DNA of 44,418 nucleotides. Source: Bacteroidaceae bacterium (GTDB lineage Bacteria; Bacteroidota; Bacteroidia; Bacteroidales; Bacteroidaceae). Below, piece by piece: positions 1 through 44,418 of the stretch. The stretch's first letter is position 1. Every line of letters begins with the position of its first letter. The notes under the pieces were generated by a model. The model was given only the letters and a program-made list of their open reading frames with translations. It did no database searches and was not told the origin of the DNA. The stretch is taken from positions 1-44,418 of the forward strand of contig JAGCYL010000005.1 of the NCBI GenBank assembly GCA_017960825.1, read 5' to 3'. The translations under genes and the position numbers were made by a program.

Positions 1-509
1 GGGAAATGAACTTCTACAATTGAATTCTTTGTTATTGTTAATTCTTTATATGCTTTCAAATATACTCCATTGCGAAGCTCAACTAAAAGAACATATTTTC
101 CTCCAGATTTAGGTATTCCGTAAAGAGAAGAGAGACTATTCCAATATATCGAGTAGACAGAATAGCCTTTGCCTTCATTTACGAGTAGATCTCCATCTGA
201 TTTTGTGCCATACTTAGAAACTGGAGTCATATATTTACTCTCCCGATTATATGTATAACTAATTAAAGGCGTCCAGTCTAAAGTTGTGTATGGCTTCATA
301 CTTTTTATCTTATCCACGTAACCATCAACATAAAACAGATAGACATTTCCATTTGGAGCAGTAATGTCTTTACTGTATACTCTCACTTGAATATAATCCA
401 AGGAAGATTTTTCTTTGTCGTCATCATCACTGTTGCACGACATAAAACCTACACTCAGCATCGCGACCATGATGATGGTTTGCATGCTCCACAAAAACTT
501 TTTTCTCAT
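1..509 (-). CDS. hypothetical lipoprotein (N-terminal ~169 codons; 3' end lies outside the window)
   Basis: My own minus-strand translation from the ATG at 509 gives MRKKFLWSMQTIIMVAMLSVGFMSCNSDDDDKEKSSLDYIQVRVYSKDITAPNG... The frame stays open to position 1. It has a signal peptide plus a lipobox-like Cys. It is absent from the ORF track because it runs off the edge. Confidence 0.5.
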   Translation of the reverse strand, partial: MRKKFLWSMQTIIMVAMLSVGFMSCNSDDDDKEKSSLDYIQVRVYSKDITAPNGNVYLFYVDGYVDKIKSMKPYTTLDWTPLISYTYNRESKYMTPVSKYGTKSDGDLLVNEGKGYSVYSIYWNSLSSLYGIPKSGGKYVLLVELRNGVYLKAYKELTITKNSIVEVHF

Positions 510-605
510 ACAATTATAAATTAAAGTTAGACAATAAATTGACTTTCGTTCACCTGTGAAAAGTCGTGCAAACTTTAGTAAATAAAGAAGCGCAGACCCA
601 CCATA

Positions 606-726
606 CCTCTGCAAGGTCTACCACAACCTCATACGTACTATGGAAAAGTCTACGCTATATGCGCATACTCATCGTACGTATGTTTTGCTCTTGCTATCCT
701 TTGTTGAGGTGGTAGTTCTGCAGAGG
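606..726. repeat. long imperfect inverted repeat (extended hairpin) in the intergenic region
   Basis: Complementary blocks are CCTCTGCA(606-613)/TGCAGAGG(719-726), CTACCA(618-623)/TGGTAG(710-715), CCTCA(627-631)/TGAGG(705-709) and CATACGTAC(630-638)/GTACGTATG(674-682). Confidence 0.6.
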
Positions 727-767
727 AAATTGAGCAAATAAATTGTGTTTCTTGTGGAAACACGCTG

Positions 768-775
768 CAAAGATA
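768..775 (-). promoter_or_regulatory. candidate -7 promoter box TATCTTTG (minus strand), reading toward the lipoprotein gene at 509
   Basis: Plus strand reads CAAAGATA, which matches the Bacteroides TAnnTTTG consensus and is followed by CAGCG as at other promoters in this window. It implies a ~250-nt 5' UTR containing the 606-726 hairpin. Confidence 0.35.
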
Positions 776-877
776 GGAAATAATGTTTGTTCTGCAATGA
801 AAACGAGAAAGAAAATTTATCTCACGCAAAATAAAGCAGTAGGATTGAAGAGCTGAAGGATTGAAGTTAGCTCTTTC

Positions 878-968
878 TTTTTCTCACCAGAAAAAACAAA
901 TTTTTTCTTTTTTTGAAGAAAAACTCCACTTTTTTCCCGCAAAAAGTACAGCTTTTACCCAAGAAAAG
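878..968. repeat. four consecutive A/T mini-hairpins (T-run / A-run dyads)
   Basis: The dyads are TTTTTCT-cacc-AGAAAAA (878-895), TTTTTCT..AGAAAAA (902-923), CTTTTT..AAAAAG (929-946) and CTTTT..AAAAG (952-968). Their centres are spaced about 22-26 bp apart. Confidence 0.55.
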
Positions 969-1045
969 GGAGCCATATAGTAAAACAATGAGTTCTTGAC
1001 CACAAAACCTGTGCTCGTCTTCACAAAGTGCGTGCTCATTCCTGC

Positions 1046-1213
1046 GAGAGTGCGCTAAGATTTCACGAGAGTGCGCTAAGTTTTCGCGAGAGCGCTCTAA
1101 GATTTCATGAGAGCGCTCTAAGATTTCATGAGAGCGCTCTAAGTTTTCGCGAGAGCGCTTTAAGATTTTGTGAGAACACTTTAAGTTTGCGTAAGGTCGC
1201 GTCTAGATTTTGT
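1046..1213 (+). repeat. tandem array A: 8 contiguous units of 21 bp, no spacers
   Basis: The units are GAGAGTGCGCTAAGATTTCAC, GAGAGTGCGCTAAGTTTTCGC, GAGAGCGCTCTAAGATTTCAT (x2), GAGAGCGCTCTAAGTTTTCGC, GAGAGCGCTTTAAGATTTTGT, GAGAACACTTTAAGTTTGCGT and AAGGTCGCGTCTAGATTTTGT. The core AGAGCGCTCT is a 10-bp palindrome. Confidence 0.92.
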
Positions 1214-1416
1214 GGAATAGCAAAGAAATTCCGCGCAAGCAAACCTACCCTTCTTATACTTGATAGGATACGCGTGAACAGTTATGTGAATTTCGAAAAA
1301 GGACAGCTTGCTTCCTCACTCCTCCTTTTCTCTTTATTTTACATCGTTTTTGCGCCTATACACGCGCGTTAGACAGTTTTTGGGAATGATTTGTGGCCTA
1401 TACCACACTTTTTTAT

Positions 1417-1424
1417 TACTTTTG
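1417..1424 (+). promoter_or_regulatory. candidate -7 box TACTTTTG for leuS
   Basis: Exact TAnnTTTG match 34 nt upstream of the leuS ATG. Confidence 0.4.
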
Positions 1425-1457
1425 CCTTTTGATCTTTCAAACTCTAAACTTAATCTG

Positions 1458-4295
1458 ATGGACTATAACTTTCAGGATATTGAAAAGAAATGGCAACAAC
1501 GGTGGAGGGAACGCAAGACCTACCGCGTTGTCGAGGACGAGAACAAAAAGAAGTTCTATGTGCTGAATATGTTTCCCTACCCCAGTGGCGCAGGATTGCA
1601 CGTGGGGCATCCGCTGGGCTACATAGCAAGCGATATCTATGCACGCTATAAGAGGCAGAAGGGATTTAATGTGCTGAACCCCATGGGCTACGATGCCTAC
1701 GGTCTGCCGGCTGAGCAGTATGCCATTCAGACTGGTCAGCACCCCGAGAAGACTACATTCCAAAATATTGACCGCTACCGTGAGCAACTGGACAAGATAG
1801 GTTTTTCCTTTGACTGGGATCGCGAGGTGCGCACCTGCTCTCCCGACTATTATCACTGGACTCAGTGGGCCTTCGAGAAGATGTATGACTCCTTCTTCTG
1901 CAACAAATGCCAGAAAGCACAGCCAATAGAGAAACTTATTGAGTACCTCAACGCCAATGGCACTGCGGGCCTCGATGCTGCTCAGACAGAGCAGCTTGAC
2001 ATCACTGCCCAAGAGTGGCAGCAGATGGACGCGCGTCAGCAGAGCGATGTGCTGATGAACTATCGCATCGCTTTCCTTGGCGAGACAATGGTGAACTGGT
2101 GCCCCAAACTGGGCACTGTGCTGGCCAACGACGAGGTGGTGGACGGTGTGAGTGTGCGTGGTGGCTTCCCTGTGGAGCAGAAGAAGATGCGCCAGTGGTG
2201 TCTGCGTGTCAGCGCATACGCCCAGCGTCTGCTCGACGGTCTCGACACTATCGAATGGAGCGAGTCAATCAAGGAGACTCAGCGCAACTGGATTGGCCGT
2301 TCAGAGGGTGCCGAAGTGGAGTTTAAGGTAGCCGACAGCGACTTAGCTTTCACCATCTTCACCACTCGCGCTGACACGATGTTTGGCGTCACCTTCATGG
2401 TGCTGGCTCCCGAGAGCGAACTGGTGCAGAAAGTTACCACCGATGCCCAACGCGAGGAGGTAGAGAAATATCTGGCTTACGTGAAAGGCCGCACCGAGAG
2501 GGAGCGCCAGATTGACCACAAGATAACGGGTGTCTTCTCCGGCAGCTACGCCATCAACCCCTTCACTGGCGAGAAGAATCCTATCTGGATAAGCGAATAT
2601 GTGCTGGCCGGCTACGGCACAGGTGCCATCATGGCAGTGCCTGCCCACGACAGTCGTGACTATGCCTTTGCCAAGCACTTCGGCCTGCCCATCGTGCCTC
2701 TGATTGAAGGCGCGGACGTGAGCGAGGAGAGCTACGATGCCAAGGAGGGCATTGTGTGCAACTCACCGGCAGAGGGCAAGGACCCCTACTGCGACCTGGT
2801 GCTCAATGGACTGACGGTGAAGGAGGCTATCCAAGCTACCAAGGAGTTTGTAGAGAAGCAGAAGCTGGGCCGCGTGAAGGTCAACTATCGCCTACGCGAC
2901 GCCATCTTCAGCCGCCAGCGCTACTGGGGCGAGCCGTTTCCCGTGTACTACAAGGACGGTGTGCCGCAGATGATTCCCGAAGACTGCCTGCCGCTGATGC
3001 TGCCTGAGGTTGAAAACTTCCTACCCACCGAGACAGGTGAGCCGCCTCTCGGCAACGCACAGATTTGGGCATGGGATGAGACGCAGCGCAAAGTGGTGGA
3101 CAAAGCTCTCATTGACAATAAAACCATATTCCCCATCGAGCTATACACTATGCCGGGCTTTGCAGGCTCGTCGGCCTACTATCTCCGCTACATGGACCCC
3201 CACAACGACAAGGCCCTGGTGGACAAGAAGGTGGATGAGTACTGGCAGAACGTGGATTTATATGTGGGCGGTTCGGAGCATGCCACCGGCCATCTGATTT
3301 ACAGCCGATTCTGGAACAAATTCCTCTATGACTACGGCTACAGCTGCAAGGAGGAGCCTTTCCAGAAACTTATCAATCAAGGCATGATCCAGGGACGCAG
3401 CAATTTTGTCTATAGAATCAAAGACAGCAACACTTTCGTCTCCTATGGACTGAAGGACAAATACGACACCACTCCCATCCACGTGGATGTGAACATAGTC
3501 AGCAACGACGTGCTCGATATTGAGGCGTTCAAGGCCTGGAGGCCAGAATATGCCGACGCGCAGTTTGAGCTGGAGAACGGCAACTATATCTGCGGATGGG
3601 CTGTGGAGAAGATGTCGAAGAGTATGTTCAACGTGGTGAACCCCGATTACATCGTGGAGCGCTACGGTGCCGACACACTGAGGCTCTATGAAATGTTTCT
3701 CGGTCCTATCAGCCAGTCGAAGCCCTGGGACAGCAACGGTATTGACGGATGCTTCCGATTCCTGCGCAAGGTGTGGGGACTCTTCTACAGTCGCGACGGA
3801 CAGCTGCTGCCTACTGACAGCGAGCCCTCGAAGGATAGCCTGAAGAGCATACACAAACTGATACAGAAGGTGAGCCAAGACATCGAGAACTTCTCCTACA
3901 AAACTGCTATCAGTGCATTCATGATATGCGTAGGCGAGTTGGCACAGCAGAAATGCACCTCCAAGGCTGTGCTGGAGCCGCTCGTTGAACTGCTTGCACC
4001 CTTTGCTCCTCATCTGTGCGAAGAATTGTGGGAAGTGCTGGGGCATAAGGACAGCGTGTGTGATGCGCCGTGGCCGGAAGTCAACGAAGAATACCTGAAA
4101 GAAGATACTGAAACACTGAGCATATCCTTCAATGGCAAAACGCGCTTCACTATGGACTTTGCGCCCGATGCCAGCAAAGAGGACATTGAGAAAACTGTGA
4201 TGGAGGCCGACTCAACTGCCCGCTATACCGACGGCAAGCAGATAGTAAAGGTCATCGTCGTGCCCCACCGTATCGTGAATATAGTATTGAAATAA
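1458..4295 (+). CDS. leuS: leucine--tRNA ligase
   Basis: ORF 1308..4295. The conserved N-terminus [16 protein letters not shown] starts at M51 (ATG 1458). Class I HIGH-type motif (HVGHPLGY) and KMSKS are present, and the ~945-aa length is typical. Confidence 0.97.
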
Positions 4296-4321
4296 AACCG
4301 CTGACCGAACCCTGACTTACC

Positions 4322-5212
4322 ATGGACTTAATGAAACCACAATTTCGCCACATTGCCCACGACATCAGCCTGATGTCGATAGGTATAATAATGTATGCCA
4401 TCGGATTTACGCTTTTCCAACTTCCGTACCATATCACTCCTGGCGCAACGACCGGTTTGGCTGCCATCGTCTTCTACGTTTGCGGCCTTCCCGTAACGGT
4501 CACTTATTTCCTTATCAACATTGTGCTGCTGATTGTTGCCCTCAAGATTCTGGGCTTCAAGTTTATGACCAACACCATCTACGGCATTGCCTTCATGACC
4601 TTTGTGCTGTGGGCCATTCCCGCATGGTTTGGCGATGAACACGGTATGCTGCCTCAGGTGCTGGGCGAGCAGGACATGTTTATGGCCTGCATCATCGGTG
4701 CCATCATTGAGGGTATCGGTCTGGGCTTGGTGTTCATGGGCAACGGCAGCACCGGTGGCACCGACATCGTGGGTGCCGTGGTCAATCACTACCGCGACAT
4801 CAGCATCGGACAGGGCATCATGATTGCCGACCTGCTCATCATCTCCAGCAGCTTTTTGGTTTTCCACGAGGTGAGACTACTCATCTACGGTTACTGCACT
4901 CTGTTCATAGAGGTCATGATGATTGACTATGTTATGAACCGCGACCGCCAGTCAGTACAGTTCTTTATCTTTTCTGAGAAATATGATGAGATTGCCGCCG
5001 AGATTGCCAAGACGGGGCGCGGGGTCACCGTGCTCGACGGGCAGGGCTGGTACACCAAGCAAAACCATAAGGTGCTCGTGGTGCTGGCCCGACGCAGGGA
5101 GAGTCCGTTTATCTTCCGGGTCATCAAGACCATCGACCCCAAGGCCTTCGTCTCTCAAAGCAAGGTGGTGGGTGTGTTCGGCAACGGTTTCGACCGCATC
5201 AAGGGTAAGTAA
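4322..5212 (+). CDS. YitT family membrane protein (DUF2179 C-terminal domain)
   Basis: 296 aa with several TM helices and a soluble C-terminal domain typical of the YitT family. Confidence 0.8.
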   Translation: MDLMKPQFRHIAHDISLMSIGIIMYAIGFTLFQLPYHITPGATTGLAAIVFYVCGLPVTVTYFLINIVLLIVALKILGFKFMTNTIYGIAFMTFVLWAIPAWFGDEHGMLPQVLGEQDMFMACIIGAIIEGIGLGLVFMGNGSTGGTDIVGAVVNHYRDISIGQGIMIADLLIISSSFLVFHEVRLLIYGYCTLFIEVMMIDYVMNRDRQSVQFFIFSEKYDEIAAEIAKTGRGVTVLDGQGWYTKQNHKVLVVLARRRESPFIFRVIKTIDPKAFVSQSKVVGVFGNGFDRIKGK

Positions 5213-5252
5213 AATAAACAGCTCCTTCGCGCGTTATATATAAAATAGGTGT

Positions 5253-5834
5253 ATGAACAAAATCGTCTTTGCCACTAACAACGAGCATAAACTGCGTGAG
5301 ATTCGTGCCATTATCCACGACGGTACCGAGGTCTTAAGCCTCGCCGACATTGGCTGCCACGCCGATATCCCCGAGACTGCCGACACCCTTGAGGGCAACG
5401 CCCTGATAAAGGCGCACTATGTCTATGACAACTACGGCTATGACTGCTTTGCCGACGACACGGGACTGGAGGTAGAGGCTCTGGGCGGTGCCCCGGGCGT
5501 ACACACCGCACGCTATGCCGGCGATGACCAGGACTCGCAGGCCAATATGCGCAAGCTGCTTCTCGAGATGAGGGATGCCACCAATCGCAACGCCCGGTTC
5601 CGCACTGCCATAGCCCTGATTCTAAATGGCGGGGAGCACCTGTTCAGCGGCGAAGTGCGCGGCACCATCACCACCAAGCCATTGGGCACAAAAGGATTCG
5701 GCTACGACCCCGTATTCATTCCGGAAGACACAGGCAAGACCTTTGCGCAGCTGGGCGAGGATATTAAAAACCATATCAGCCATCGGGCCCGCGCCGTTAC
5801 CAAACTGATAGAATTCCTTCATAAAAACACCTGA
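5253..5834 (+). CDS. rdgB: non-canonical purine NTP pyrophosphatase (RdgB/HAM1 family)
   Basis: 193 aa. ATNNxHKLxEI, [18 protein letters not shown] and GFGYDP(V/I)F motifs are present. Confidence 0.9.
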
Positions 5835-5846
5835 TTACCTTTAATT

Positions 5847-8162
5847 ATGAGAAAAAGCATAGTCCTTCTGACCTTGGCCATTGCCCTCCCGCTCCTCGGC
5901 AGTGCCAGCGACTGGAAGTCGTATATCTCCTATCATAACGTCACTAGATGTCTGCCCGTAGATGGCAAAGTGTATGCCATCGGCTCCGGTGGCCTGTTCC
6001 GCTACACTTTTGGCAGCGACAAGGCTCAGACCTATAGCAAATCGACAGGACTGAGCAGCACCGACATCACCCACATAGCATACTGCGAAGACCTCGACCA
6101 GCTTCTGCTGGTCTATAAGGATTACAACATAGACATCCTTGACGTACACGACAGCATCATCAATATCCCGCAGTACAAAAACTCCTCCTACACCGACAAG
6201 ACCATCAACGATGTCACCATAAACGGCTCCACCGCCTATCTGGCCACAACCTTCGGCATCGTGGAAATCAACCTGCGCAAAGCCGAATACACCAACGCTT
6301 ACGAGACAGGCGTTCCCGTGCGATGCGCCATGGGCGACAAAGACAATATCTATGCCCTCGGCCCCGACGGCATCTATGCCGGCAACAGAAAAACCAACCT
6401 GCTCGACAAGACCAACTGGAGCAAGAAGAGCAACAGCTATATGCACAGGCTCATCGCCTTCAACGACAGCATCTTCGCCTTCAACAACAAAAACGGACTC
6501 TACTCCTTCAACACCACCACCTGCCAGACCGACAGGATATGCGAAGGCACCTTCACCCATTGCTCCACCTACGGAGAGGAAATCGTGCTGAGCAATGCCA
6601 CCACCGTCCTCACCATGGATGCCAAGCGCCATATCTCCACATACGCCTTAGACAATGACTTTCAAGACGTTGGCAGTGACGGCACCCATCTCTGGGCAGC
6701 GCGCGGCGACCTTGGCCTGCAAGCCTACATCGTCAGTGCCGACAGTCTCGGCAATGACAGTCTGATAGCAGCCGGAGGCAGCATCATTCCCAACAGCCCC
6801 CGGCGCAACTACTTCAACGACCTGCACCTCACCGACGACAACCGTCTGCTGGTGGCAGGCGGCGCCCTCAACTATAGCGGACAGACCTACTTTGAAGGAA
6901 CCCTGATGATTTTTGAGAACGGCAGCTGGTTTAACTTCAGCGAAGACAGCATCGCCATCAAGACCGATGCGCAGTATTCCAACATGACCTCGCTGGCACA
7001 GGACCCGAAGGACAAAAACCATCACTTTGCCTCCTCAGCCACCGCCGGACTCTATGAATACCGCAACGGCATCTTTGTCAATCTCTACAACAACGACAAC
7101 AGCCCTATCACTAGCATCTATCCCAAAAGGTCAAACTACAAAGTCTATAATCGCCTCTGTGGAGCCAAATATGATAACAAGGGCAATCTCTGGGTCTTCA
7201 ACAACCAAGTGGACACCATCATCCGCGTTATGAAGCCCGATATGACATGGGAGAGCTTCTACTTCCCTGAGATAAAGGCCTACCCAACCTTCGACCACTA
7301 TCTCTTTGACAGCCGTGGCTGGGTGTGGATGACTCACAGGCGCTGGGCAGGAGCAAACCTGGCAGGCATCGCATGCCTCAACTACAACAACACACTCTCC
7401 AGCAAAGGCGATGATAAATTTGCCTTCTGCACCACCTTCACCGACCAGAACGGCACCACTACGCAAATCAGTCTCCTCTACCATATCGCCTTCGACCGCA
7501 ACGGACAACTGTGGGTAGGCACAGACCAAGGAGTCTTTGTGCTGGAGAACCCTGCTACAATATTCGATAACAAGCAGACATTCCGCCGACCGCTCATCCC
7601 ACGTAACGATGGCACAAACTATGCCGACTACCTGCTCGATGGCGTACCTGTAAAGTGTATCGCAGTGGATGGCGCCAACCGCAAATGGCTGGGCACTACC
7701 AACAACGGCCTGTATCTCGTTTCAGAAGACGGGTTGCAGATAATAGAACACTTCACTGCTGACAACTCGCCGCTCCTGTCCGACTGTATCTTGTCGCTCG
7801 CACTGCGTCCTGACAACGGACTGCTGCTGATAGGCACCGACAAAGGCCTTGTCACATATCGCGGTGATGCCACCGAACCAACAGAAAAACTCAGCAAAAA
7901 CAATGTGAAGGTCTTCCCTAATCCTGTGAGACCCACATTCAACGGACAAATTCGCATCACAGGTCTCACGGCAGACAGCGATGTCAAGATAACCTCCACC
8001 AGCGGCCTGCTCATAGCACAGGGCACATCGCTCGGCGGCACCTTCGTATGGAATGGGCGCGACAAGGCAGGCGACCGTGTCTCCACTGGAGTCTATCATG
8101 TCATTGCCTCCGATGCAGAGGGCAAAAACGGCGTCGTAGCCAAGATACTTGTTGTGAAATAA
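5847..8162 (+). CDS. beta-propeller (two-component regulator propeller-like) protein with T9SS C-terminal sorting domain; PorZ-like
   Basis: 771 aa with a signal peptide, repeated propeller-type segments and a C-terminal ~80 aa (VKVFPNPV...GVYHVIASD...AKILVVK) typical of a Por secretion tail. Size and architecture match PorZ. The assignment is by architecture only. Confidence 0.6.
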   Translation: MRKSIVLLTLAIALPLLGSASDWKSYISYHNVTRCLPVDGKVYAIGSGGLFRYTFGSDKAQTYSKSTGLSSTDITHIAYCEDLDQLLLVYKDYNIDILDVHDSIINIPQYKNSSYTDKTINDVTINGSTAYLATTFGIVEINLRKAEYTNAYETGVPVRCAMGDKDNIYALGPDGIYAGNRKTNLLDKTNWSKKSNSYMHRLIAFNDSIFAFNNKNGLYSFNTTTCQTDRICEGTFTHCSTYGEEIVLSNATTVLTMDAKRHISTYALDNDFQDVGSDGTHLWAARGDLGLQAYIVSADSLGNDSLIAAGGSIIPNSPRRNYFNDLHLTDDNRLLVAGGALNYSGQTYFEGTLMIFENGSWFNFSEDSIAIKTDAQYSNMTSLAQDPKDKNHHFASSATAGLYEYRNGIFVNLYNNDNSPITSIYPKRSNYKVYNRLCGAKYDNKGNLWVFNNQVDTIIRVMKPDMTWESFYFPEIKAYPTFDHYLFDSRGWVWMTHRRWAGANLAGIACLNYNNTLSSKGDDKFAFCTTFTDQNGTTTQISLLYHIAFDRNGQLWVGTDQGVFVLENPATIFDNKQTFRRPLIPRNDGTNYADYLLDGVPVKCIAVDGANRKWLGTTNNGLYLVSEDGLQIIEHFTADNSPLLSDCILSLALRPDNGLLLIGTDKGLVTYRGDATEPTEKLSKNNVKVFPNPVRPTFNGQIRITGLTADSDVKITSTSGLLIAQGTSLGGTFVWNGRDKAGDRVSTGVYHVIASDAEGKNGVVAKILVVK

Positions 8163-8244
8163 ATAGTTGATTTCTTCGCAATTCGAAGCGTTGACAAAAT
8201 GATGGTCAAATCTTACATTGCACACATAATATAAAAAGAATAAT

Positions 8245-9534
8245 ATGAATTTTGTAGAAGAACTAAAATGGAGAGGCATGCTCCATCAAATCATGCCAGG
8301 CACAGAAGAGCAACTGGCAAAAGAGCCCACCACCGCCTACGTAGGCATCGACCCCACCGCCGACAGTCTCCACATCGGACACCTGTGCGGAGTAATGATG
8401 CTGCGCCATTTCCAGCGCTGCGGCCATAAGCCCCTTGCCCTCATCGGCGGCGCAACCGGCATGATAGGCGACCCCTCTGGCAAGAGCCAGGAGCGTAATC
8501 TGCTCGACGAAGCCACACTGCGCCACAATGTGGAGTGCATCAAGAAACAATTGGCACGCTTCCTTGACTTTGACAGCGATTCCCCCAACCGCGCAGAGCT
8601 GGTCAACAACTACGACTGGATGAAGGACTACACCTTCCTCGACTTTGCCCGCGAGGTCGGCAAGCATATCACCGTAAACTATATGATGGCCAAAGACTCC
8701 GTGCAGCGCCGACTGAACGGAGAAGCCAGCGACGGACTCAGTTTCACGGAGTTTACCTATCAACTCCTGCAGGGCTACGACTTTCTCTACCTCAACACCC
8801 ACCGCAACTGCAAACTGCAGATGGGCGGCTCTGACCAGTGGGGAAATATCACCACAGGCACCGAATTGATTCGCCGAACCACCGGCGCTGAGGCCTATGC
8901 CCTCACCTGCCCTCTCATCACCAAGAGCGATGGCCGCAAGTTTGGCAAGACAGAGAGCGGAAACGTTTGGCTTGACGCCAACCGCACCACACCCTACAAG
9001 TTCTATCAGTTCTGGCTCAATGTCACCGACGAAGATGCAGAACGCTACATCAAGATATTCACCTCTCTTAGCAAAGAAGAAATCGACTCGCTCGTTACCG
9101 AACACCGTGCCGACCCAGGCCGCCGCATTCTCCAAAAGCGACTTGGAGAAGAAGTCACCGTCATGGTCCATGGCCGTGCTGCCTATGAGACCGCCGTCGA
9201 GGCCAGCAACCTCCTCTTCGGCAAAGCCACCAAGGAGAGTCTGTTACACCTTGACGAAGCCACACTGCTCAGTGTCTTTGAGGGAGTGCCACAATATGAA
9301 TTGCCTACCGCCACTATCGTAGGTGCCAAGGCCGCAGACCTGCTCGCAGAGACCACCGATTGCTTCCCCTCCAAGGGTGAGTTCCGCAAGATGGTCAAAG
9401 GAGGAGGTGTCAGCGTCAACAAAGAGAAAATTGCTGATACTGAGTATTCCTTCTCTTCCAGCGACCTCATCGGCGGCAAATACCTCCTTGTGCAGAAAGG
9501 CAAAAAGAATTACTTCCTCTTTATTGCAAAATAA
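8245..9534 (+). CDS. tyrS: tyrosine--tRNA ligase
   Basis: 429 aa with a HIGH motif (LHIGH), KFGKT (KMSKS-like) and a C-terminal S4-like domain. Confidence 0.97.
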
Positions 9535-9552
9535 CCTACTTCCCCTTAATAC

Positions 9553-9589
9553 AAAAGACTCGCACCTTGCAAATGTGCGAGTCTTTTTT
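9553..9589. terminator. bidirectional intrinsic terminator between convergent tyrS and nadA
   Basis: AGACTCGCAC (9556-9565) pairs with GTGCGAGTCT (9575-9584). It is flanked by an A-run upstream and a T-run downstream. Confidence 0.8.
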
Positions 9590-9620
9590 CTATCCCTAAT
9601 TCCTGACTCTTGGTATTACT

Positions 9621-10646
9621 TTATATACCCAGCTCTTCGCTTATGCGGAGCATCTCGTCGATGGGTTTGCGAGCCTGCCTTATCACGCTGGGCGCCACCT
9701 TAACCTCCGGCCACTCAAAACGCAGGGTATTATACAGCTTCTCCAAAGTATTGAGACGCATAAAGGCACACTCGTTGCAACCGCACGACATATCTCTCTC
9801 GCCGACTTCCGCCGGTCCCTCTGGAGCGCTGGGTGGTACAGGAATAAAGGTCTTATCGGGAGCCTGCCGTTGCATCTCAAAGAGGATACCGCTCTCTGTA
9901 GCCACAATAAACTGCTGATGCTCACTGCCTACAGCATAATTGAGCAACCTTGCCGTAGAGCCTACTACATCGGCCAGCCTTACCACTGGTCCCTTACACT
10001 CAGGGTGCGCCAGCACCTTGGCCTCAGGATACTGTGCCTTCAGTTTCAGGATTGCCTCCACCGAAAATCGCTCATGCACATGGCATGCCCCGTTCCATAG
10101 CAACATCTGACGGCCGGTGATAGAGTTGATATATTCACCCAGATTGCGGTCGGGTCCGAAAATCAGTTTCTGCTCCTTAGGAAATGACTCCACTATCTGG
10201 CGCGCATTGCTTGAGGTCACCACCACATCCGTTACAGTCTTTGTGGCCGCCGTAGTATTGACATAGGAAATCACCTTGTGGTCGGGATGCGCCTCCGTAA
10301 ACCTACGGAATTCGTCAGCCGGGCAGCTCTCTGCCAGCGAGCACGAAGCGTTAAGGTCAGGGATGAGCACCTTCTTATCCGGGCAGAGAATCTTGTTTGT
10401 CTCACCCATAAAATGCACACCACACATCACAATGATATCAGCATCCGTCTGGGCAGCCTTGCGTGCCAGAGCCAGACTGTCGCCAATAAAATCAGCAATC
10501 TCCTGCAGCGGCTTGTCGGTGTAGTAATGCGCCAGGATAACAGCATTTTTCTCCTCACACATACGGCGTATCTCAGCCTTGATATTAGTTCCTTGGGGAA
10601 TAGGCTCGCTAACGTAGCCCTTCTCCCTCCATTCTTTCTTTACCAT
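9621..10646 (-). CDS. nadA: quinolinate synthase
   Basis: 341 aa. NadA-typical sequence runs throughout (ILAHYY, VHFMGE, conserved Cys ligands). Confidence 0.95.
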   Translation of the reverse strand: MVKKEWREKGYVSEPIPQGTNIKAEIRRMCEEKNAVILAHYYTDKPLQEIADFIGDSLALARKAAQTDADIIVMCGVHFMGETNKILCPDKKVLIPDLNASCSLAESCPADEFRRFTEAHPDHKVISYVNTTAATKTVTDVVVTSSNARQIVESFPKEQKLIFGPDRNLGEYINSITGRQMLLWNGACHVHERFSVEAILKLKAQYPEAKVLAHPECKGPVVRLADVVGSTARLLNYAVGSEHQQFIVATESGILFEMQRQAPDKTFIPVPPSAPEGPAEVGERDMSCGCNECAFMRLNTLEKLYNTLRFEWPEVKVAPSVIRQARKPIDEMLRISEELGI

Positions 10647-10661
10647 AGAGTCTTAGTTATT

Positions 10662-10683
10662 ATGTTCAATCTTCAATGTTCAA
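10662..10683 (-). repeat. 1.5 copies of the 14-nt TTGAACAT[T/G]GAAGA repeat, 16 nt upstream of the nadA start
   Basis: Plus strand reads ATGTTCAATCTTCAATGTTCAA, the reverse complement of TTGAACATTGAAGA-TTGAACAT. The same unit occurs at 14304-14420. Confidence 0.6.
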
Positions 10684-10772
10684 CCCCGCAGGGGTCGCGA
10701 GAACTTCATCGGTGGTCGCTGCGTCTCGAAAGAGCCAGGAGGCTCTTTATTAAGAAGTTCGAGAGCGAAGCG

Positions 10773-11549
10773 TCAATACGATGCTGAAGCCTCGATGCCA
10801 AGTTCCCTTACACGCTTTACGATGATATCCAGTTCTTCGTGGCTGGCCTTGCGCAGACCATGGACTGGAGTCTCCCTATCAATGGTATAAACCATTACCT
10901 GTTGCGGCCCTATCTCCTTCACCGCCTGCAGCCACGGAGCAATCATCTCCTCCTTCACGTTGCCCACATCCTTTGTCCCGTCATTACCGTGCATAAACAT
11001 AGTCTGGATGATAACGTGGCCTTTGAACTCCTTCATCCTCTCAGTCAGCACCCTCACATCGTATGCTCCGCAAGGGCGGTTAACCATGCGAATATAGCCG
11101 TTGTCCACCGTGTCCAGTTTCAGGATATTATTGTCCACCAGTAGCAGCGCCTCAAAGACCTCCGCCCTTGTGATAAGCGTGGCGTTGCTCAGCACACTCA
11201 CCTTCGCCCCCGGGCAGTAAGCGTTTCGCAGCCCTATCGTGTCCTTGATGATATTCAGGAAATCGGGATGCGCCGTCGGCTCGCCGTTGCCCGCAAAGGT
11301 AATCACGTCAGGCAGCTGCGCCCCATCCTTCATCTTTTTAAGTTGGGATTCGAGGGCAGCCCTTACCACTTGGCGCGTAGGCCTTTTTTTCTGCGGTCTC
11401 CTGTCCGCGTTAAGGCCGCACTCGCAGTATATGCAGTCAAACGTACACACCTTGCCATCGGCAGGCATCAGGTTGATGCCCAGCGAGGTGCCGAGCCTCC
11501 TGCTGTGTACAGGTCCAAAGATAGGAGAGGGATAAATAACCGTAGCCAT
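10773..11549 (-). CDS. radical SAM protein (conserved, function unknown)
   Basis: 258 aa with a CxxxCxxC cluster motif (CTFDCIYCEC) near the N-terminus. Confidence 0.85.
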   Translation of the reverse strand: MATVIYPSPIFGPVHSRRLGTSLGINLMPADGKVCTFDCIYCECGLNADRRPQKKRPTRQVVRAALESQLKKMKDGAQLPDVITFAGNGEPTAHPDFLNIIKDTIGLRNAYCPGAKVSVLSNATLITRAEVFEALLLVDNNILKLDTVDNGYIRMVNRPCGAYDVRVLTERMKEFKGHVIIQTMFMHGNDGTKDVGNVKEEMIAPWLQAVKEIGPQQVMVYTIDRETPVHGLRKASHEELDIIVKRVRELGIEASASY

Positions 11550-11580
11550 AGTCTCTGCAAAAATAATTCTTTTTTTTCAA

Positions 11581-13659
11581 TTACACGCGCAATGCAACCT
11601 GAATAAATACCTCTTGCAGGGTGGAACCGTGATACATCCTCAACCCCGTCCCGATACTATCGCGATTAGAGTAGTGCGTCAGCGCATATTTCACAGCCAC
11701 CGACAGCGGTCCTACCGTGTGCTGCGCTGATACCGACAAGCGACTGCCGTGGTAATAGCATATCGGGTATCCGCTTGAGTAAAGCAGTATCGGCTCATAC
11801 AGCCTCAACCCCTCGGCATACGAGTCCGTATGAAACACAGCCCCCGACATACTCAGCCTTGTTGCTCTCGATATTACAACCGATGCTCTTTGCGACACCA
11901 TCCATCCGCATTTCGTCCCTTTGTCAGGCTGCGAGAGGAACACCATGTCCGCCGTCGTAGCAAGATTCCATACCCTTCCGGAGTAGCGCCACTGCCCTTT
12001 CAGCGTGTGTTGCACCCTGCAGTCGGGCAATCCTGCGCTGTTGTCGTCAGGCATCGAACGGTATTTATAGCGCAGCAGCCATGTCGTCGTATTCAGCGGC
12101 GAATACTCCGCTTGCAGCATGGCCCCCAGGGCATTCTTGGGATTCTTGCTCGCGTACACCGCCGTCGGGAAGTGCGCCACGTCAACATAGCCCTTGAGCT
12201 CCCATAACTTCACAGGCTCCCAGCAGAAGCCTGCCATCAGGCCATGCTCGTTCTGTATGCGCGACCCTACTCGGTAGCTTTGCGCCGATGTCGCCAGGTA
12301 TCGCTTCGAGTAGTAGCGGTGCAGCACGTTCAACGCCAGCTTGTGATGCGGAGCATACTGCACTCTGTGCAGAGTCGCCACTCCCCCTTGTTCGGAAGTC
12401 GCAGTCTCACCCCACACCTTGAAAGCTCCGCGCCCCATAGAGTATTCCACACTGTAGTTGCCGAAGTCACTGCCCTGAAAATAATACTTGCGGTACAAGG
12501 CCGTAGGCCTGCGATAAGACTTGTCATAGTGCGTATGCACAGCATTCACCCCCATATGAAACGCCCCGACCATTGCTCCCACAGACACACCGCCCTGTAG
12601 GGCAGCCACATTGTGGCGTTTATCCATCTCCAGCGGAGTGCGGTGGTAGCCGTTCGTGATGATGGTCGATATACTGTCGTCCATAAGAGTGGCGTCATGT
12701 TTGCGCCATGAGCCGAACGCCCTGATGCTTACCCTGCCCAGGCGCACGTCTATTGCACCACCCCTCATGAACATTGCCTCGTCAGTAGCCGTGTGGGCGG
12801 TGAATCCTGCCTGTCGCGGACTCATCGAAGCCAGCACACCCATGGCGTCTGCACCCGAAGAGCCCACCGTCAGTCCCAGACCGAAGTGAGTTGTGTAGTC
12901 GCCTATAATCCATTTCCTTACTGCCCTCTCACCCTTACCCATTACAAACACGGAGTAAGAATCAAACAGACTGTTGCCTTTCGCTGCAAAGGGCTCACCC
13001 TCATCCTTCTGGGCAGTCAGGCCCCACAGCAGACAGTTGTTCCATGACGCGCGGTAGCGCAAGGTGGAGGCAGTGCTGTTGCCCAAGTATTGGCAATTGG
13101 GATTGCGTTCCAGCTCCTCGCGCGAGTGGGGTCTGAATCCCTCGCGTCTGTATAGCGGAGCACTCATTGTCATAGACACGTCAGTGCGGAGCCCTTGCGA
13201 CACGTTCCTCCGGGTGGTGGGCAGATCCGGACGAGTATTCAGGGAATCCGGCATCCCATGTCTGGAATGAGAAACGGGGTCGTGCGAACAATAGAAAAAT
13301 AAGGAAAGAAAACGACGCTCCCTGTGTTGGAGGTTCTTTACGAACATCAGTTCGCCCATGGACAGGAGGCCGTGCGACCTTTCTATCAGACAGAGGATGG
13401 AATCGGCCTGCTGCTCTGTCAAGAACGGCATACGCATCAAGTCGGCTTTCTGGGCGAGGTTGATGTCCATGGGGTTGCGGTGCAACTCCATCAGTTCCTC
13501 GTAGAGGGCGTTGGTGGCAGTCGTGCCATCTTCCTCCGTCGTCATATCCTCCATAAACATCTCTGCAAATACGGCCCATTCATCCTCCTGCCCGATGACG
13601 GGCAGAGAGAAGAAAAACAAGAAAACGGTGATAAAAGTAATGCCCCAATTCTTTACCAT
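11581..13659 (-). CDS. helix-hairpin-helix domain protein with large C-terminal putative beta-barrel
   Basis: 692 aa with a signal peptide and ComEA-like HhH segments (INLAQKADLMRMPFLTEQQADSI..). The long C-terminal region is rich in alternating aromatic/polar residues. Confidence 0.65.
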   Translation of the reverse strand: MVKNWGITFITVFLFFFSLPVIGQEDEWAVFAEMFMEDMTTEEDGTTATNALYEELMELHRNPMDINLAQKADLMRMPFLTEQQADSILCLIERSHGLLSMGELMFVKNLQHRERRFLSLFFYCSHDPVSHSRHGMPDSLNTRPDLPTTRRNVSQGLRTDVSMTMSAPLYRREGFRPHSREELERNPNCQYLGNSTASTLRYRASWNNCLLWGLTAQKDEGEPFAAKGNSLFDSYSVFVMGKGERAVRKWIIGDYTTHFGLGLTVGSSGADAMGVLASMSPRQAGFTAHTATDEAMFMRGGAIDVRLGRVSIRAFGSWRKHDATLMDDSISTIITNGYHRTPLEMDKRHNVAALQGGVSVGAMVGAFHMGVNAVHTHYDKSYRRPTALYRKYYFQGSDFGNYSVEYSMGRGAFKVWGETATSEQGGVATLHRVQYAPHHKLALNVLHRYYSKRYLATSAQSYRVGSRIQNEHGLMAGFCWEPVKLWELKGYVDVAHFPTAVYASKNPKNALGAMLQAEYSPLNTTTWLLRYKYRSMPDDNSAGLPDCRVQHTLKGQWRYSGRVWNLATTADMVFLSQPDKGTKCGWMVSQRASVVISRATRLSMSGAVFHTDSYAEGLRLYEPILLYSSGYPICYYHGSRLSVSAQHTVGPLSVAVKYALTHYSNRDSIGTGLRMYHGSTLQEVFIQVALRV

Positions 13660-13674
13660 ACCATATATATAATT

Positions 13675-13702
13675 GAGATTTAAGATTTGAGATTTGAGGT
13701 TT
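13675..13702. repeat. heptanucleotide tandem repeat x4 (GAGATTT AAGATTT GAGATTT GAGGTTT)
   Basis: Read directly. It lies 16-43 nt upstream of the 11581..13659 gene start on the other strand. Confidence 0.6.
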
Positions 13703-13747
13703 ATAGAACTTGTCCGCTGTCAAGTGTTTGTTAAAATCTGCCCTGCT

Positions 13748-14386
13748 CTACAACTGACCGCTCTCTACCTTGCGCACTATCTTCTCTATCTCGCGGTCTT
13801 CGCCCTCAGGGTCATAATGCTTGCGCAAATTATTACCAAACAATGTACTGAGCACATTATACATGTTCGCCCTCACGGGGCCCAGAAATGCTTTTATCAT
13901 CTCAAAACTCGTCTGACCGCACTCGCGGTCTATCAGCTTTACCAGCAGCTTGCCCTGCGTCTTGGTTATCTTGCGCACCGTGGGCTCGTACTGCTTCCGT
14001 ATGCCGCGCTCCACTGCCTTGATATGCCGTTTCTTTTCCTTCTTGTCCTCCAGCGTCTCCAGATAGTCGTGGGTCTCTATGAGTATCTGGCGCGTCAGCT
14101 TGGCGTAAGGAAAGACATAGCGCACGTCGCGCACGAGTTTGTCGTACTTCTGTCGCTCTTTCTCGTTCTTGAATGTCTTTGGCGCTGTCTTGTAGAACTC
14201 ATGGAGTGTCATGTTGGGTATGCTGTCGCCCTGATACCACGCACGGTCTATCTTTACATACATAGCCACCTGGATGGTGTCGTCGGCCTGAGCCTTCAAT
14301 TCATTGAACATGGAAGATTGAACATTGAAGATTAGGAACAGCAAAAGGCACCGCCAGATTTGAAATATATATTGAACATTGAACAT
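13748..14386 (-). CDS. DUF4294 domain protein
   Basis: ORF 13748..14407. The C-terminal two thirds match the DUF4294 pattern as I remember it (RDVRYVFPYAKL..., KLIDRECGQTSFE). The start is uncertain: M1 at 14407, M8 at 14386 or M33 at 14311. M8 gives a signal-peptide-like N-terminus, and that N-terminus is encoded by the 14-nt repeats. Confidence 0.7.
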   Translation of the reverse strand: MFNVQYIFQIWRCLLLFLIFNVQSSMFNELKAQADDTIQVAMYVKIDRAWYQGDSIPNMTLHEFYKTAPKTFKNEKERQKYDKLVRDVRYVFPYAKLTRQILIETHDYLETLEDKKEKKRHIKAVERGIRKQYEPTVRKITKTQGKLLVKLIDRECGQTSFEMIKAFLGPVRANMYNVLSTLFGNNLRKHYDPEGEDREIEKIVRKVESGQL

Positions 14387-14420
14387 GGAAGATTGAACAT
14401 TATACATCTTACATTATACA
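14304..14420 (+). repeat. two blocks of 14-nt tandem repeats TTGAACAT[G/T]GAAGA (14304-14340 and 14372-14420)
   Basis: Block 1 is TTGAACATGGAAGA TTGAACATTGAAGA TTAGGAACA. Block 2 is TTGAACA TTGAACATGGAAGA TTGAACATTATACA TCTTACATTATACA. Confidence 0.8.
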
Positions 14421-14538
14421 TTGCCGCTTCGCGAGTGCAAAATTAGTAATTACATCTTATATTTTGCTTTTTCTTTTACTAATTTATCATAAAATTGTGG
14501 TAACTTCGCTCCCGGTATTTATTGTTATCTGTTTCTGT

Positions 14539-15066
14539 ATGCACAAACTGTCTGTTCTGGATATGAATCGCCTGAGCGCAGAAGAGTTCCGCCTGGCGAA
14601 GAAGGTTCCCCTTGTTATTGTGCTCGACAATGTAAGGAGCATGTATAACGTAGGTTCTGTTTTGCGCACCGCCGACGGCTTCCGCATTGAGAAGGTGTGT
14701 ATGTGCGGCATCACGGGGACTCCGCCTCATCAGGAGATTCACAAGACGGCTCTGGGGGCTGAAGACTGCGTGAACTGGGCTTACTACAAGAATACTGTAG
14801 ACTGCATCAATGACTTGCGCAAAGAGGGTTTTGTCATTGTTGCGCTGGAACAGGTGGAAGGAAGTAAAAATATGATGGATTGGGAAGACAGGCGTCCCAT
14901 GGCTATTATTGTGGGCAATGAGGTAAAGGGTGTGGCACAGGAAGTGGTAGACGCTGCCGACTACTGTCTGGAAATTCCGCAGATTGGTACCAAGCATTCT
15001 TTTAACGTTGCATGCGCTACTGCCATGGTTATGTGGGAATACTATAAGAGTTTTAATTACCCTTAA
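14539..15066 (+). CDS. TrmH/SpoU family RNA 2'-O-methyltransferase
   Basis: ORF 14464..15066. The conserved start MHKLSVLDMNRLSAEEF is at ATG 14539. SpoU motifs are present (VLDNVRSMYNVGSVLRTADGF, IVGNEVKGV, SFNVA). Confidence 0.85.
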   Translation: MHKLSVLDMNRLSAEEFRLAKKVPLVIVLDNVRSMYNVGSVLRTADGFRIEKVCMCGITGTPPHQEIHKTALGAEDCVNWAYYKNTVDCINDLRKEGFVIVALEQVEGSKNMMDWEDRRPMAIIVGNEVKGVAQEVVDAADYCLEIPQIGTKHSFNVACATAMVMWEYYKSFNYP

Positions 15067-15628
15067 CTGCAAAAAATAGCAGTTGATAATATTGCTTTTT
15101 GCTGTTGATAACTTGTGGAATTTGTTGTGAAATAATGCCAGTATAAAATCTTTATATTTTTCCACCATAATTCACATTATTTTTCTCCATTTCCTTCTAT
15201 GTTTTCAACATTCATTTTTATCAATTTCATAAATGAGATATTTTTTTGCTATTGCTTGTCTCTCTTGTTAACAGAAACTTTTTTGGTATTTTTAGGATAT
15301 GATAAATCAATCTTTTATGTTTTCAATACCTTGTGTATAAATTGTTGATAAAAATAGTGATTTTGTGAAAGGAATATTTATTATTTCGCGAATAAAAAAT
15401 TATAAACATTTTCCACAGCTATACATCAACAAACAGACAGACAAATAAAAAAAAAGTTTATATTTTTTTGAGAAGTAGTTAGTATTGATTTTTGCTGTGG
15501 AAAATAAAAGAAATATTTTTTTTATATAAATAATGCTTTTTTTGTTCTTTTTTGTTTGGAAATTCAATTATTAGTTTTAATTTTGGAGCAAATTTGAATT
15601 TTTGTTAAACTTTTAAATTATTAGAATT
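15067..15628. other. AT-rich gene-free region with a DnaA-box cluster; candidate chromosomal replication origin (oriC)
   Basis: Three boxes match TTWTNCACA exactly: 15332-15340 (TGTGTATAA, minus-strand sense TTATACACA), 15409-15417 (TTTTCCACA) and 15496-15504 (TGTGGAAAA, minus-strand sense TTTTCCACA). One-mismatch boxes lie at 15103-15111, 15126-15134, 15158-15166, 15168-15176 and 15343-15351. Long A/T tracts run at 15440-15470 and 15505-15560. Confidence 0.5.
15578..15585 (+). promoter_or_regulatory. candidate -7 box TAATTTTG for the zinc-ribbon gene
   Basis: Exact TAnnTTTG match 44 nt upstream of ATG 15629. Confidence 0.4.
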
Positions 15629-16375
15629 ATGGCTTTTTGTTCAAAATGTGGTCAGCAAATTGCTGACGGAGTAACAGTATGCCCATTCTGTGGCGAACCC
15701 ATTGAGGCAGCTCCTGCTGCAGCTCCCAGGACTCCGGTCTATGACAATGCACCTGAGCAGCTTGACTTCATTCCGAGTGCTGCTTCTGCTGCATTCCCGA
15801 AGTTTGCTTACATCGGTATTGCCGGTGCGGTGTTAGCTTTGATTGTTTCTTTCTTTAATGTATTTGAAACACCTAGACTTTACTACTTCCTTTATGCAGT
15901 AGCTGCAGCATGTTCAGCAGTTGCAATGTTCAAGGTTTATGATGGTCTGAAGAAAGGTCTTGCCGGTCACAGGAAACCGATGCCCGGTTTGATTACTACT
16001 ACAGCATGGTTCCAGGTAGCAGGTCAGGCACTTATGGTATTAGGTGGTCTGATTGTAATCCTTGCAGGTCTTGACGGTGTTGCAACAGCAGCAGGTATCA
16101 TAGTATTTGCAGGAGTTATAAATTTTGTATATCTGATTCTGATGCTTATTGTAGCCTTCACTTTGATAGGAAGCTACACAGGTAATGTAAAGACCTTCGG
16201 ATGGTTGCTGGTTATCCCTGTAATCTTCGGTATTATTGCAGCTATTGGTGGTGGTGCAGCAGCATTGTCAGGTGGCAAGGTAGGCGTGATTACTATAATC
16301 ATTGCAGTAATAAGCTGCGCAATCAGTGTTTACATCTATCTGTTTGCCAAGAAGATTATCAGCGACGGGAAATAA
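15629..16375 (+). CDS. zinc-ribbon domain multi-pass membrane protein (hypothetical)
   Basis: 248 aa. The N-terminal CxxC..CxxC (MAFCSKCGQQIADGVTVCPFCGEPI) is followed by about 6 hydrophobic helices. Confidence 0.75.
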   Translation: MAFCSKCGQQIADGVTVCPFCGEPIEAAPAAAPRTPVYDNAPEQLDFIPSAASAAFPKFAYIGIAGAVLALIVSFFNVFETPRLYYFLYAVAAACSAVAMFKVYDGLKKGLAGHRKPMPGLITTTAWFQVAGQALMVLGGLIVILAGLDGVATAAGIIVFAGVINFVYLILMLIVAFTLIGSYTGNVKTFGWLLVIPVIFGIIAAIGGGAAALSGGKVGVITIIIAVISCAISVYIYLFAKKIISDGK

Positions 16376-16410
16376 TAAATTATTAACTATATAAATAAAA
16401 GAAAAAAGAG

Positions 16411-16956
16411 ATGAAAAAATTATCTGTATTTATGTTGGCTGCCCTAATGGGCGTGTTTATGGTATCTTGCTCTAATGGCGACAGCCCTGCAGCAAAAGCC
16501 AAGGAGATTTTTGAAAGCGTAAAGGACAAGTTGGCTACTATGCCTAAGGATGAGCTGAAGGCCAAGACTCTTGAGTTTGGCGAGGTTATCAAGCCGATTA
16601 TGACTAAGTCGATGGAGATTGCCAAGAAGCTGATGAGCGATGAAAACTTCACTCTCGACAAGGTGGCTGACGAGTATAAGAAGATTGGCGTAGATCCTTC
16701 TGACGTACAGGATGTAAGCAAGCTCGTAGAGGACTTTACTGCAGAGGTACAGAAGAATCCGGCATGGACCGAACTTCAGGCAGATCCCGAATTCGGCAAG
16801 CAGTGGATGCAGGCTATCGGTTTTGCTGACGAGGCAACCGATGAGGCAGAGGACACTGTTGGCGAGGCTGTAGAAGATGCTGCAAATGCAGTAGGTGATG
16901 CAGTTGAAGGTGCAGCAGAAGAGGTAGCTGACGCAGTAAAAGAGGTAGTAGAATAA
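16411..16956 (+). CDS. acidic helical lipoprotein (hypothetical), paralog 1
   Basis: 181 aa with signal peptide plus lipobox (LMGVFMVSCSNG). The C-terminus DAVEGAAEEVADAVKEVVE is identical to that of the next gene. Confidence 0.75.
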   Translation: MKKLSVFMLAALMGVFMVSCSNGDSPAAKAKEIFESVKDKLATMPKDELKAKTLEFGEVIKPIMTKSMEIAKKLMSDENFTLDKVADEYKKIGVDPSDVQDVSKLVEDFTAEVQKNPAWTELQADPEFGKQWMQAIGFADEATDEAEDTVGEAVEDAANAVGDAVEGAAEEVADAVKEVVE

Positions 16957-16980
16957 TAAATACTACATTGAAAATAATAA

Positions 16981-17014
16981 AGAGGGACTCCTAAAAAGAG
17001 TCCTTCTTTTTTTT
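16981..17014 (+). terminator. intrinsic terminator
   Basis: GGGACTC...GAGTCC stem followed by a T-rich tract (TTCTTTTTTTT). Confidence 0.7.
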
Positions 17015-17074
17015 GATATGTATAGAAAAAGCAAAAAAATGGGAGAAAATATTAGTTCATTTCAGAATAATGTC

Positions 17075-17082
17075 TACTTTTG
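17075..17082 (+). promoter_or_regulatory. candidate -7 box TACTTTTG for lipoprotein paralog 2
   Basis: Exact TAnnTTTG match. It is followed by the dyad GATTTGA..TCAAATC (17089-17110) in the leader. Confidence 0.35.
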
Positions 17083-17145
17083 TAGCCGATTTGAGTGAAA
17101 TCAAATCACAGAAACCTATATTATCAACCTTTAAATTATTAAGAG

Positions 17146-17667
17146 ATGAAAAAATTATTTGTAGTAGTAATGATTGCTCTGATGGGCGTGTTTGCTGCCA
17201 GTTGTTCAGGTGGCGGAGGTATTGAAAAGGCTAAGCAGATTGTGCAGGAGCTGAAGGACAAGGGTGCTAACATGAATGTGGAAGACCTTAAGGCAAAGCT
17301 GACCGAGTTTGCAGAAGCTCTCAAGCCTGTGATGGCTAAGATTACTGAGGTAACCAAGAAGATTGAGGGTGAATCAGATCCTTCTAAGGCTATGGACATG
17401 GTAAATGAGTTGAAGGAGCTTGGTGCTGAGGACATTGACGCTCTTATGAGTGGCATGGAAGATGCATGTAAGGATATCCCTGCATGGAAGGAACTGGAGA
17501 AAGACAAGGATTTCCAGCAGAATTTCTTGACGACTCTCGGTATGGATGCTTCTAATTTTACTGAGCAGGCAACCGAAGCAGTAGAAGACGCAGCTGAGGA
17601 TGTATCTGACGCAGTAGAGGGTGCAGCTGAGGAAGTTGCTGACGCAGTAAAAGAGGTAGTAGAATAA
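17146..17667 (+). CDS. acidic helical lipoprotein (hypothetical), paralog 2
   Basis: 173 aa with signal peptide plus lipobox (LMGVFAASCSGG). It is colinear with 16411..16956, and the last ~35 nt including the stop are identical. Confidence 0.75.
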   Translation: MKKLFVVVMIALMGVFAASCSGGGGIEKAKQIVQELKDKGANMNVEDLKAKLTEFAEALKPVMAKITEVTKKIEGESDPSKAMDMVNELKELGAEDIDALMSGMEDACKDIPAWKELEKDKDFQQNFLTTLGMDASNFTEQATEAVEDAAEDVSDAVEGAAEEVADAVKEVVE

Positions 17668-17694
17668 TATCATTTTGCTAACGAATAAAAGACA

Positions 17695-17726
17695 AAAGGG
17701 ACTCCTTAATGGTAGTCCCTTTTTTG
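17695..17726 (+). terminator. intrinsic terminator
   Basis: AAAGGGACT..AGTCCCTTT stem followed by TTTTTG. Confidence 0.7.
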
Positions 17727-17799
17727 TATAGAGTATTGAAAAAAGGTGGTAAAAATCAAAAAGAATGTGAAATAGGGAAGTGCTTTGCGGAAATTGTTA

Positions 17800-17807
17800 T
17801 ATTTTTG
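17800..17807 (+). promoter_or_regulatory. candidate -7 box TATTTTTG for dapB
   Basis: Exact TAnnTTTG(CAG) match 29 nt upstream of ATG 17836. Confidence 0.4.
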
Positions 17808-17835
17808 CAGGTTGAAACGAAAACTCACAAAACAC

Positions 17836-18534
17836 ATGAAGATTGCATTGATAGGCTACGGCAAGATGGGTCAGATGATAGAGCAGCTGGCCCTGCAGCG
17901 TGGTCATAAGGTGGTGTGCATAATTGATATTCATAATCAGGAGGACTTTAACAGTGCGGCGTTCCGTTCGGCTGATGTAGCGATAGAGTTCACTACGCCC
18001 ACGGCAGCATATAATAATATAATAAGGTGTTTTGAAAACGACATCAAGGTGGTCACTGGCAGCACAGGATGGCAGAAGGAACACTGGGAAGAGATATGCG
18101 AGCGGTGCAAATATGGGTTGCAGACTCTGTTCTGGAGCAGCAATTTCAGTCTGGGTGTGTTTCTGTTCAATAGGTTGAATAAGCAACTGGCTAGGATGAT
18201 GGCTCCCTACCCCAACTACAAGCCAAGCATTGAAGAAACCCACCATGTACATAAGCTCGACGCGCCCTCCGGCACAGCTATTACGCTGGCCGAGACCCTG
18301 GTGGCCAACTACCCAGGACTGAAAACAGAGCAGCTGCCCATCAAGTCAATCAGGGAAGGCGAAGTGCCGGGTATTCATAGCGTTATCTATGACAGTGAGT
18401 ATGACGAGATAAAGATAACTCACTGTGCCAAGTCGCGTGGTGGATTTGTGTTGGGAGCAGTGTTAGCGGCAGAATATGCCTACACCCATAGCGGGCTGTT
18501 GACAATGGAAGATTTGTTCAATCAGCGAGATTAG
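17836..18534 (+). CDS. dapB: 4-hydroxy-tetrahydrodipicolinate reductase
   Basis: ORF 17785..18534. The conserved start MKIALIGYGKMG (Rossmann GxGxxG) is at ATG 17836, and the EETHHxxKxDAPSGTA motif is present. Confidence 0.93.
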   Translation: MKIALIGYGKMGQMIEQLALQRGHKVVCIIDIHNQEDFNSAAFRSADVAIEFTTPTAAYNNIIRCFENDIKVVTGSTGWQKEHWEEICERCKYGLQTLFWSSNFSLGVFLFNRLNKQLARMMAPYPNYKPSIEETHHVHKLDAPSGTAITLAETLVANYPGLKTEQLPIKSIREGEVPGIHSVIYDSEYDEIKITHCAKSRGGFVLGAVLAAEYAYTHSGLLTMEDLFNQRD

Positions 18535-18570
18535 TCAAAGAGTTAAATAGTGAAATACTCCAATTAAACC

Positions 18571-20076
18571 ATGGGATTCAATAAAAAAGATAAGTCAGCA
18601 GATAACCCCAAGCCCCGAAAGGAGCGCAGTCTCAAAGTACGAAGCATTCGGTGCGCGATAGCGATAACCCTATGGTTGCTGTTTTGCCTGTGGGTAGGTA
18701 GCTGGATGGGACTGCTTGTAGTGCCGTTTATCTTCGATGCCTACATTACCAAAAAAATTCCGTGGAGTTGGTGGCGCAGCAGCCAGAACCCTACCGTACG
18801 CTCCGTGATGAGTTGGGTTGACGCGATAGTGTTTGCCCTCGTAGCCGTCTATTTTGTCAATCTCTACCTCTTCCAAAACTATGTCATTCCCAGCTCTTCG
18901 CTTGAGAAGAGCCTGCTCACTGGCGACTACCTGTTTGTGAGCAAAGTGAGCTATGGCCCACGCAAGCCTATGACTCCCCTCCACATGCCTCTCACCAGCC
19001 ACACCCTCCCCCTGTTTGGGTGCCAAAGTTTTCTTGAGTGGCCCCGATGGGCGTATGAGAGGGTGAAGGGTTTGGGCCAGGTGAAGCAGGGCGACATTGT
19101 GGTGTTTAACGTGCCAAGCGGTGACACCGTGGTAGCCAACTTTGAAAACCAAGATTACTACACTCTCTGCTACGAAATGGGCAAGGCCCTCATGGCGCAG
19201 CAGGCAGGCAAGAGTATCAGTGATTTCATGGCTGAAGAAAAGTCTCTGCCCGTCAACGACCAACTGCAACTGAGCGCAGTAGAGTATGACTATGCCCAGC
19301 AGTATATGAAGGCCAATCCTGAACAGCTGGGCAAGAAGAAAGCCAGGCCCGTGGATATGCGTGAACACTATGTGAAGCGATGCGTAGGCCTCCCGGGTCA
19401 GGTGCTGCAGATAAAGAGGGGCAGGGTATATACCAACGGCCACCAGATGTTTGTGCCCCAGAAGATGCAGCGCAGCTACAAGGTCACCCTACTGCAGCCG
19501 TTGCCCGACGATTTGTGCCGCGAGCTGGGCATCAGTATCGAAGACCGTTCGGAGGTTATCAGTGGCGACGGCTCTGTAATACGTATGCCGATGACAGCCG
19601 AGGTGAAGCAAGCCCTGGAGCAGCGCAAAGACCTCGTGGCGAGCATTGAGAAGTGCGACGAGGTAGAGAACTACCGCCTGTATCCCCACACCTACCACAC
19701 CGGATGGACTGCCAACGACTACGGACCCATCTGGATACCACAGAAAGGCAAGACCATAAAGCTGACGCCCGAAAAGCTCGCCCTCTACGACCGCTGCATT
19801 CGGGTCTATGAGGGCAACGACCTGCAGGTGCAGGGCGGACAGATTTTCATCAACGGCAAGCCTGCCGACTCCTACACCTTCAAGATGGACTACTACTGGA
19901 TGATGGGCGACAACCGCGACAACTCGCTCGACAGCCGCTTCTGGGGATTTGTGCCGGAGGACCATATCGTAGGCAAGCCTATCTTTATCTGGCTCTCCCT
20001 TGACCCCGACCGGGGCTGGTTTGACGGCAAGATACGCTGGAGCCGACTTTTCCGACTGGTGGACAACATAAAATAA
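18571..20076 (+). CDS. lepB: signal peptidase I (S26 family)
   Basis: 501 aa with an N-terminal TM segment, catalytic Ser region (IPSSSLEKSLLTGD) and GDNRDNSLDSRFWGFV box. Confidence 0.93.
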   Translation: MGFNKKDKSADNPKPRKERSLKVRSIRCAIAITLWLLFCLWVGSWMGLLVVPFIFDAYITKKIPWSWWRSSQNPTVRSVMSWVDAIVFALVAVYFVNLYLFQNYVIPSSSLEKSLLTGDYLFVSKVSYGPRKPMTPLHMPLTSHTLPLFGCQSFLEWPRWAYERVKGLGQVKQGDIVVFNVPSGDTVVANFENQDYYTLCYEMGKALMAQQAGKSISDFMAEEKSLPVNDQLQLSAVEYDYAQQYMKANPEQLGKKKARPVDMREHYVKRCVGLPGQVLQIKRGRVYTNGHQMFVPQKMQRSYKVTLLQPLPDDLCRELGISIEDRSEVISGDGSVIRMPMTAEVKQALEQRKDLVASIEKCDEVENYRLYPHTYHTGWTANDYGPIWIPQKGKTIKLTPEKLALYDRCIRVYEGNDLQVQGGQIFINGKPADSYTFKMDYYWMMGDNRDNSLDSRFWGFVPEDHIVGKPIFIWLSLDPDRGWFDGKIRWSRLFRLVDNIK

Positions 20077-20077
20077 G

Positions 20078-20884
20078 ATGAAAAAGAAAACACTCTCCTT
20101 AATCTTCCTCTCCTTACTCCTTGCAGCTCCGTGCATGGGTCAGCAAGCCTTTAAGGTCAACCTTTGGAGCGAGGGTGAAACGACGGAACCCGACTACAGC
20201 GAAGCGGTGCTCCACTGCTTCCTGCCCGACAAGCCGACGGGTAAGGCGGTCATCGCCTGTCCCGGCGGAGCATACCTGTATCTCTGCATGACATACGAGG
20301 GATGTGACTTTGCGCCTATCCTCAACAAGGAGGGCATCGCGCTCTTTGTGTTGCAGTATCGCCTGCCGAAGGGCCGCGCCACGGTGCCGATGGCTGATGC
20401 AGAGAAAGCCATGCGCTATGTACGCAGCCACGCCGACGAGTGGGGCATCAGGGAGGTCGGCATCATGGGCAGCAGTGCAGGCGGCCATCTGGCCAGCACA
20501 CTCGCCACCCATTACGCCGACAGCATAACGCGCCCCGATTTCCAGGTGCTGCTCTACCCCGTGGTAAGCATGCAGGACGGCGTTACCCACAGGGAGTCGC
20601 GACAGGCGCTGCTCGGCGATAACCCCACGCAGTCGCAGAAGGACGAATATTCCAACGAAAAGCATGTTACAAAACAGACGCCGCGGGCATTCATAGTGCT
20701 GGCGTCAGCTGACAGAGGCGTGATACCCAAAAACACCCTCGATTATGCCCAGGCACTCGTGGACAACGGGGTAAAAGCCGACCTCCACATGTATGAAGGA
20801 GGATGGCATGGCTTTGGGTGTCGCACGGACTATTCAGAGCATGACCAGTGGCTCGGCGAACTGCTCTATTGGCTGAAGAAATAA
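20078..20884 (+). CDS. secreted alpha/beta hydrolase (esterase-like)
   Basis: 268 aa with a signal peptide and nucleophile elbow GSSAGG. Its start is 2 nt after the lepB stop. Confidence 0.8.
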   Translation: MKKKTLSLIFLSLLLAAPCMGQQAFKVNLWSEGETTEPDYSEAVLHCFLPDKPTGKAVIACPGGAYLYLCMTYEGCDFAPILNKEGIALFVLQYRLPKGRATVPMADAEKAMRYVRSHADEWGIREVGIMGSSAGGHLASTLATHYADSITRPDFQVLLYPVVSMQDGVTHRESRQALLGDNPTQSQKDEYSNEKHVTKQTPRAFIVLASADRGVIPKNTLDYAQALVDNGVKADLHMYEGGWHGFGCRTDYSEHDQWLGELLYWLKK

Positions 20885-20885
20885 A

Positions 20886-22124
20886 ATGGAACGACTGCTC
20901 CACTATGTGTGGAAAAACCGGCTGATACCCCATTCAGGCATGAGGACCACCGTGGGGGAAAACGTGGAGGTGCTCTCACCGGGGCTGCACAACAAGGACG
21001 CTGGCCCCGACTTCTTTTGTGCCGACGTAATCATAGGGGGTGTGGACTGGATGGGGAATGTGGAAATCCATACACGCAGCAGCGACTGGTATCGCCACGG
21101 CCATGACAAGGACAAGGCCTACAACAATGTGGTGCTCCATGTGGTGGAGGAGGCCGACACCGAAGTCGTCACTCAGTCGGGCCGCACTCTGCCACAGATG
21201 GTAGTAAGTGTCCCTGACTATGTAGTACGCAATTATGAGCAGTTGCAGGCTTATGACGAATATCCCCCGTGCCATGGCTATATTGCCAAGTTGCCGTCAC
21301 TGGTAAGTCGCCAATGGTTGAGTCGTCTGGGTCAAGAGCGCATGGAGCGCAAGGCGGCAGAGATAGAGCAGCGGCTCCTCTATTGTGAGCACAACTGGGA
21401 GCAGGTCTTTTTCGTAACGCTGGCCAGAGCCTTTGGCTTCGGCCTTAATGGTGATGCCTTTGAGCAGTGGGCACGCCTTATCCCATTTGGCGGGGCTGCC
21501 AAGCATCGCGATAACCGCCTGCAGATTGCGGCTCTCTTCTTTGGTCAGGCAGGATTCCTCGATGAATCGGGCAAGTTTGACGAGCGTCTCTCTAATGCAC
21601 TTCCTGACCTTGACCTTAAGAGTCTGCGCTCAGAGTATAAATTCCTTGCCAACAAATTTTCACTCACTCCCATGGGCGGTCATGAGTGGCGCTTTCTAAG
21701 GACTCGCCCTCAAAATTTTCCTACCATACGCTTGGCGCAAATAGCGTGTCTCTATTGCGAGGGCAAAGCTAATCTGTCGTGCGCACTGGAGGCAGCCACC
21801 ATTGACGAGGCCCGCCAGATCTTTGATAGCATTCAGATGCCACAGAAATCCGTCGATTTGCTTATACTCAACGGCATGATACCCATGCTCTATGCCTATG
21901 GTCACTATCGCGGTAACCGCAAGATGCAGGACAAAGCTCAGCGATGGCTTGCTCAGCTGCCACCGGAGAGCAACAAACATACGCGACCATTTGCGCAAAT
22001 GGGTCTCATGGACAGTGCGGCTGATTCGCAGGCAGTTATCCAGCTTGTCACACGCTATTGTCAGCGGCACGACTGCCTCCGTTGCCAGTTTGGCTATCAG
22101 TATATCAAAAAGCACAAAAAATAG
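20886..22124 (+). CDS. DUF2851 family protein
   Basis: 412 aa. The N-terminus MERLLHYVWKNRL and the overall pattern are typical of DUF2851. Confidence 0.8.
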   Translation: MERLLHYVWKNRLIPHSGMRTTVGENVEVLSPGLHNKDAGPDFFCADVIIGGVDWMGNVEIHTRSSDWYRHGHDKDKAYNNVVLHVVEEADTEVVTQSGRTLPQMVVSVPDYVVRNYEQLQAYDEYPPCHGYIAKLPSLVSRQWLSRLGQERMERKAAEIEQRLLYCEHNWEQVFFVTLARAFGFGLNGDAFEQWARLIPFGGAAKHRDNRLQIAALFFGQAGFLDESGKFDERLSNALPDLDLKSLRSEYKFLANKFSLTPMGGHEWRFLRTRPQNFPTIRLAQIACLYCEGKANLSCALEAATIDEARQIFDSIQMPQKSVDLLILNGMIPMLYAYGHYRGNRKMQDKAQRWLAQLPPESNKHTRPFAQMGLMDSAADSQAVIQLVTRYCQRHDCLRCQFGYQYIKKHKK

Positions 22125-22175
22125 CTTATGCGTAAAATCATTTGTCTTAATACCATACAATTAAAAAATTGTCGC

Positions 22176-22183
22176 TAACTTTG
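22176..22183 (+). promoter_or_regulatory. candidate -7 box TAACTTTG
   Basis: Exact TAnnTTTG(CA) match upstream of the 22253 gene. Confidence 0.35.
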
Positions 22184-22252
22184 CACCCGAAAATAGAAAA
22201 TACTTAAATCTAAACTCTTAAACTGTAGAACTGTCGAACTTTTGAACTTTAT

Positions 22253-23338
22253 ATGGGTTTATTAATCCTATTCTTTTGCTTGGCACTCCTGGTCTCGGCC
22301 CTCTGTTCACTGGTCGAGTCGGTATTCCTTTCCACGCCGCTTACTTTTGTGGCTTCTGCGGAGGGCAAGAACGTTCACTCGGCTGCACTCCTCAAGAGCC
22401 TGAAGAAGCAGTCCAGCCGCCCCATCAGCGCCATACTTACTATCAACACCATTGCCAATACTATGGGTGCTGCCGGAGTAGGCACACAGGCAGCCATCGT
22501 CTTCGGCAGCGAACTGGCCGGAGTGGTGAGCGGAGTGCTTACCCTATGCATCCTCATTTTCTCTGAGATAATCCCCAAGACTATCGGCACGCGCTACTGG
22601 CGCTCACTGACCCTGCCCTCGGCCCATATCATCAGGGCCATGCTCTTTATCACCTATCCGCTGGTGCTCCTGGCTGAAGGACTGACTCATTTCCTCGGCA
22701 GCGGGCAGCAACAGTCAGTCAGCCGCGACGAGGTGAGCGCTATGGTTAAGGTGGGAGCCGAAGAGGGAGTGTTTGAAAAAGAGGAGAACAAGATGATCCA
22801 GCACCTCATTAAGCTGTCGAATGTCACCGCCCACGAGATAATGACGCCCAGCAGTGTTGTGGCCGAGGCCAGCGAAGAGATGACCGTCAAGGAGGTGTAT
22901 GCCGACGAGGAGTTCAGCACCTACAGTCGCATACCTGTCTATGGCGAGGACGAGGAATACATCACCGGCTATGTGCTGCGACAGACGGTGCTTGAGAAAT
23001 TGGCGGAGGACAAGTTCTCCACTACCCTCAAGCAGATAGTGCGCCCGATACTCACCTTCCAGGAGAATACGAGCGTGTCGGACATATGGGAACTTATGCT
23101 TGCCAAGAAGGAACATATATCCGCCATCATTGATGAGTATGGCTGCATGCGCGGCATCGTGACGATGGAGGATGTGATAGAGACCATGCTCGGATTTGAG
23201 ATAGTTGATGAGAAAGATACCGTGATTGACATGCAGGTACTCGCCCGTCAGAAGTGGGCGGAGGCACGCCGCGCCAACAACGAAGCGCGTCGCGCAAACA
23301 ATGAGGCACGCCGCACAGCCAATCGCAAGAATAAATAG
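22253..23338 (+). CDS. CNNM/DUF21 + CBS-pair membrane protein (hemolysin/CorC-like family)
   Basis: 361 aa with an N-terminal DUF21 TM domain and two CBS-like segments. The C-terminal tail EARRANN EARRANN EARRTAN is encoded by 3 x 21 bp (23263-23325). Confidence 0.85.
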   Translation: MGLLILFFCLALLVSALCSLVESVFLSTPLTFVASAEGKNVHSAALLKSLKKQSSRPISAILTINTIANTMGAAGVGTQAAIVFGSELAGVVSGVLTLCILIFSEIIPKTIGTRYWRSLTLPSAHIIRAMLFITYPLVLLAEGLTHFLGSGQQQSVSRDEVSAMVKVGAEEGVFEKEENKMIQHLIKLSNVTAHEIMTPSSVVAEASEEMTVKEVYADEEFSTYSRIPVYGEDEEYITGYVLRQTVLEKLAEDKFSTTLKQIVRPILTFQENTSVSDIWELMLAKKEHISAIIDEYGCMRGIVTMEDVIETMLGFEIVDEKDTVIDMQVLARQKWAEARRANNEARRANNEARRTANRKNK

Positions 23339-23361
23339 CCCTCTACCCCACCCTAACCTTG

Positions 23362-23415
23362 CCCCACGCATACAGAATGATGCTGTAAACGTGGGGTTAT
23401 TCTTTTGTTTTTATT
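23362..23415 (+). terminator. intrinsic terminator after the CNNM gene
   Basis: CCCCACG (23362-23368) pairs with CGTGGGG (23390-23396), enclosing an inner ACAG/CTGT pairing. TTATTCTTTTGTTTTT follows. Confidence 0.6.
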
Positions 23416-23455
23416 AAAAACGCAGCAGATCTATTGCTGTTATTGAAATAATTAC

Positions 23456-23463
23456 TATCTTTG
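23456..23463 (+). promoter_or_regulatory. candidate -7 box TATCTTTG
   Basis: Exact TAnnTTTG(CAGCG) match. No ORF start follows for ~300 nt. Confidence 0.4.
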
Positions 23464-23467
23464 CAGC

Positions 23468-23760
23468 GTCTAGGGGGAGCAATCCCGAGACCGAAGAAGC
23501 GTTCCGCGTTTTATCCTTTACAGTGAAATCTGGTATATTTCTTAGAGAAGGATGAAGATGATGGTTCACTTCCTGTATGTGACTGTGTGCATACGGCCCA
23601 CCTACGCCGTAATGCTGCGGCATATACGGCGTAGGTGATATCTCTATTCATTTCTCGAAGGTTTACCAGAGCCCACTGTAAGATGAGTAAGGACAAATCC
23701 CTACGTCTTTTTCGTGCGCCAATATTAACACCTGATTGGGGATTGCGGGAAGGAATAATT
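23468..23760 (+). ncRNA. candidate structured 5' leader or small RNA (unclassified)
   Basis: It lies downstream of a promoter-like box. GGGA-GCAA-TCCC is a GNRA hairpin (23474-23485). ATCCTT/AAGGAT forms a stem (23511-23516 / 23548-23553). A very stable hairpin pairs CACCTACGCCGTA(23599-23611) with TACGGCGTAGGTG(23625-23637), with an inner ATGC/GCAT pairing. An embedded 28-codon ORF runs 23552-23638. Confidence 0.3.
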
Positions 23761-23763
23761 TTT

Positions 23764-24366
23764 ATGTGCAAAGAAAAACTCCCTTCATTTATGTGGGATA
23801 ACTCTGAGAATGATGGTCATGCCGAAACTATCATGGACTATGTTATCTCATGGTGTCTACGCGTTGCAGCAAATGATTTTTGTAGTAAATATAAGCCTAA
23901 ATTATACCATTACTGTAAGTTTCTTCTTTTTAAGTTGCTCCAAATAGAAGAAAACACTGACCAGATTGTCCTTGAGGAAGTAAAGGTGTGGAAGCAGTGG
24001 AAACGTATAGATTTATGGGTAGAAGTAATACTTATAAACAACGGACAAAAAGAAAATCATTCCATTCTCATTGAAAACAAGTACTATACACTTACACATG
24101 ACAGAAGAGATATAGACGGCACTTATAAGAATCAGTTGGAGGTGTATAAAAATATTTTTGATGATTTTTATGCCCAGGATAACAACAGAAAGAAACACTA
24201 TGCTCTTATCACATGTTTAGATAATTATCCTGATAAAGAAAAGATACAGAAACTAGGCTATCAACTGTATACATACAGTGCTCTAAAGGATGAGATGGCA
24301 AATAACGCTGGAAATGTTGAACCTTCTGAAAGCGACATTTTTAACGAGTTTTGGATAAATTGGTAA
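23764..24366 (+). CDS. PD-(D/E)XK nuclease superfamily protein
   Basis: ORF 23635..24366. The start is probably ATG 23764 (MCKEKLPSF...), where composition turns AT-rich. The D...(E/Q)xK-type core reads RIDLWVEV...ILIENKYY. Confidence 0.65.
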   Translation: MCKEKLPSFMWDNSENDGHAETIMDYVISWCLRVAANDFCSKYKPKLYHYCKFLLFKLLQIEENTDQIVLEEVKVWKQWKRIDLWVEVILINNGQKENHSILIENKYYTLTHDRRDIDGTYKNQLEVYKNIFDDFYAQDNNRKKHYALITCLDNYPDKEKIQKLGYQLYTYSALKDEMANNAGNVEPSESDIFNEFWINW

Positions 24367-24388
24367 AGAAAAAACAATATTAAAAAAA

Positions 24389-25486
24389 ATGATCATGAAA
24401 AATTTCTTTGTAATAACTGTATGTTTGTTTTTATGCCGTTGCGCTAATTTTAGTGACAAAATTTCTTTTGAAGATTTACTTTCTATGTATAAAAGTAAGG
24501 ACTTTACTTATATAAACAACACTGTAACCGCAAAAGGTTATATATTTCGAGAAAGCATAGAAGGAAAATCTGTCTGGACCAAAAATCTGGATTATGATTA
24601 TAATACGCATGAGGATATTCACCCTACGGAGAATCCTGAAGAGACTGCGCAAACTGTTAATTTTAAGGAGTGCTTTCTTATTAACTATAGTGAAGAACAG
24701 TTAAGCTTGACATGTTACGACTACAATGGACTAGATACTCTTTTCTCTGAAATCAAAGCAGCGGGATATGTGCTAAAAGAAAGAAGGGAGGATCCTAATT
24801 TAGTTGAAGGAACTTTTTCTGTTTTCCAAAAGGAAGGAATGCCAACAGTTAATACATTACTAAGTCCACTGTTTCCTCAGACTTCTGAAATTTTAATAGG
24901 AAATAACTCCGACGCTCTTTTAAGCAATAACGATTGCATAGATGAAGTTGAAAGATGGAGTTTTAAAGCTGAGCAGCCTAACGGATGGGCTACTCTAAAA
25001 GTATTCTTGAATAATGATGCCGTCTTTTATAATGACGAAAATACAGATTTCTACGAAAGTCGTGCTCCTCTTTTATGGATGGCATGTAACCTCTATGCTT
25101 CTTTATATAGTTCTGCTCTAGGCGACAGTATATATGGAAAACAGGTGACACAAAATGCAAAAGAAGCTATGGTTTATGCCAACGATAATATGTTTTTAAT
25201 AAATAATCTTCCCCTAGAAAATTCCTCTATTTCAACAGAAGCAGAAGAGATAGCGCAACGAACCTTCTATGACAATCGTACAGATTACGATTACGGCGCG
25301 ACAGAATGGAAAAGAAGTTATGGACGGATAACATATATTATTGGAGAAGAAACACATCCTCGCATGGACTACTACTGGGGAGAAAAACAATATTTTAACA
25401 TTATTAAGATATGGAGAGGAAAAGATAATTATATGTATTGTCAGAAAGGAATTCTTTCATTGGAAGACTACAAAAGAGGTAGATAA
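24389..25486 (+). CDS. hypothetical protein with N-terminal signal/anchor segment
   Basis: 365 aa and AT-rich. The N-terminal hydrophobic segment is FFVITVCLFLCRC. I recognise no domain. It starts 22 nt after the nuclease gene. Confidence 0.65.
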   Translation: MIMKNFFVITVCLFLCRCANFSDKISFEDLLSMYKSKDFTYINNTVTAKGYIFRESIEGKSVWTKNLDYDYNTHEDIHPTENPEETAQTVNFKECFLINYSEEQLSLTCYDYNGLDTLFSEIKAAGYVLKERREDPNLVEGTFSVFQKEGMPTVNTLLSPLFPQTSEILIGNNSDALLSNNDCIDEVERWSFKAEQPNGWATLKVFLNNDAVFYNDENTDFYESRAPLLWMACNLYASLYSSALGDSIYGKQVTQNAKEAMVYANDNMFLINNLPLENSSISTEAEEIAQRTFYDNRTDYDYGATEWKRSYGRITYIIGEETHPRMDYYWGEKQYFNIIKIWRGKDNYMYCQKGILSLEDYKRGR

Positions 25487-25595
25487 GTAAATTTTTACCC
25501 TCTTTATGAAATTCTCTCCAAATGTAAAATAACTGAGAATTCTATGTCTGTCATAATCTTTAATGGAAGTAGCGATCAGTAACAAGCTTCCCGCA

Positions 25596-25638
25596 GAAAT
25601 AGCAGGGAAATTCCGCGAAGGAGTTTCCCTGCTATTTC
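25596..25638 (+). terminator. perfect 15-bp stem hairpin (possible terminator)
   Basis: GAAATAGCAGGGAAA (25596-25610) pairs with TTTCCCTGCTATTTC (25624-25638) across a 13-nt loop. The downstream U-run is weak. Confidence 0.5.
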
Positions 25639-25787
25639 TTATGAAAAAAATTATTTTCGATTCTTCCTCCATACTTCCATAATCCAGTGGAAAATTAATG
25701 TTCATCAGCATTTGCAGTGTGAAAGCAATGGTGGAAGACATGGAGGCAAATGCCCGAAAAAGACAGATAGCAGCAAAAAAATCATTA

Positions 25788-25819
25788 ATTACACATTTTG
25801 TGTTACACATTTGTGTAAT
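25788..25819. promoter_or_regulatory. operator-like dyad / tandem 13-14-bp repeat overlapping the -33 region
   Basis: Sequence is ATTACACATTTTGTG TTACACATTTGTGTAAT. The ends ATTACACA/TGTGTAAT are complementary. The outer arms AAAATCATT (25777-25785) and AATGATTTT (25823-25831) extend the dyad. Confidence 0.4.
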
Positions 25820-25833
25820 CAAAATGATTTTTG

Positions 25834-25841
25834 TAATTTTG
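25834..25841 (+). promoter_or_regulatory. candidate -7 box TAATTTTG for the T9SS cargo gene
   Basis: Exact TAnnTTTG(CAGCG) match 37 nt upstream of ATG 25878. A TTTG at 25810-25813 sits at -33 spacing. Confidence 0.45.
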
Positions 25842-25877
25842 CAGCGCAAAATTTACACTATTATAAACAAATTCACA

Positions 25878-28853
25878 ATGAGAAAATTTCAAACGAAGAA
25901 ATTGTCTTTTTTCCTGCTACTCCTACTCATAGGATTGAGCACTACCCATGCACAAACCTACACGAAGTGGAAGCAGGTACAAGACCCTACTGCGCTTAGC
26001 ACTAACGATGTAGTGGTCATTGTCGATCTGACCACCGCTAATGCCATGCGTAACAATCCTGAATATGAAGGAGAGAACACGGTCAGTAAAGCTGCTCCTC
26101 CTGCCCTGAAAGTGACGTTGAAGGAGGAGTTGGATCGCATCACCAGCGAAGTTGGCGACACTATCGTCTGGACAGCTGACCGCACGGACAGTAAGTATGT
26201 GTTCAAATCCCTGTACGATCAGAATAAGGGCAACACTCGTTATCTGTTCAATTCTGACCAAAACCTCCGCGTAGGCTATGTCAGCAGCAACGATGCTTGG
26301 AAAAGCAAGTTCGACCTGGACAAAGGATTGCTGTTCATGGGACATGTGGAAGTTGGCGAGAATCAATATAAAGACTACCACATTGGCATGAAGGTTGCCA
26401 GCGGCATACAGGCTATGATGAGTGGTAGCACATGGGAGCTGATGGCAGACTCGGTAGATACTAATGATCCAAGTATTACACACGTCAACAAAGAAATTGC
26501 CGCCACGAAGATAGCTTTCTTCAAGAAGGTGGAGACAACATTGCCCGACCCTACGCTGCAGTTCCCAGACCATGACTATGAGGCAGATGTCCAGAATCCA
26601 AGTTCTTTCGTGTCGCCCGTTGCCACGGCTGAAGATGGGGCAGGGACTATCACCTATTATAGCGGAAATACAGATTTGGCCGAGGTGGATGCAACAACAG
26701 GCGTTGTGACGGTGAAGAAGCGCGGTACGGTGCGCATTTATGCTCAGGTGACAGCAACAGAAAGTTATGATGATTACCTTACGTCGTATGTGTTGCGCAT
26801 CGATGATAGTGAGGCGGCCGGTGGGCGAAACAATCCCTTCACCGTTGCCCAGGCTATTGCCTACGCAAAGGCGGAAGGTCATGAAGAAGAAAAAGCCAAC
26901 GGTGTCTGCTACTTTGTCAAGGGTATCGTCTCGAGCGTAGGCGGTGCCATGGCTGGTATGGAAGACATGGGAGACATGATGTCTATGATGTCAGGTATGA
27001 TGGAAGGCATGGGAGGTACGGAAGGCTTCGACATGAGCTCCATGATGAGCATGTTCATGGGCGAACAAGAGCCTGGCACGGTGACCTATGCCATCAGCGA
27101 CAATGGTGTGAACCGCGACTCGCTCTCGGTCAACAACGGCCGTGGCATGCTGTTGGAAAACAAACTGGTTGACATCACTTCAGACTCTCTCAGCGTAGGC
27201 GACTGGGTGACAGTGTATGGTCCGTTGGATTATTCAGAAGATAATGACATGATGTCGATGTTTGGCGGTGGCAACAAGGAGAAGACAGTGAAGATGCCAC
27301 GCATCAACTACATGCGGGAACATAAGCGTAACCTTATTACCAATGACATCGTGCTGTACTTCGGTCAGACAAGACAAAGCAACCAACTCTTCAGCATCAC
27401 CGATATGTTTGACGGCACGCTGGTTACAAATACTAATGCAACGGACAGCTCCAAGCCCAAGACCTCCATCAAACCAAGCGATACTGGCATAGCCAGTTGG
27501 ATGGTTGAAGGTGCTGACAGTCTGCTGACTCCAAAGAAGTCAGGTATCATCACAGTGACAGTTAACGCACCTGTTATGCTTGCACCCGGCGACACTGTTA
27601 AGATGAAGCGTAAGTTCACGCTTGACGTGAGAGATCGCCTGCTGCTGCCTGCTGGAACAATGGAAGGTAACTACGAATTGGTAACCAACGCCAGCCAGTT
27701 GCAGCCTAACGACAAGTTGCTCATCGTGGCTACGATAGACGATAAGTCAAAGGTGCTCAATAGAAATATTGGTGCAAGTGGCAACAGCGACAGCAGCAAC
27801 CCGATGATGTCAATGTTAGGAGGCGGCAGCAATGCCAGCAATGTCACTATAGACGGTGATGGCAAGATAACTCAGGTACCTGATGATGCGCTGATACTGA
27901 CTCTGGAGCAGTACGGCGACAAGTGGCTGCTGCAGACAGGCAGAACCACCGACTACGAGATGACCTATCTCTACGTTTCCGACACCGATGACGGCGGCGG
28001 CAGCATGATACCCGGCATGGGTAGCAACGGTGCCAGCCTGAAGACCGGAACACGCGGTGCAGTCGTTGACAGCTGCCAGGTGGCGTTCACCTTCTATTCT
28101 GAAAAGAACGACAGCGTAAAGATGCAGTTCAACTTCCAGGACCGCACAAAAGACGAGAAAACCGTCACGGCGAAAAATGTCATCCGCTATGAGAAGGGCA
28201 CAATGTCAACATCATTCGGAGGCTTTGAACCTGAGTCCGATAAGGCAACTCTGCCACGTCTTTACCGCTTGGTACAGGCAGACCAATACACCGTTACGGT
28301 TAGCAATGCCCTGTGGGCAACTATTGTCAGCTCATACGATGTGACATTGCCTGAAGGACTGGCAGGCTACGCAGTGAAGGAGATAGACAACGATAAAGCT
28401 ATTCTGCAAGAAATAGCAGACGAAGGCGGACTGAAAGCCGGCAAACCCTATCTGCTGAAAGCCACCAGCGCAGGTATCTATACGCTGGACAAGGCAAACA
28501 CTGACGTAACAGAACCAGACGTCAATCTGCTGGCGGTGAGCGATGACCAAACGACAAGCGGCGTTTACGTACTGGCCAACGCAAGCAAGGGAGCAGGGTT
28601 CTATAAATGGACAGGCGGACTGCTGGGAGCAGGGCGTGTTTATCTGCAGACGAATGGAACCAGTTTGTCACCGGCCATGCTGCAATTTGAGTTTGGGGAT
28701 ACTGACGATGATGTAACCCAGGTGGCAAGCGTTGAGACCAGCGATGCCGTAGAGGAGCAGAGTTGGTACACTCTCAGCGGAGTGAAGCTCCCCACCCAGC
28801 CTACGGCCAAGGGTATTTATATCCGCAATGGCAAGAAAGTGATAGTTAAATAA
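25878..28853 (+). CDS. T9SS-secreted multidomain surface protein with Big_2-like domain and Met-rich loops
   Basis: ORF 25698..28853. The real start is MRKFQTKKLSFFLLLLLIGLSTTHAQ at ATG 25878 (signal peptide). It has a Big_2-like segment (GTITYYSGNTDLAEVDATTGVVTVKKRGTVRIYA) and the C-terminal sorting tail SWYTLSGVKL...GIYIRNGKKVIVK. Confidence 0.85.
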   Translation: MRKFQTKKLSFFLLLLLIGLSTTHAQTYTKWKQVQDPTALSTNDVVVIVDLTTANAMRNNPEYEGENTVSKAAPPALKVTLKEELDRITSEVGDTIVWTADRTDSKYVFKSLYDQNKGNTRYLFNSDQNLRVGYVSSNDAWKSKFDLDKGLLFMGHVEVGENQYKDYHIGMKVASGIQAMMSGSTWELMADSVDTNDPSITHVNKEIAATKIAFFKKVETTLPDPTLQFPDHDYEADVQNPSSFVSPVATAEDGAGTITYYSGNTDLAEVDATTGVVTVKKRGTVRIYAQVTATESYDDYLTSYVLRIDDSEAAGGRNNPFTVAQAIAYAKAEGHEEEKANGVCYFVKGIVSSVGGAMAGMEDMGDMMSMMSGMMEGMGGTEGFDMSSMMSMFMGEQEPGTVTYAISDNGVNRDSLSVNNGRGMLLENKLVDITSDSLSVGDWVTVYGPLDYSEDNDMMSMFGGGNKEKTVKMPRINYMREHKRNLITNDIVLYFGQTRQSNQLFSITDMFDGTLVTNTNATDSSKPKTSIKPSDTGIASWMVEGADSLLTPKKSGIITVTVNAPVMLAPGDTVKMKRKFTLDVRDRLLLPAGTMEGNYELVTNASQLQPNDKLLIVATIDDKSKVLNRNIGASGNSDSSNPMMSMLGGGSNASNVTIDGDGKITQVPDDALILTLEQYGDKWLLQTGRTTDYEMTYLYVSDTDDGGGSMIPGMGSNGASLKTGTRGAVVDSCQVAFTFYSEKNDSVKMQFNFQDRTKDEKTVTAKNVIRYEKGTMSTSFGGFEPESDKATLPRLYRLVQADQYTVTVSNALWATIVSSYDVTLPEGLAGYAVKEIDNDKAILQEIADEGGLKAGKPYLLKATSAGIYTLDKANTDVTEPDVNLLAVSDDQTTSGVYVLANASKGAGFYKWTGGLLGAGRVYLQTNGTSLSPAMLQFEFGDTDDDVTQVASVETSDAVEEQSWYTLSGVKLPTQPTAKGIYIRNGKKVIVK

Positions 28854-28880
28854 TGTGTACCCTAAAAACAGACTGCAACA

Positions 28881-29033
28881 ATGAAAAAAGAATATATCAA
28901 GCCTATAATTGAGGCAGTGGTACTGCCCGCTCAGGGTACGCTCTTCACTGTCACTTCACCGAAAACTGAGGAGATAGACCTTTGGAATGATACGGACGAC
29001 GAGACAGTGGATGATTTCGGAGACTTGCTGTAA
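28881..29033 (+). CDS. small acidic hypothetical protein (50 aa), not in the ORF track
   Basis: My own translation gives MKKEYIKPIIEAVVLPAQGTLFTVTSPKTEEIDLWNDTDDETVDDFGDLL*. It starts 27 nt after the upstream stop and is followed by a strong terminator. Confidence 0.4.
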   Translation: MKKEYIKPIIEAVVLPAQGTLFTVTSPKTEEIDLWNDTDDETVDDFGDLL

Positions 29034-29069
29034 GAAAGCAAGATAATCAGAACCCTTTTCCATGCAAGA

Positions 29070-29108
29070 AGCGGAGATTTCCGAGGATGTCTCCGCTTTT
29101 GTTTTTTT
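29070..29108 (+). terminator. intrinsic terminator
   Basis: AGCGGAGA (29070-29077) pairs with TCTCCGCT (29090-29097), followed by TTTGTTTTTTT. Confidence 0.8.
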
Positions 29109-29118
29109 CTGTGTGTTA

Positions 29119-29250
29119 CACATTAACGCAGACCTCGCAAAAATTAATGCGGACTTCGTCACAAACTAACGCTGACGGTGTGAAATTTAATGCTGACTTC
29201 GTGGAATTTAAAGCTGACGGCGCTCAGCCCTAACGCGTCAGACCTTTCAA
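29119..29250 (-). repeat. tandem array C: 6 degenerate units with a 21-22-bp period
   Basis: The core TAA[C/T/A]GC[A/G/T]G(A/T)C recurs at 29124, 29145, 29167, 29188, 29209 and 29231. The reverse complement of the units (for example CACGAAGTCAGCATTAAATTTC) loosely resembles array A/B units. Confidence 0.7.
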
Positions 29251-29341
29251 ATAAATAGTAAATCGTCCAATAGTAAATAAAGAATAGCTTCTCTCTTCAC
29301 TTTTTCCCTGTATAATATTGTAGTATGTCGCGATAATTGAG

Positions 29342-29349
29342 TATTTTTG
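29342..29349 (+). promoter_or_regulatory. candidate -7 box TATTTTTG for ychF
   Basis: Exact TAnnTTTG(CA) match 34 nt upstream of ATG 29383. Confidence 0.4.
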
Positions 29350-29382
29350 CACATTAAATTTCAAATCTAATAAAGCCTAACT

Positions 29383-30486
29383 ATGAGTTTACAATGTGGC
29401 ATTGTGGGGCTGCCTAACGTGGGCAAATCAACCCTCTTCAATTGCCTGAGCAACGCCAAGGCGCAGGCAGCCAACTTTCCGTTTTGCACCATAGAGCCTA
29501 ATGTGGGCGTAATCTCTGTGCCTGACGAGCGCCTCAACCGCTTGGCCGAGATAGTCCACCCGGGTCGCGTGGTGCCTGCCACCGTGGAGATAGTAGATAT
29601 CGCCGGACTGGTGAAGGGTGCAAGCAAGGGCGAAGGGCTCGGCAATCAGTTCCTGGCCAACATACGTGAAACGGACGCCATCCTCCATGTGCTGCGCTGC
29701 TTCGACGACGACAATGTGGTGCATGTGGACGGTAGCGTTGACCCCGTGCGCGATAAGGAGATTATCGACGCAGAGCTGCAAATCAAGGACTTGGAAACGG
29801 TGGAGAACCGTATCCGCCGTGTGGAGAAGATAGCGCAGGTGGGCAACGACAAGCAAGCCAAGGTGGAGTATGAGGTGCTGATGGCATATAAGGACGCGCT
29901 CGGTCAAGGTCGCTCGGCTCGCAGCGTGACTTTCGACAGCAGGGAGGAGCAGCAGGCTGCACGCAACCTTTTCCTGCTCACCGCCAAGCCCGTGCTCTAC
30001 GTCTGCAACGTGGACGAGGTTCACGCCGCCACAGGCAACGAGTATGTGGAACGCGTGAGGGAAGCCGTGAAGGGTGAGGGCGCCGAGGTGCTGGTGGTTG
30101 CTGCTAGGACAGAGGCTGATATTGCCGAGCTGGAGACTCCGGAGGAGCGCCAGATGTTCCTGGAGGACGCCGGCTTGCAGGAGTCGGGCTGCAACCGACT
30201 GATAAAGGCTGCTTATGCCCTGCTTAATCTGCAAACGTTCATCACCGCCGGCCCTATGGAGGTGAAGGCGTGGACTTACCGCAAGGGATGGAAAGCTCCG
30301 CAGTGCGCAGGAGTGATTCACACCGACTTTGAGAAGGGTTTCATCCGCGCCGAGGTGATAAAATACGACAACTATATTAAATATGGTAGTGAGGCAGCAG
30401 TGCGCGAGGCTGGCAAACTGGGCATCGAGGGCAAAGACTACGTGGTGCAAGACGGCGATATAATGCACTTCCGCTTCAATGTTTAA
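29383..30486 (+). CDS. ychF: redox-regulated ATPase YchF
   Basis: 367 aa with P-loop GLPNVGKST, a coiled insertion and the TGS-like C-terminus DGDIMHFRFNV. Confidence 0.95.
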   Translation: MSLQCGIVGLPNVGKSTLFNCLSNAKAQAANFPFCTIEPNVGVISVPDERLNRLAEIVHPGRVVPATVEIVDIAGLVKGASKGEGLGNQFLANIRETDAILHVLRCFDDDNVVHVDGSVDPVRDKEIIDAELQIKDLETVENRIRRVEKIAQVGNDKQAKVEYEVLMAYKDALGQGRSARSVTFDSREEQQAARNLFLLTAKPVLYVCNVDEVHAATGNEYVERVREAVKGEGAEVLVVAARTEADIAELETPEERQMFLEDAGLQESGCNRLIKAAYALLNLQTFITAGPMEVKAWTYRKGWKAPQCAGVIHTDFEKGFIRAEVIKYDNYIKYGSEAAVREAGKLGIEGKDYVVQDGDIMHFRFNV

Positions 30487-30533
30487 TACAAGTTGATAAG
30501 CAGACAAGTTGACAAGTTAATGTTCAAGGCTCA

Positions 30534-31370
30534 ATGTTAAATCAAGTAATTTGGAATCCTGACCCAGTGGCCTTCTCTCTCTTTGGCTACGACGTGCGCT
30601 GGTATGGACTGTGCTGGGCGCTGGCCTTCCTGAGCGGTTATTTGATAATGGCGTGGCTCTATAAGAACCAAAAGATTGGGAAGGACAAGTTTGACCCACT
30701 GTTTCTCTATATCTTTCTGGGTGTGCTTGTGGGGGCCAGGCTCGGTCATTGCCTGTTCTACGAGCCAGGCTACTGGCTGACGCATCCGCTGGAGATGATT
30801 CTCCCCATCAAGAAGGATGCGATGGGCTCGTGGCATATCTTGGGCTATGAGGGCCTGGCAAGCCACGGTGGGGTGCTGGGTATGATGGCTGCGATATGGC
30901 TTTATTCGCGCCGCTACAAGGTGAATATCATGCGAGTGCTCGACAATATGGGCGTGCTGGCACCGCTGTCGGCTGCGTTCGTGAGGCTTGGTAATCTGAT
31001 GAACTCGGAGATTGTGGGCAATGCCACCGATGTGCCTTGGGGTTTTGTCTTCCAGCATAACGGAGAAGACTTCGCACGCCATCCCGCACAGCTTTATGAG
31101 GCGCTGTTCTATGCATCGTTGTTTATCGTTATTGCATTGATATACAGGCGTATGCGCCATACAGTAGGAAAAGGATTCTTCTTCGGACTCTGCCTGACGA
31201 GCATTTTTACGTTCCGTTTCCTTGTGGAGTTTCTCAAGGAAAATCAGGAAACCTTCGAAAACGGAATGTTTCTTAATATGGGACAGCTGCTGAGCCTACC
31301 ACTGATAATAATTGGTGTCTATTGCCTCTGTCGCGGCAAACTTTGCCGTAAAATAAGCGAGAAACCTTAA
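30534..31370 (+). CDS. lgt: prolipoprotein diacylglyceryl transferase
   Basis: 278 aa, multi-TM, with Lgt signature regions (VRWYGLCW, HPAQLYEA). Confidence 0.92.
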   Translation: MLNQVIWNPDPVAFSLFGYDVRWYGLCWALAFLSGYLIMAWLYKNQKIGKDKFDPLFLYIFLGVLVGARLGHCLFYEPGYWLTHPLEMILPIKKDAMGSWHILGYEGLASHGGVLGMMAAIWLYSRRYKVNIMRVLDNMGVLAPLSAAFVRLGNLMNSEIVGNATDVPWGFVFQHNGEDFARHPAQLYEALFYASLFIVIALIYRRMRHTVGKGFFFGLCLTSIFTFRFLVEFLKENQETFENGMFLNMGQLLSLPLIIIGVYCLCRGKLCRKISEKP

Positions 31371-31389
31371 CTCTCCTAACTCCTAATTT

Positions 31390-33261
31390 GTGCTTTTTTA
31401 TTACGACATAGTGGTAATTGGTGCCGGCCACGCAGGGTGCGAGGCTGCTCGCGCCGCGGCTATGCGCGGTATGCGCGTGTGCCTTATCACTATGGATTTG
31501 GAGAAGGTGGCGCAGATGAGCTGCAACCCTGCTATTGGCGGTATTGCCAAGGGCCAGATAGTGAGGGAGATAGATGCGCTGGGAGGAATGACGGGGCAGA
31601 TTACCGACCGCACAGCTATACAGTTTCGCATGCTCAATCTATCCAAAGGCCCTGCTATGTGGAGCCCGCGGGCGCAGTGCGACAGAGGACGCTTCAGCGC
31701 CGAGTGGCGCAAGGTGCTCGAAAACACTGACAATCTCACCCTATGGCAGGATCAGGTCGTAGAACTTCTCGTGGAAGACGACTGCGCTATTGGAGTCAAA
31801 ACGCTGTGGAACAATGAGTTTAGGGCTCAATGCGTCATTCTCACCGCAGGAACTTTCCTTAATGGCTTGATGCACTTAGGACACGTCAAGGTGAAGGGAG
31901 GGCGCCTCTCAGAGCCTGCCAGCCTGCACCTCTCGGAGTCAATAGCCAAGCATGGTATCAGGGTGGACCGCATGAAGACCGGCACGCCGCTGAGACTCGA
32001 TGCTCGTAGTATCGATTTCAGCAAACTGACAAGGCAGGATGGTGATAGCGGATGGCATCGCTTTTCGTTTGTGAGCGAGCGGCGCGAATTGCCGCAGATC
32101 CCTTGCTGGATATGCAACACCAATGAGGCTGCCCACGAAGTGCTACGCGGTGGACTGAACGACTCCCCTCTCTACAACGGTCAGATACAAAGCATTGGGC
32201 CGCGCTATTGTCCAAGTATAGAAACTAAACTCCACACTTTCCCCGACCGTGACCATCATCCGCTCTTCCTCGAACCAGAGGGATTGGACACTAATATGCT
32301 TTACCTCAACGGTTTCTCCTCCAGCCTCCCACTCGAAGTACAGTTGAAGGCAGTAAGGCAAATACCGGGGTTCGAACAGGCTCGCATCTTCCGTCCAGGT
32401 TATGCTATAGAGTATGATTTCTTCGATCCTACAGAACTGAATCACTCGTTGGAATCAAAGAAAATCAGCAATCTTTTCCTTGCAGGCCAGGTGAACGGCA
32501 CTACCGGCTATGAGGAGGCTGCCGGCCAGGGACTCGTGGCAGGAATAAATGCTTCACTCAAGTGTGAAGGGCGTGAACCTTTTACAATGGGACGTGATGA
32601 GAGTTATATAGGTGTGCTTATTGATGACCTTATAACCAAGGGCGTGGACGAACCGTATCGTATGTTTACTTCGCGTGCGGAGTATCGCATATTGCTGCGG
32701 CAGGACAATGCCGATGCACGGCTGACGCCCAAGGGTCACAAGCTGGGGTTGATTGATGACGAGAGATACGAGGTATTCCTGCACAAACAGGAGGCTATCG
32801 CTAGAATTGTTGCTTTCTGCAATGATTATATCGTCAAACCGGGCGAGATAGACCAATATCTCAGTTCTGTGGGCAGTAATCCTGTGTCTGTCGCCAGTAA
32901 ACTGAGCACTATAATCAGCAGACCCGATGTCGACCTCGTTTCTGTTGCGCAGGCAGTGGAGTTGCTGGGAAAGGAGGTCAGCTCTATTAACTATCGTAAA
33001 GAAGAGGTGCTGGAGTCGGCCGAGATAGCAATCAAATACGACGGATATATTCGTCGAGAAGAGCAGGAGGCTCAGAAGATGCACCGACTGGAGTCTATCC
33101 GTATAAAGGACAGGTTTGACTACTCCCAAATTGTGCAGATTTCTACCGAAGGCCGCCAGAAACTGGCGCGCCTTAACCCCGAAACTTTGGGACAGGCATC
33201 GCGTATTCCCGGAGTCAGTCCGAGTGACATAAACGTGCTGCTAGTGCTGCTCCATCGGTGA
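31390..33261 (+). CDS. mnmG: tRNA uridine-5-carboxymethylaminomethyl(34) synthesis enzyme MnmG (GidA)
   Basis: 623 aa with a GTG start. The FAD motif YDIVVIGAGHAGCEAA is present and the sequence is GidA-like throughout. Confidence 0.96.
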   Translation: MLFYYDIVVIGAGHAGCEAARAAAMRGMRVCLITMDLEKVAQMSCNPAIGGIAKGQIVREIDALGGMTGQITDRTAIQFRMLNLSKGPAMWSPRAQCDRGRFSAEWRKVLENTDNLTLWQDQVVELLVEDDCAIGVKTLWNNEFRAQCVILTAGTFLNGLMHLGHVKVKGGRLSEPASLHLSESIAKHGIRVDRMKTGTPLRLDARSIDFSKLTRQDGDSGWHRFSFVSERRELPQIPCWICNTNEAAHEVLRGGLNDSPLYNGQIQSIGPRYCPSIETKLHTFPDRDHHPLFLEPEGLDTNMLYLNGFSSSLPLEVQLKAVRQIPGFEQARIFRPGYAIEYDFFDPTELNHSLESKKISNLFLAGQVNGTTGYEEAAGQGLVAGINASLKCEGREPFTMGRDESYIGVLIDDLITKGVDEPYRMFTSRAEYRILLRQDNADARLTPKGHKLGLIDDERYEVFLHKQEAIARIVAFCNDYIVKPGEIDQYLSSVGSNPVSVASKLSTIISRPDVDLVSVAQAVELLGKEVSSINYRKEEVLESAEIAIKYDGYIRREEQEAQKMHRLESIRIKDRFDYSQIVQISTEGRQKLARLNPETLGQASRIPGVSPSDINVLLVLLHR

Positions 33262-33303
33262 AACACTCCCTATGTTTCACGTGAAACACAAAGAATGTTT
33301 CAC
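33258..33303. promoter_or_regulatory. parS (ParB/Spo0J binding site) with flanking half-sites
   Basis: The core at 33273-33288 is TGTTTCACGTGAAACA, a perfect 16-bp palindrome identical to the chromosomal parS consensus. Half-sites GTGAAACA (33258-33265) and TGTTTCAC (33296-33303) each lie 7 bp away. Confidence 0.75.
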
Positions 33304-33321
33304 ACCACTCAAACCCACACT

Positions 33322-35172
33322 ATGACTAAGGAAGAGAGAGAAAAGCTAATGCTCCGGCTGAAAAATATCATCAGCAACATGCCTGAAGGACCGGGGAGTT
33401 ACCAGTACTACGATGAGCACGGGGACATCATCTATGTGGGTAAGGCAAAAAACCTTAAAAGGAGAGTGAGTAGTTATTTCACTAAAGAACAGTCGCGCAA
33501 GACAGCACTGCTTGTAAGCAAGATAAGGGATATAAAATACATCAACGTAGCAACGGAGCAGGACGCCTTGCTGCTGGAGAACTCGCTGATTAAACGCTTT
33601 CAACCCCACTACAACATCCTCCTGAAGGACGACAAGAGCTATCCATATATCTGCGTGACAAAGGAAGATTTCCCGCGTATATTCAGCACTCGCAATAAAA
33701 TTGCAAAGGACGCGGAGTTTTTTGGCCCTTACAGCCACACCGCCACTATGTACAATTTGCTGGAGTTGATGCGCAACATATATAAGATACGCAACTGCCG
33801 CACTGTGTTGACGGAAGAGGGAGTAAAGCAAAACAAATACAAACTCTGCCTCAGCTATCATATAAAAAAATGCCACGGCTGTTGTGTGGGCAAGCAAACC
33901 AAAGAGGATTACCAGCAAAACATTGCCGAGTGTCGTCTGCTTCTCAAGGGACATTCTCGCGAGGTGAAGGAGCGCCTAAAGGCCAAGATGATAGAACTGG
34001 CTGCGGAGCAGCGTTTTGAGGAGGCTCAAGAGCTAAAGCTGCGTTACAATCTTTTGGAGCACTTTCAGGCAAAGAGCGAAGTTGTCAGCAACACTATCGG
34101 CAATCTGGATGTCTTTAATCTTATCTCTGACGAAAAGAAAGGAATCGTCAACTATCTGCATGTGGTAGAGGGAGCCACAACAATTGCATATACCTTTGAG
34201 ATAGAGAAGAAGATGGAAGAGGCCGACGAAGATATATTGCGTTTTGCAATCATGGAGATGGGCCAGAGATTTTCCGTTGAATTCAAAGAAATTGTTGTTC
34301 CCTTTTCTTTACAAATACCAATAGAAGATGTTATTGTTACTGTGCCCCAAAAGGGAGATAAGCGTACGTTGCTTGAACTATCGCTCCGAAATGTGCAGCA
34401 ATATAAGATAGACAAACTAAAACGCAGCGAATATCTCAACCCGGAACAGCGTCAGACTCGTCTTATGACTGAGTTACGCGATGCGTTGCATCTTACAAAA
34501 TTGCCCGTAACCATCGACTTATTTGACAATTCTAATCTCCAGGGACAAGATGCAGTGGCAGGGTGCGTGGTTTACAGGAAAATGAAACCTTCGCGTCAGG
34601 ATTATCGTAAGTACATCATAAAAACAGTGGAGGGCCCCGATGATTACGCTTCTATGCAGGAAGTGGTCAGGCGCAGATATAGCCGTTTCATCGAGGAGAA
34701 CACTCCCCTACCCGATCTGATTATTACTGATGGCGGTCGTGGCCAAATGGAGTGTGTGCGTAAGGTCGTGGAAGATGAGCTTCGTTTACATATCCCTATT
34801 GCCGGTCTCGCAAAGGATAATCGTCACAGAACCAACGAGTTGCTATTTGGCTTTCCACCTATAGTTATCGGACTAAAGCAAAGTTCTGAGCTCTTTAAGG
34901 TGCTGACCGCTATGCAGGATGAAGTTCACCGCTATGCTATTTCTTTCCACAAAGCTAAGCGTGCCAAGCGACAGACAAAGTCGGGACTCGATGACATCCC
35001 TGGAGTTGGAAAGACGACTAAAGATTTGTTAATCAAGGAATTCAAGACATTTAAGCGAATAAAAGGTGCCGATCTCTTTGAGTTGCAGAGTTTGCTTGGC
35101 AGCAAGAAAGGAGAGAAGATATGGCGAGAGTTGCGTGTATTGACGGACTCACCGGCTAAAAACCAAGAATAA
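33322..35172 (+). CDS. uvrC: excinuclease ABC subunit C
   Basis: ORF 33295..35172. It has a GIY-YIG domain (YVGKAKNLKRRVSSYF), a UvrBC-interaction region and a C-terminal HhH. ATG 33322 gives the usual ~20 aa before the PxxPG motif. ATG 33295 lies inside the parS half-site and remains an alternative. Confidence 0.92.
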   Translation: MTKEEREKLMLRLKNIISNMPEGPGSYQYYDEHGDIIYVGKAKNLKRRVSSYFTKEQSRKTALLVSKIRDIKYINVATEQDALLLENSLIKRFQPHYNILLKDDKSYPYICVTKEDFPRIFSTRNKIAKDAEFFGPYSHTATMYNLLELMRNIYKIRNCRTVLTEEGVKQNKYKLCLSYHIKKCHGCCVGKQTKEDYQQNIAECRLLLKGHSREVKERLKAKMIELAAEQRFEEAQELKLRYNLLEHFQAKSEVVSNTIGNLDVFNLISDEKKGIVNYLHVVEGATTIAYTFEIEKKMEEADEDILRFAIMEMGQRFSVEFKEIVVPFSLQIPIEDVIVTVPQKGDKRTLLELSLRNVQQYKIDKLKRSEYLNPEQRQTRLMTELRDALHLTKLPVTIDLFDNSNLQGQDAVAGCVVYRKMKPSRQDYRKYIIKTVEGPDDYASMQEVVRRRYSRFIEENTPLPDLIITDGGRGQMECVRKVVEDELRLHIPIAGLAKDNRHRTNELLFGFPPIVIGLKQSSELFKVLTAMQDEVHRYAISFHKAKRAKRQTKSGLDDIPGVGKTTKDLLIKEFKTFKRIKGADLFELQSLLGSKKGEKIWRELRVLTDSPAKNQE

Positions 35173-35184
35173 ATAGATACTATT

Positions 35185-35637
35185 ATGAGAGTAGTCATTC
35201 AGAGAGTGAAAGAAGCTTCGGTAACGATAGATAATGTTGTGAAGTCGCGGATTGGGGTAGGACTGCTTGTGCTACTTGGTGTAGAAGAGGCAGATACCCA
35301 GGAGGACATCGACTGGTTGACAAAGAAGATAGCCCTTTTGCGCGTTTTCAACGATGAAAACGGGGTGATGAACCGCTCTGTCCTCGATGTTGGCGGTGAT
35401 ATTATTGTAGTGAGCCAATTTACTCTTATGGCTTCCTATAAGAAAGGTAACCGTCCGTCATATATTCGTGCAGCAAAGCATGAGATCGCTATACCTCTCT
35501 ATGAATCATTCTGCCAGGCATTGTCGAGGGAGATAGGGAATACTGTAGGTACGGGTGAATTTGGTGCAGATATGCAGGTTGCACTTGTCAATGACGGTCC
35601 TGTAACTATTTGTATGGATACGCATAACAAAGAATAA
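35185..35637 (+). CDS. dtd: D-aminoacyl-tRNA deacylase
   Basis: 150 aa with MRVVIQRV... and SQFTL motifs and a GPVT C-terminal motif. Confidence 0.93.
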
Positions 35638-35662
35638 TATTGTCTAAGTCAGGAAAAAGATG

Positions 35663-35670
35663 TAATTTTG
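35663..35670 (+). promoter_or_regulatory. candidate -7 box TAATTTTG for deoC
   Basis: Exact TAnnTTTG(CA) match 21 nt upstream of ATG 35691. It argues against the TTG start at 35640. Confidence 0.4.
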
Positions 35671-35690
35671 CATTACAAAATCACTACAAG

Positions 35691-36641
35691 ATGAATACTG
35701 ATTATCACCACCATCATCACGACCATGACCATGGCCACAGTCATGACGAGCCATTGAAATCTCGTTATGAGCAGGCTTTCAGTAAGTTTGATCTTCATCT
35801 GCACGATGAGATCGTACAGGAAGAAGCCAAGAACTTAATAGCAAAACATATAGACGAGAATCGCACTCCCGATGTGCTGCGCTTTCTGCTCAGCACGATT
35901 GAGCTGACATCGCTTAAAGTGACGGACAACGAGGATAGCATACTGCGAATGGTGGAGCGTGTGAATAGTTTTGTCAATGATAATCCCGCGTTGCCTCATC
36001 CTGCCGGAATATGTGTCTATCCCCGATTTGTGAACATTGTCAGCAACAGTTTGGAAGTAGAGGAGATGGAAATCAGCACGGTCTGTGGTGGATTTCCTTC
36101 TAGCCAGACTTTCCCTGAGCTGAAAACGGTGGAGACAGCTCTTGCGGTGAAGGATGGTGCTACTGAGATTGACGCTGTTCTGCCTGTTGGCTTTTATTTG
36201 GCAGAGGATTACGATACCGTTTACAATGAGATAGATGAGATAAAACTTGCTTGTGGACAGGAAGTTCCGCTAAAGATTATACTTGAAACGGGAGCACTGC
36301 AGACCGCGGCGAATGTCAAGAAGGCAGCTATCCTCGCCATCTATAGCGGAGCTGACTTTATCAAGACCAGCACGGGCAAGATAGAACCCGGAGCTACGCC
36401 TGCGGCTGTATATATTATGTGTCAGACAATACGGGAATATTATGAACAGACCGGTACTGCCATTGGCATTAAGATAGCAGGTGGTGTGCGCGCTGTAGAA
36501 GATGCTCTGAAGTATTATACCATAGTGAAGGAAGTTCTTGGCGAGGAGTGGCTCAATAGTCGCCTCTTTCGTATTGGAGCCAGTGGCCTTGCAAATAACC
36601 TTTTGTCCGAAATCATCGGGAAGAAAGTGGATGTTTTATAA
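35691..36641 (+). CDS. deoC: deoxyribose-phosphate aldolase with His-rich N-terminal extension
   Basis: ORF 35640..36641 with ATG at 35691 (MNTDYHHHHHDHDHGHSHD). The Schiff-base Lys context FIKTSTGK and DeoC-like TIM-barrel pattern are present. Confidence 0.88.
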   Translation: MNTDYHHHHHDHDHGHSHDEPLKSRYEQAFSKFDLHLHDEIVQEEAKNLIAKHIDENRTPDVLRFLLSTIELTSLKVTDNEDSILRMVERVNSFVNDNPALPHPAGICVYPRFVNIVSNSLEVEEMEISTVCGGFPSSQTFPELKTVETALAVKDGATEIDAVLPVGFYLAEDYDTVYNEIDEIKLACGQEVPLKIILETGALQTAANVKKAAILAIYSGADFIKTSTGKIEPGATPAAVYIMCQTIREYYEQTGTAIGIKIAGGVRAVEDALKYYTIVKEVLGEEWLNSRLFRIGASGLANNLLSEIIGKKVDVL

Positions 36642-36659
36642 TGCCGCATGTATGCAAAA

Positions 36660-36700
36660 TTAAGGACCGCTGCGATGAAAAATTGCAGTGGTCCTTAATT
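36660..36700. terminator. bidirectional terminator between convergent deoC and polA
   Basis: TTAAGGACCGCTGC pairs with GCAGTGGTCCTTAA (one G-U pair). The flanks are A/T-rich. Confidence 0.75.
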
Positions 36701-36741
36701 ATAAAAGGGAAAGTTGAGAAGCAAACAGGGCGGACAAATAA

Positions 36742-39567
36742 TTAATGCGCTTCGAGCCAGTTGCTGCCCCAGCCGCAGTCAGCAAGAAGTGGCACTTTGA
36801 GTTCTATGGCGTGTTCCATTTCGTATTTCACAATCTGTTCCACAGTCTCCTTTTCTTCAGGAACCACGCTGAAGTTCAGTTCATCGTGAACTTGCAGAAT
36901 CATTTTAGATTTTAGATTTTCCTCGTTGAAACGGCGGAAAATACGCACCATTGCAATCTTGATGATGTCAGAGGCAGAGCCTTGTATAGGAGCGTTTACA
37001 GCATTGCGTTCGGCGTATCCGCGGACCACAGCATTGTGAGAGATGATGTCAGGAATGTAACGACGACGATGGAAAATTGTTTCGATAAAACCGTCGTTTT
37101 TAGCTTTATCCTTCGTTTCTTCTATAAAGTCGCGTATGCCAGTGTATGTGTTGAAATAGCCTTCTATCAGTTCTTTTGCTTCAGTGCGACTTACCCCCAT
37201 GCGCTGGGCAAGGCCGAAGGCAGAGATGCCATACATTATGCCGAAGTTGGCTGTCTTAGCCTTGCGACGCTCGTCAGCGGTGACGTCGGCGAGGTTTTTC
37301 CGGAAGATTTTTGCAGCAGTGGCAGCATGGACATCGTTGCCTTGGAAGAAGGCGTCTATCATGTGCTGGTCACCTGAGAGATGCGCCATTACGCGCAACT
37401 CAATCTGCGAGTAGTCGGCAGAGAAGAATAGCTGGCCTTTTTCTGGAATAAATGCCTTGCGTATTTCTTTGCCGTCATCACCGCGCACAGGTATGTTTTG
37501 CAGATTAGGATCGCTCGAAGAGAGGCGTCCTGTGGCAGTGATAGCTTGATTAAAAGAAGAGTGGATATGGCCTGTTGCCGGGTTTATTAGTTTTGGAAGC
37601 GCGTCGATGTATGTGCCGAGCAGTTTCTTCATCGCGCGATATTTGAGGATATAGTCCACCACGGGACTTTCCGGGCGCAGCGTTTCCAGCACTTCTTCGT
37701 TGGTAACATATTGTCCAGTTTTGGTCTTCTTTGCCTTATCGCTCAGTTTGAGGCGTTCAAAAAGAACTTCGCCCACCTGTTTCGGCGATGAAATGTTGAA
37801 TTTTACACCGCTCAGTGAGTAAGCTTGTTCTTCATATTCGTTCATGCGAGCAGTGAAAAGTTGTGACGTTTCCTGCAGCGAATCGATGTCAATTCTTACG
37901 CCAGTCAGTTCCATGTCTGCCAGCACCAGGGAGAGCGGCACCTCTGTTTCTAGGTAGAAGGGTAGCACTTGTTCTTCCTCCAGTTTTTGATAGAGTAGGG
38001 GATAGAGTCTGAACACAGCGTCGGTCTGCTGTGCCAAATACTGGGATAAAACCGTGATATTTGCTTCGCGACAATCTTGCCTTTCCTTCCATTTTTCGCC
38101 AAACACTTGCGAGATGTCCATCAGCGAGGTGTGCAGATAAGTCTCTGCCAGTTGAAAGAGTCCATGTCTCAATTCTGGCTGTAGCACATAGTGTGCGAGC
38201 ATAGTGTCGAACACTTGCCCTTTTATCTCAATTCCGAGTTTCTTGAGCATTTGGGCTTGAGGTTTGAGGTTATGACAAATCTTCAGAGTTGCCTCGTTTT
38301 CAAACATTGCCTTAATCCACGCATACAATTGTCCGTATTCTTGGAAATTTTCACGCAGTTTTAGGTACACACTCTCGCCATTGTCCATTCTTAGGGCAAG
38401 ACCGCACATTTTTGACTCAATAGAGTTAATCGATGTACCTGCGATGCTAAAAGCAAACTTTTCCCTGCAAAAAAATTCGGCCATTTTTTTAGCCTGTTCT
38501 ACCTCATTATCAATAATTTGACACTCAAGATTTGACATTTCTACCGCGATTTCCTGCGCTTCTACGGATTCGTCTGACCAGTCGTCCGTGTCTGTGGCAA
38601 ATAAATCGAGTTGAATTGGGCCGCTCGGTTTGCTTTTTGCAGATTGGGTGTTCTCTGCGTGTCTTTGAGTTGTGTCGTGACCAGAGGGTAGGGTGGGGGA
38701 GTTGTCAACAACTTTCTTGATGAGAGAGTAAAACTCCAGGTCCTTAAATAGTTCACGCAGTTTTTCCTTGTCGGGAGATTTTCTACGAAGACTGTTAGTA
38801 TCAAATTCGAGGGGGACGTCGGTCTTAATTTTTACGAGGAACTTAGAGAAGAGAACCTGTTCCTTGTTGGCTTCTATCTTTTCCCGAAGTTTGCCTTTAA
38901 TCTTGGAAGTGTCAAGATACATGTCCTCTATCGAGTCGTAGGTCTGCATCAGGGAGCATGCAGTCTTCTCTCCTACGCCTGGACAGCCAGGCACATTATC
39001 CACAGCATCACCCATAAGCCCGAGGATGTCCACCACTTGTTCCGCTTTCTTGATGCCATATTTGGCGCATACTTCGGCAGGACCCAGTTTCTCCGCCCCC
39101 TTACTGCCAAGTCCGGGCTTGTAGATAAGCACATTGTTGCGCACCAGTTGGCCGTAGTCTTTATCGGGCGTCATCATGTAGGTAAGAATGCCTTTCTGTC
39201 CTGCCTGCAGGGCTATTGTGCCAATCACATCATCGGCTTCGTATCCTGGCACCTCTAAAATTTCTATATTGTACGCGCGTAGGATTTCCTTGATAATAGG
39301 AACGCTGAATCGGATGTCCTCGGGAGTCTCCTCACGTTGTGCCTTGTATTGGGGATATATTTCATGGCGAAAAGTGCCCCCTTTGGGGTCAAAGGCCACA
39401 GCTATATGCGTAGGATTTTCTTTCTGCAGAATTTCCTCCAAAGTGTTCACAAACCCGAAAATGGCCGATGTATTTTGTTTTTTCGAGTTAATGCGCGGAT
39501 TGTGGATAAGGGCGTAGTAAGCTCTGTAAATCAGCGCATAAGCATCTAAAAGGAAGAGTTTTTCCAT
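36742..39567 (-). CDS. polA: DNA polymerase I
   Basis: 941 aa with a 5'-3' exonuclease N-terminus, a 3'-5' exonuclease-like middle and pol A motifs (DYSQIELR, QVHDEL). Confidence 0.97.
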   Translation of the reverse strand: MEKLFLLDAYALIYRAYYALIHNPRINSKKQNTSAIFGFVNTLEEILQKENPTHIAVAFDPKGGTFRHEIYPQYKAQREETPEDIRFSVPIIKEILRAYNIEILEVPGYEADDVIGTIALQAGQKGILTYMMTPDKDYGQLVRNNVLIYKPGLGSKGAEKLGPAEVCAKYGIKKAEQVVDILGLMGDAVDNVPGCPGVGEKTACSLMQTYDSIEDMYLDTSKIKGKLREKIEANKEQVLFSKFLVKIKTDVPLEFDTNSLRRKSPDKEKLRELFKDLEFYSLIKKVVDNSPTLPSGHDTTQRHAENTQSAKSKPSGPIQLDLFATDTDDWSDESVEAQEIAVEMSNLECQIIDNEVEQAKKMAEFFCREKFAFSIAGTSINSIESKMCGLALRMDNGESVYLKLRENFQEYGQLYAWIKAMFENEATLKICHNLKPQAQMLKKLGIEIKGQVFDTMLAHYVLQPELRHGLFQLAETYLHTSLMDISQVFGEKWKERQDCREANITVLSQYLAQQTDAVFRLYPLLYQKLEEEQVLPFYLETEVPLSLVLADMELTGVRIDIDSLQETSQLFTARMNEYEEQAYSLSGVKFNISSPKQVGEVLFERLKLSDKAKKTKTGQYVTNEEVLETLRPESPVVDYILKYRAMKKLLGTYIDALPKLINPATGHIHSSFNQAITATGRLSSSDPNLQNIPVRGDDGKEIRKAFIPEKGQLFFSADYSQIELRVMAHLSGDQHMIDAFFQGNDVHAATAAKIFRKNLADVTADERRKAKTANFGIMYGISAFGLAQRMGVSRTEAKELIEGYFNTYTGIRDFIEETKDKAKNDGFIETIFHRRRYIPDIISHNAVVRGYAERNAVNAPIQGSASDIIKIAMVRIFRRFNEENLKSKMILQVHDELNFSVVPEEKETVEQIVKYEMEHAIELKVPLLADCGWGSNWLEAH

Positions 39568-39632
39568 GGTAGTAACTGAAATTTGTTGGTAAAATTACGT
39601 AATTATTGCGACTTTAACCGCCGATTTATTAC

Positions 39633-39640
39633 TAAATTTG
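39633..39640 (+). promoter_or_regulatory. candidate -7 box TAAATTTG
   Basis: Exact TAnnTTTG match 20 nt upstream of the GTG start at 39660. Confidence 0.35.
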
Positions 39641-39659
39641 CTTTCGAAAATTATATTAC

Positions 39660-40631
39660 GTGGACAAGATATCACTTATTCGCAAGCCTATAGAGGCAGA
39701 GCTGGAGCAGTTTGGTGCTCTTTTTGACGAAACAATGAGTCAGGCCGATGGCCTGCTGGGCAGGATTTGTCAGGGCATTGCCGAGCGCAAGGGAAAACTT
39801 ATGCGCCCCATCCTGCTGTTGCTCGTGGCCAAGGAGTGGGGCGAGGTAACCATGGCTGCCTATCGCTCTGCACTTACCTTGGAGTTGCTTCACAACGCAT
39901 CGCTCGTCCATGACGATATTGTTGACGAGAGCGATATGCGCCGCGGCAAGCCGTCTGTGCGCTCCATCTATGGCAACAAGACTGCAGTTCTTGCAGGCGA
40001 CTATCTTCTCTCTTCAGCCCTCGAGAGTGCTGCCCTCAGTGGTGACATAGAGATAGTAAACAATGTTTCTCTGCTTGGCAAGCAACTCAGTGAGGGAGAG
40101 CTATTGCAACTTTTCAACACTCAGAACACAGATTTCAGCGAGGAGAAGTATTATCATATTATTCGCCTTAAGACAGCCTCTCTCTTTTCTGCAGCCACCC
40201 GCATTGGCGCCATTTCTTCAGGCGCGTCTGCCGATGCCGTGAGCAGGATGGACCGTCTGGGTGACCTTATTGGCCTGTGTTTTCAGATACGCGACGATAT
40301 CTTCGACTATTTCAACGACAATGTAGGCAAGCCTTGTGGCAACGATATGCTTGAGGGCAAACTCACGCTACCTGCGCTCTATGTACTCAACAAGACTGAC
40401 GATGCAGACATTCTCGGCATTGCTGCCAAGGTACGCGGTGGTTCTGCTACTGCCGAGGAGATAGCCTCACTCGTTGATTTCACCAAGGCGCAGGGTGGCA
40501 TTGCCTACGCCAACGACCGTATGGAGCAACTTTCTGCCGAAGCTAAGACGCTGATCTCTGATTTCCACAATACCGAAATCCACTCTGCCCTCATCCATTA
40601 CATTGAGTTTGTCAGCGAGCGGACGATGTAA
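39660..40631 (+). CDS. polyprenyl diphosphate synthase (IspB-like, trans-IPPS)
   Basis: 323 aa with a GTG start and two Asp-rich motifs, LVHDDIVDES and FQIRDDIFD. Confidence 0.9.
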   Translation: MDKISLIRKPIEAELEQFGALFDETMSQADGLLGRICQGIAERKGKLMRPILLLLVAKEWGEVTMAAYRSALTLELLHNASLVHDDIVDESDMRRGKPSVRSIYGNKTAVLAGDYLLSSALESAALSGDIEIVNNVSLLGKQLSEGELLQLFNTQNTDFSEEKYYHIIRLKTASLFSAATRIGAISSGASADAVSRMDRLGDLIGLCFQIRDDIFDYFNDNVGKPCGNDMLEGKLTLPALYVLNKTDDADILGIAAKVRGGSATAEEIASLVDFTKAQGGIAYANDRMEQLSAEAKTLISDFHNTEIHSALIHYIEFVSERTM

Positions 40632-40655
40632 AATCAGGGGAGTATATTTCTACCA

Positions 40656-41774
40656 TTATTTAAGTTTGCGCCATTGTGTTCCTGGCAACTGTCGCACTAA
40701 ACCGCGAAATTCCAGTTCGCTAAGCGTAGACATAACCGTTGGCGCACTCATTCCGGTGGATGTCAGCAGTGTGCTTAGATGTGTGGGCTCAGTCCGCAGT
40801 GCGTTGTACACCATTCTTTCTTCTGTAGTGAAGTCATCATCAAAAAGAGTAGGCTGCGTCTGCAACTTTTCCTTCGGAATTTCCCATCCCAGTGTGGAAA
40901 CTATGTCGGCAGCCGAACTGACGAGGGCTGCGCGATTGGTGGCTATCAGCCGGTTGCAGCCTATGGAGGAGGGGTCGTTGGCGCGCCCTGGACATGCCAT
41001 CACCGTGAGACTGTACTCGTTGGCGTAGCGTGCAGTAGTAAGCGCACCGCCCCGTTCTTTGCTCTCCACTACGAGCGTTGCTTCGGCAATGCCGGCAATC
41101 AGACGATTGCGCTGCAGGAAATAGATAGGTTCCATCTTGGTGAACGAGGGGAACTCTGTAAGCAGACCTCCGTTCTGCATCATTCGCTCTGCCGTGTTGC
41201 GATGTGTGGATGGGTATATTCTGTCATGGCCGTGAGCCAGCAGTGCCACAGTAGGAAGGTTGTTTTCGAGCGCTGCACGATGGGCATTGATGTCAATGCC
41301 GTAGGCAAGACCGCTGACTATGAGCAAATCAGGGAAGTATCTGGCTAATTCACTGATGATAGCTTCCACCATGTCGCGGCCGTACTCTGTGCTGGCACGT
41401 GTGCCTACAATGGCAAGTGAATGGTTGGGATTGAGATTGGTGTTGCCCTTGTGATATAGTGCGAGAGGCGCATCGACACACACCTCGAGCAGTTGTTTGG
41501 GATAAGCACAGTTATCGGGGGTAAGGATATCGACACCATATTTCTCGGCAAACTCCATTTCGCGTGTGGCTCTGTCGAGAAAACTTTTTAGATTTCCTTC
41601 GTCAATGAGGAAGGCCTGCGGATTGAGGTCAGGCGCTATAGCCTGAAGGTCCGAGGCGTTTTCCACTATAGCCGTGGCCGAGCCTACCCGTTGATATAGT
41701 TCCAGCAGCTGTCGGCTGCGGTTTGCAAACATCATGGCAAGAGCCACGCAGTTTAGGGTTTCGTTTGATGTCAT
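40656..41774 (-). CDS. dprA: DNA-processing protein DprA
   Basis: 372 aa with the Rossmann-like DprA core (IVSGLAYGIDINAHRAAL) and a C-terminal winged-helix-like tail. Confidence 0.92.
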   Translation of the reverse strand: MTSNETLNCVALAMMFANRSRQLLELYQRVGSATAIVENASDLQAIAPDLNPQAFLIDEGNLKSFLDRATREMEFAEKYGVDILTPDNCAYPKQLLEVCVDAPLALYHKGNTNLNPNHSLAIVGTRASTEYGRDMVEAIISELARYFPDLLIVSGLAYGIDINAHRAALENNLPTVALLAHGHDRIYPSTHRNTAERMMQNGGLLTEFPSFTKMEPIYFLQRNRLIAGIAEATLVVESKERGGALTTARYANEYSLTVMACPGRANDPSSIGCNRLIATNRAALVSSAADIVSTLGWEIPKEKLQTQPTLFDDDFTTEERMVYNALRTEPTHLSTLLTSTGMSAPTVMSTLSELEFRGLVRQLPGTQWRKLK

Positions 41775-41793
41775 AAGGATAATTTTTGCAATG

Positions 41794-41801
41794 CAAAGTT
41801 A
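41794..41801 (-). promoter_or_regulatory. candidate -7 box TAACTTTG (minus strand) for dprA
   Basis: Plus strand reads CAAAGTTA, 20 nt upstream of the dprA ATG (41774). Confidence 0.4.
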
Positions 41802-41847
41802 GGCAAAAAAAGTGAAATAATAGGAGGCAAAAACGGCAGTATTGTTG

Positions 41848-41855
41848 TATATTTG
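41848..41855 (+). promoter_or_regulatory. candidate -7 box TATATTTG for the fucosidase gene
   Basis: Exact TAnnTTTG(CAG) match 23 nt upstream of ATG 41878. Confidence 0.4.
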
Positions 41856-41877
41856 CAGTCAGAAAAAAGATTGTGAG

Positions 41878-43347
41878 ATGCTTTACAGAAAATTATTCTT
41901 TATGCTTGGTCTTTTTTTCCTATGTGTGGGGACAGAAGGCCGTGTGAAAGCCCCGTCGCCCTGTGGACCTGTGCCTACTGAGCGCCAACTGCGGTGGCAC
42001 GATATGGAGATGTATGCCTTTATCCATTTCACCACCACCACATTCCGCGATATAGAGTGGGGATATGGAGATGCCGCCCCCGATGAGTTTAAGCCCGACA
42101 GCCTTGACTGCGACCAGTGGGCCAGAGTCCTCAAGGCAGCAGGAATGAAGGGAGTGGTCCTTACTGCCAAGCATCACGATGGATTCTGCCTGTGGCCGTC
42201 GCGTCACACCGACTATAGCGTGGCAGCCTGTCAATGGCAGCAAGGTAAAGGCGATATTCTAAAGGAACTTTCCCTTGCAGCCCGCAGACATGGCCTCAAG
42301 TTTGGAGTGTATCTCTCCCCATGGGACCGCCACGACCTGCGCTACGGCACTCCGGAGTATGTTGACTATTTCAGAGCCCAACTGAGGGAGCTGCTTACCG
42401 ACTATGGGCCAATCTTCGAGGTGTGGCAGGATGGAGCAAATGGTGGCGACGGCTATTATGGCGGAGCTTGCGAGCAGAGAGTGATAGACAAGCTTACATA
42501 CTATGGTTGGGAGCAGACCGACAGCATCATACGTGAGTTGCAGCCGTGGGCGGCAATCTTCAGCGACGAAGGGCCTGACACACGGTGGTGTGGCACAGAG
42601 AGTGGATATGTGGGTGAGACAAACTGGAGCACTATTACCCGTGGGCGGGCTCCCGAGGGGGCAGCGCGAACAGCGTGGCTACAGCAAGGCGAGGAGAACG
42701 GGCTCGATTGGGTGCCGGCGGAGGTGGATGTGTCCATACGCCCCGGATGGTTCTATCATCCAAGGGAAGACAAAGAAGTGAAGACAGTGGCCCAACTGAT
42801 GGATATCTACTATAATTCCGTGGGAAGGGGAGCCAATCTGATATTAAACGTTCCGCCGATGCCGAGCGGGCGTATTCATCCTACTGATGAAGCAAATCTA
42901 CGCGCTTTCGGCGAAGCGCTGAAGAAAGAATTTTCGAAGCCGTTGTGTAATCGTTCCATGCGCATCTCTGCCACCAATACCAGAGGCCGCAGCCGCAAGT
43001 TTGCACCAATTCGCGTGCTTGACGGAAAGAAAGACACCTATTGGGCTACTGATGACAGCGTAAAGAGTGCAGAAATAACGATGAACTTTGAAACGGAGCG
43101 CGAGTTCAACCGCCTGAGTATCAGCGAGTACATTCCTCTCGGACAAAGAGTGAGGGCGTGGCGCGTCGAGACAAAACAAAATGATGGAAGCTGGCATCAA
43201 ATAGCTGCCGCCACCACCATTGGACATAAACGATTACTCAAATTTGAGAAGGTACGTGCACGCGAGGTTCGCATCTGTATTACTGATGCTAAGGCATGTC
43301 CCTGCATAAGTGACGTGCAACTCTTTCTCAGTGAGGGCGATAATTAG
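41878..43347 (+). CDS. alpha-L-fucosidase (GH29) with C-terminal F5/8 type C (discoidin) domain
   Basis: ORF 41842..43347 with signal peptide MLYRKLFFMLGLFFLCVG at ATG 41878. The GH29 region (LTAKHHDGFCLWPS) and a discoidin-like C-terminus are present. Confidence 0.9.
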   Translation: MLYRKLFFMLGLFFLCVGTEGRVKAPSPCGPVPTERQLRWHDMEMYAFIHFTTTTFRDIEWGYGDAAPDEFKPDSLDCDQWARVLKAAGMKGVVLTAKHHDGFCLWPSRHTDYSVAACQWQQGKGDILKELSLAARRHGLKFGVYLSPWDRHDLRYGTPEYVDYFRAQLRELLTDYGPIFEVWQDGANGGDGYYGGACEQRVIDKLTYYGWEQTDSIIRELQPWAAIFSDEGPDTRWCGTESGYVGETNWSTITRGRAPEGAARTAWLQQGEENGLDWVPAEVDVSIRPGWFYHPREDKEVKTVAQLMDIYYNSVGRGANLILNVPPMPSGRIHPTDEANLRAFGEALKKEFSKPLCNRSMRISATNTRGRSRKFAPIRVLDGKKDTYWATDDSVKSAEITMNFETEREFNRLSISEYIPLGQRVRAWRVETKQNDGSWHQIAAATTIGHKRLLKFEKVRAREVRICITDAKACPCISDVQLFLSEGDN

Positions 43348-43350
43348 AAG

Positions 43351-43743
43351 TTACTCAAATATAGCATTCAGCTCAGGCGAGTCACCGAGTTTTCCGTTGA
43401 CACGGGCCACGGTTTCCACCTTGCCTCGCACACACAGCTTCTCGTCGGGCAGACGGTAGATATCCTGCTGGAACACATACTTCGGCCCTTCCTTATACAC
43501 ATTCAGGCAACTCACAAAATCCTTGTCAGGAGTGAGTGGCTCCTTGAACTGCACAGTCACGCGGGCAACCACAGCATCTACTCCCTTCTTGTGCAGCTCG
43601 ATGAAACTGATGCCCTTGCTCAGCAGAAACTGGTGGCGGGTGTGCTCCATATAGTGCAGATAGTTGGCATTGTTGACGATGCCCTCTATATCGCACTCAT
43701 AGTCGCGCACCGTCATCTGGAGTTTGTAAACATAGTCTTTCAT
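43351..43743 (-). CDS. acyl-CoA thioesterase (hotdog fold, YbgC/4HBT family)
   Basis: ORF 43351..43860. The conserved start MKDYVYKLQMTVRDYECDIEGIVNNANYLHYME is at ATG 43743. Confidence 0.85.
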   Translation of the reverse strand: MKDYVYKLQMTVRDYECDIEGIVNNANYLHYMEHTRHQFLLSKGISFIELHKKGVDAVVARVTVQFKEPLTPDKDFVSCLNVYKEGPKYVFQQDIYRLPDEKLCVRGKVETVARVNGKLGDSPELNAIFE

Positions 43744-43764
43744 GGCGCAATCATTATTTAGCTG

Positions 43765-43772
43765 CAAAGTTA
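43765..43772 (-). promoter_or_regulatory. candidate -7 box TAACTTTG (minus strand) for the thioesterase gene
   Basis: Plus strand reads CAAAGTTA, 22 nt upstream of ATG 43743. Confidence 0.4.
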
Positions 43773-43865
43773 GCATGTTTGTTCGTGAAAAGAGAGCGAA
43801 GGACACGATTTTTTTGAGAAAACGCGTTAACTTTAGCATTTCAAATCTAACGAGTTTCAACTTTC

Positions 43866-43897
43866 CCCCTAAGCTAGGGGAGTCCCCCGTAGGGGGA
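43866..43897. repeat. two adjacent G/C mini-hairpins
   Basis: CCCCTA-agc-TAGGGG (43866-43880) and TCCCCC-gta-GGGGGA (43883-43897). Confidence 0.55.
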
Positions 43898-43963
43898 GGA
43901 AGAGAGTTCTTTTATCTTTACGACAAAGTTCTACTTTTAATTTTAAAGTTACGCGCGGAGCGC

Positions 43964-44089
43964 GAGAGTGCTTTAAGATTTCACGAGAGTGCTCTAAGAT
44001 TTCACGAGAGTGCTCTATGATTTTGTAAGAGCGCTCTAAGATTTTGTAAGAGCGCTTTTAGATTGCGTAAGGTCGCGTTTAGATTCAGA
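43964..44089 (+). repeat. tandem array B: 6 contiguous units of 21 bp, same family and orientation as array A
   Basis: The units are GAGAGTGCTTTAAGATTTCAC, GAGAGTGCTCTAAGATTTCAC, GAGAGTGCTCTATGATTTTGT, AAGAGCGCTCTAAGATTTTGT, AAGAGCGCTTTTAGATTGCGT and AAGGTCGCGTTTAGATTCAGA. The degenerate tail (GCGT AAGGTCGCGTnTAGATT) is the same as in array A. Confidence 0.92.
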
Positions 44090-44198
44090 AAATGCGCTGT
44101 TAGGCTAATTCTTCACAGCCTTCACTTATCTATGAGGTTGTCAATGTGAATCGCCTGAAAGCATATAATGAAGATATTCAAACTATCGCGGCCCAACA

Positions 44199-44418
44199 TC
44201 AGATGACCCGTGAGATTGTAAAGGGATTCGACTCGAAACTCTTTATCACCCTTCTTTGTATGGTTCTACCAAGCACATCCACCAACTGCCGCAGTTCGCC
44301 AATCTGCTCATGGCGCAACCGCTCGTTTACAGCATAACCTTTGACAAGATACTCCTTCAATACCCTGTTGGCCCACTGGCGGAACTGAACGCCCCGTTTG
44401 CTCTTCACGCGATACCCC
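44199..44418 (-). pseudogene. RhuM-family (virulence protein RhuM-like) gene fragment; N-terminus outside window, C-terminal part missing
   Basis: The minus-strand frame is open to the window edge and reads GYRVKSKRGVQFRQWANRVLKEYLVKGYAVNERL..., the conserved RhuM core. It stops about 45 aa later, whereas family members as I recall them continue for more than 100 aa. Confidence 0.5.

Follow-up and report, generated by a model that had tools for sequence, protein, structure and literature searches.

The array of eight 21-bp units that lies upstream of leuS (array A) in the 44,418-nt stretch of Bacteroidaceae DNA analyzed here (hereinafter, the window) is probably one copy of a dispersed, lineage-restricted and non-coding intergenic minisatellite, which would have been copied as a block and kept by slippage or unequal exchange, and which resembles the BrickBuilt repeat of Porphyromonas gingivalis; on this reading, it is not a control element specific to this locus. 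Several lines of evidence led us to favor the minisatellite: the block-wise paralogy of array A and a second array (array B), with a homology ending exactly at the array edges; the signs of local duplication (the identity of units 3 and 4, a 63-bp period and array-specific variants); the intergenic position of all the copies, beside functionally unrelated genes; and the absence of the array from the orthologous leuS upstream regions both of 80 relatives and of sister lineages whose LeuS is 88-93% identical. To these we add the breaking of three assemblies (L199, L200 and L201) at arrays, as expected of multi-copy repeats, the restriction of the family recognized by a profile built on all the units (F1) to rumen Bacteroidaceae contigs, the enrichment of arrays with a period of 20-24 in Prevotellaceae/Bacteroidaceae, and the existence of a described analogue, BrickBuilt, within the same order.

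Array A is a real and non-random structure. When the sequence is laid out in register, the eight units follow one another at exactly 21 bp without spacers; TRF assigned them a score of 171 at period 21 (88% matches) and of 204 at period 63, and the unit consensus, allowing up to three mismatches, matched eight times in the window versus 0.00 times expected from 100 shuffles. The eight head-to-tail units and the strict, spacer-free 21-bp geometry that a previous inspection of the letters alone (the sequence-only reading) had described were thus borne out, as was the decay of the units toward the 3' end: from unit 1 to unit 8, the identities to the consensus GAGAGCGCTCTAAGATTTCAC are 19, 17, 20, 20, 19, 17, 14 and 11 of 21. 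Units 3 and 4 have the same sequence, the last two (7-8) are degenerate, and units 1-3 resemble units 4-6, which corresponds to a higher-order period of 63 bp. The perfect 10-bp palindrome that had been regarded as the core of the unit does exist, as AGAGCGCTCT, but only in three of the eight units of array A; in units 1-2 it is replaced by AGAGTGCGCT, and of the 14 units in the window as a whole four contain a perfect dyad, the fourth of these lying in array B at 44028. The features of the array, of its surroundings and of the other two arrays are listed in Table 1. A sequence similar to the small hairpin at the 3' edge of array A is also embedded in a palindrome with 20-nt arms at 25595-25639.

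Table 1. Coordinates of the arrays and of the adjacent features in the window.
Feature	Coordinates	Strand	Remarks
Lipoprotein-type gene, AT-rich, 5' part	1..509	-	Signal peptide + Cys; ATG at 509; runs off the window start; left neighbor of array A
Exact -7 box of the lipoprotein-type gene	775-768	-	TAnnTTTG match
Candidate "unit 0", AAAGTGCGTGCTCATTCCTGC	1025..1045	+	Badly degenerate; by-eye reading at the 5' edge of array A, without statistical support
Array A	1046..1213	+	Eight 21-bp units, head-to-tail; consensus GAGAGCGCTCTAAGATTTCAC
Perfect AGAGCGCTCT palindromes of array A	1089-1098, 1110-1119, 1131-1140		Three of eight units
Small hairpin GGAATAGCAAAGAAATTCC	1214..1232	+	Directly 3' of array A
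Exact Bacteroidetes -7 box TACTTTTG of leuS	1417..1424	+	204 bp downstream of array A
leuS (leucyl-tRNA synthetase)	1458..4295	+	Right neighbor of array A
Array C	29122..29226	+	Five ~21-bp units of a second family (ATTAAYGCNGACYTCG...)
4HBT-family thioesterase gene	43351..43743	-	Start faces array B; -7 box at 43772-43765
Array B	43964..44089	+	Six 21-bp units, array A family, colinear with array A units 3-8
Seventh, very degenerate unit of array B	44090-44110	+	Directly after array B
RhuM-family gene, 3' end	44199..44418	-	Stop 44199-44201; right neighbor of array B

Array A is embedded in a divergent gap of 948 bp between the lipoprotein-type gene and leuS, more than 200 bp away from the -7 box on either side. 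The promoter candidates that the sequence-only reading had placed at 768-775 and 1417-1424 proved to be exact Bacteroidetes -7 boxes (TAnnTTTG), but the stretch between them, which had been described as promoter-free, is not wholly devoid of such boxes: two further exact matches occur at 1182-1189 (plus strand, inside unit 7) and at 1247-1240 (minus strand). These extra boxes may be due to chance, since the density of TAnnTTTG over the window is about one box per kb. The idea that successive units might compose a promoter (TTTG ... TAnnTTTG) was rejected, because the spacing of 11 nt is wrong and the box is absent in array B.

Array B, retrieved by both TRF and the repeat finder, lies 43 kb from array A and on the same strand. 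The two arrays can be aligned without gaps, with 86% identity over 125 nt and 16-19 of 21 identical positions in each pair of units. The terminal units A8 and B6 have 17 of 21 bases in common, although the identity of each to the family consensus is just 11 of 21. Both arrays close with a common terminal unit (AAGGTCGCGTYTAGATT), and their degenerate end units correspond. At the array edges, the homology ends, and the flanks have no leader, tail or inverted ends in common. On the basis of this unit-for-unit correspondence, which includes the degenerate end units while the flanks are unrelated, the two arrays appear to have been copied as a block. Each array has its own variants (GCGC in A3-6, GTGC in B1-3), and such variants together with matching decayed edges are the usual signature of a block copying followed by internal homogenization. 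Array C is located between a terminator and the promoter of ychF, upstream of this gene. That its family might be a reverse-complement relative of the array A one is no more than a weak idea: the F1 profile matches these arrays on the minus strand only, and with E = 0.13-8.8, while the result of a test based on the register did not go beyond the extreme of the random distribution.

Array B is situated where core genes border on an island, and array A between leuS and the AT-rich lipoprotein gene. The border position of array B is based on contig L198 (positions 1-6501), in which the RhuM gene beyond array B is directly followed by genes for Vsr, HNH_2, an uncharacterized protein of 381 aa and a HATPase_c_3 protein of 760 aa; this block has the look of a defense or restriction-type island. 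The remaining genes of the window are housekeeping ones (yitT, ham1, porZ, tyrS, nadA, dapB, signal peptidase, ychF, lgt, mnmG, uvrC, dtd, deoC, polA, dprA and fucosidase); no transposase, Rep, Par or regulator genes were found in the 44 kb, nor were tRNA genes or Rfam families. Two other repetitive features of the window were observed. A tandem gene duplication gave two paralogous small genes of 181 and 173 aa (16406-16958 and 17141-17669), which encode similar signal peptides, contain Ala/Glu/Asp-rich 33-bp coding repeats and show an apolipophorin-like weak match. Two clusters of ATTGAAC/GATTGAA heptamer-type repeats occur at 14295-14404 (versus 0.01 expected), with an inverted partner at 10658-10683 and further copies at 841-866; L218 (upstream of leuS) and L212 contain similar heptamer runs, and these repeats may represent a short regulatory motif.

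By its LeuS protein, the window belongs to uncultured Prevotellaceae/Bacteroidaceae: the best match among species representatives is at 86% identity, the nearest protein clusters are at 93, 92, 89 and 88%, and an exact look-up retrieved no record of this LeuS. The contigs of the same species come from ruminant-type metagenomes, and in the two or three close strains that were compared for each array the number of units is kept, with one SNP each (array A in L195, array B in L198, array C in L215/L216). In the more divergent strain L200, the second unit of array B differs and the contig ends inside the array; L199, L200 and L201 all break inside or beside an array. The array A unit was found in none of the loci of 80 LeuS relatives, and no array was found upstream of leuS in the sister lineages with 88-93% LeuS identity, where this position is occupied by aroQ and a methyltransferase gene, or by ham1/porZ in inverted order. 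Based on these other upstream genes and on the lack of the array there, array A is species-specific and sited at a point of rearrangement. In the empty-site comparison for array A, the leuS-upstream genes of the relatives differ and provide no alignable intergenic DNA, so that insertion boundaries are not definable. Solitary sequences are present upstream of leuS in L217 (about 2440-2457; TAAGGTCGCGC, inverted), similar to an array end unit, and in L219 (about 3150-3220; ATTAACGCGGAACTTAGCG), similar to an array C unit; they may be decayed remnants, on the strength of a post-hoc match of 10 nt only. Six MAGs whose records are titled Lactococcus, Opitutae, Oribacterium, Waltera, Dysosmobacter and Paratractidigestivibacter (L012, L013, L028, L030, L055 and L085) carry LeuS proteins 72-86% identical to the Bacteroidales protein of the window, and these bins are evidently mislabelled or contaminated.

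The scanning of 185k species genomes, the JGI metagenomes and IMG/VR with the exact and the degenerate unit yielded single chance matches only, with the exception of L212, L189 and possibly L002, and no match to the family was obtained in 72,556 plasmids, 50,697 phages and IMG/VR. Three related lineages were retrieved by different approaches: a search with the array translation led to a spurious ORF overlapping a related array in L196/L197; a degenerate junction pattern led to L212, a Bacteroidaceae MAG from goat rumen whose array separates lpxC/fabZ from lpxA; and the F1 profile added L189, a yak-rumen MAG (E = 4e-5), all its family matches falling in these rumen Bacteroidaceae contigs (L196/L197, L212 and L189). 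The related units of the three lineages occupy unrelated and non-orthologous intergenic sites. Overall, every copy of the array is intergenic and the neighbors are unrelated in function (leuS, the thioesterase/RhuM pair, ychF, lpxA, toxin-antitoxin cassettes), one more of them being presumably a glycosyltransferase-like gene. The flanks of the window arrays have no significant similarity to L196 or L212, and a leader (TTTTCCCGCAA) that by eye seemed common to the window and L212 was dropped at E = 0.25. These searches, the lack of an Rfam match and the failure to find a paper describing the unit support the statement of the sequence-only reading that this is not a described repeat family. That the arrays are absent from, or lie elsewhere in, the relatives weakens a regulatory or origin function, as that reading had anticipated, but the loss of a conserved core that it had coupled with this is not what we found.

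In both L196 and L212, the arrays are composites in which array C-type 21-mers are followed by inverted 22-mers (CTCGGCGGAGAT...) and then by GAGAGCGCGCTAAGAT-type 21-mers; the units of the array A family correspond to the right part of these composites and there directly adjoin the array C family. A composite block of 103 nt is duplicated in L196 (96% identity, 2.3 kb apart), and head-to-head arrangements of arrays are present in L189, L196 and L212. A search in protein space with the composite ORF P0002 found only itself. The comparison of 25 units from four lineages revealed A2, C8 and T11-A12-A13-G14-A15-T16-T17 as the best-conserved positions, so the part conserved throughout the family is the asymmetric CTAAGATT segment (C..TAAGATT) and not the palindrome, whose partner positions pair at 0-4 of 5 places outside the window. 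L196 also contains three copies (103-159, 861-917 and 3362-3418) of a GC-rich 57-nt hairpin element (CTGCCGCCGATACAC...GTGCACCGGCGGCAG) placed between toxin-antitoxin gene pairs (HEPN/MNT, Gp49/HTH), a layout reminiscent of cassette-separating recombination sites or of terminators.

Arrays of this size are not limited to a single family. The TRF analysis of the loci of the 80 relatives (797 kb) revealed a bump of arrays with a period of 20-24 (n = 18), mostly of 3-6 units, many of which contain a short palindrome and whose sequence varies by species; seven of the 18 lie 147-854 bp upstream of leuS. As the control flanks from other phyla (761 kb) contained four such arrays (binomial p = 0.003), they are enriched in Prevotellaceae/Bacteroidaceae, but not exclusive to them. 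The loci with 20-23-bp arrays of their own (L018, L020, L025, L039, L056, L058, L062, L063, L065, L070, L083 and L091) have lineage-specific and often palindromic units, in several cases just upstream of leuS; in some of them (L039, L058, L062 and L063) the units occur in both orientations, in a BIME-like manner.

The closest described system is BrickBuilt, a minisatellite/MITE of P. gingivalis made up of spacer-less 23-nt units in 19 imperfect intergenic copies (Klein et al. 2015, PMC4596501), which is restricted to its species, absent from Rfam and had been taken for hypothetical ORFs in annotations. Its leader and tail segments carry IS5-like inverted ends but, as in the window, copies consisting of the array alone also occur (3 of 19); it showed bidirectional promoter activity in a reporter assay and is transcribed at some loci; its copy number varies among strains, its arrays reach up to 22.8 units, and one copy (BrickBuilt_12) lies beside leuS (PMC4596501). 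The window arrays are likewise spacer-less (8, 6 and 5 units of 21 bp) and consist of tandem units of about 22 nt (23 nt in BrickBuilt, 21 nt here) in a member of the Bacteroidales; they form dispersed, imperfect and non-identical intergenic copies, A and B being 43 kb apart in the 44-kb window, at tens to hundreds of bp from genes; they are confined to one or a few close lineages, absent from Rfam and called as spurious hypothetical ORFs, and here too one copy is adjacent to leuS. Unlike BrickBuilt, they lack a conserved leader or tail (the L196/L212 arrays are flanked by other repeat modules) and IS5-like terminal inverted repeats (TIRs), the unit is shorter and of a different sequence, and the A-family arrays have 6-8 units versus up to 22.8. 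The IS5-like TIR consensus (GAGACCTTTGCA type) has four matches in the window versus 4.5 expected, none near an array. Classical VNTR/minisatellite loci, such as those used in MLVA typing, are single-locus. The window arrays share with them the intergenic tandem repeat, the degenerate edge units and the internal homogenization, and differ in the block-wise dispersal of one array over several loci and lineages and in the constant unit number of the close strains compared. A CRISPR array was rejected, since the repeats have no spacers and no cas genes are present among the annotated neighbors.

As for the mechanism, a block of a few units might occasionally be copied into a new intergenic site, possibly through recombination or gene conversion between arrays, or through mobilization in trans by some recombinase. 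The array would then grow and be homogenized internally by replication slippage or unequal exchange, whereas the edge units, escaping homogenization, would decay. Around the window arrays we found neither transposition machinery nor inverted ends nor target duplications, so the dispersal step is entirely one that we infer. Any effect on leuS or on the divergent lipoprotein gene would be incidental, for instance through altered DNA bending, supercoiling or stray promoter-like boxes, of the kind reported for BrickBuilt in P. gingivalis. The lack of such machinery runs counter to the minisatellite, as do the constancy of the unit number in the two or three close strains per array, and the exact 21-bp period kept in four lineages and two unit families together with the conservation of CTAAGATT, which might be a mark of selection for the binding of a protein and not of neutral repeat dynamics.

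The main live alternative, suggested by the strict 21-bp period and by CTAAGATT, is that the units, each spanning two helical turns, form a phased array exposing on one face of the helix sites for the cooperative binding of a putative protein with a regulatory, insulating or nucleoid-architectural function, in line with the cooperative sites of the sequence-only reading; we consider it unlikely, albeit worthy of attention. It would account for the exact period, which is the same in all the family arrays of four lineages and in the second family, for the high information content of positions 8 and 11-17 (C..TAAGATT) across lineages, and, at several loci, for the presence of an exact TAnnTTTG box some 40-200 bp downstream of the array; moreover, enterobacterial REP/BIME repeats are reported to bind IHF and gyrase. 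It fits less well with the lack of conservation of the palindrome, which makes the binding of a dimer to the dyad unlikely, with the absence of a regulator gene beside any array, with the unrelated functions of the neighboring genes, with sister lineages that run leuS without the array, with the distance of more than 200 bp between array A and both flanking -7 boxes, and with the orientation of arrays A and B to the nearest gene start, which is not the same. The comparison with iterons or with cooperative dimer sites made by the sequence-only reading is not supported, in view of the asymmetric conserved part of units in which the dyad is perfect in 4 of 14 cases, the recurrence of the array 43 kb away beside unrelated genes and at non-orthologous sites elsewhere, the sister lineages devoid of it, and the lack of an adjoining rep or regulator gene, of DnaA boxes and of an AT-rich unwinding element. 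A replication-origin iteron set or a plasmid-type partition centromere is hardly credible and is contradicted on every feature tested: the likeness to plasmid iterons and ParR-type centromeres is in form only (intergenic and helically phased direct repeats of about 20 bp in tandem), while no rep, par or dnaA genes were found nearby, nor a DnaA-box cluster or AT-rich unwinding element beside the arrays, the copies are multiple and chromosomal (two family arrays and a third of the second 21-bp family within 44 kb), and the plasmid, phage and IMG/VR collections gave no match. The DnaA-box-like motifs nearest to array A form a cluster about 14 kb away (15.3-15.5 kb), isolated matches occurring at 29345 (about 120 bp from array C) and at 43493 (about 470 bp from array B), and a better oriC candidate exists at 15.06-15.63 kb. 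The latter, possibly the chromosomal origin, is an intergenic gap of 570 bp (15060-15630), rich in AT (about 32% GC), with the DnaA-box-like TTTTCCACA at 15409 and inverted copies at 15332 and 15496, and with a 29-nt inverted repeat (15391-15419/15494-15522); it adjoins the minimum of the cumulative GC skew at about 13-14 kb and is separated by about 14 kb from array A and from array C. A further idea, that of a restriction site, was discarded, as AGCGCT and GCGC are not avoided outside the arrays (7 observed versus 10 expected and 215 versus 208, respectively).

The arrays might also act as RNA, either within a small RNA or within a leader or antisense transcript in which the cores of neighboring units would pair into nested stems. 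The predicted folds do contain nested stems formed by pairing between the AGAGCGCTCT cores of different units, exact -7 boxes are available at 1182-1189 (+) and 1247-1240 (-), and transcription of BrickBuilt arrays has been described for some loci (PMC4596501), but the folding z-scores are weak (-1.9, -1.2 and -2.2 versus dinucleotide shuffles), no Rfam match was found, no terminator-like site was found in or after the arrays, and the -7 box of unit 7 is absent from array B and has no properly spaced -33 TTTG. The L196 and L212 composites fold far more stably than their mononucleotide shuffles do (z = -6.5 and -4.2), and L189 and the window arrays showed no convincing extra structure; with z only between -1.2 and -2.2 the idea of a structured RNA was rejected, and we regard a transcribed non-coding RNA as quite improbable. 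The probability is lower still for palindromic repeats of the REP/BIME type mobilized by a RAYT (IS200/IS605-like) transposase. REPs are imperfect stem-loops (stem of 5-13 bp, loop of 2-20) with a GTAG or CGTC tag, found mainly as head-to-head or tail-to-tail dimers and rarely head-to-tail, and they have been proposed to act in supercoiling or in protein binding (Di Nocera et al. 2013, PMC3733652). Like them, our repeats are short, extragenic, partly palindromic, clustered and lineage- or species-specific, four relatives (L039, L058, L062 and L063) mix orientations like BIMEs, and head-to-head arrays occur in L189, L196 and L212; unlike them, arrays A, B and C are strictly head-to-tail, the array A-family unit contains a 10-bp dyad without a loop, not a stem-loop, and carries no GTAG/CGTC tag, and no RAYT (Y1 transposase) gene was found in the 44-kb window or in the strain contigs. 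The chance that array A belongs to a true protein-coding gene with ESALRFH heptad repeats is practically negligible. An open frame of 114 codons (1028-1372) does span the array, but it starts with GTG, has no Pfam family and, among 5.8 billion proteins, has as relatives only the same locus in another strain and the spurious ORF over another array; the equivalent frame of array B is broken by a TGA in unit B3. Hence, the sequence-only reading was right in considering this ORF just the translation of the array. Finally, somewhat bolder, and in our opinion rather improbable, is the hypothesis that both 21-bp families constitute a TIR-less mobile repeat system spread horizontally among rumen Bacteroidaceae, the two-turn-phased units of which would be read by a conserved putative DNA-binding or recombination protein that disperses the blocks, with an architectural or insulating role at intergenic or island borders. 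Arrays A and B are both located where conserved genes give way to lineage-specific DNA.

If the dispersed minisatellite is the correct explanation, then array A belongs to ordinary repeat biology, and it would account for the spurious "hypothetical protein" calls with ESALRFH heptads and for the contig breaks in rumen Prevotellaceae MAGs; at the same time, the arrays are potential markers for strain typing. The analysis further shows that BrickBuilt-like, spacer-less arrays of about 21-23 bp are not confined to Porphyromonas, being enriched throughout the intergenic DNA of Prevotellaceae/Bacteroidaceae with lineage-specific units. The finding would matter more if the 21-bp phasing and CTAAGATT marked a protein-binding array or a new type of TIR-less mobile repeat.

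Follow-up and report, generated by a model that had tools for sequence, protein, structure and literature searches.

A predicted chromosomal replication origin beside a SpoU/TrmH-type methyltransferase gene in an uncultured gut or rumen Bacteroidales bacterium

The window, by which we mean the whole stretch of 44,418 nucleotides analysed here, is ordinary Bacteroidota chromosomal DNA, and the genes flanking the region of interest are housekeeping genes. It carries leuS, yitT, rdgB, a gene for a PorZ-type type IX secretion protein, tyrS, nadA, genes for a radical-SAM protein, a 692-aa protein and a DUF4294 protein, and spoU. Beyond the gap described below it carries dapB, lepB, ychF, lgt, mnmG, uvrC, dtd, deoC, polA, ispB and dprA; dnaA and dnaN are absent from the window. 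The genes run leftward from ~14386 back to 9621 and rightward from 14539 to 36641. The switch of coding strand reported in the first-pass annotation of this DNA is thus present, at ~14387–14539, while the more than 20 consecutive plus-strand genes that it had counted up to 36641 came to ~18 in our recount. Between spoU and the gene for a zinc-ribbon membrane protein lies a gap of 562 bp (15067–15628) with a GC content of 22.4%. No other intergenic region in the window is as long, and no other 562-bp stretch has so low a GC content (0.22, the next lowest being 0.295), in agreement with the extreme AT-richness noted earlier. No ORF of at least 60 aa was detected wholly inside the gap, and the smaller ORFs there were without signs of being genes. 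Scans of the window with Rfam (gathering thresholds) and for tRNAs gave no matches, no plasmid matches of the gap were detected, and a hidden gene, RNA or plasmid origin in the gap was ruled out by these comparisons. Terminator-like sites were not found in the gap, and sigma-70-type promoter matches occurred there at background level.

The gap was compared with its counterparts in same-species contigs (L086 and L087), which were nearly identical to the window, and in two other lineages, represented by L081/L090 (SpoU 80% identical) and L001/L083/L084/L089 (SpoU 76% identical). The gene order nadA(−), rSAM(−), p692(−), DUF4294(−), spoU(+), gap, zinc-ribbon(+) was common to the three lineages. 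The features of the locus are as follows.

14539–15066, plus strand: spoU, SpoU/TrmH-family RNA 2'-O-methyltransferase (Pfam SpoU_methylase, E 4.5e-34)
15067–15628, no strand: candidate oriC gap, from the SpoU/TrmH-type methyltransferase gene to the zinc-ribbon membrane protein gene
~15081–15535: candidate oriC part of the gap; the remainder includes the downstream gene's promoter
15103–15134, minus strand: tandem array of three co-oriented DnaA-box-like sites, TGTTGATAA at 15103, TGTGGAATT at 15114 and TGTGAAATA at 15126, with a spacing of 11–12 bp, pointing towards spoU
15158–15176, plus strand: box-like sites TTTTCCACC (15158) and TAATTCACA (15168), on the strand opposite to the arrays
15266–15274, minus strand: degenerate box TGTTAACAG; the aligned site in L001 is TGTGGAAAA, with one mismatch
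15332–15372, minus strand: second co-oriented array, TGTGTATAA (15332), TGTTGATAA (15343) and TGTGAAAGG (15364), with spacings of 11 and 21 bp
15400–15417, plus strand: abutting co-oriented boxes TTATAAACA and TTTTCCACA, then GC; points right into the spacer and is conserved in the three lineages
15418–15495, no strand: AT-rich spacer of 78 bp between convergent boxes, proposed DNA-unwinding element; core 15443–15469 is 96% A/T
15496–15504, minus strand: DnaA box TGTGGAAAA, with one mismatch; closes the spacer and is convergent with the box at 15409
15552–15628, plus strand: conserved promoter of the zinc-ribbon protein gene together with its 5' leader; carries −33 TTTG and −7 TAATTTTG motifs
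15629–16375, plus strand: zinc-ribbon membrane protein gene, downstream of the gap
31390–33261: mnmG (TIGR00136, E 1e-239)
33273–33288, no strand: parS TGTTTCACGTGAAACA, an exact match (0.12 expected), between mnmG and uvrC

Since AT-rich DNA inflates box counts, we used the gap itself as the control and shuffled its own sequence (22.4% GC, n = 3000). Exact matches to the relaxed DnaA-box consensus TTWTNCACA were found at 15332 (−), 15409 (+) and 15496 (−), i.e. three of the nine in the 44-kb window, where 0.10–0.18 were expected (P ≤ 0.0007). When at most one mismatch to TTATCCACA was allowed, the gap held five of the window's 21 sites (15103−, 15332−, 15343−, 15409+ and 15496−), and this count, for which the expectation was 0.18–0.20, was reached in none of the 3000 shuffles. 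At the two-mismatch level the chance expectation is already ~2.5 per gap. A perfect TTATCCACA box was not detected in the gap; the window has two elsewhere, both in polA. The gap shows what is looked for in an oriC, an above-chance cluster of DnaA boxes in non-coding DNA. All three exact boxes had been listed in the first-pass annotation, together with the common orientation of the boxes at 15332 and 15343 and the 11 bp between their starts, and its back-of-envelope estimate of well under 0.1–0.2 exact boxes by chance was right because the shuffle expectation matches it.

Alignment of the gap across the three lineages revealed islands of conservation at the box-like sites 15103, 15114, 15126, 15158, 15266, 15332, 15343, 15364, 15400, 15409 and 15496, and most of the aligned sites are boxes with zero or one mismatch in at least one lineage. 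The positions of the five boxes defined in the window were invariant in the three lineages in 76% of cases, compared with 32% for the rest of the gap (Fisher P 2e-8); the box positions are under clear purifying selection. About ten DnaA-box-like sites, located at 15081–15504, are conserved in order and orientation: three minus sites, one or two plus sites, four minus sites, the abutting plus pair, the 78-bp spacer and the final minus box. The array at 15103–15134 is conserved in position, with a perfect TGTGGATAA in L081 and TGTGGAAAA plus three more TGTG/TGTT sites in L001. The site at 15158 reads TTTTCCACC, TTTTCCACT and TTATCCACC in the three aligned lineages. Two of the boxes in the array at 15332–15372 have one mismatch, and each of its three positions has been retained in both other lineages, the counterparts of 15332, 15343 and 15364 being TGTGAATTA, TGTTGATAA and TGTGGATTA in L081 and TGTTGATAA, TGTTGGTAA and TGTTGACAA in L001. 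The counterpart of the box at 15496 is a perfect TGTGGATAA in L001 and AGTGGAAAA in L081.

The GC skew also changes at this locus. The plus-strand genes at 5253–9534, left of the gap, showed a skew of −0.08 to −0.18, and the plus-strand genes right of the gap a mean of +0.11; of the three minus-strand genes on that side, two still had a positive skew (mean of the three +0.02). The cumulative minimum within the 44-kb window was located at 14.1 kb, ~1 kb left of the gap and beyond spoU. The same switch was observed at the locus in L089 and L090, and the left flank of L089 consists of unrelated plus-strand genes whose skew is still negative. The sign change therefore falls, locally, within ~1 kb of the gap and is independent of gene strand in the window, L089 and L090: the skew at this locus is of the replication type and is not a by-product of gene strand. 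The skew of spoU itself is positive (+0.19), which at face value would put the switch in the other of the two gaps that flank spoU. However, its orthologues in 80 genomes have a coding-strand mean of +0.13; most of this skew therefore belongs to the gene, and these 528 bp cannot decide between the two gaps. The other one, 14387–14538, lies nearer to the skew minimum, but it contains zero boxes and looks like a divergent promoter pair, and it was rejected as the origin.

Origin-linked markers were found as well. The lineage-specific spoU is adjacent to the gap, and mnmG and the perfect parS, to which the first-pass annotation had drawn attention, are indeed present ~17 kb away; this parS marks an origin-proximal part of the chromosome. 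An oriC far from dnaA is common in Bacteroidetes (PMC4755523), and the missing dnaA is not counter-evidence since its absence is normal for this phylum.

We then considered 80 loci around spoU orthologues, obtained from a scan of species-representative genomes. The commonest arrangement was nadA(−), gap, spoU(+), DUF4294(−), p692(+), rSAM(+), and a few loci had spoU(+), gap, nadA(+). In 31 relatives the gap adjoining spoU was AT-rich and contained 5.63 one-mismatch boxes per kb, compared with 0.41 in the flanks. The enriched box forms, TTATCCACA, TTATCAACA and TTTTCCACA, cover four of the five boxes of the window. Tandem arrays of 2–4 boxes with a spacing of 11–12 bp adjoin spoU in the relatives, and the order of box orientations read from the spoU side of our gap (− − − + − ...) mirrors theirs. 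The conservation of the cluster in the syntenic gap of relatives, on which the earlier reading had been made to depend, was borne out by these 31 genomes and by the invariance of the box positions (76% against 32%) in the three lineages. Of the 26 nadA(−)/spoU(+) loci whose flanks were long enough, 23 showed a change from negative to positive skew across the gap (P 7e-7).

The relatives share a conserved core adjoining nadA, which consists of a T/A-rich tract, TATGATGATGATAG, GC, TGTTGATAG-TGTTGATAAC, then CTTGC and AAGTTAT. The same core string is tabulated as the box-plus-trio unit of the DoriC origin ORI93030288 of Prevotella ruminicola 23 (PMC8287927 supplement), and the ORI93030288 element was identical in 39 of 45 positions to two of our loci (L019 and L052). 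Since the core is the element of ORI93030288, the cluster beside spoU corresponds to the oriC of current databases for this group. A profile of the core built from 27 relatives matched 33 of the 80 loci (E 1e-3 to 1e-18), in 32 of them within ~450 bp upstream of spoU and in one (L036) ~3 kb upstream. No significant match of this profile was detected in the window, L081 or L001, and when the gap alone was searched, the best hit, at 15392–15419, had an E value of 0.35 and was not significant. Direct alignment placed the pair at 15400–15417, the GC and TATACATCAACAA opposite the canonical double box, GCC and TATCATCATCAA; the element of the relatives that aligned with the pair is a double box followed by GCC and TATCATCATCA. 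The likeness of the window to the canonical core is limited to the double box and ~13 nt after it, and the pair probably corresponds to the double box that canonical Bacteroidales origins have next to their unwinding region. A second conserved module was seen in Prevotella, a convergent box pair with a 54-nt spacer (TTATCCACA, then GGTGCAAAATTAATAAGTTTATATCTTTTT, then GTGGAAA), and its profile gave no match in the window. The window shares a 16-mer, AAGTTTATATTTTTTT, with this module, which may be due to chance.

Because the profiles found no significant match in the window, homology to the canonical origin is argued from motif order, one alignment and gene order. On this basis we infer that the gap is the canonical Bacteroidales origin after a local rearrangement. 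In the clade of the window a series of inversions would have brought the origin from the 5' side of spoU to its 3' side, nadA would have been lost as a neighbour, and the trinucleotide run beside the double box would have decayed. Nothing explicit was found in the literature on a link between nadA/spoU and oriC in Bacteroides, the parts of the Ori-Finder 2022 supplementary tables available to us do not mention Bacteroidetes, and no experimentally dissected Bacteroidales oriC was found in the searchable literature.

To assign a probable site of unwinding we used the rule that, where a box is read as TTATCCACA, the unwinding region is on its 3' side. The rule was checked on the E. coli oriC sequence, which matched 5420 E. 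coli genomes; in it the 13-mers lie 5' of R1 (TGTGGATAA). It was checked, in addition, on published tables, which put boxes and then trios, 3'-to-5', on one strand (PMC8287927), and on the C. difficile sequence, which is 5'-CACCTACTACTATTACTACTATGA-3'. By this rule the pair at 15400–15417 points right and the box at 15496 points left, and both face the spacer 15418–15495. This spacer is exactly 78 nt long in the window, L001 and L081, with an ungapped identity of 45–53% (shuffles 35%), and the gap outside it is full of insertions and deletions among the three lineages. One of the 30-mers with the lowest stability in the gap falls within the spacer, and the spacer's core, 15443–15469, likewise belongs to the least stable parts; the 30-mer with the lowest stability of all, 15503–15532, is just outside. 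The first-pass annotation had described an inverted pair bracketing 74 bp of almost pure A/T. The 11-nt arms, TTTTCCACAGC and GCTGTGGAAAA, and the distance between them were confirmed, but the bracketed stretch has 20% GC and only the 27-bp core at 15443–15469 is nearly pure. The likeliest unwinding site, judged from box orientation, base composition and constant length, would be the 78-bp spacer between the boxes 15409 and 15496.

The tract at 15505–15560, which had been put forward earlier as an unwinding element, is located behind the box at 15496, which points in the other direction, and overlaps at its right end with the start of the next gene's promoter. The segment 15552–15628 showed 87% identity to L081 and 71% to L001, compared with 46–49% for the non-box parts of the gap. 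Its −33 and −7 motifs were read by eye against the Bacteroides promoter consensus. Since the segment is conserved and carries Bacteroides-type −33/−7 motifs, we assign it as the promoter and leader of the next gene, and the tract at 15505–15560 is a poor candidate for unwinding because it overlaps the start of this conserved region.

DnaA-trios were searched for with the published rule (PMC8287927), which requires three or more 3'-NAN-5' trinucleotides in succession, no further than 16 bp from a box and on the strand reading TGTGGATAA. No run conforming to the rule was detected after 15409, and at 15496 the series GAT-GAA-GAG starts 17 nt away. There is no run of three or more trios within 16 nt of the flanking boxes because the periodic run is broken (TATACATCAACAA). 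The formal hits were only T-runs after the weak boxes 15158, 15168 and 15202 (four observed, 1.16 expected, P 0.03). A run to the left of 15496 (GAG-AAG-TAG / TAG-TAT) was rejected as trios, being 1 nt outside the published spacing and not conserved in L081 or L001. We do not claim a canonical basal unwinding system for the gap, in which the trio run that the rule calls for was not found.

Initiation at this locus could proceed in the following way. The stronger boxes (15103, 15332, 15343, 15409 and 15496) would be bound by DnaA-ATP and their weaker neighbours filled cooperatively. The pair at 15400–15417 and the opposing box at 15496 would direct DnaA oligomers onto the spacer, duplex opening would start at the 27-bp A/T core (15443–15469), and helicase would be loaded at the opened core, with forks departing both ways. 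The co-oriented arrays at 15103–15134 and 15332–15372 may serve as DnaA-loading or regulatory sites, and the last ~80 bp of the gap would be the promoter of the next gene and nothing more. It is conceivable, although we regard it as doubtful, that the origin has been remodelled such that the one-sided unit of double box, trinucleotide run and AT tract is left without its periodic run and DnaA converges from two facing box sites across the 78-bp spacer. The origins of Prevotella-type relatives have a comparable pair of facing boxes separated by a constant 54 bp, so that such an arrangement could be a general, so far undescribed, second module of Bacteroidales origins.

The gap resembles known origins to different degrees. 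The closest are the predicted oriCs of Prevotella and Bacteroides (DoriC ORI93030288; P. intermedia OMA14 by Ori-Finder), which have the same flanking methyltransferase gene, share the box variants TTATCAACA and TTTTCCACA with the gap and, like it, have two abutting boxes with GC and then an A/T-rich tract after them. Origins of this type are DnaA-box clusters in AT-rich intergenic DNA, far from dnaA and at a GC-skew switch (PMC4755523), and so is the gap. In most relatives the origin is located in the divergent nadA–spoU gap on the 5' side of spoU, whereas in the window, L081 and L001 it lies 3' of spoU and is followed by the zinc-ribbon gene, at a distance of 4.4 kb from nadA. The conserved core (TATGATGATGATAG-SC-TGTTGATAG-TGTTGATAAC) has diverged so far in the gap that profile searches miss it. 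The oriC of Escherichia coli, in the mnmG/gidA–mioC gap, is likewise not adjacent to dnaA; its strong and weak boxes form co-oriented arrays with the spacing of a helical turn, and its unwinding element is on the side to which the flanking box (R1 type, TGTGGATAA) points, as is proposed for the gap. In contrast to E. coli, mnmG is not adjacent to the gap but 16 kb away, 13-mer repeats are missing, and boxes stand on either side of the proposed unwinding element. The basal unwinding system of Bacillus subtilis and Clostridioides difficile consists of two co-oriented boxes, a GC cluster, DnaA-trios (3'-GAT-5') and an AT-rich tract. The abutting boxes at 15400 and 15409, the short GC spacer and the A/T-rich tract in the direction to which they point are similar, and relatives of the gap retain a clear trinucleotide-periodic run at the position of the trios, whereas the run of the window is broken (TATACATCAACAA). 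Unlike these origins the gap is not beside dnaA, and no second box cluster was seen in the window that would suggest a bipartite origin. In Cytophaga hutchinsonii, a member of Bacteroidota from a different order, oriC plasmids are listed (PMC5288383), which shows that chromosomal oriC fragments of this phylum can replicate autonomously.

We are confident, short of certainty, that the gap 15067–15628 contains the predicted chromosomal oriC of this uncultured gut or rumen Bacteroidales bacterium. The first-pass annotation had read the gap in the same way, and this reading is supported by the box enrichment, the conserved boxes and local skew switch in three lineages, the spoU-adjacent clusters and the DoriC core in relatives. 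The origin is very probably of the Bacteroidales type in a rearranged local layout, a kind of feature that is already known. The boxes might instead belong to a DnaA-binding regulatory or titration locus, either datA-/DARS-like or a DnaA-controlled promoter of the zinc-ribbon/lipoprotein operon, with the true oriC nearby or elsewhere. The strongly conserved promoter and leader in the gap, the missing canonical trio run, the non-significant core profile and the ~1 kb between gap and skew minimum would agree with such a locus. We nevertheless judge it unlikely: the ~ten ordered sites over 420 bp and the AT-rich spacer of fixed length exceed what a regulated promoter needs, the neighbouring intergenic region 14387–14538 has zero boxes, the skew switches at the locus in three lineages, and the spoU-adjacent cluster of the relatives is a DoriC-type origin.

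That the gap is a decaying relic of the ancestral origin, initiation having moved after the rearrangement that separated nadA from spoU, seems improbable to us. A relic would explain why the (GAT)n and double-box core is degenerate in the window, L081 and L001 and why the gap is without a perfect box, but it is difficult to reconcile with the clear purifying selection on the box positions in three lineages and with the strictly conserved 78-nt length of the spacer, and the local skew switch that persists in three lineages counts against it because it would erode without forks starting at the gap. It is hardly credible that the boxes cluster by chance in an AT-rich spacer, perhaps one gained by horizontal transfer, or that the gap is the origin of a plasmid or mobile element that has integrated: AT-rich DNA does yield many near-matches to an AT-rich consensus (~2.5 per gap at two mismatches), but 0 of 3000 composition-matched shuffles reached the observed count, other species retain the gap, its sites and the order of the genes around them, no plasmid matches were detected, rep and mobilisation genes are absent, and the neighbours are housekeeping genes.

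The predicted oriC in the gap is, as such, an expected feature, since an origin is essential in any bacterial chromosome, and tools of the Ori-Finder type would probably flag it; what is mildly notable is the box-bracketed spacer of fixed length. With a known origin the replichores of a metagenome-assembled genome can be oriented and peak-to-trough coverage becomes usable for growth-rate estimates in metagenomes. For this group of bacteria the SpoU/TrmH-type methyltransferase gene, usually paired with nadA, is a practical origin marker. This marker gene, the conserved core and the box-bracketed spacer of fixed length could guide work on DnaA binding and unwinding and the construction of oriC plasmids for Prevotella and Bacteroides.

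Among the wider Bacteroidales loci around spoU orthologues (L003-L080), we detected a conserved origin core and, in Prevotella-type origins, a second conserved module:

L003-L080, e.g. L021 5525-5627 and L052 5601-5700: conserved Bacteroidales origin core, just upstream of spoU and adjoining nadA
L005, L019, L052, L053, L059 and L069, e.g. L019 5762-5852: second conserved module of Prevotella-type origins

The core contains a trinucleotide-periodic run. On the strand that shows the DnaA boxes as TGTTGATAA, its repeat unit is 5'-GAT-3', that is, 3'-TAG-5'. The polarity of this run differs from that of the Firmicute trio consensus (3'-GAT-5'), although the loose 3'-NAN-5' rule is still satisfied. 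In the second module, TTATCCACA was followed by exactly 54 nt, including GGTGCAAAATTAATAAGTTTATATCTTTTT, and then by a convergent GTGGAAA box. The origin gap of L069 (Prevotellaceae, one genome; 5330-5700) was enlarged by GC-rich repeats (GGTACGGGGGTGCGGGGGTACG) together with 3-4 copies of GGGTGTGAAAAATGCTTCATCA.

In a related species, from a lineage sharing the window's gene order, the origin gap carried an insertion:

L001 2170-2290, also in L083 and L084: GC-rich palindromic element of ~120 bp (CCCCCTCTATCTTAGAGGGGG ... CCCCCTCTAAGATAGAGGGGG)

This palindrome, accompanied in one contig by an extra 15-nt duplication, resembles a small mobile repeat. Comparison of the window with L081, from the other related lineage, showed that the zinc-ribbon membrane protein gene has a promoter and 5' leader (window 15552-15628 versus L081 5040-5112) with 87% between-species conservation, versus 46% in the rest of the gap, a difference that suggests a conserved regulatory leader.

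Outside the gap, the window contains the following features:

14303-14416: three overlapping copies of a ~32-nt repeat (ATTGAACATGGAAGATTGAACATT...), 5' end of the DUF4294 gene
23500-26000: low-GC island, 30-36% GC versus ~50% elsewhere
36742-39567, minus strand: polA
38996, plus strand, and 39501, minus strand: perfect TTATCCACA boxes, 5' part of polA
39120, minus strand: one-mismatch DnaA box, 5' part of polA

The repeat copies adjoin the divergent promoter region and translate to a recurring NVQSSMFN in the predicted N-terminus of the DUF4294 protein, whose gene has three candidate start codons (14227, 14386 or 14407). The island, with two ORFs (23635-24366 and 24389-25486; third-codon-position GC 0.28-0.35), neither of which had a Pfam match, was probably acquired horizontally. 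The polA boxes are packed into 515 bp (38996-39509), and the two perfect ones are the only such boxes in the whole window, where ~0.3 would be expected in 44 kb. The cluster may reflect either DnaA-linked control of polA or chance.
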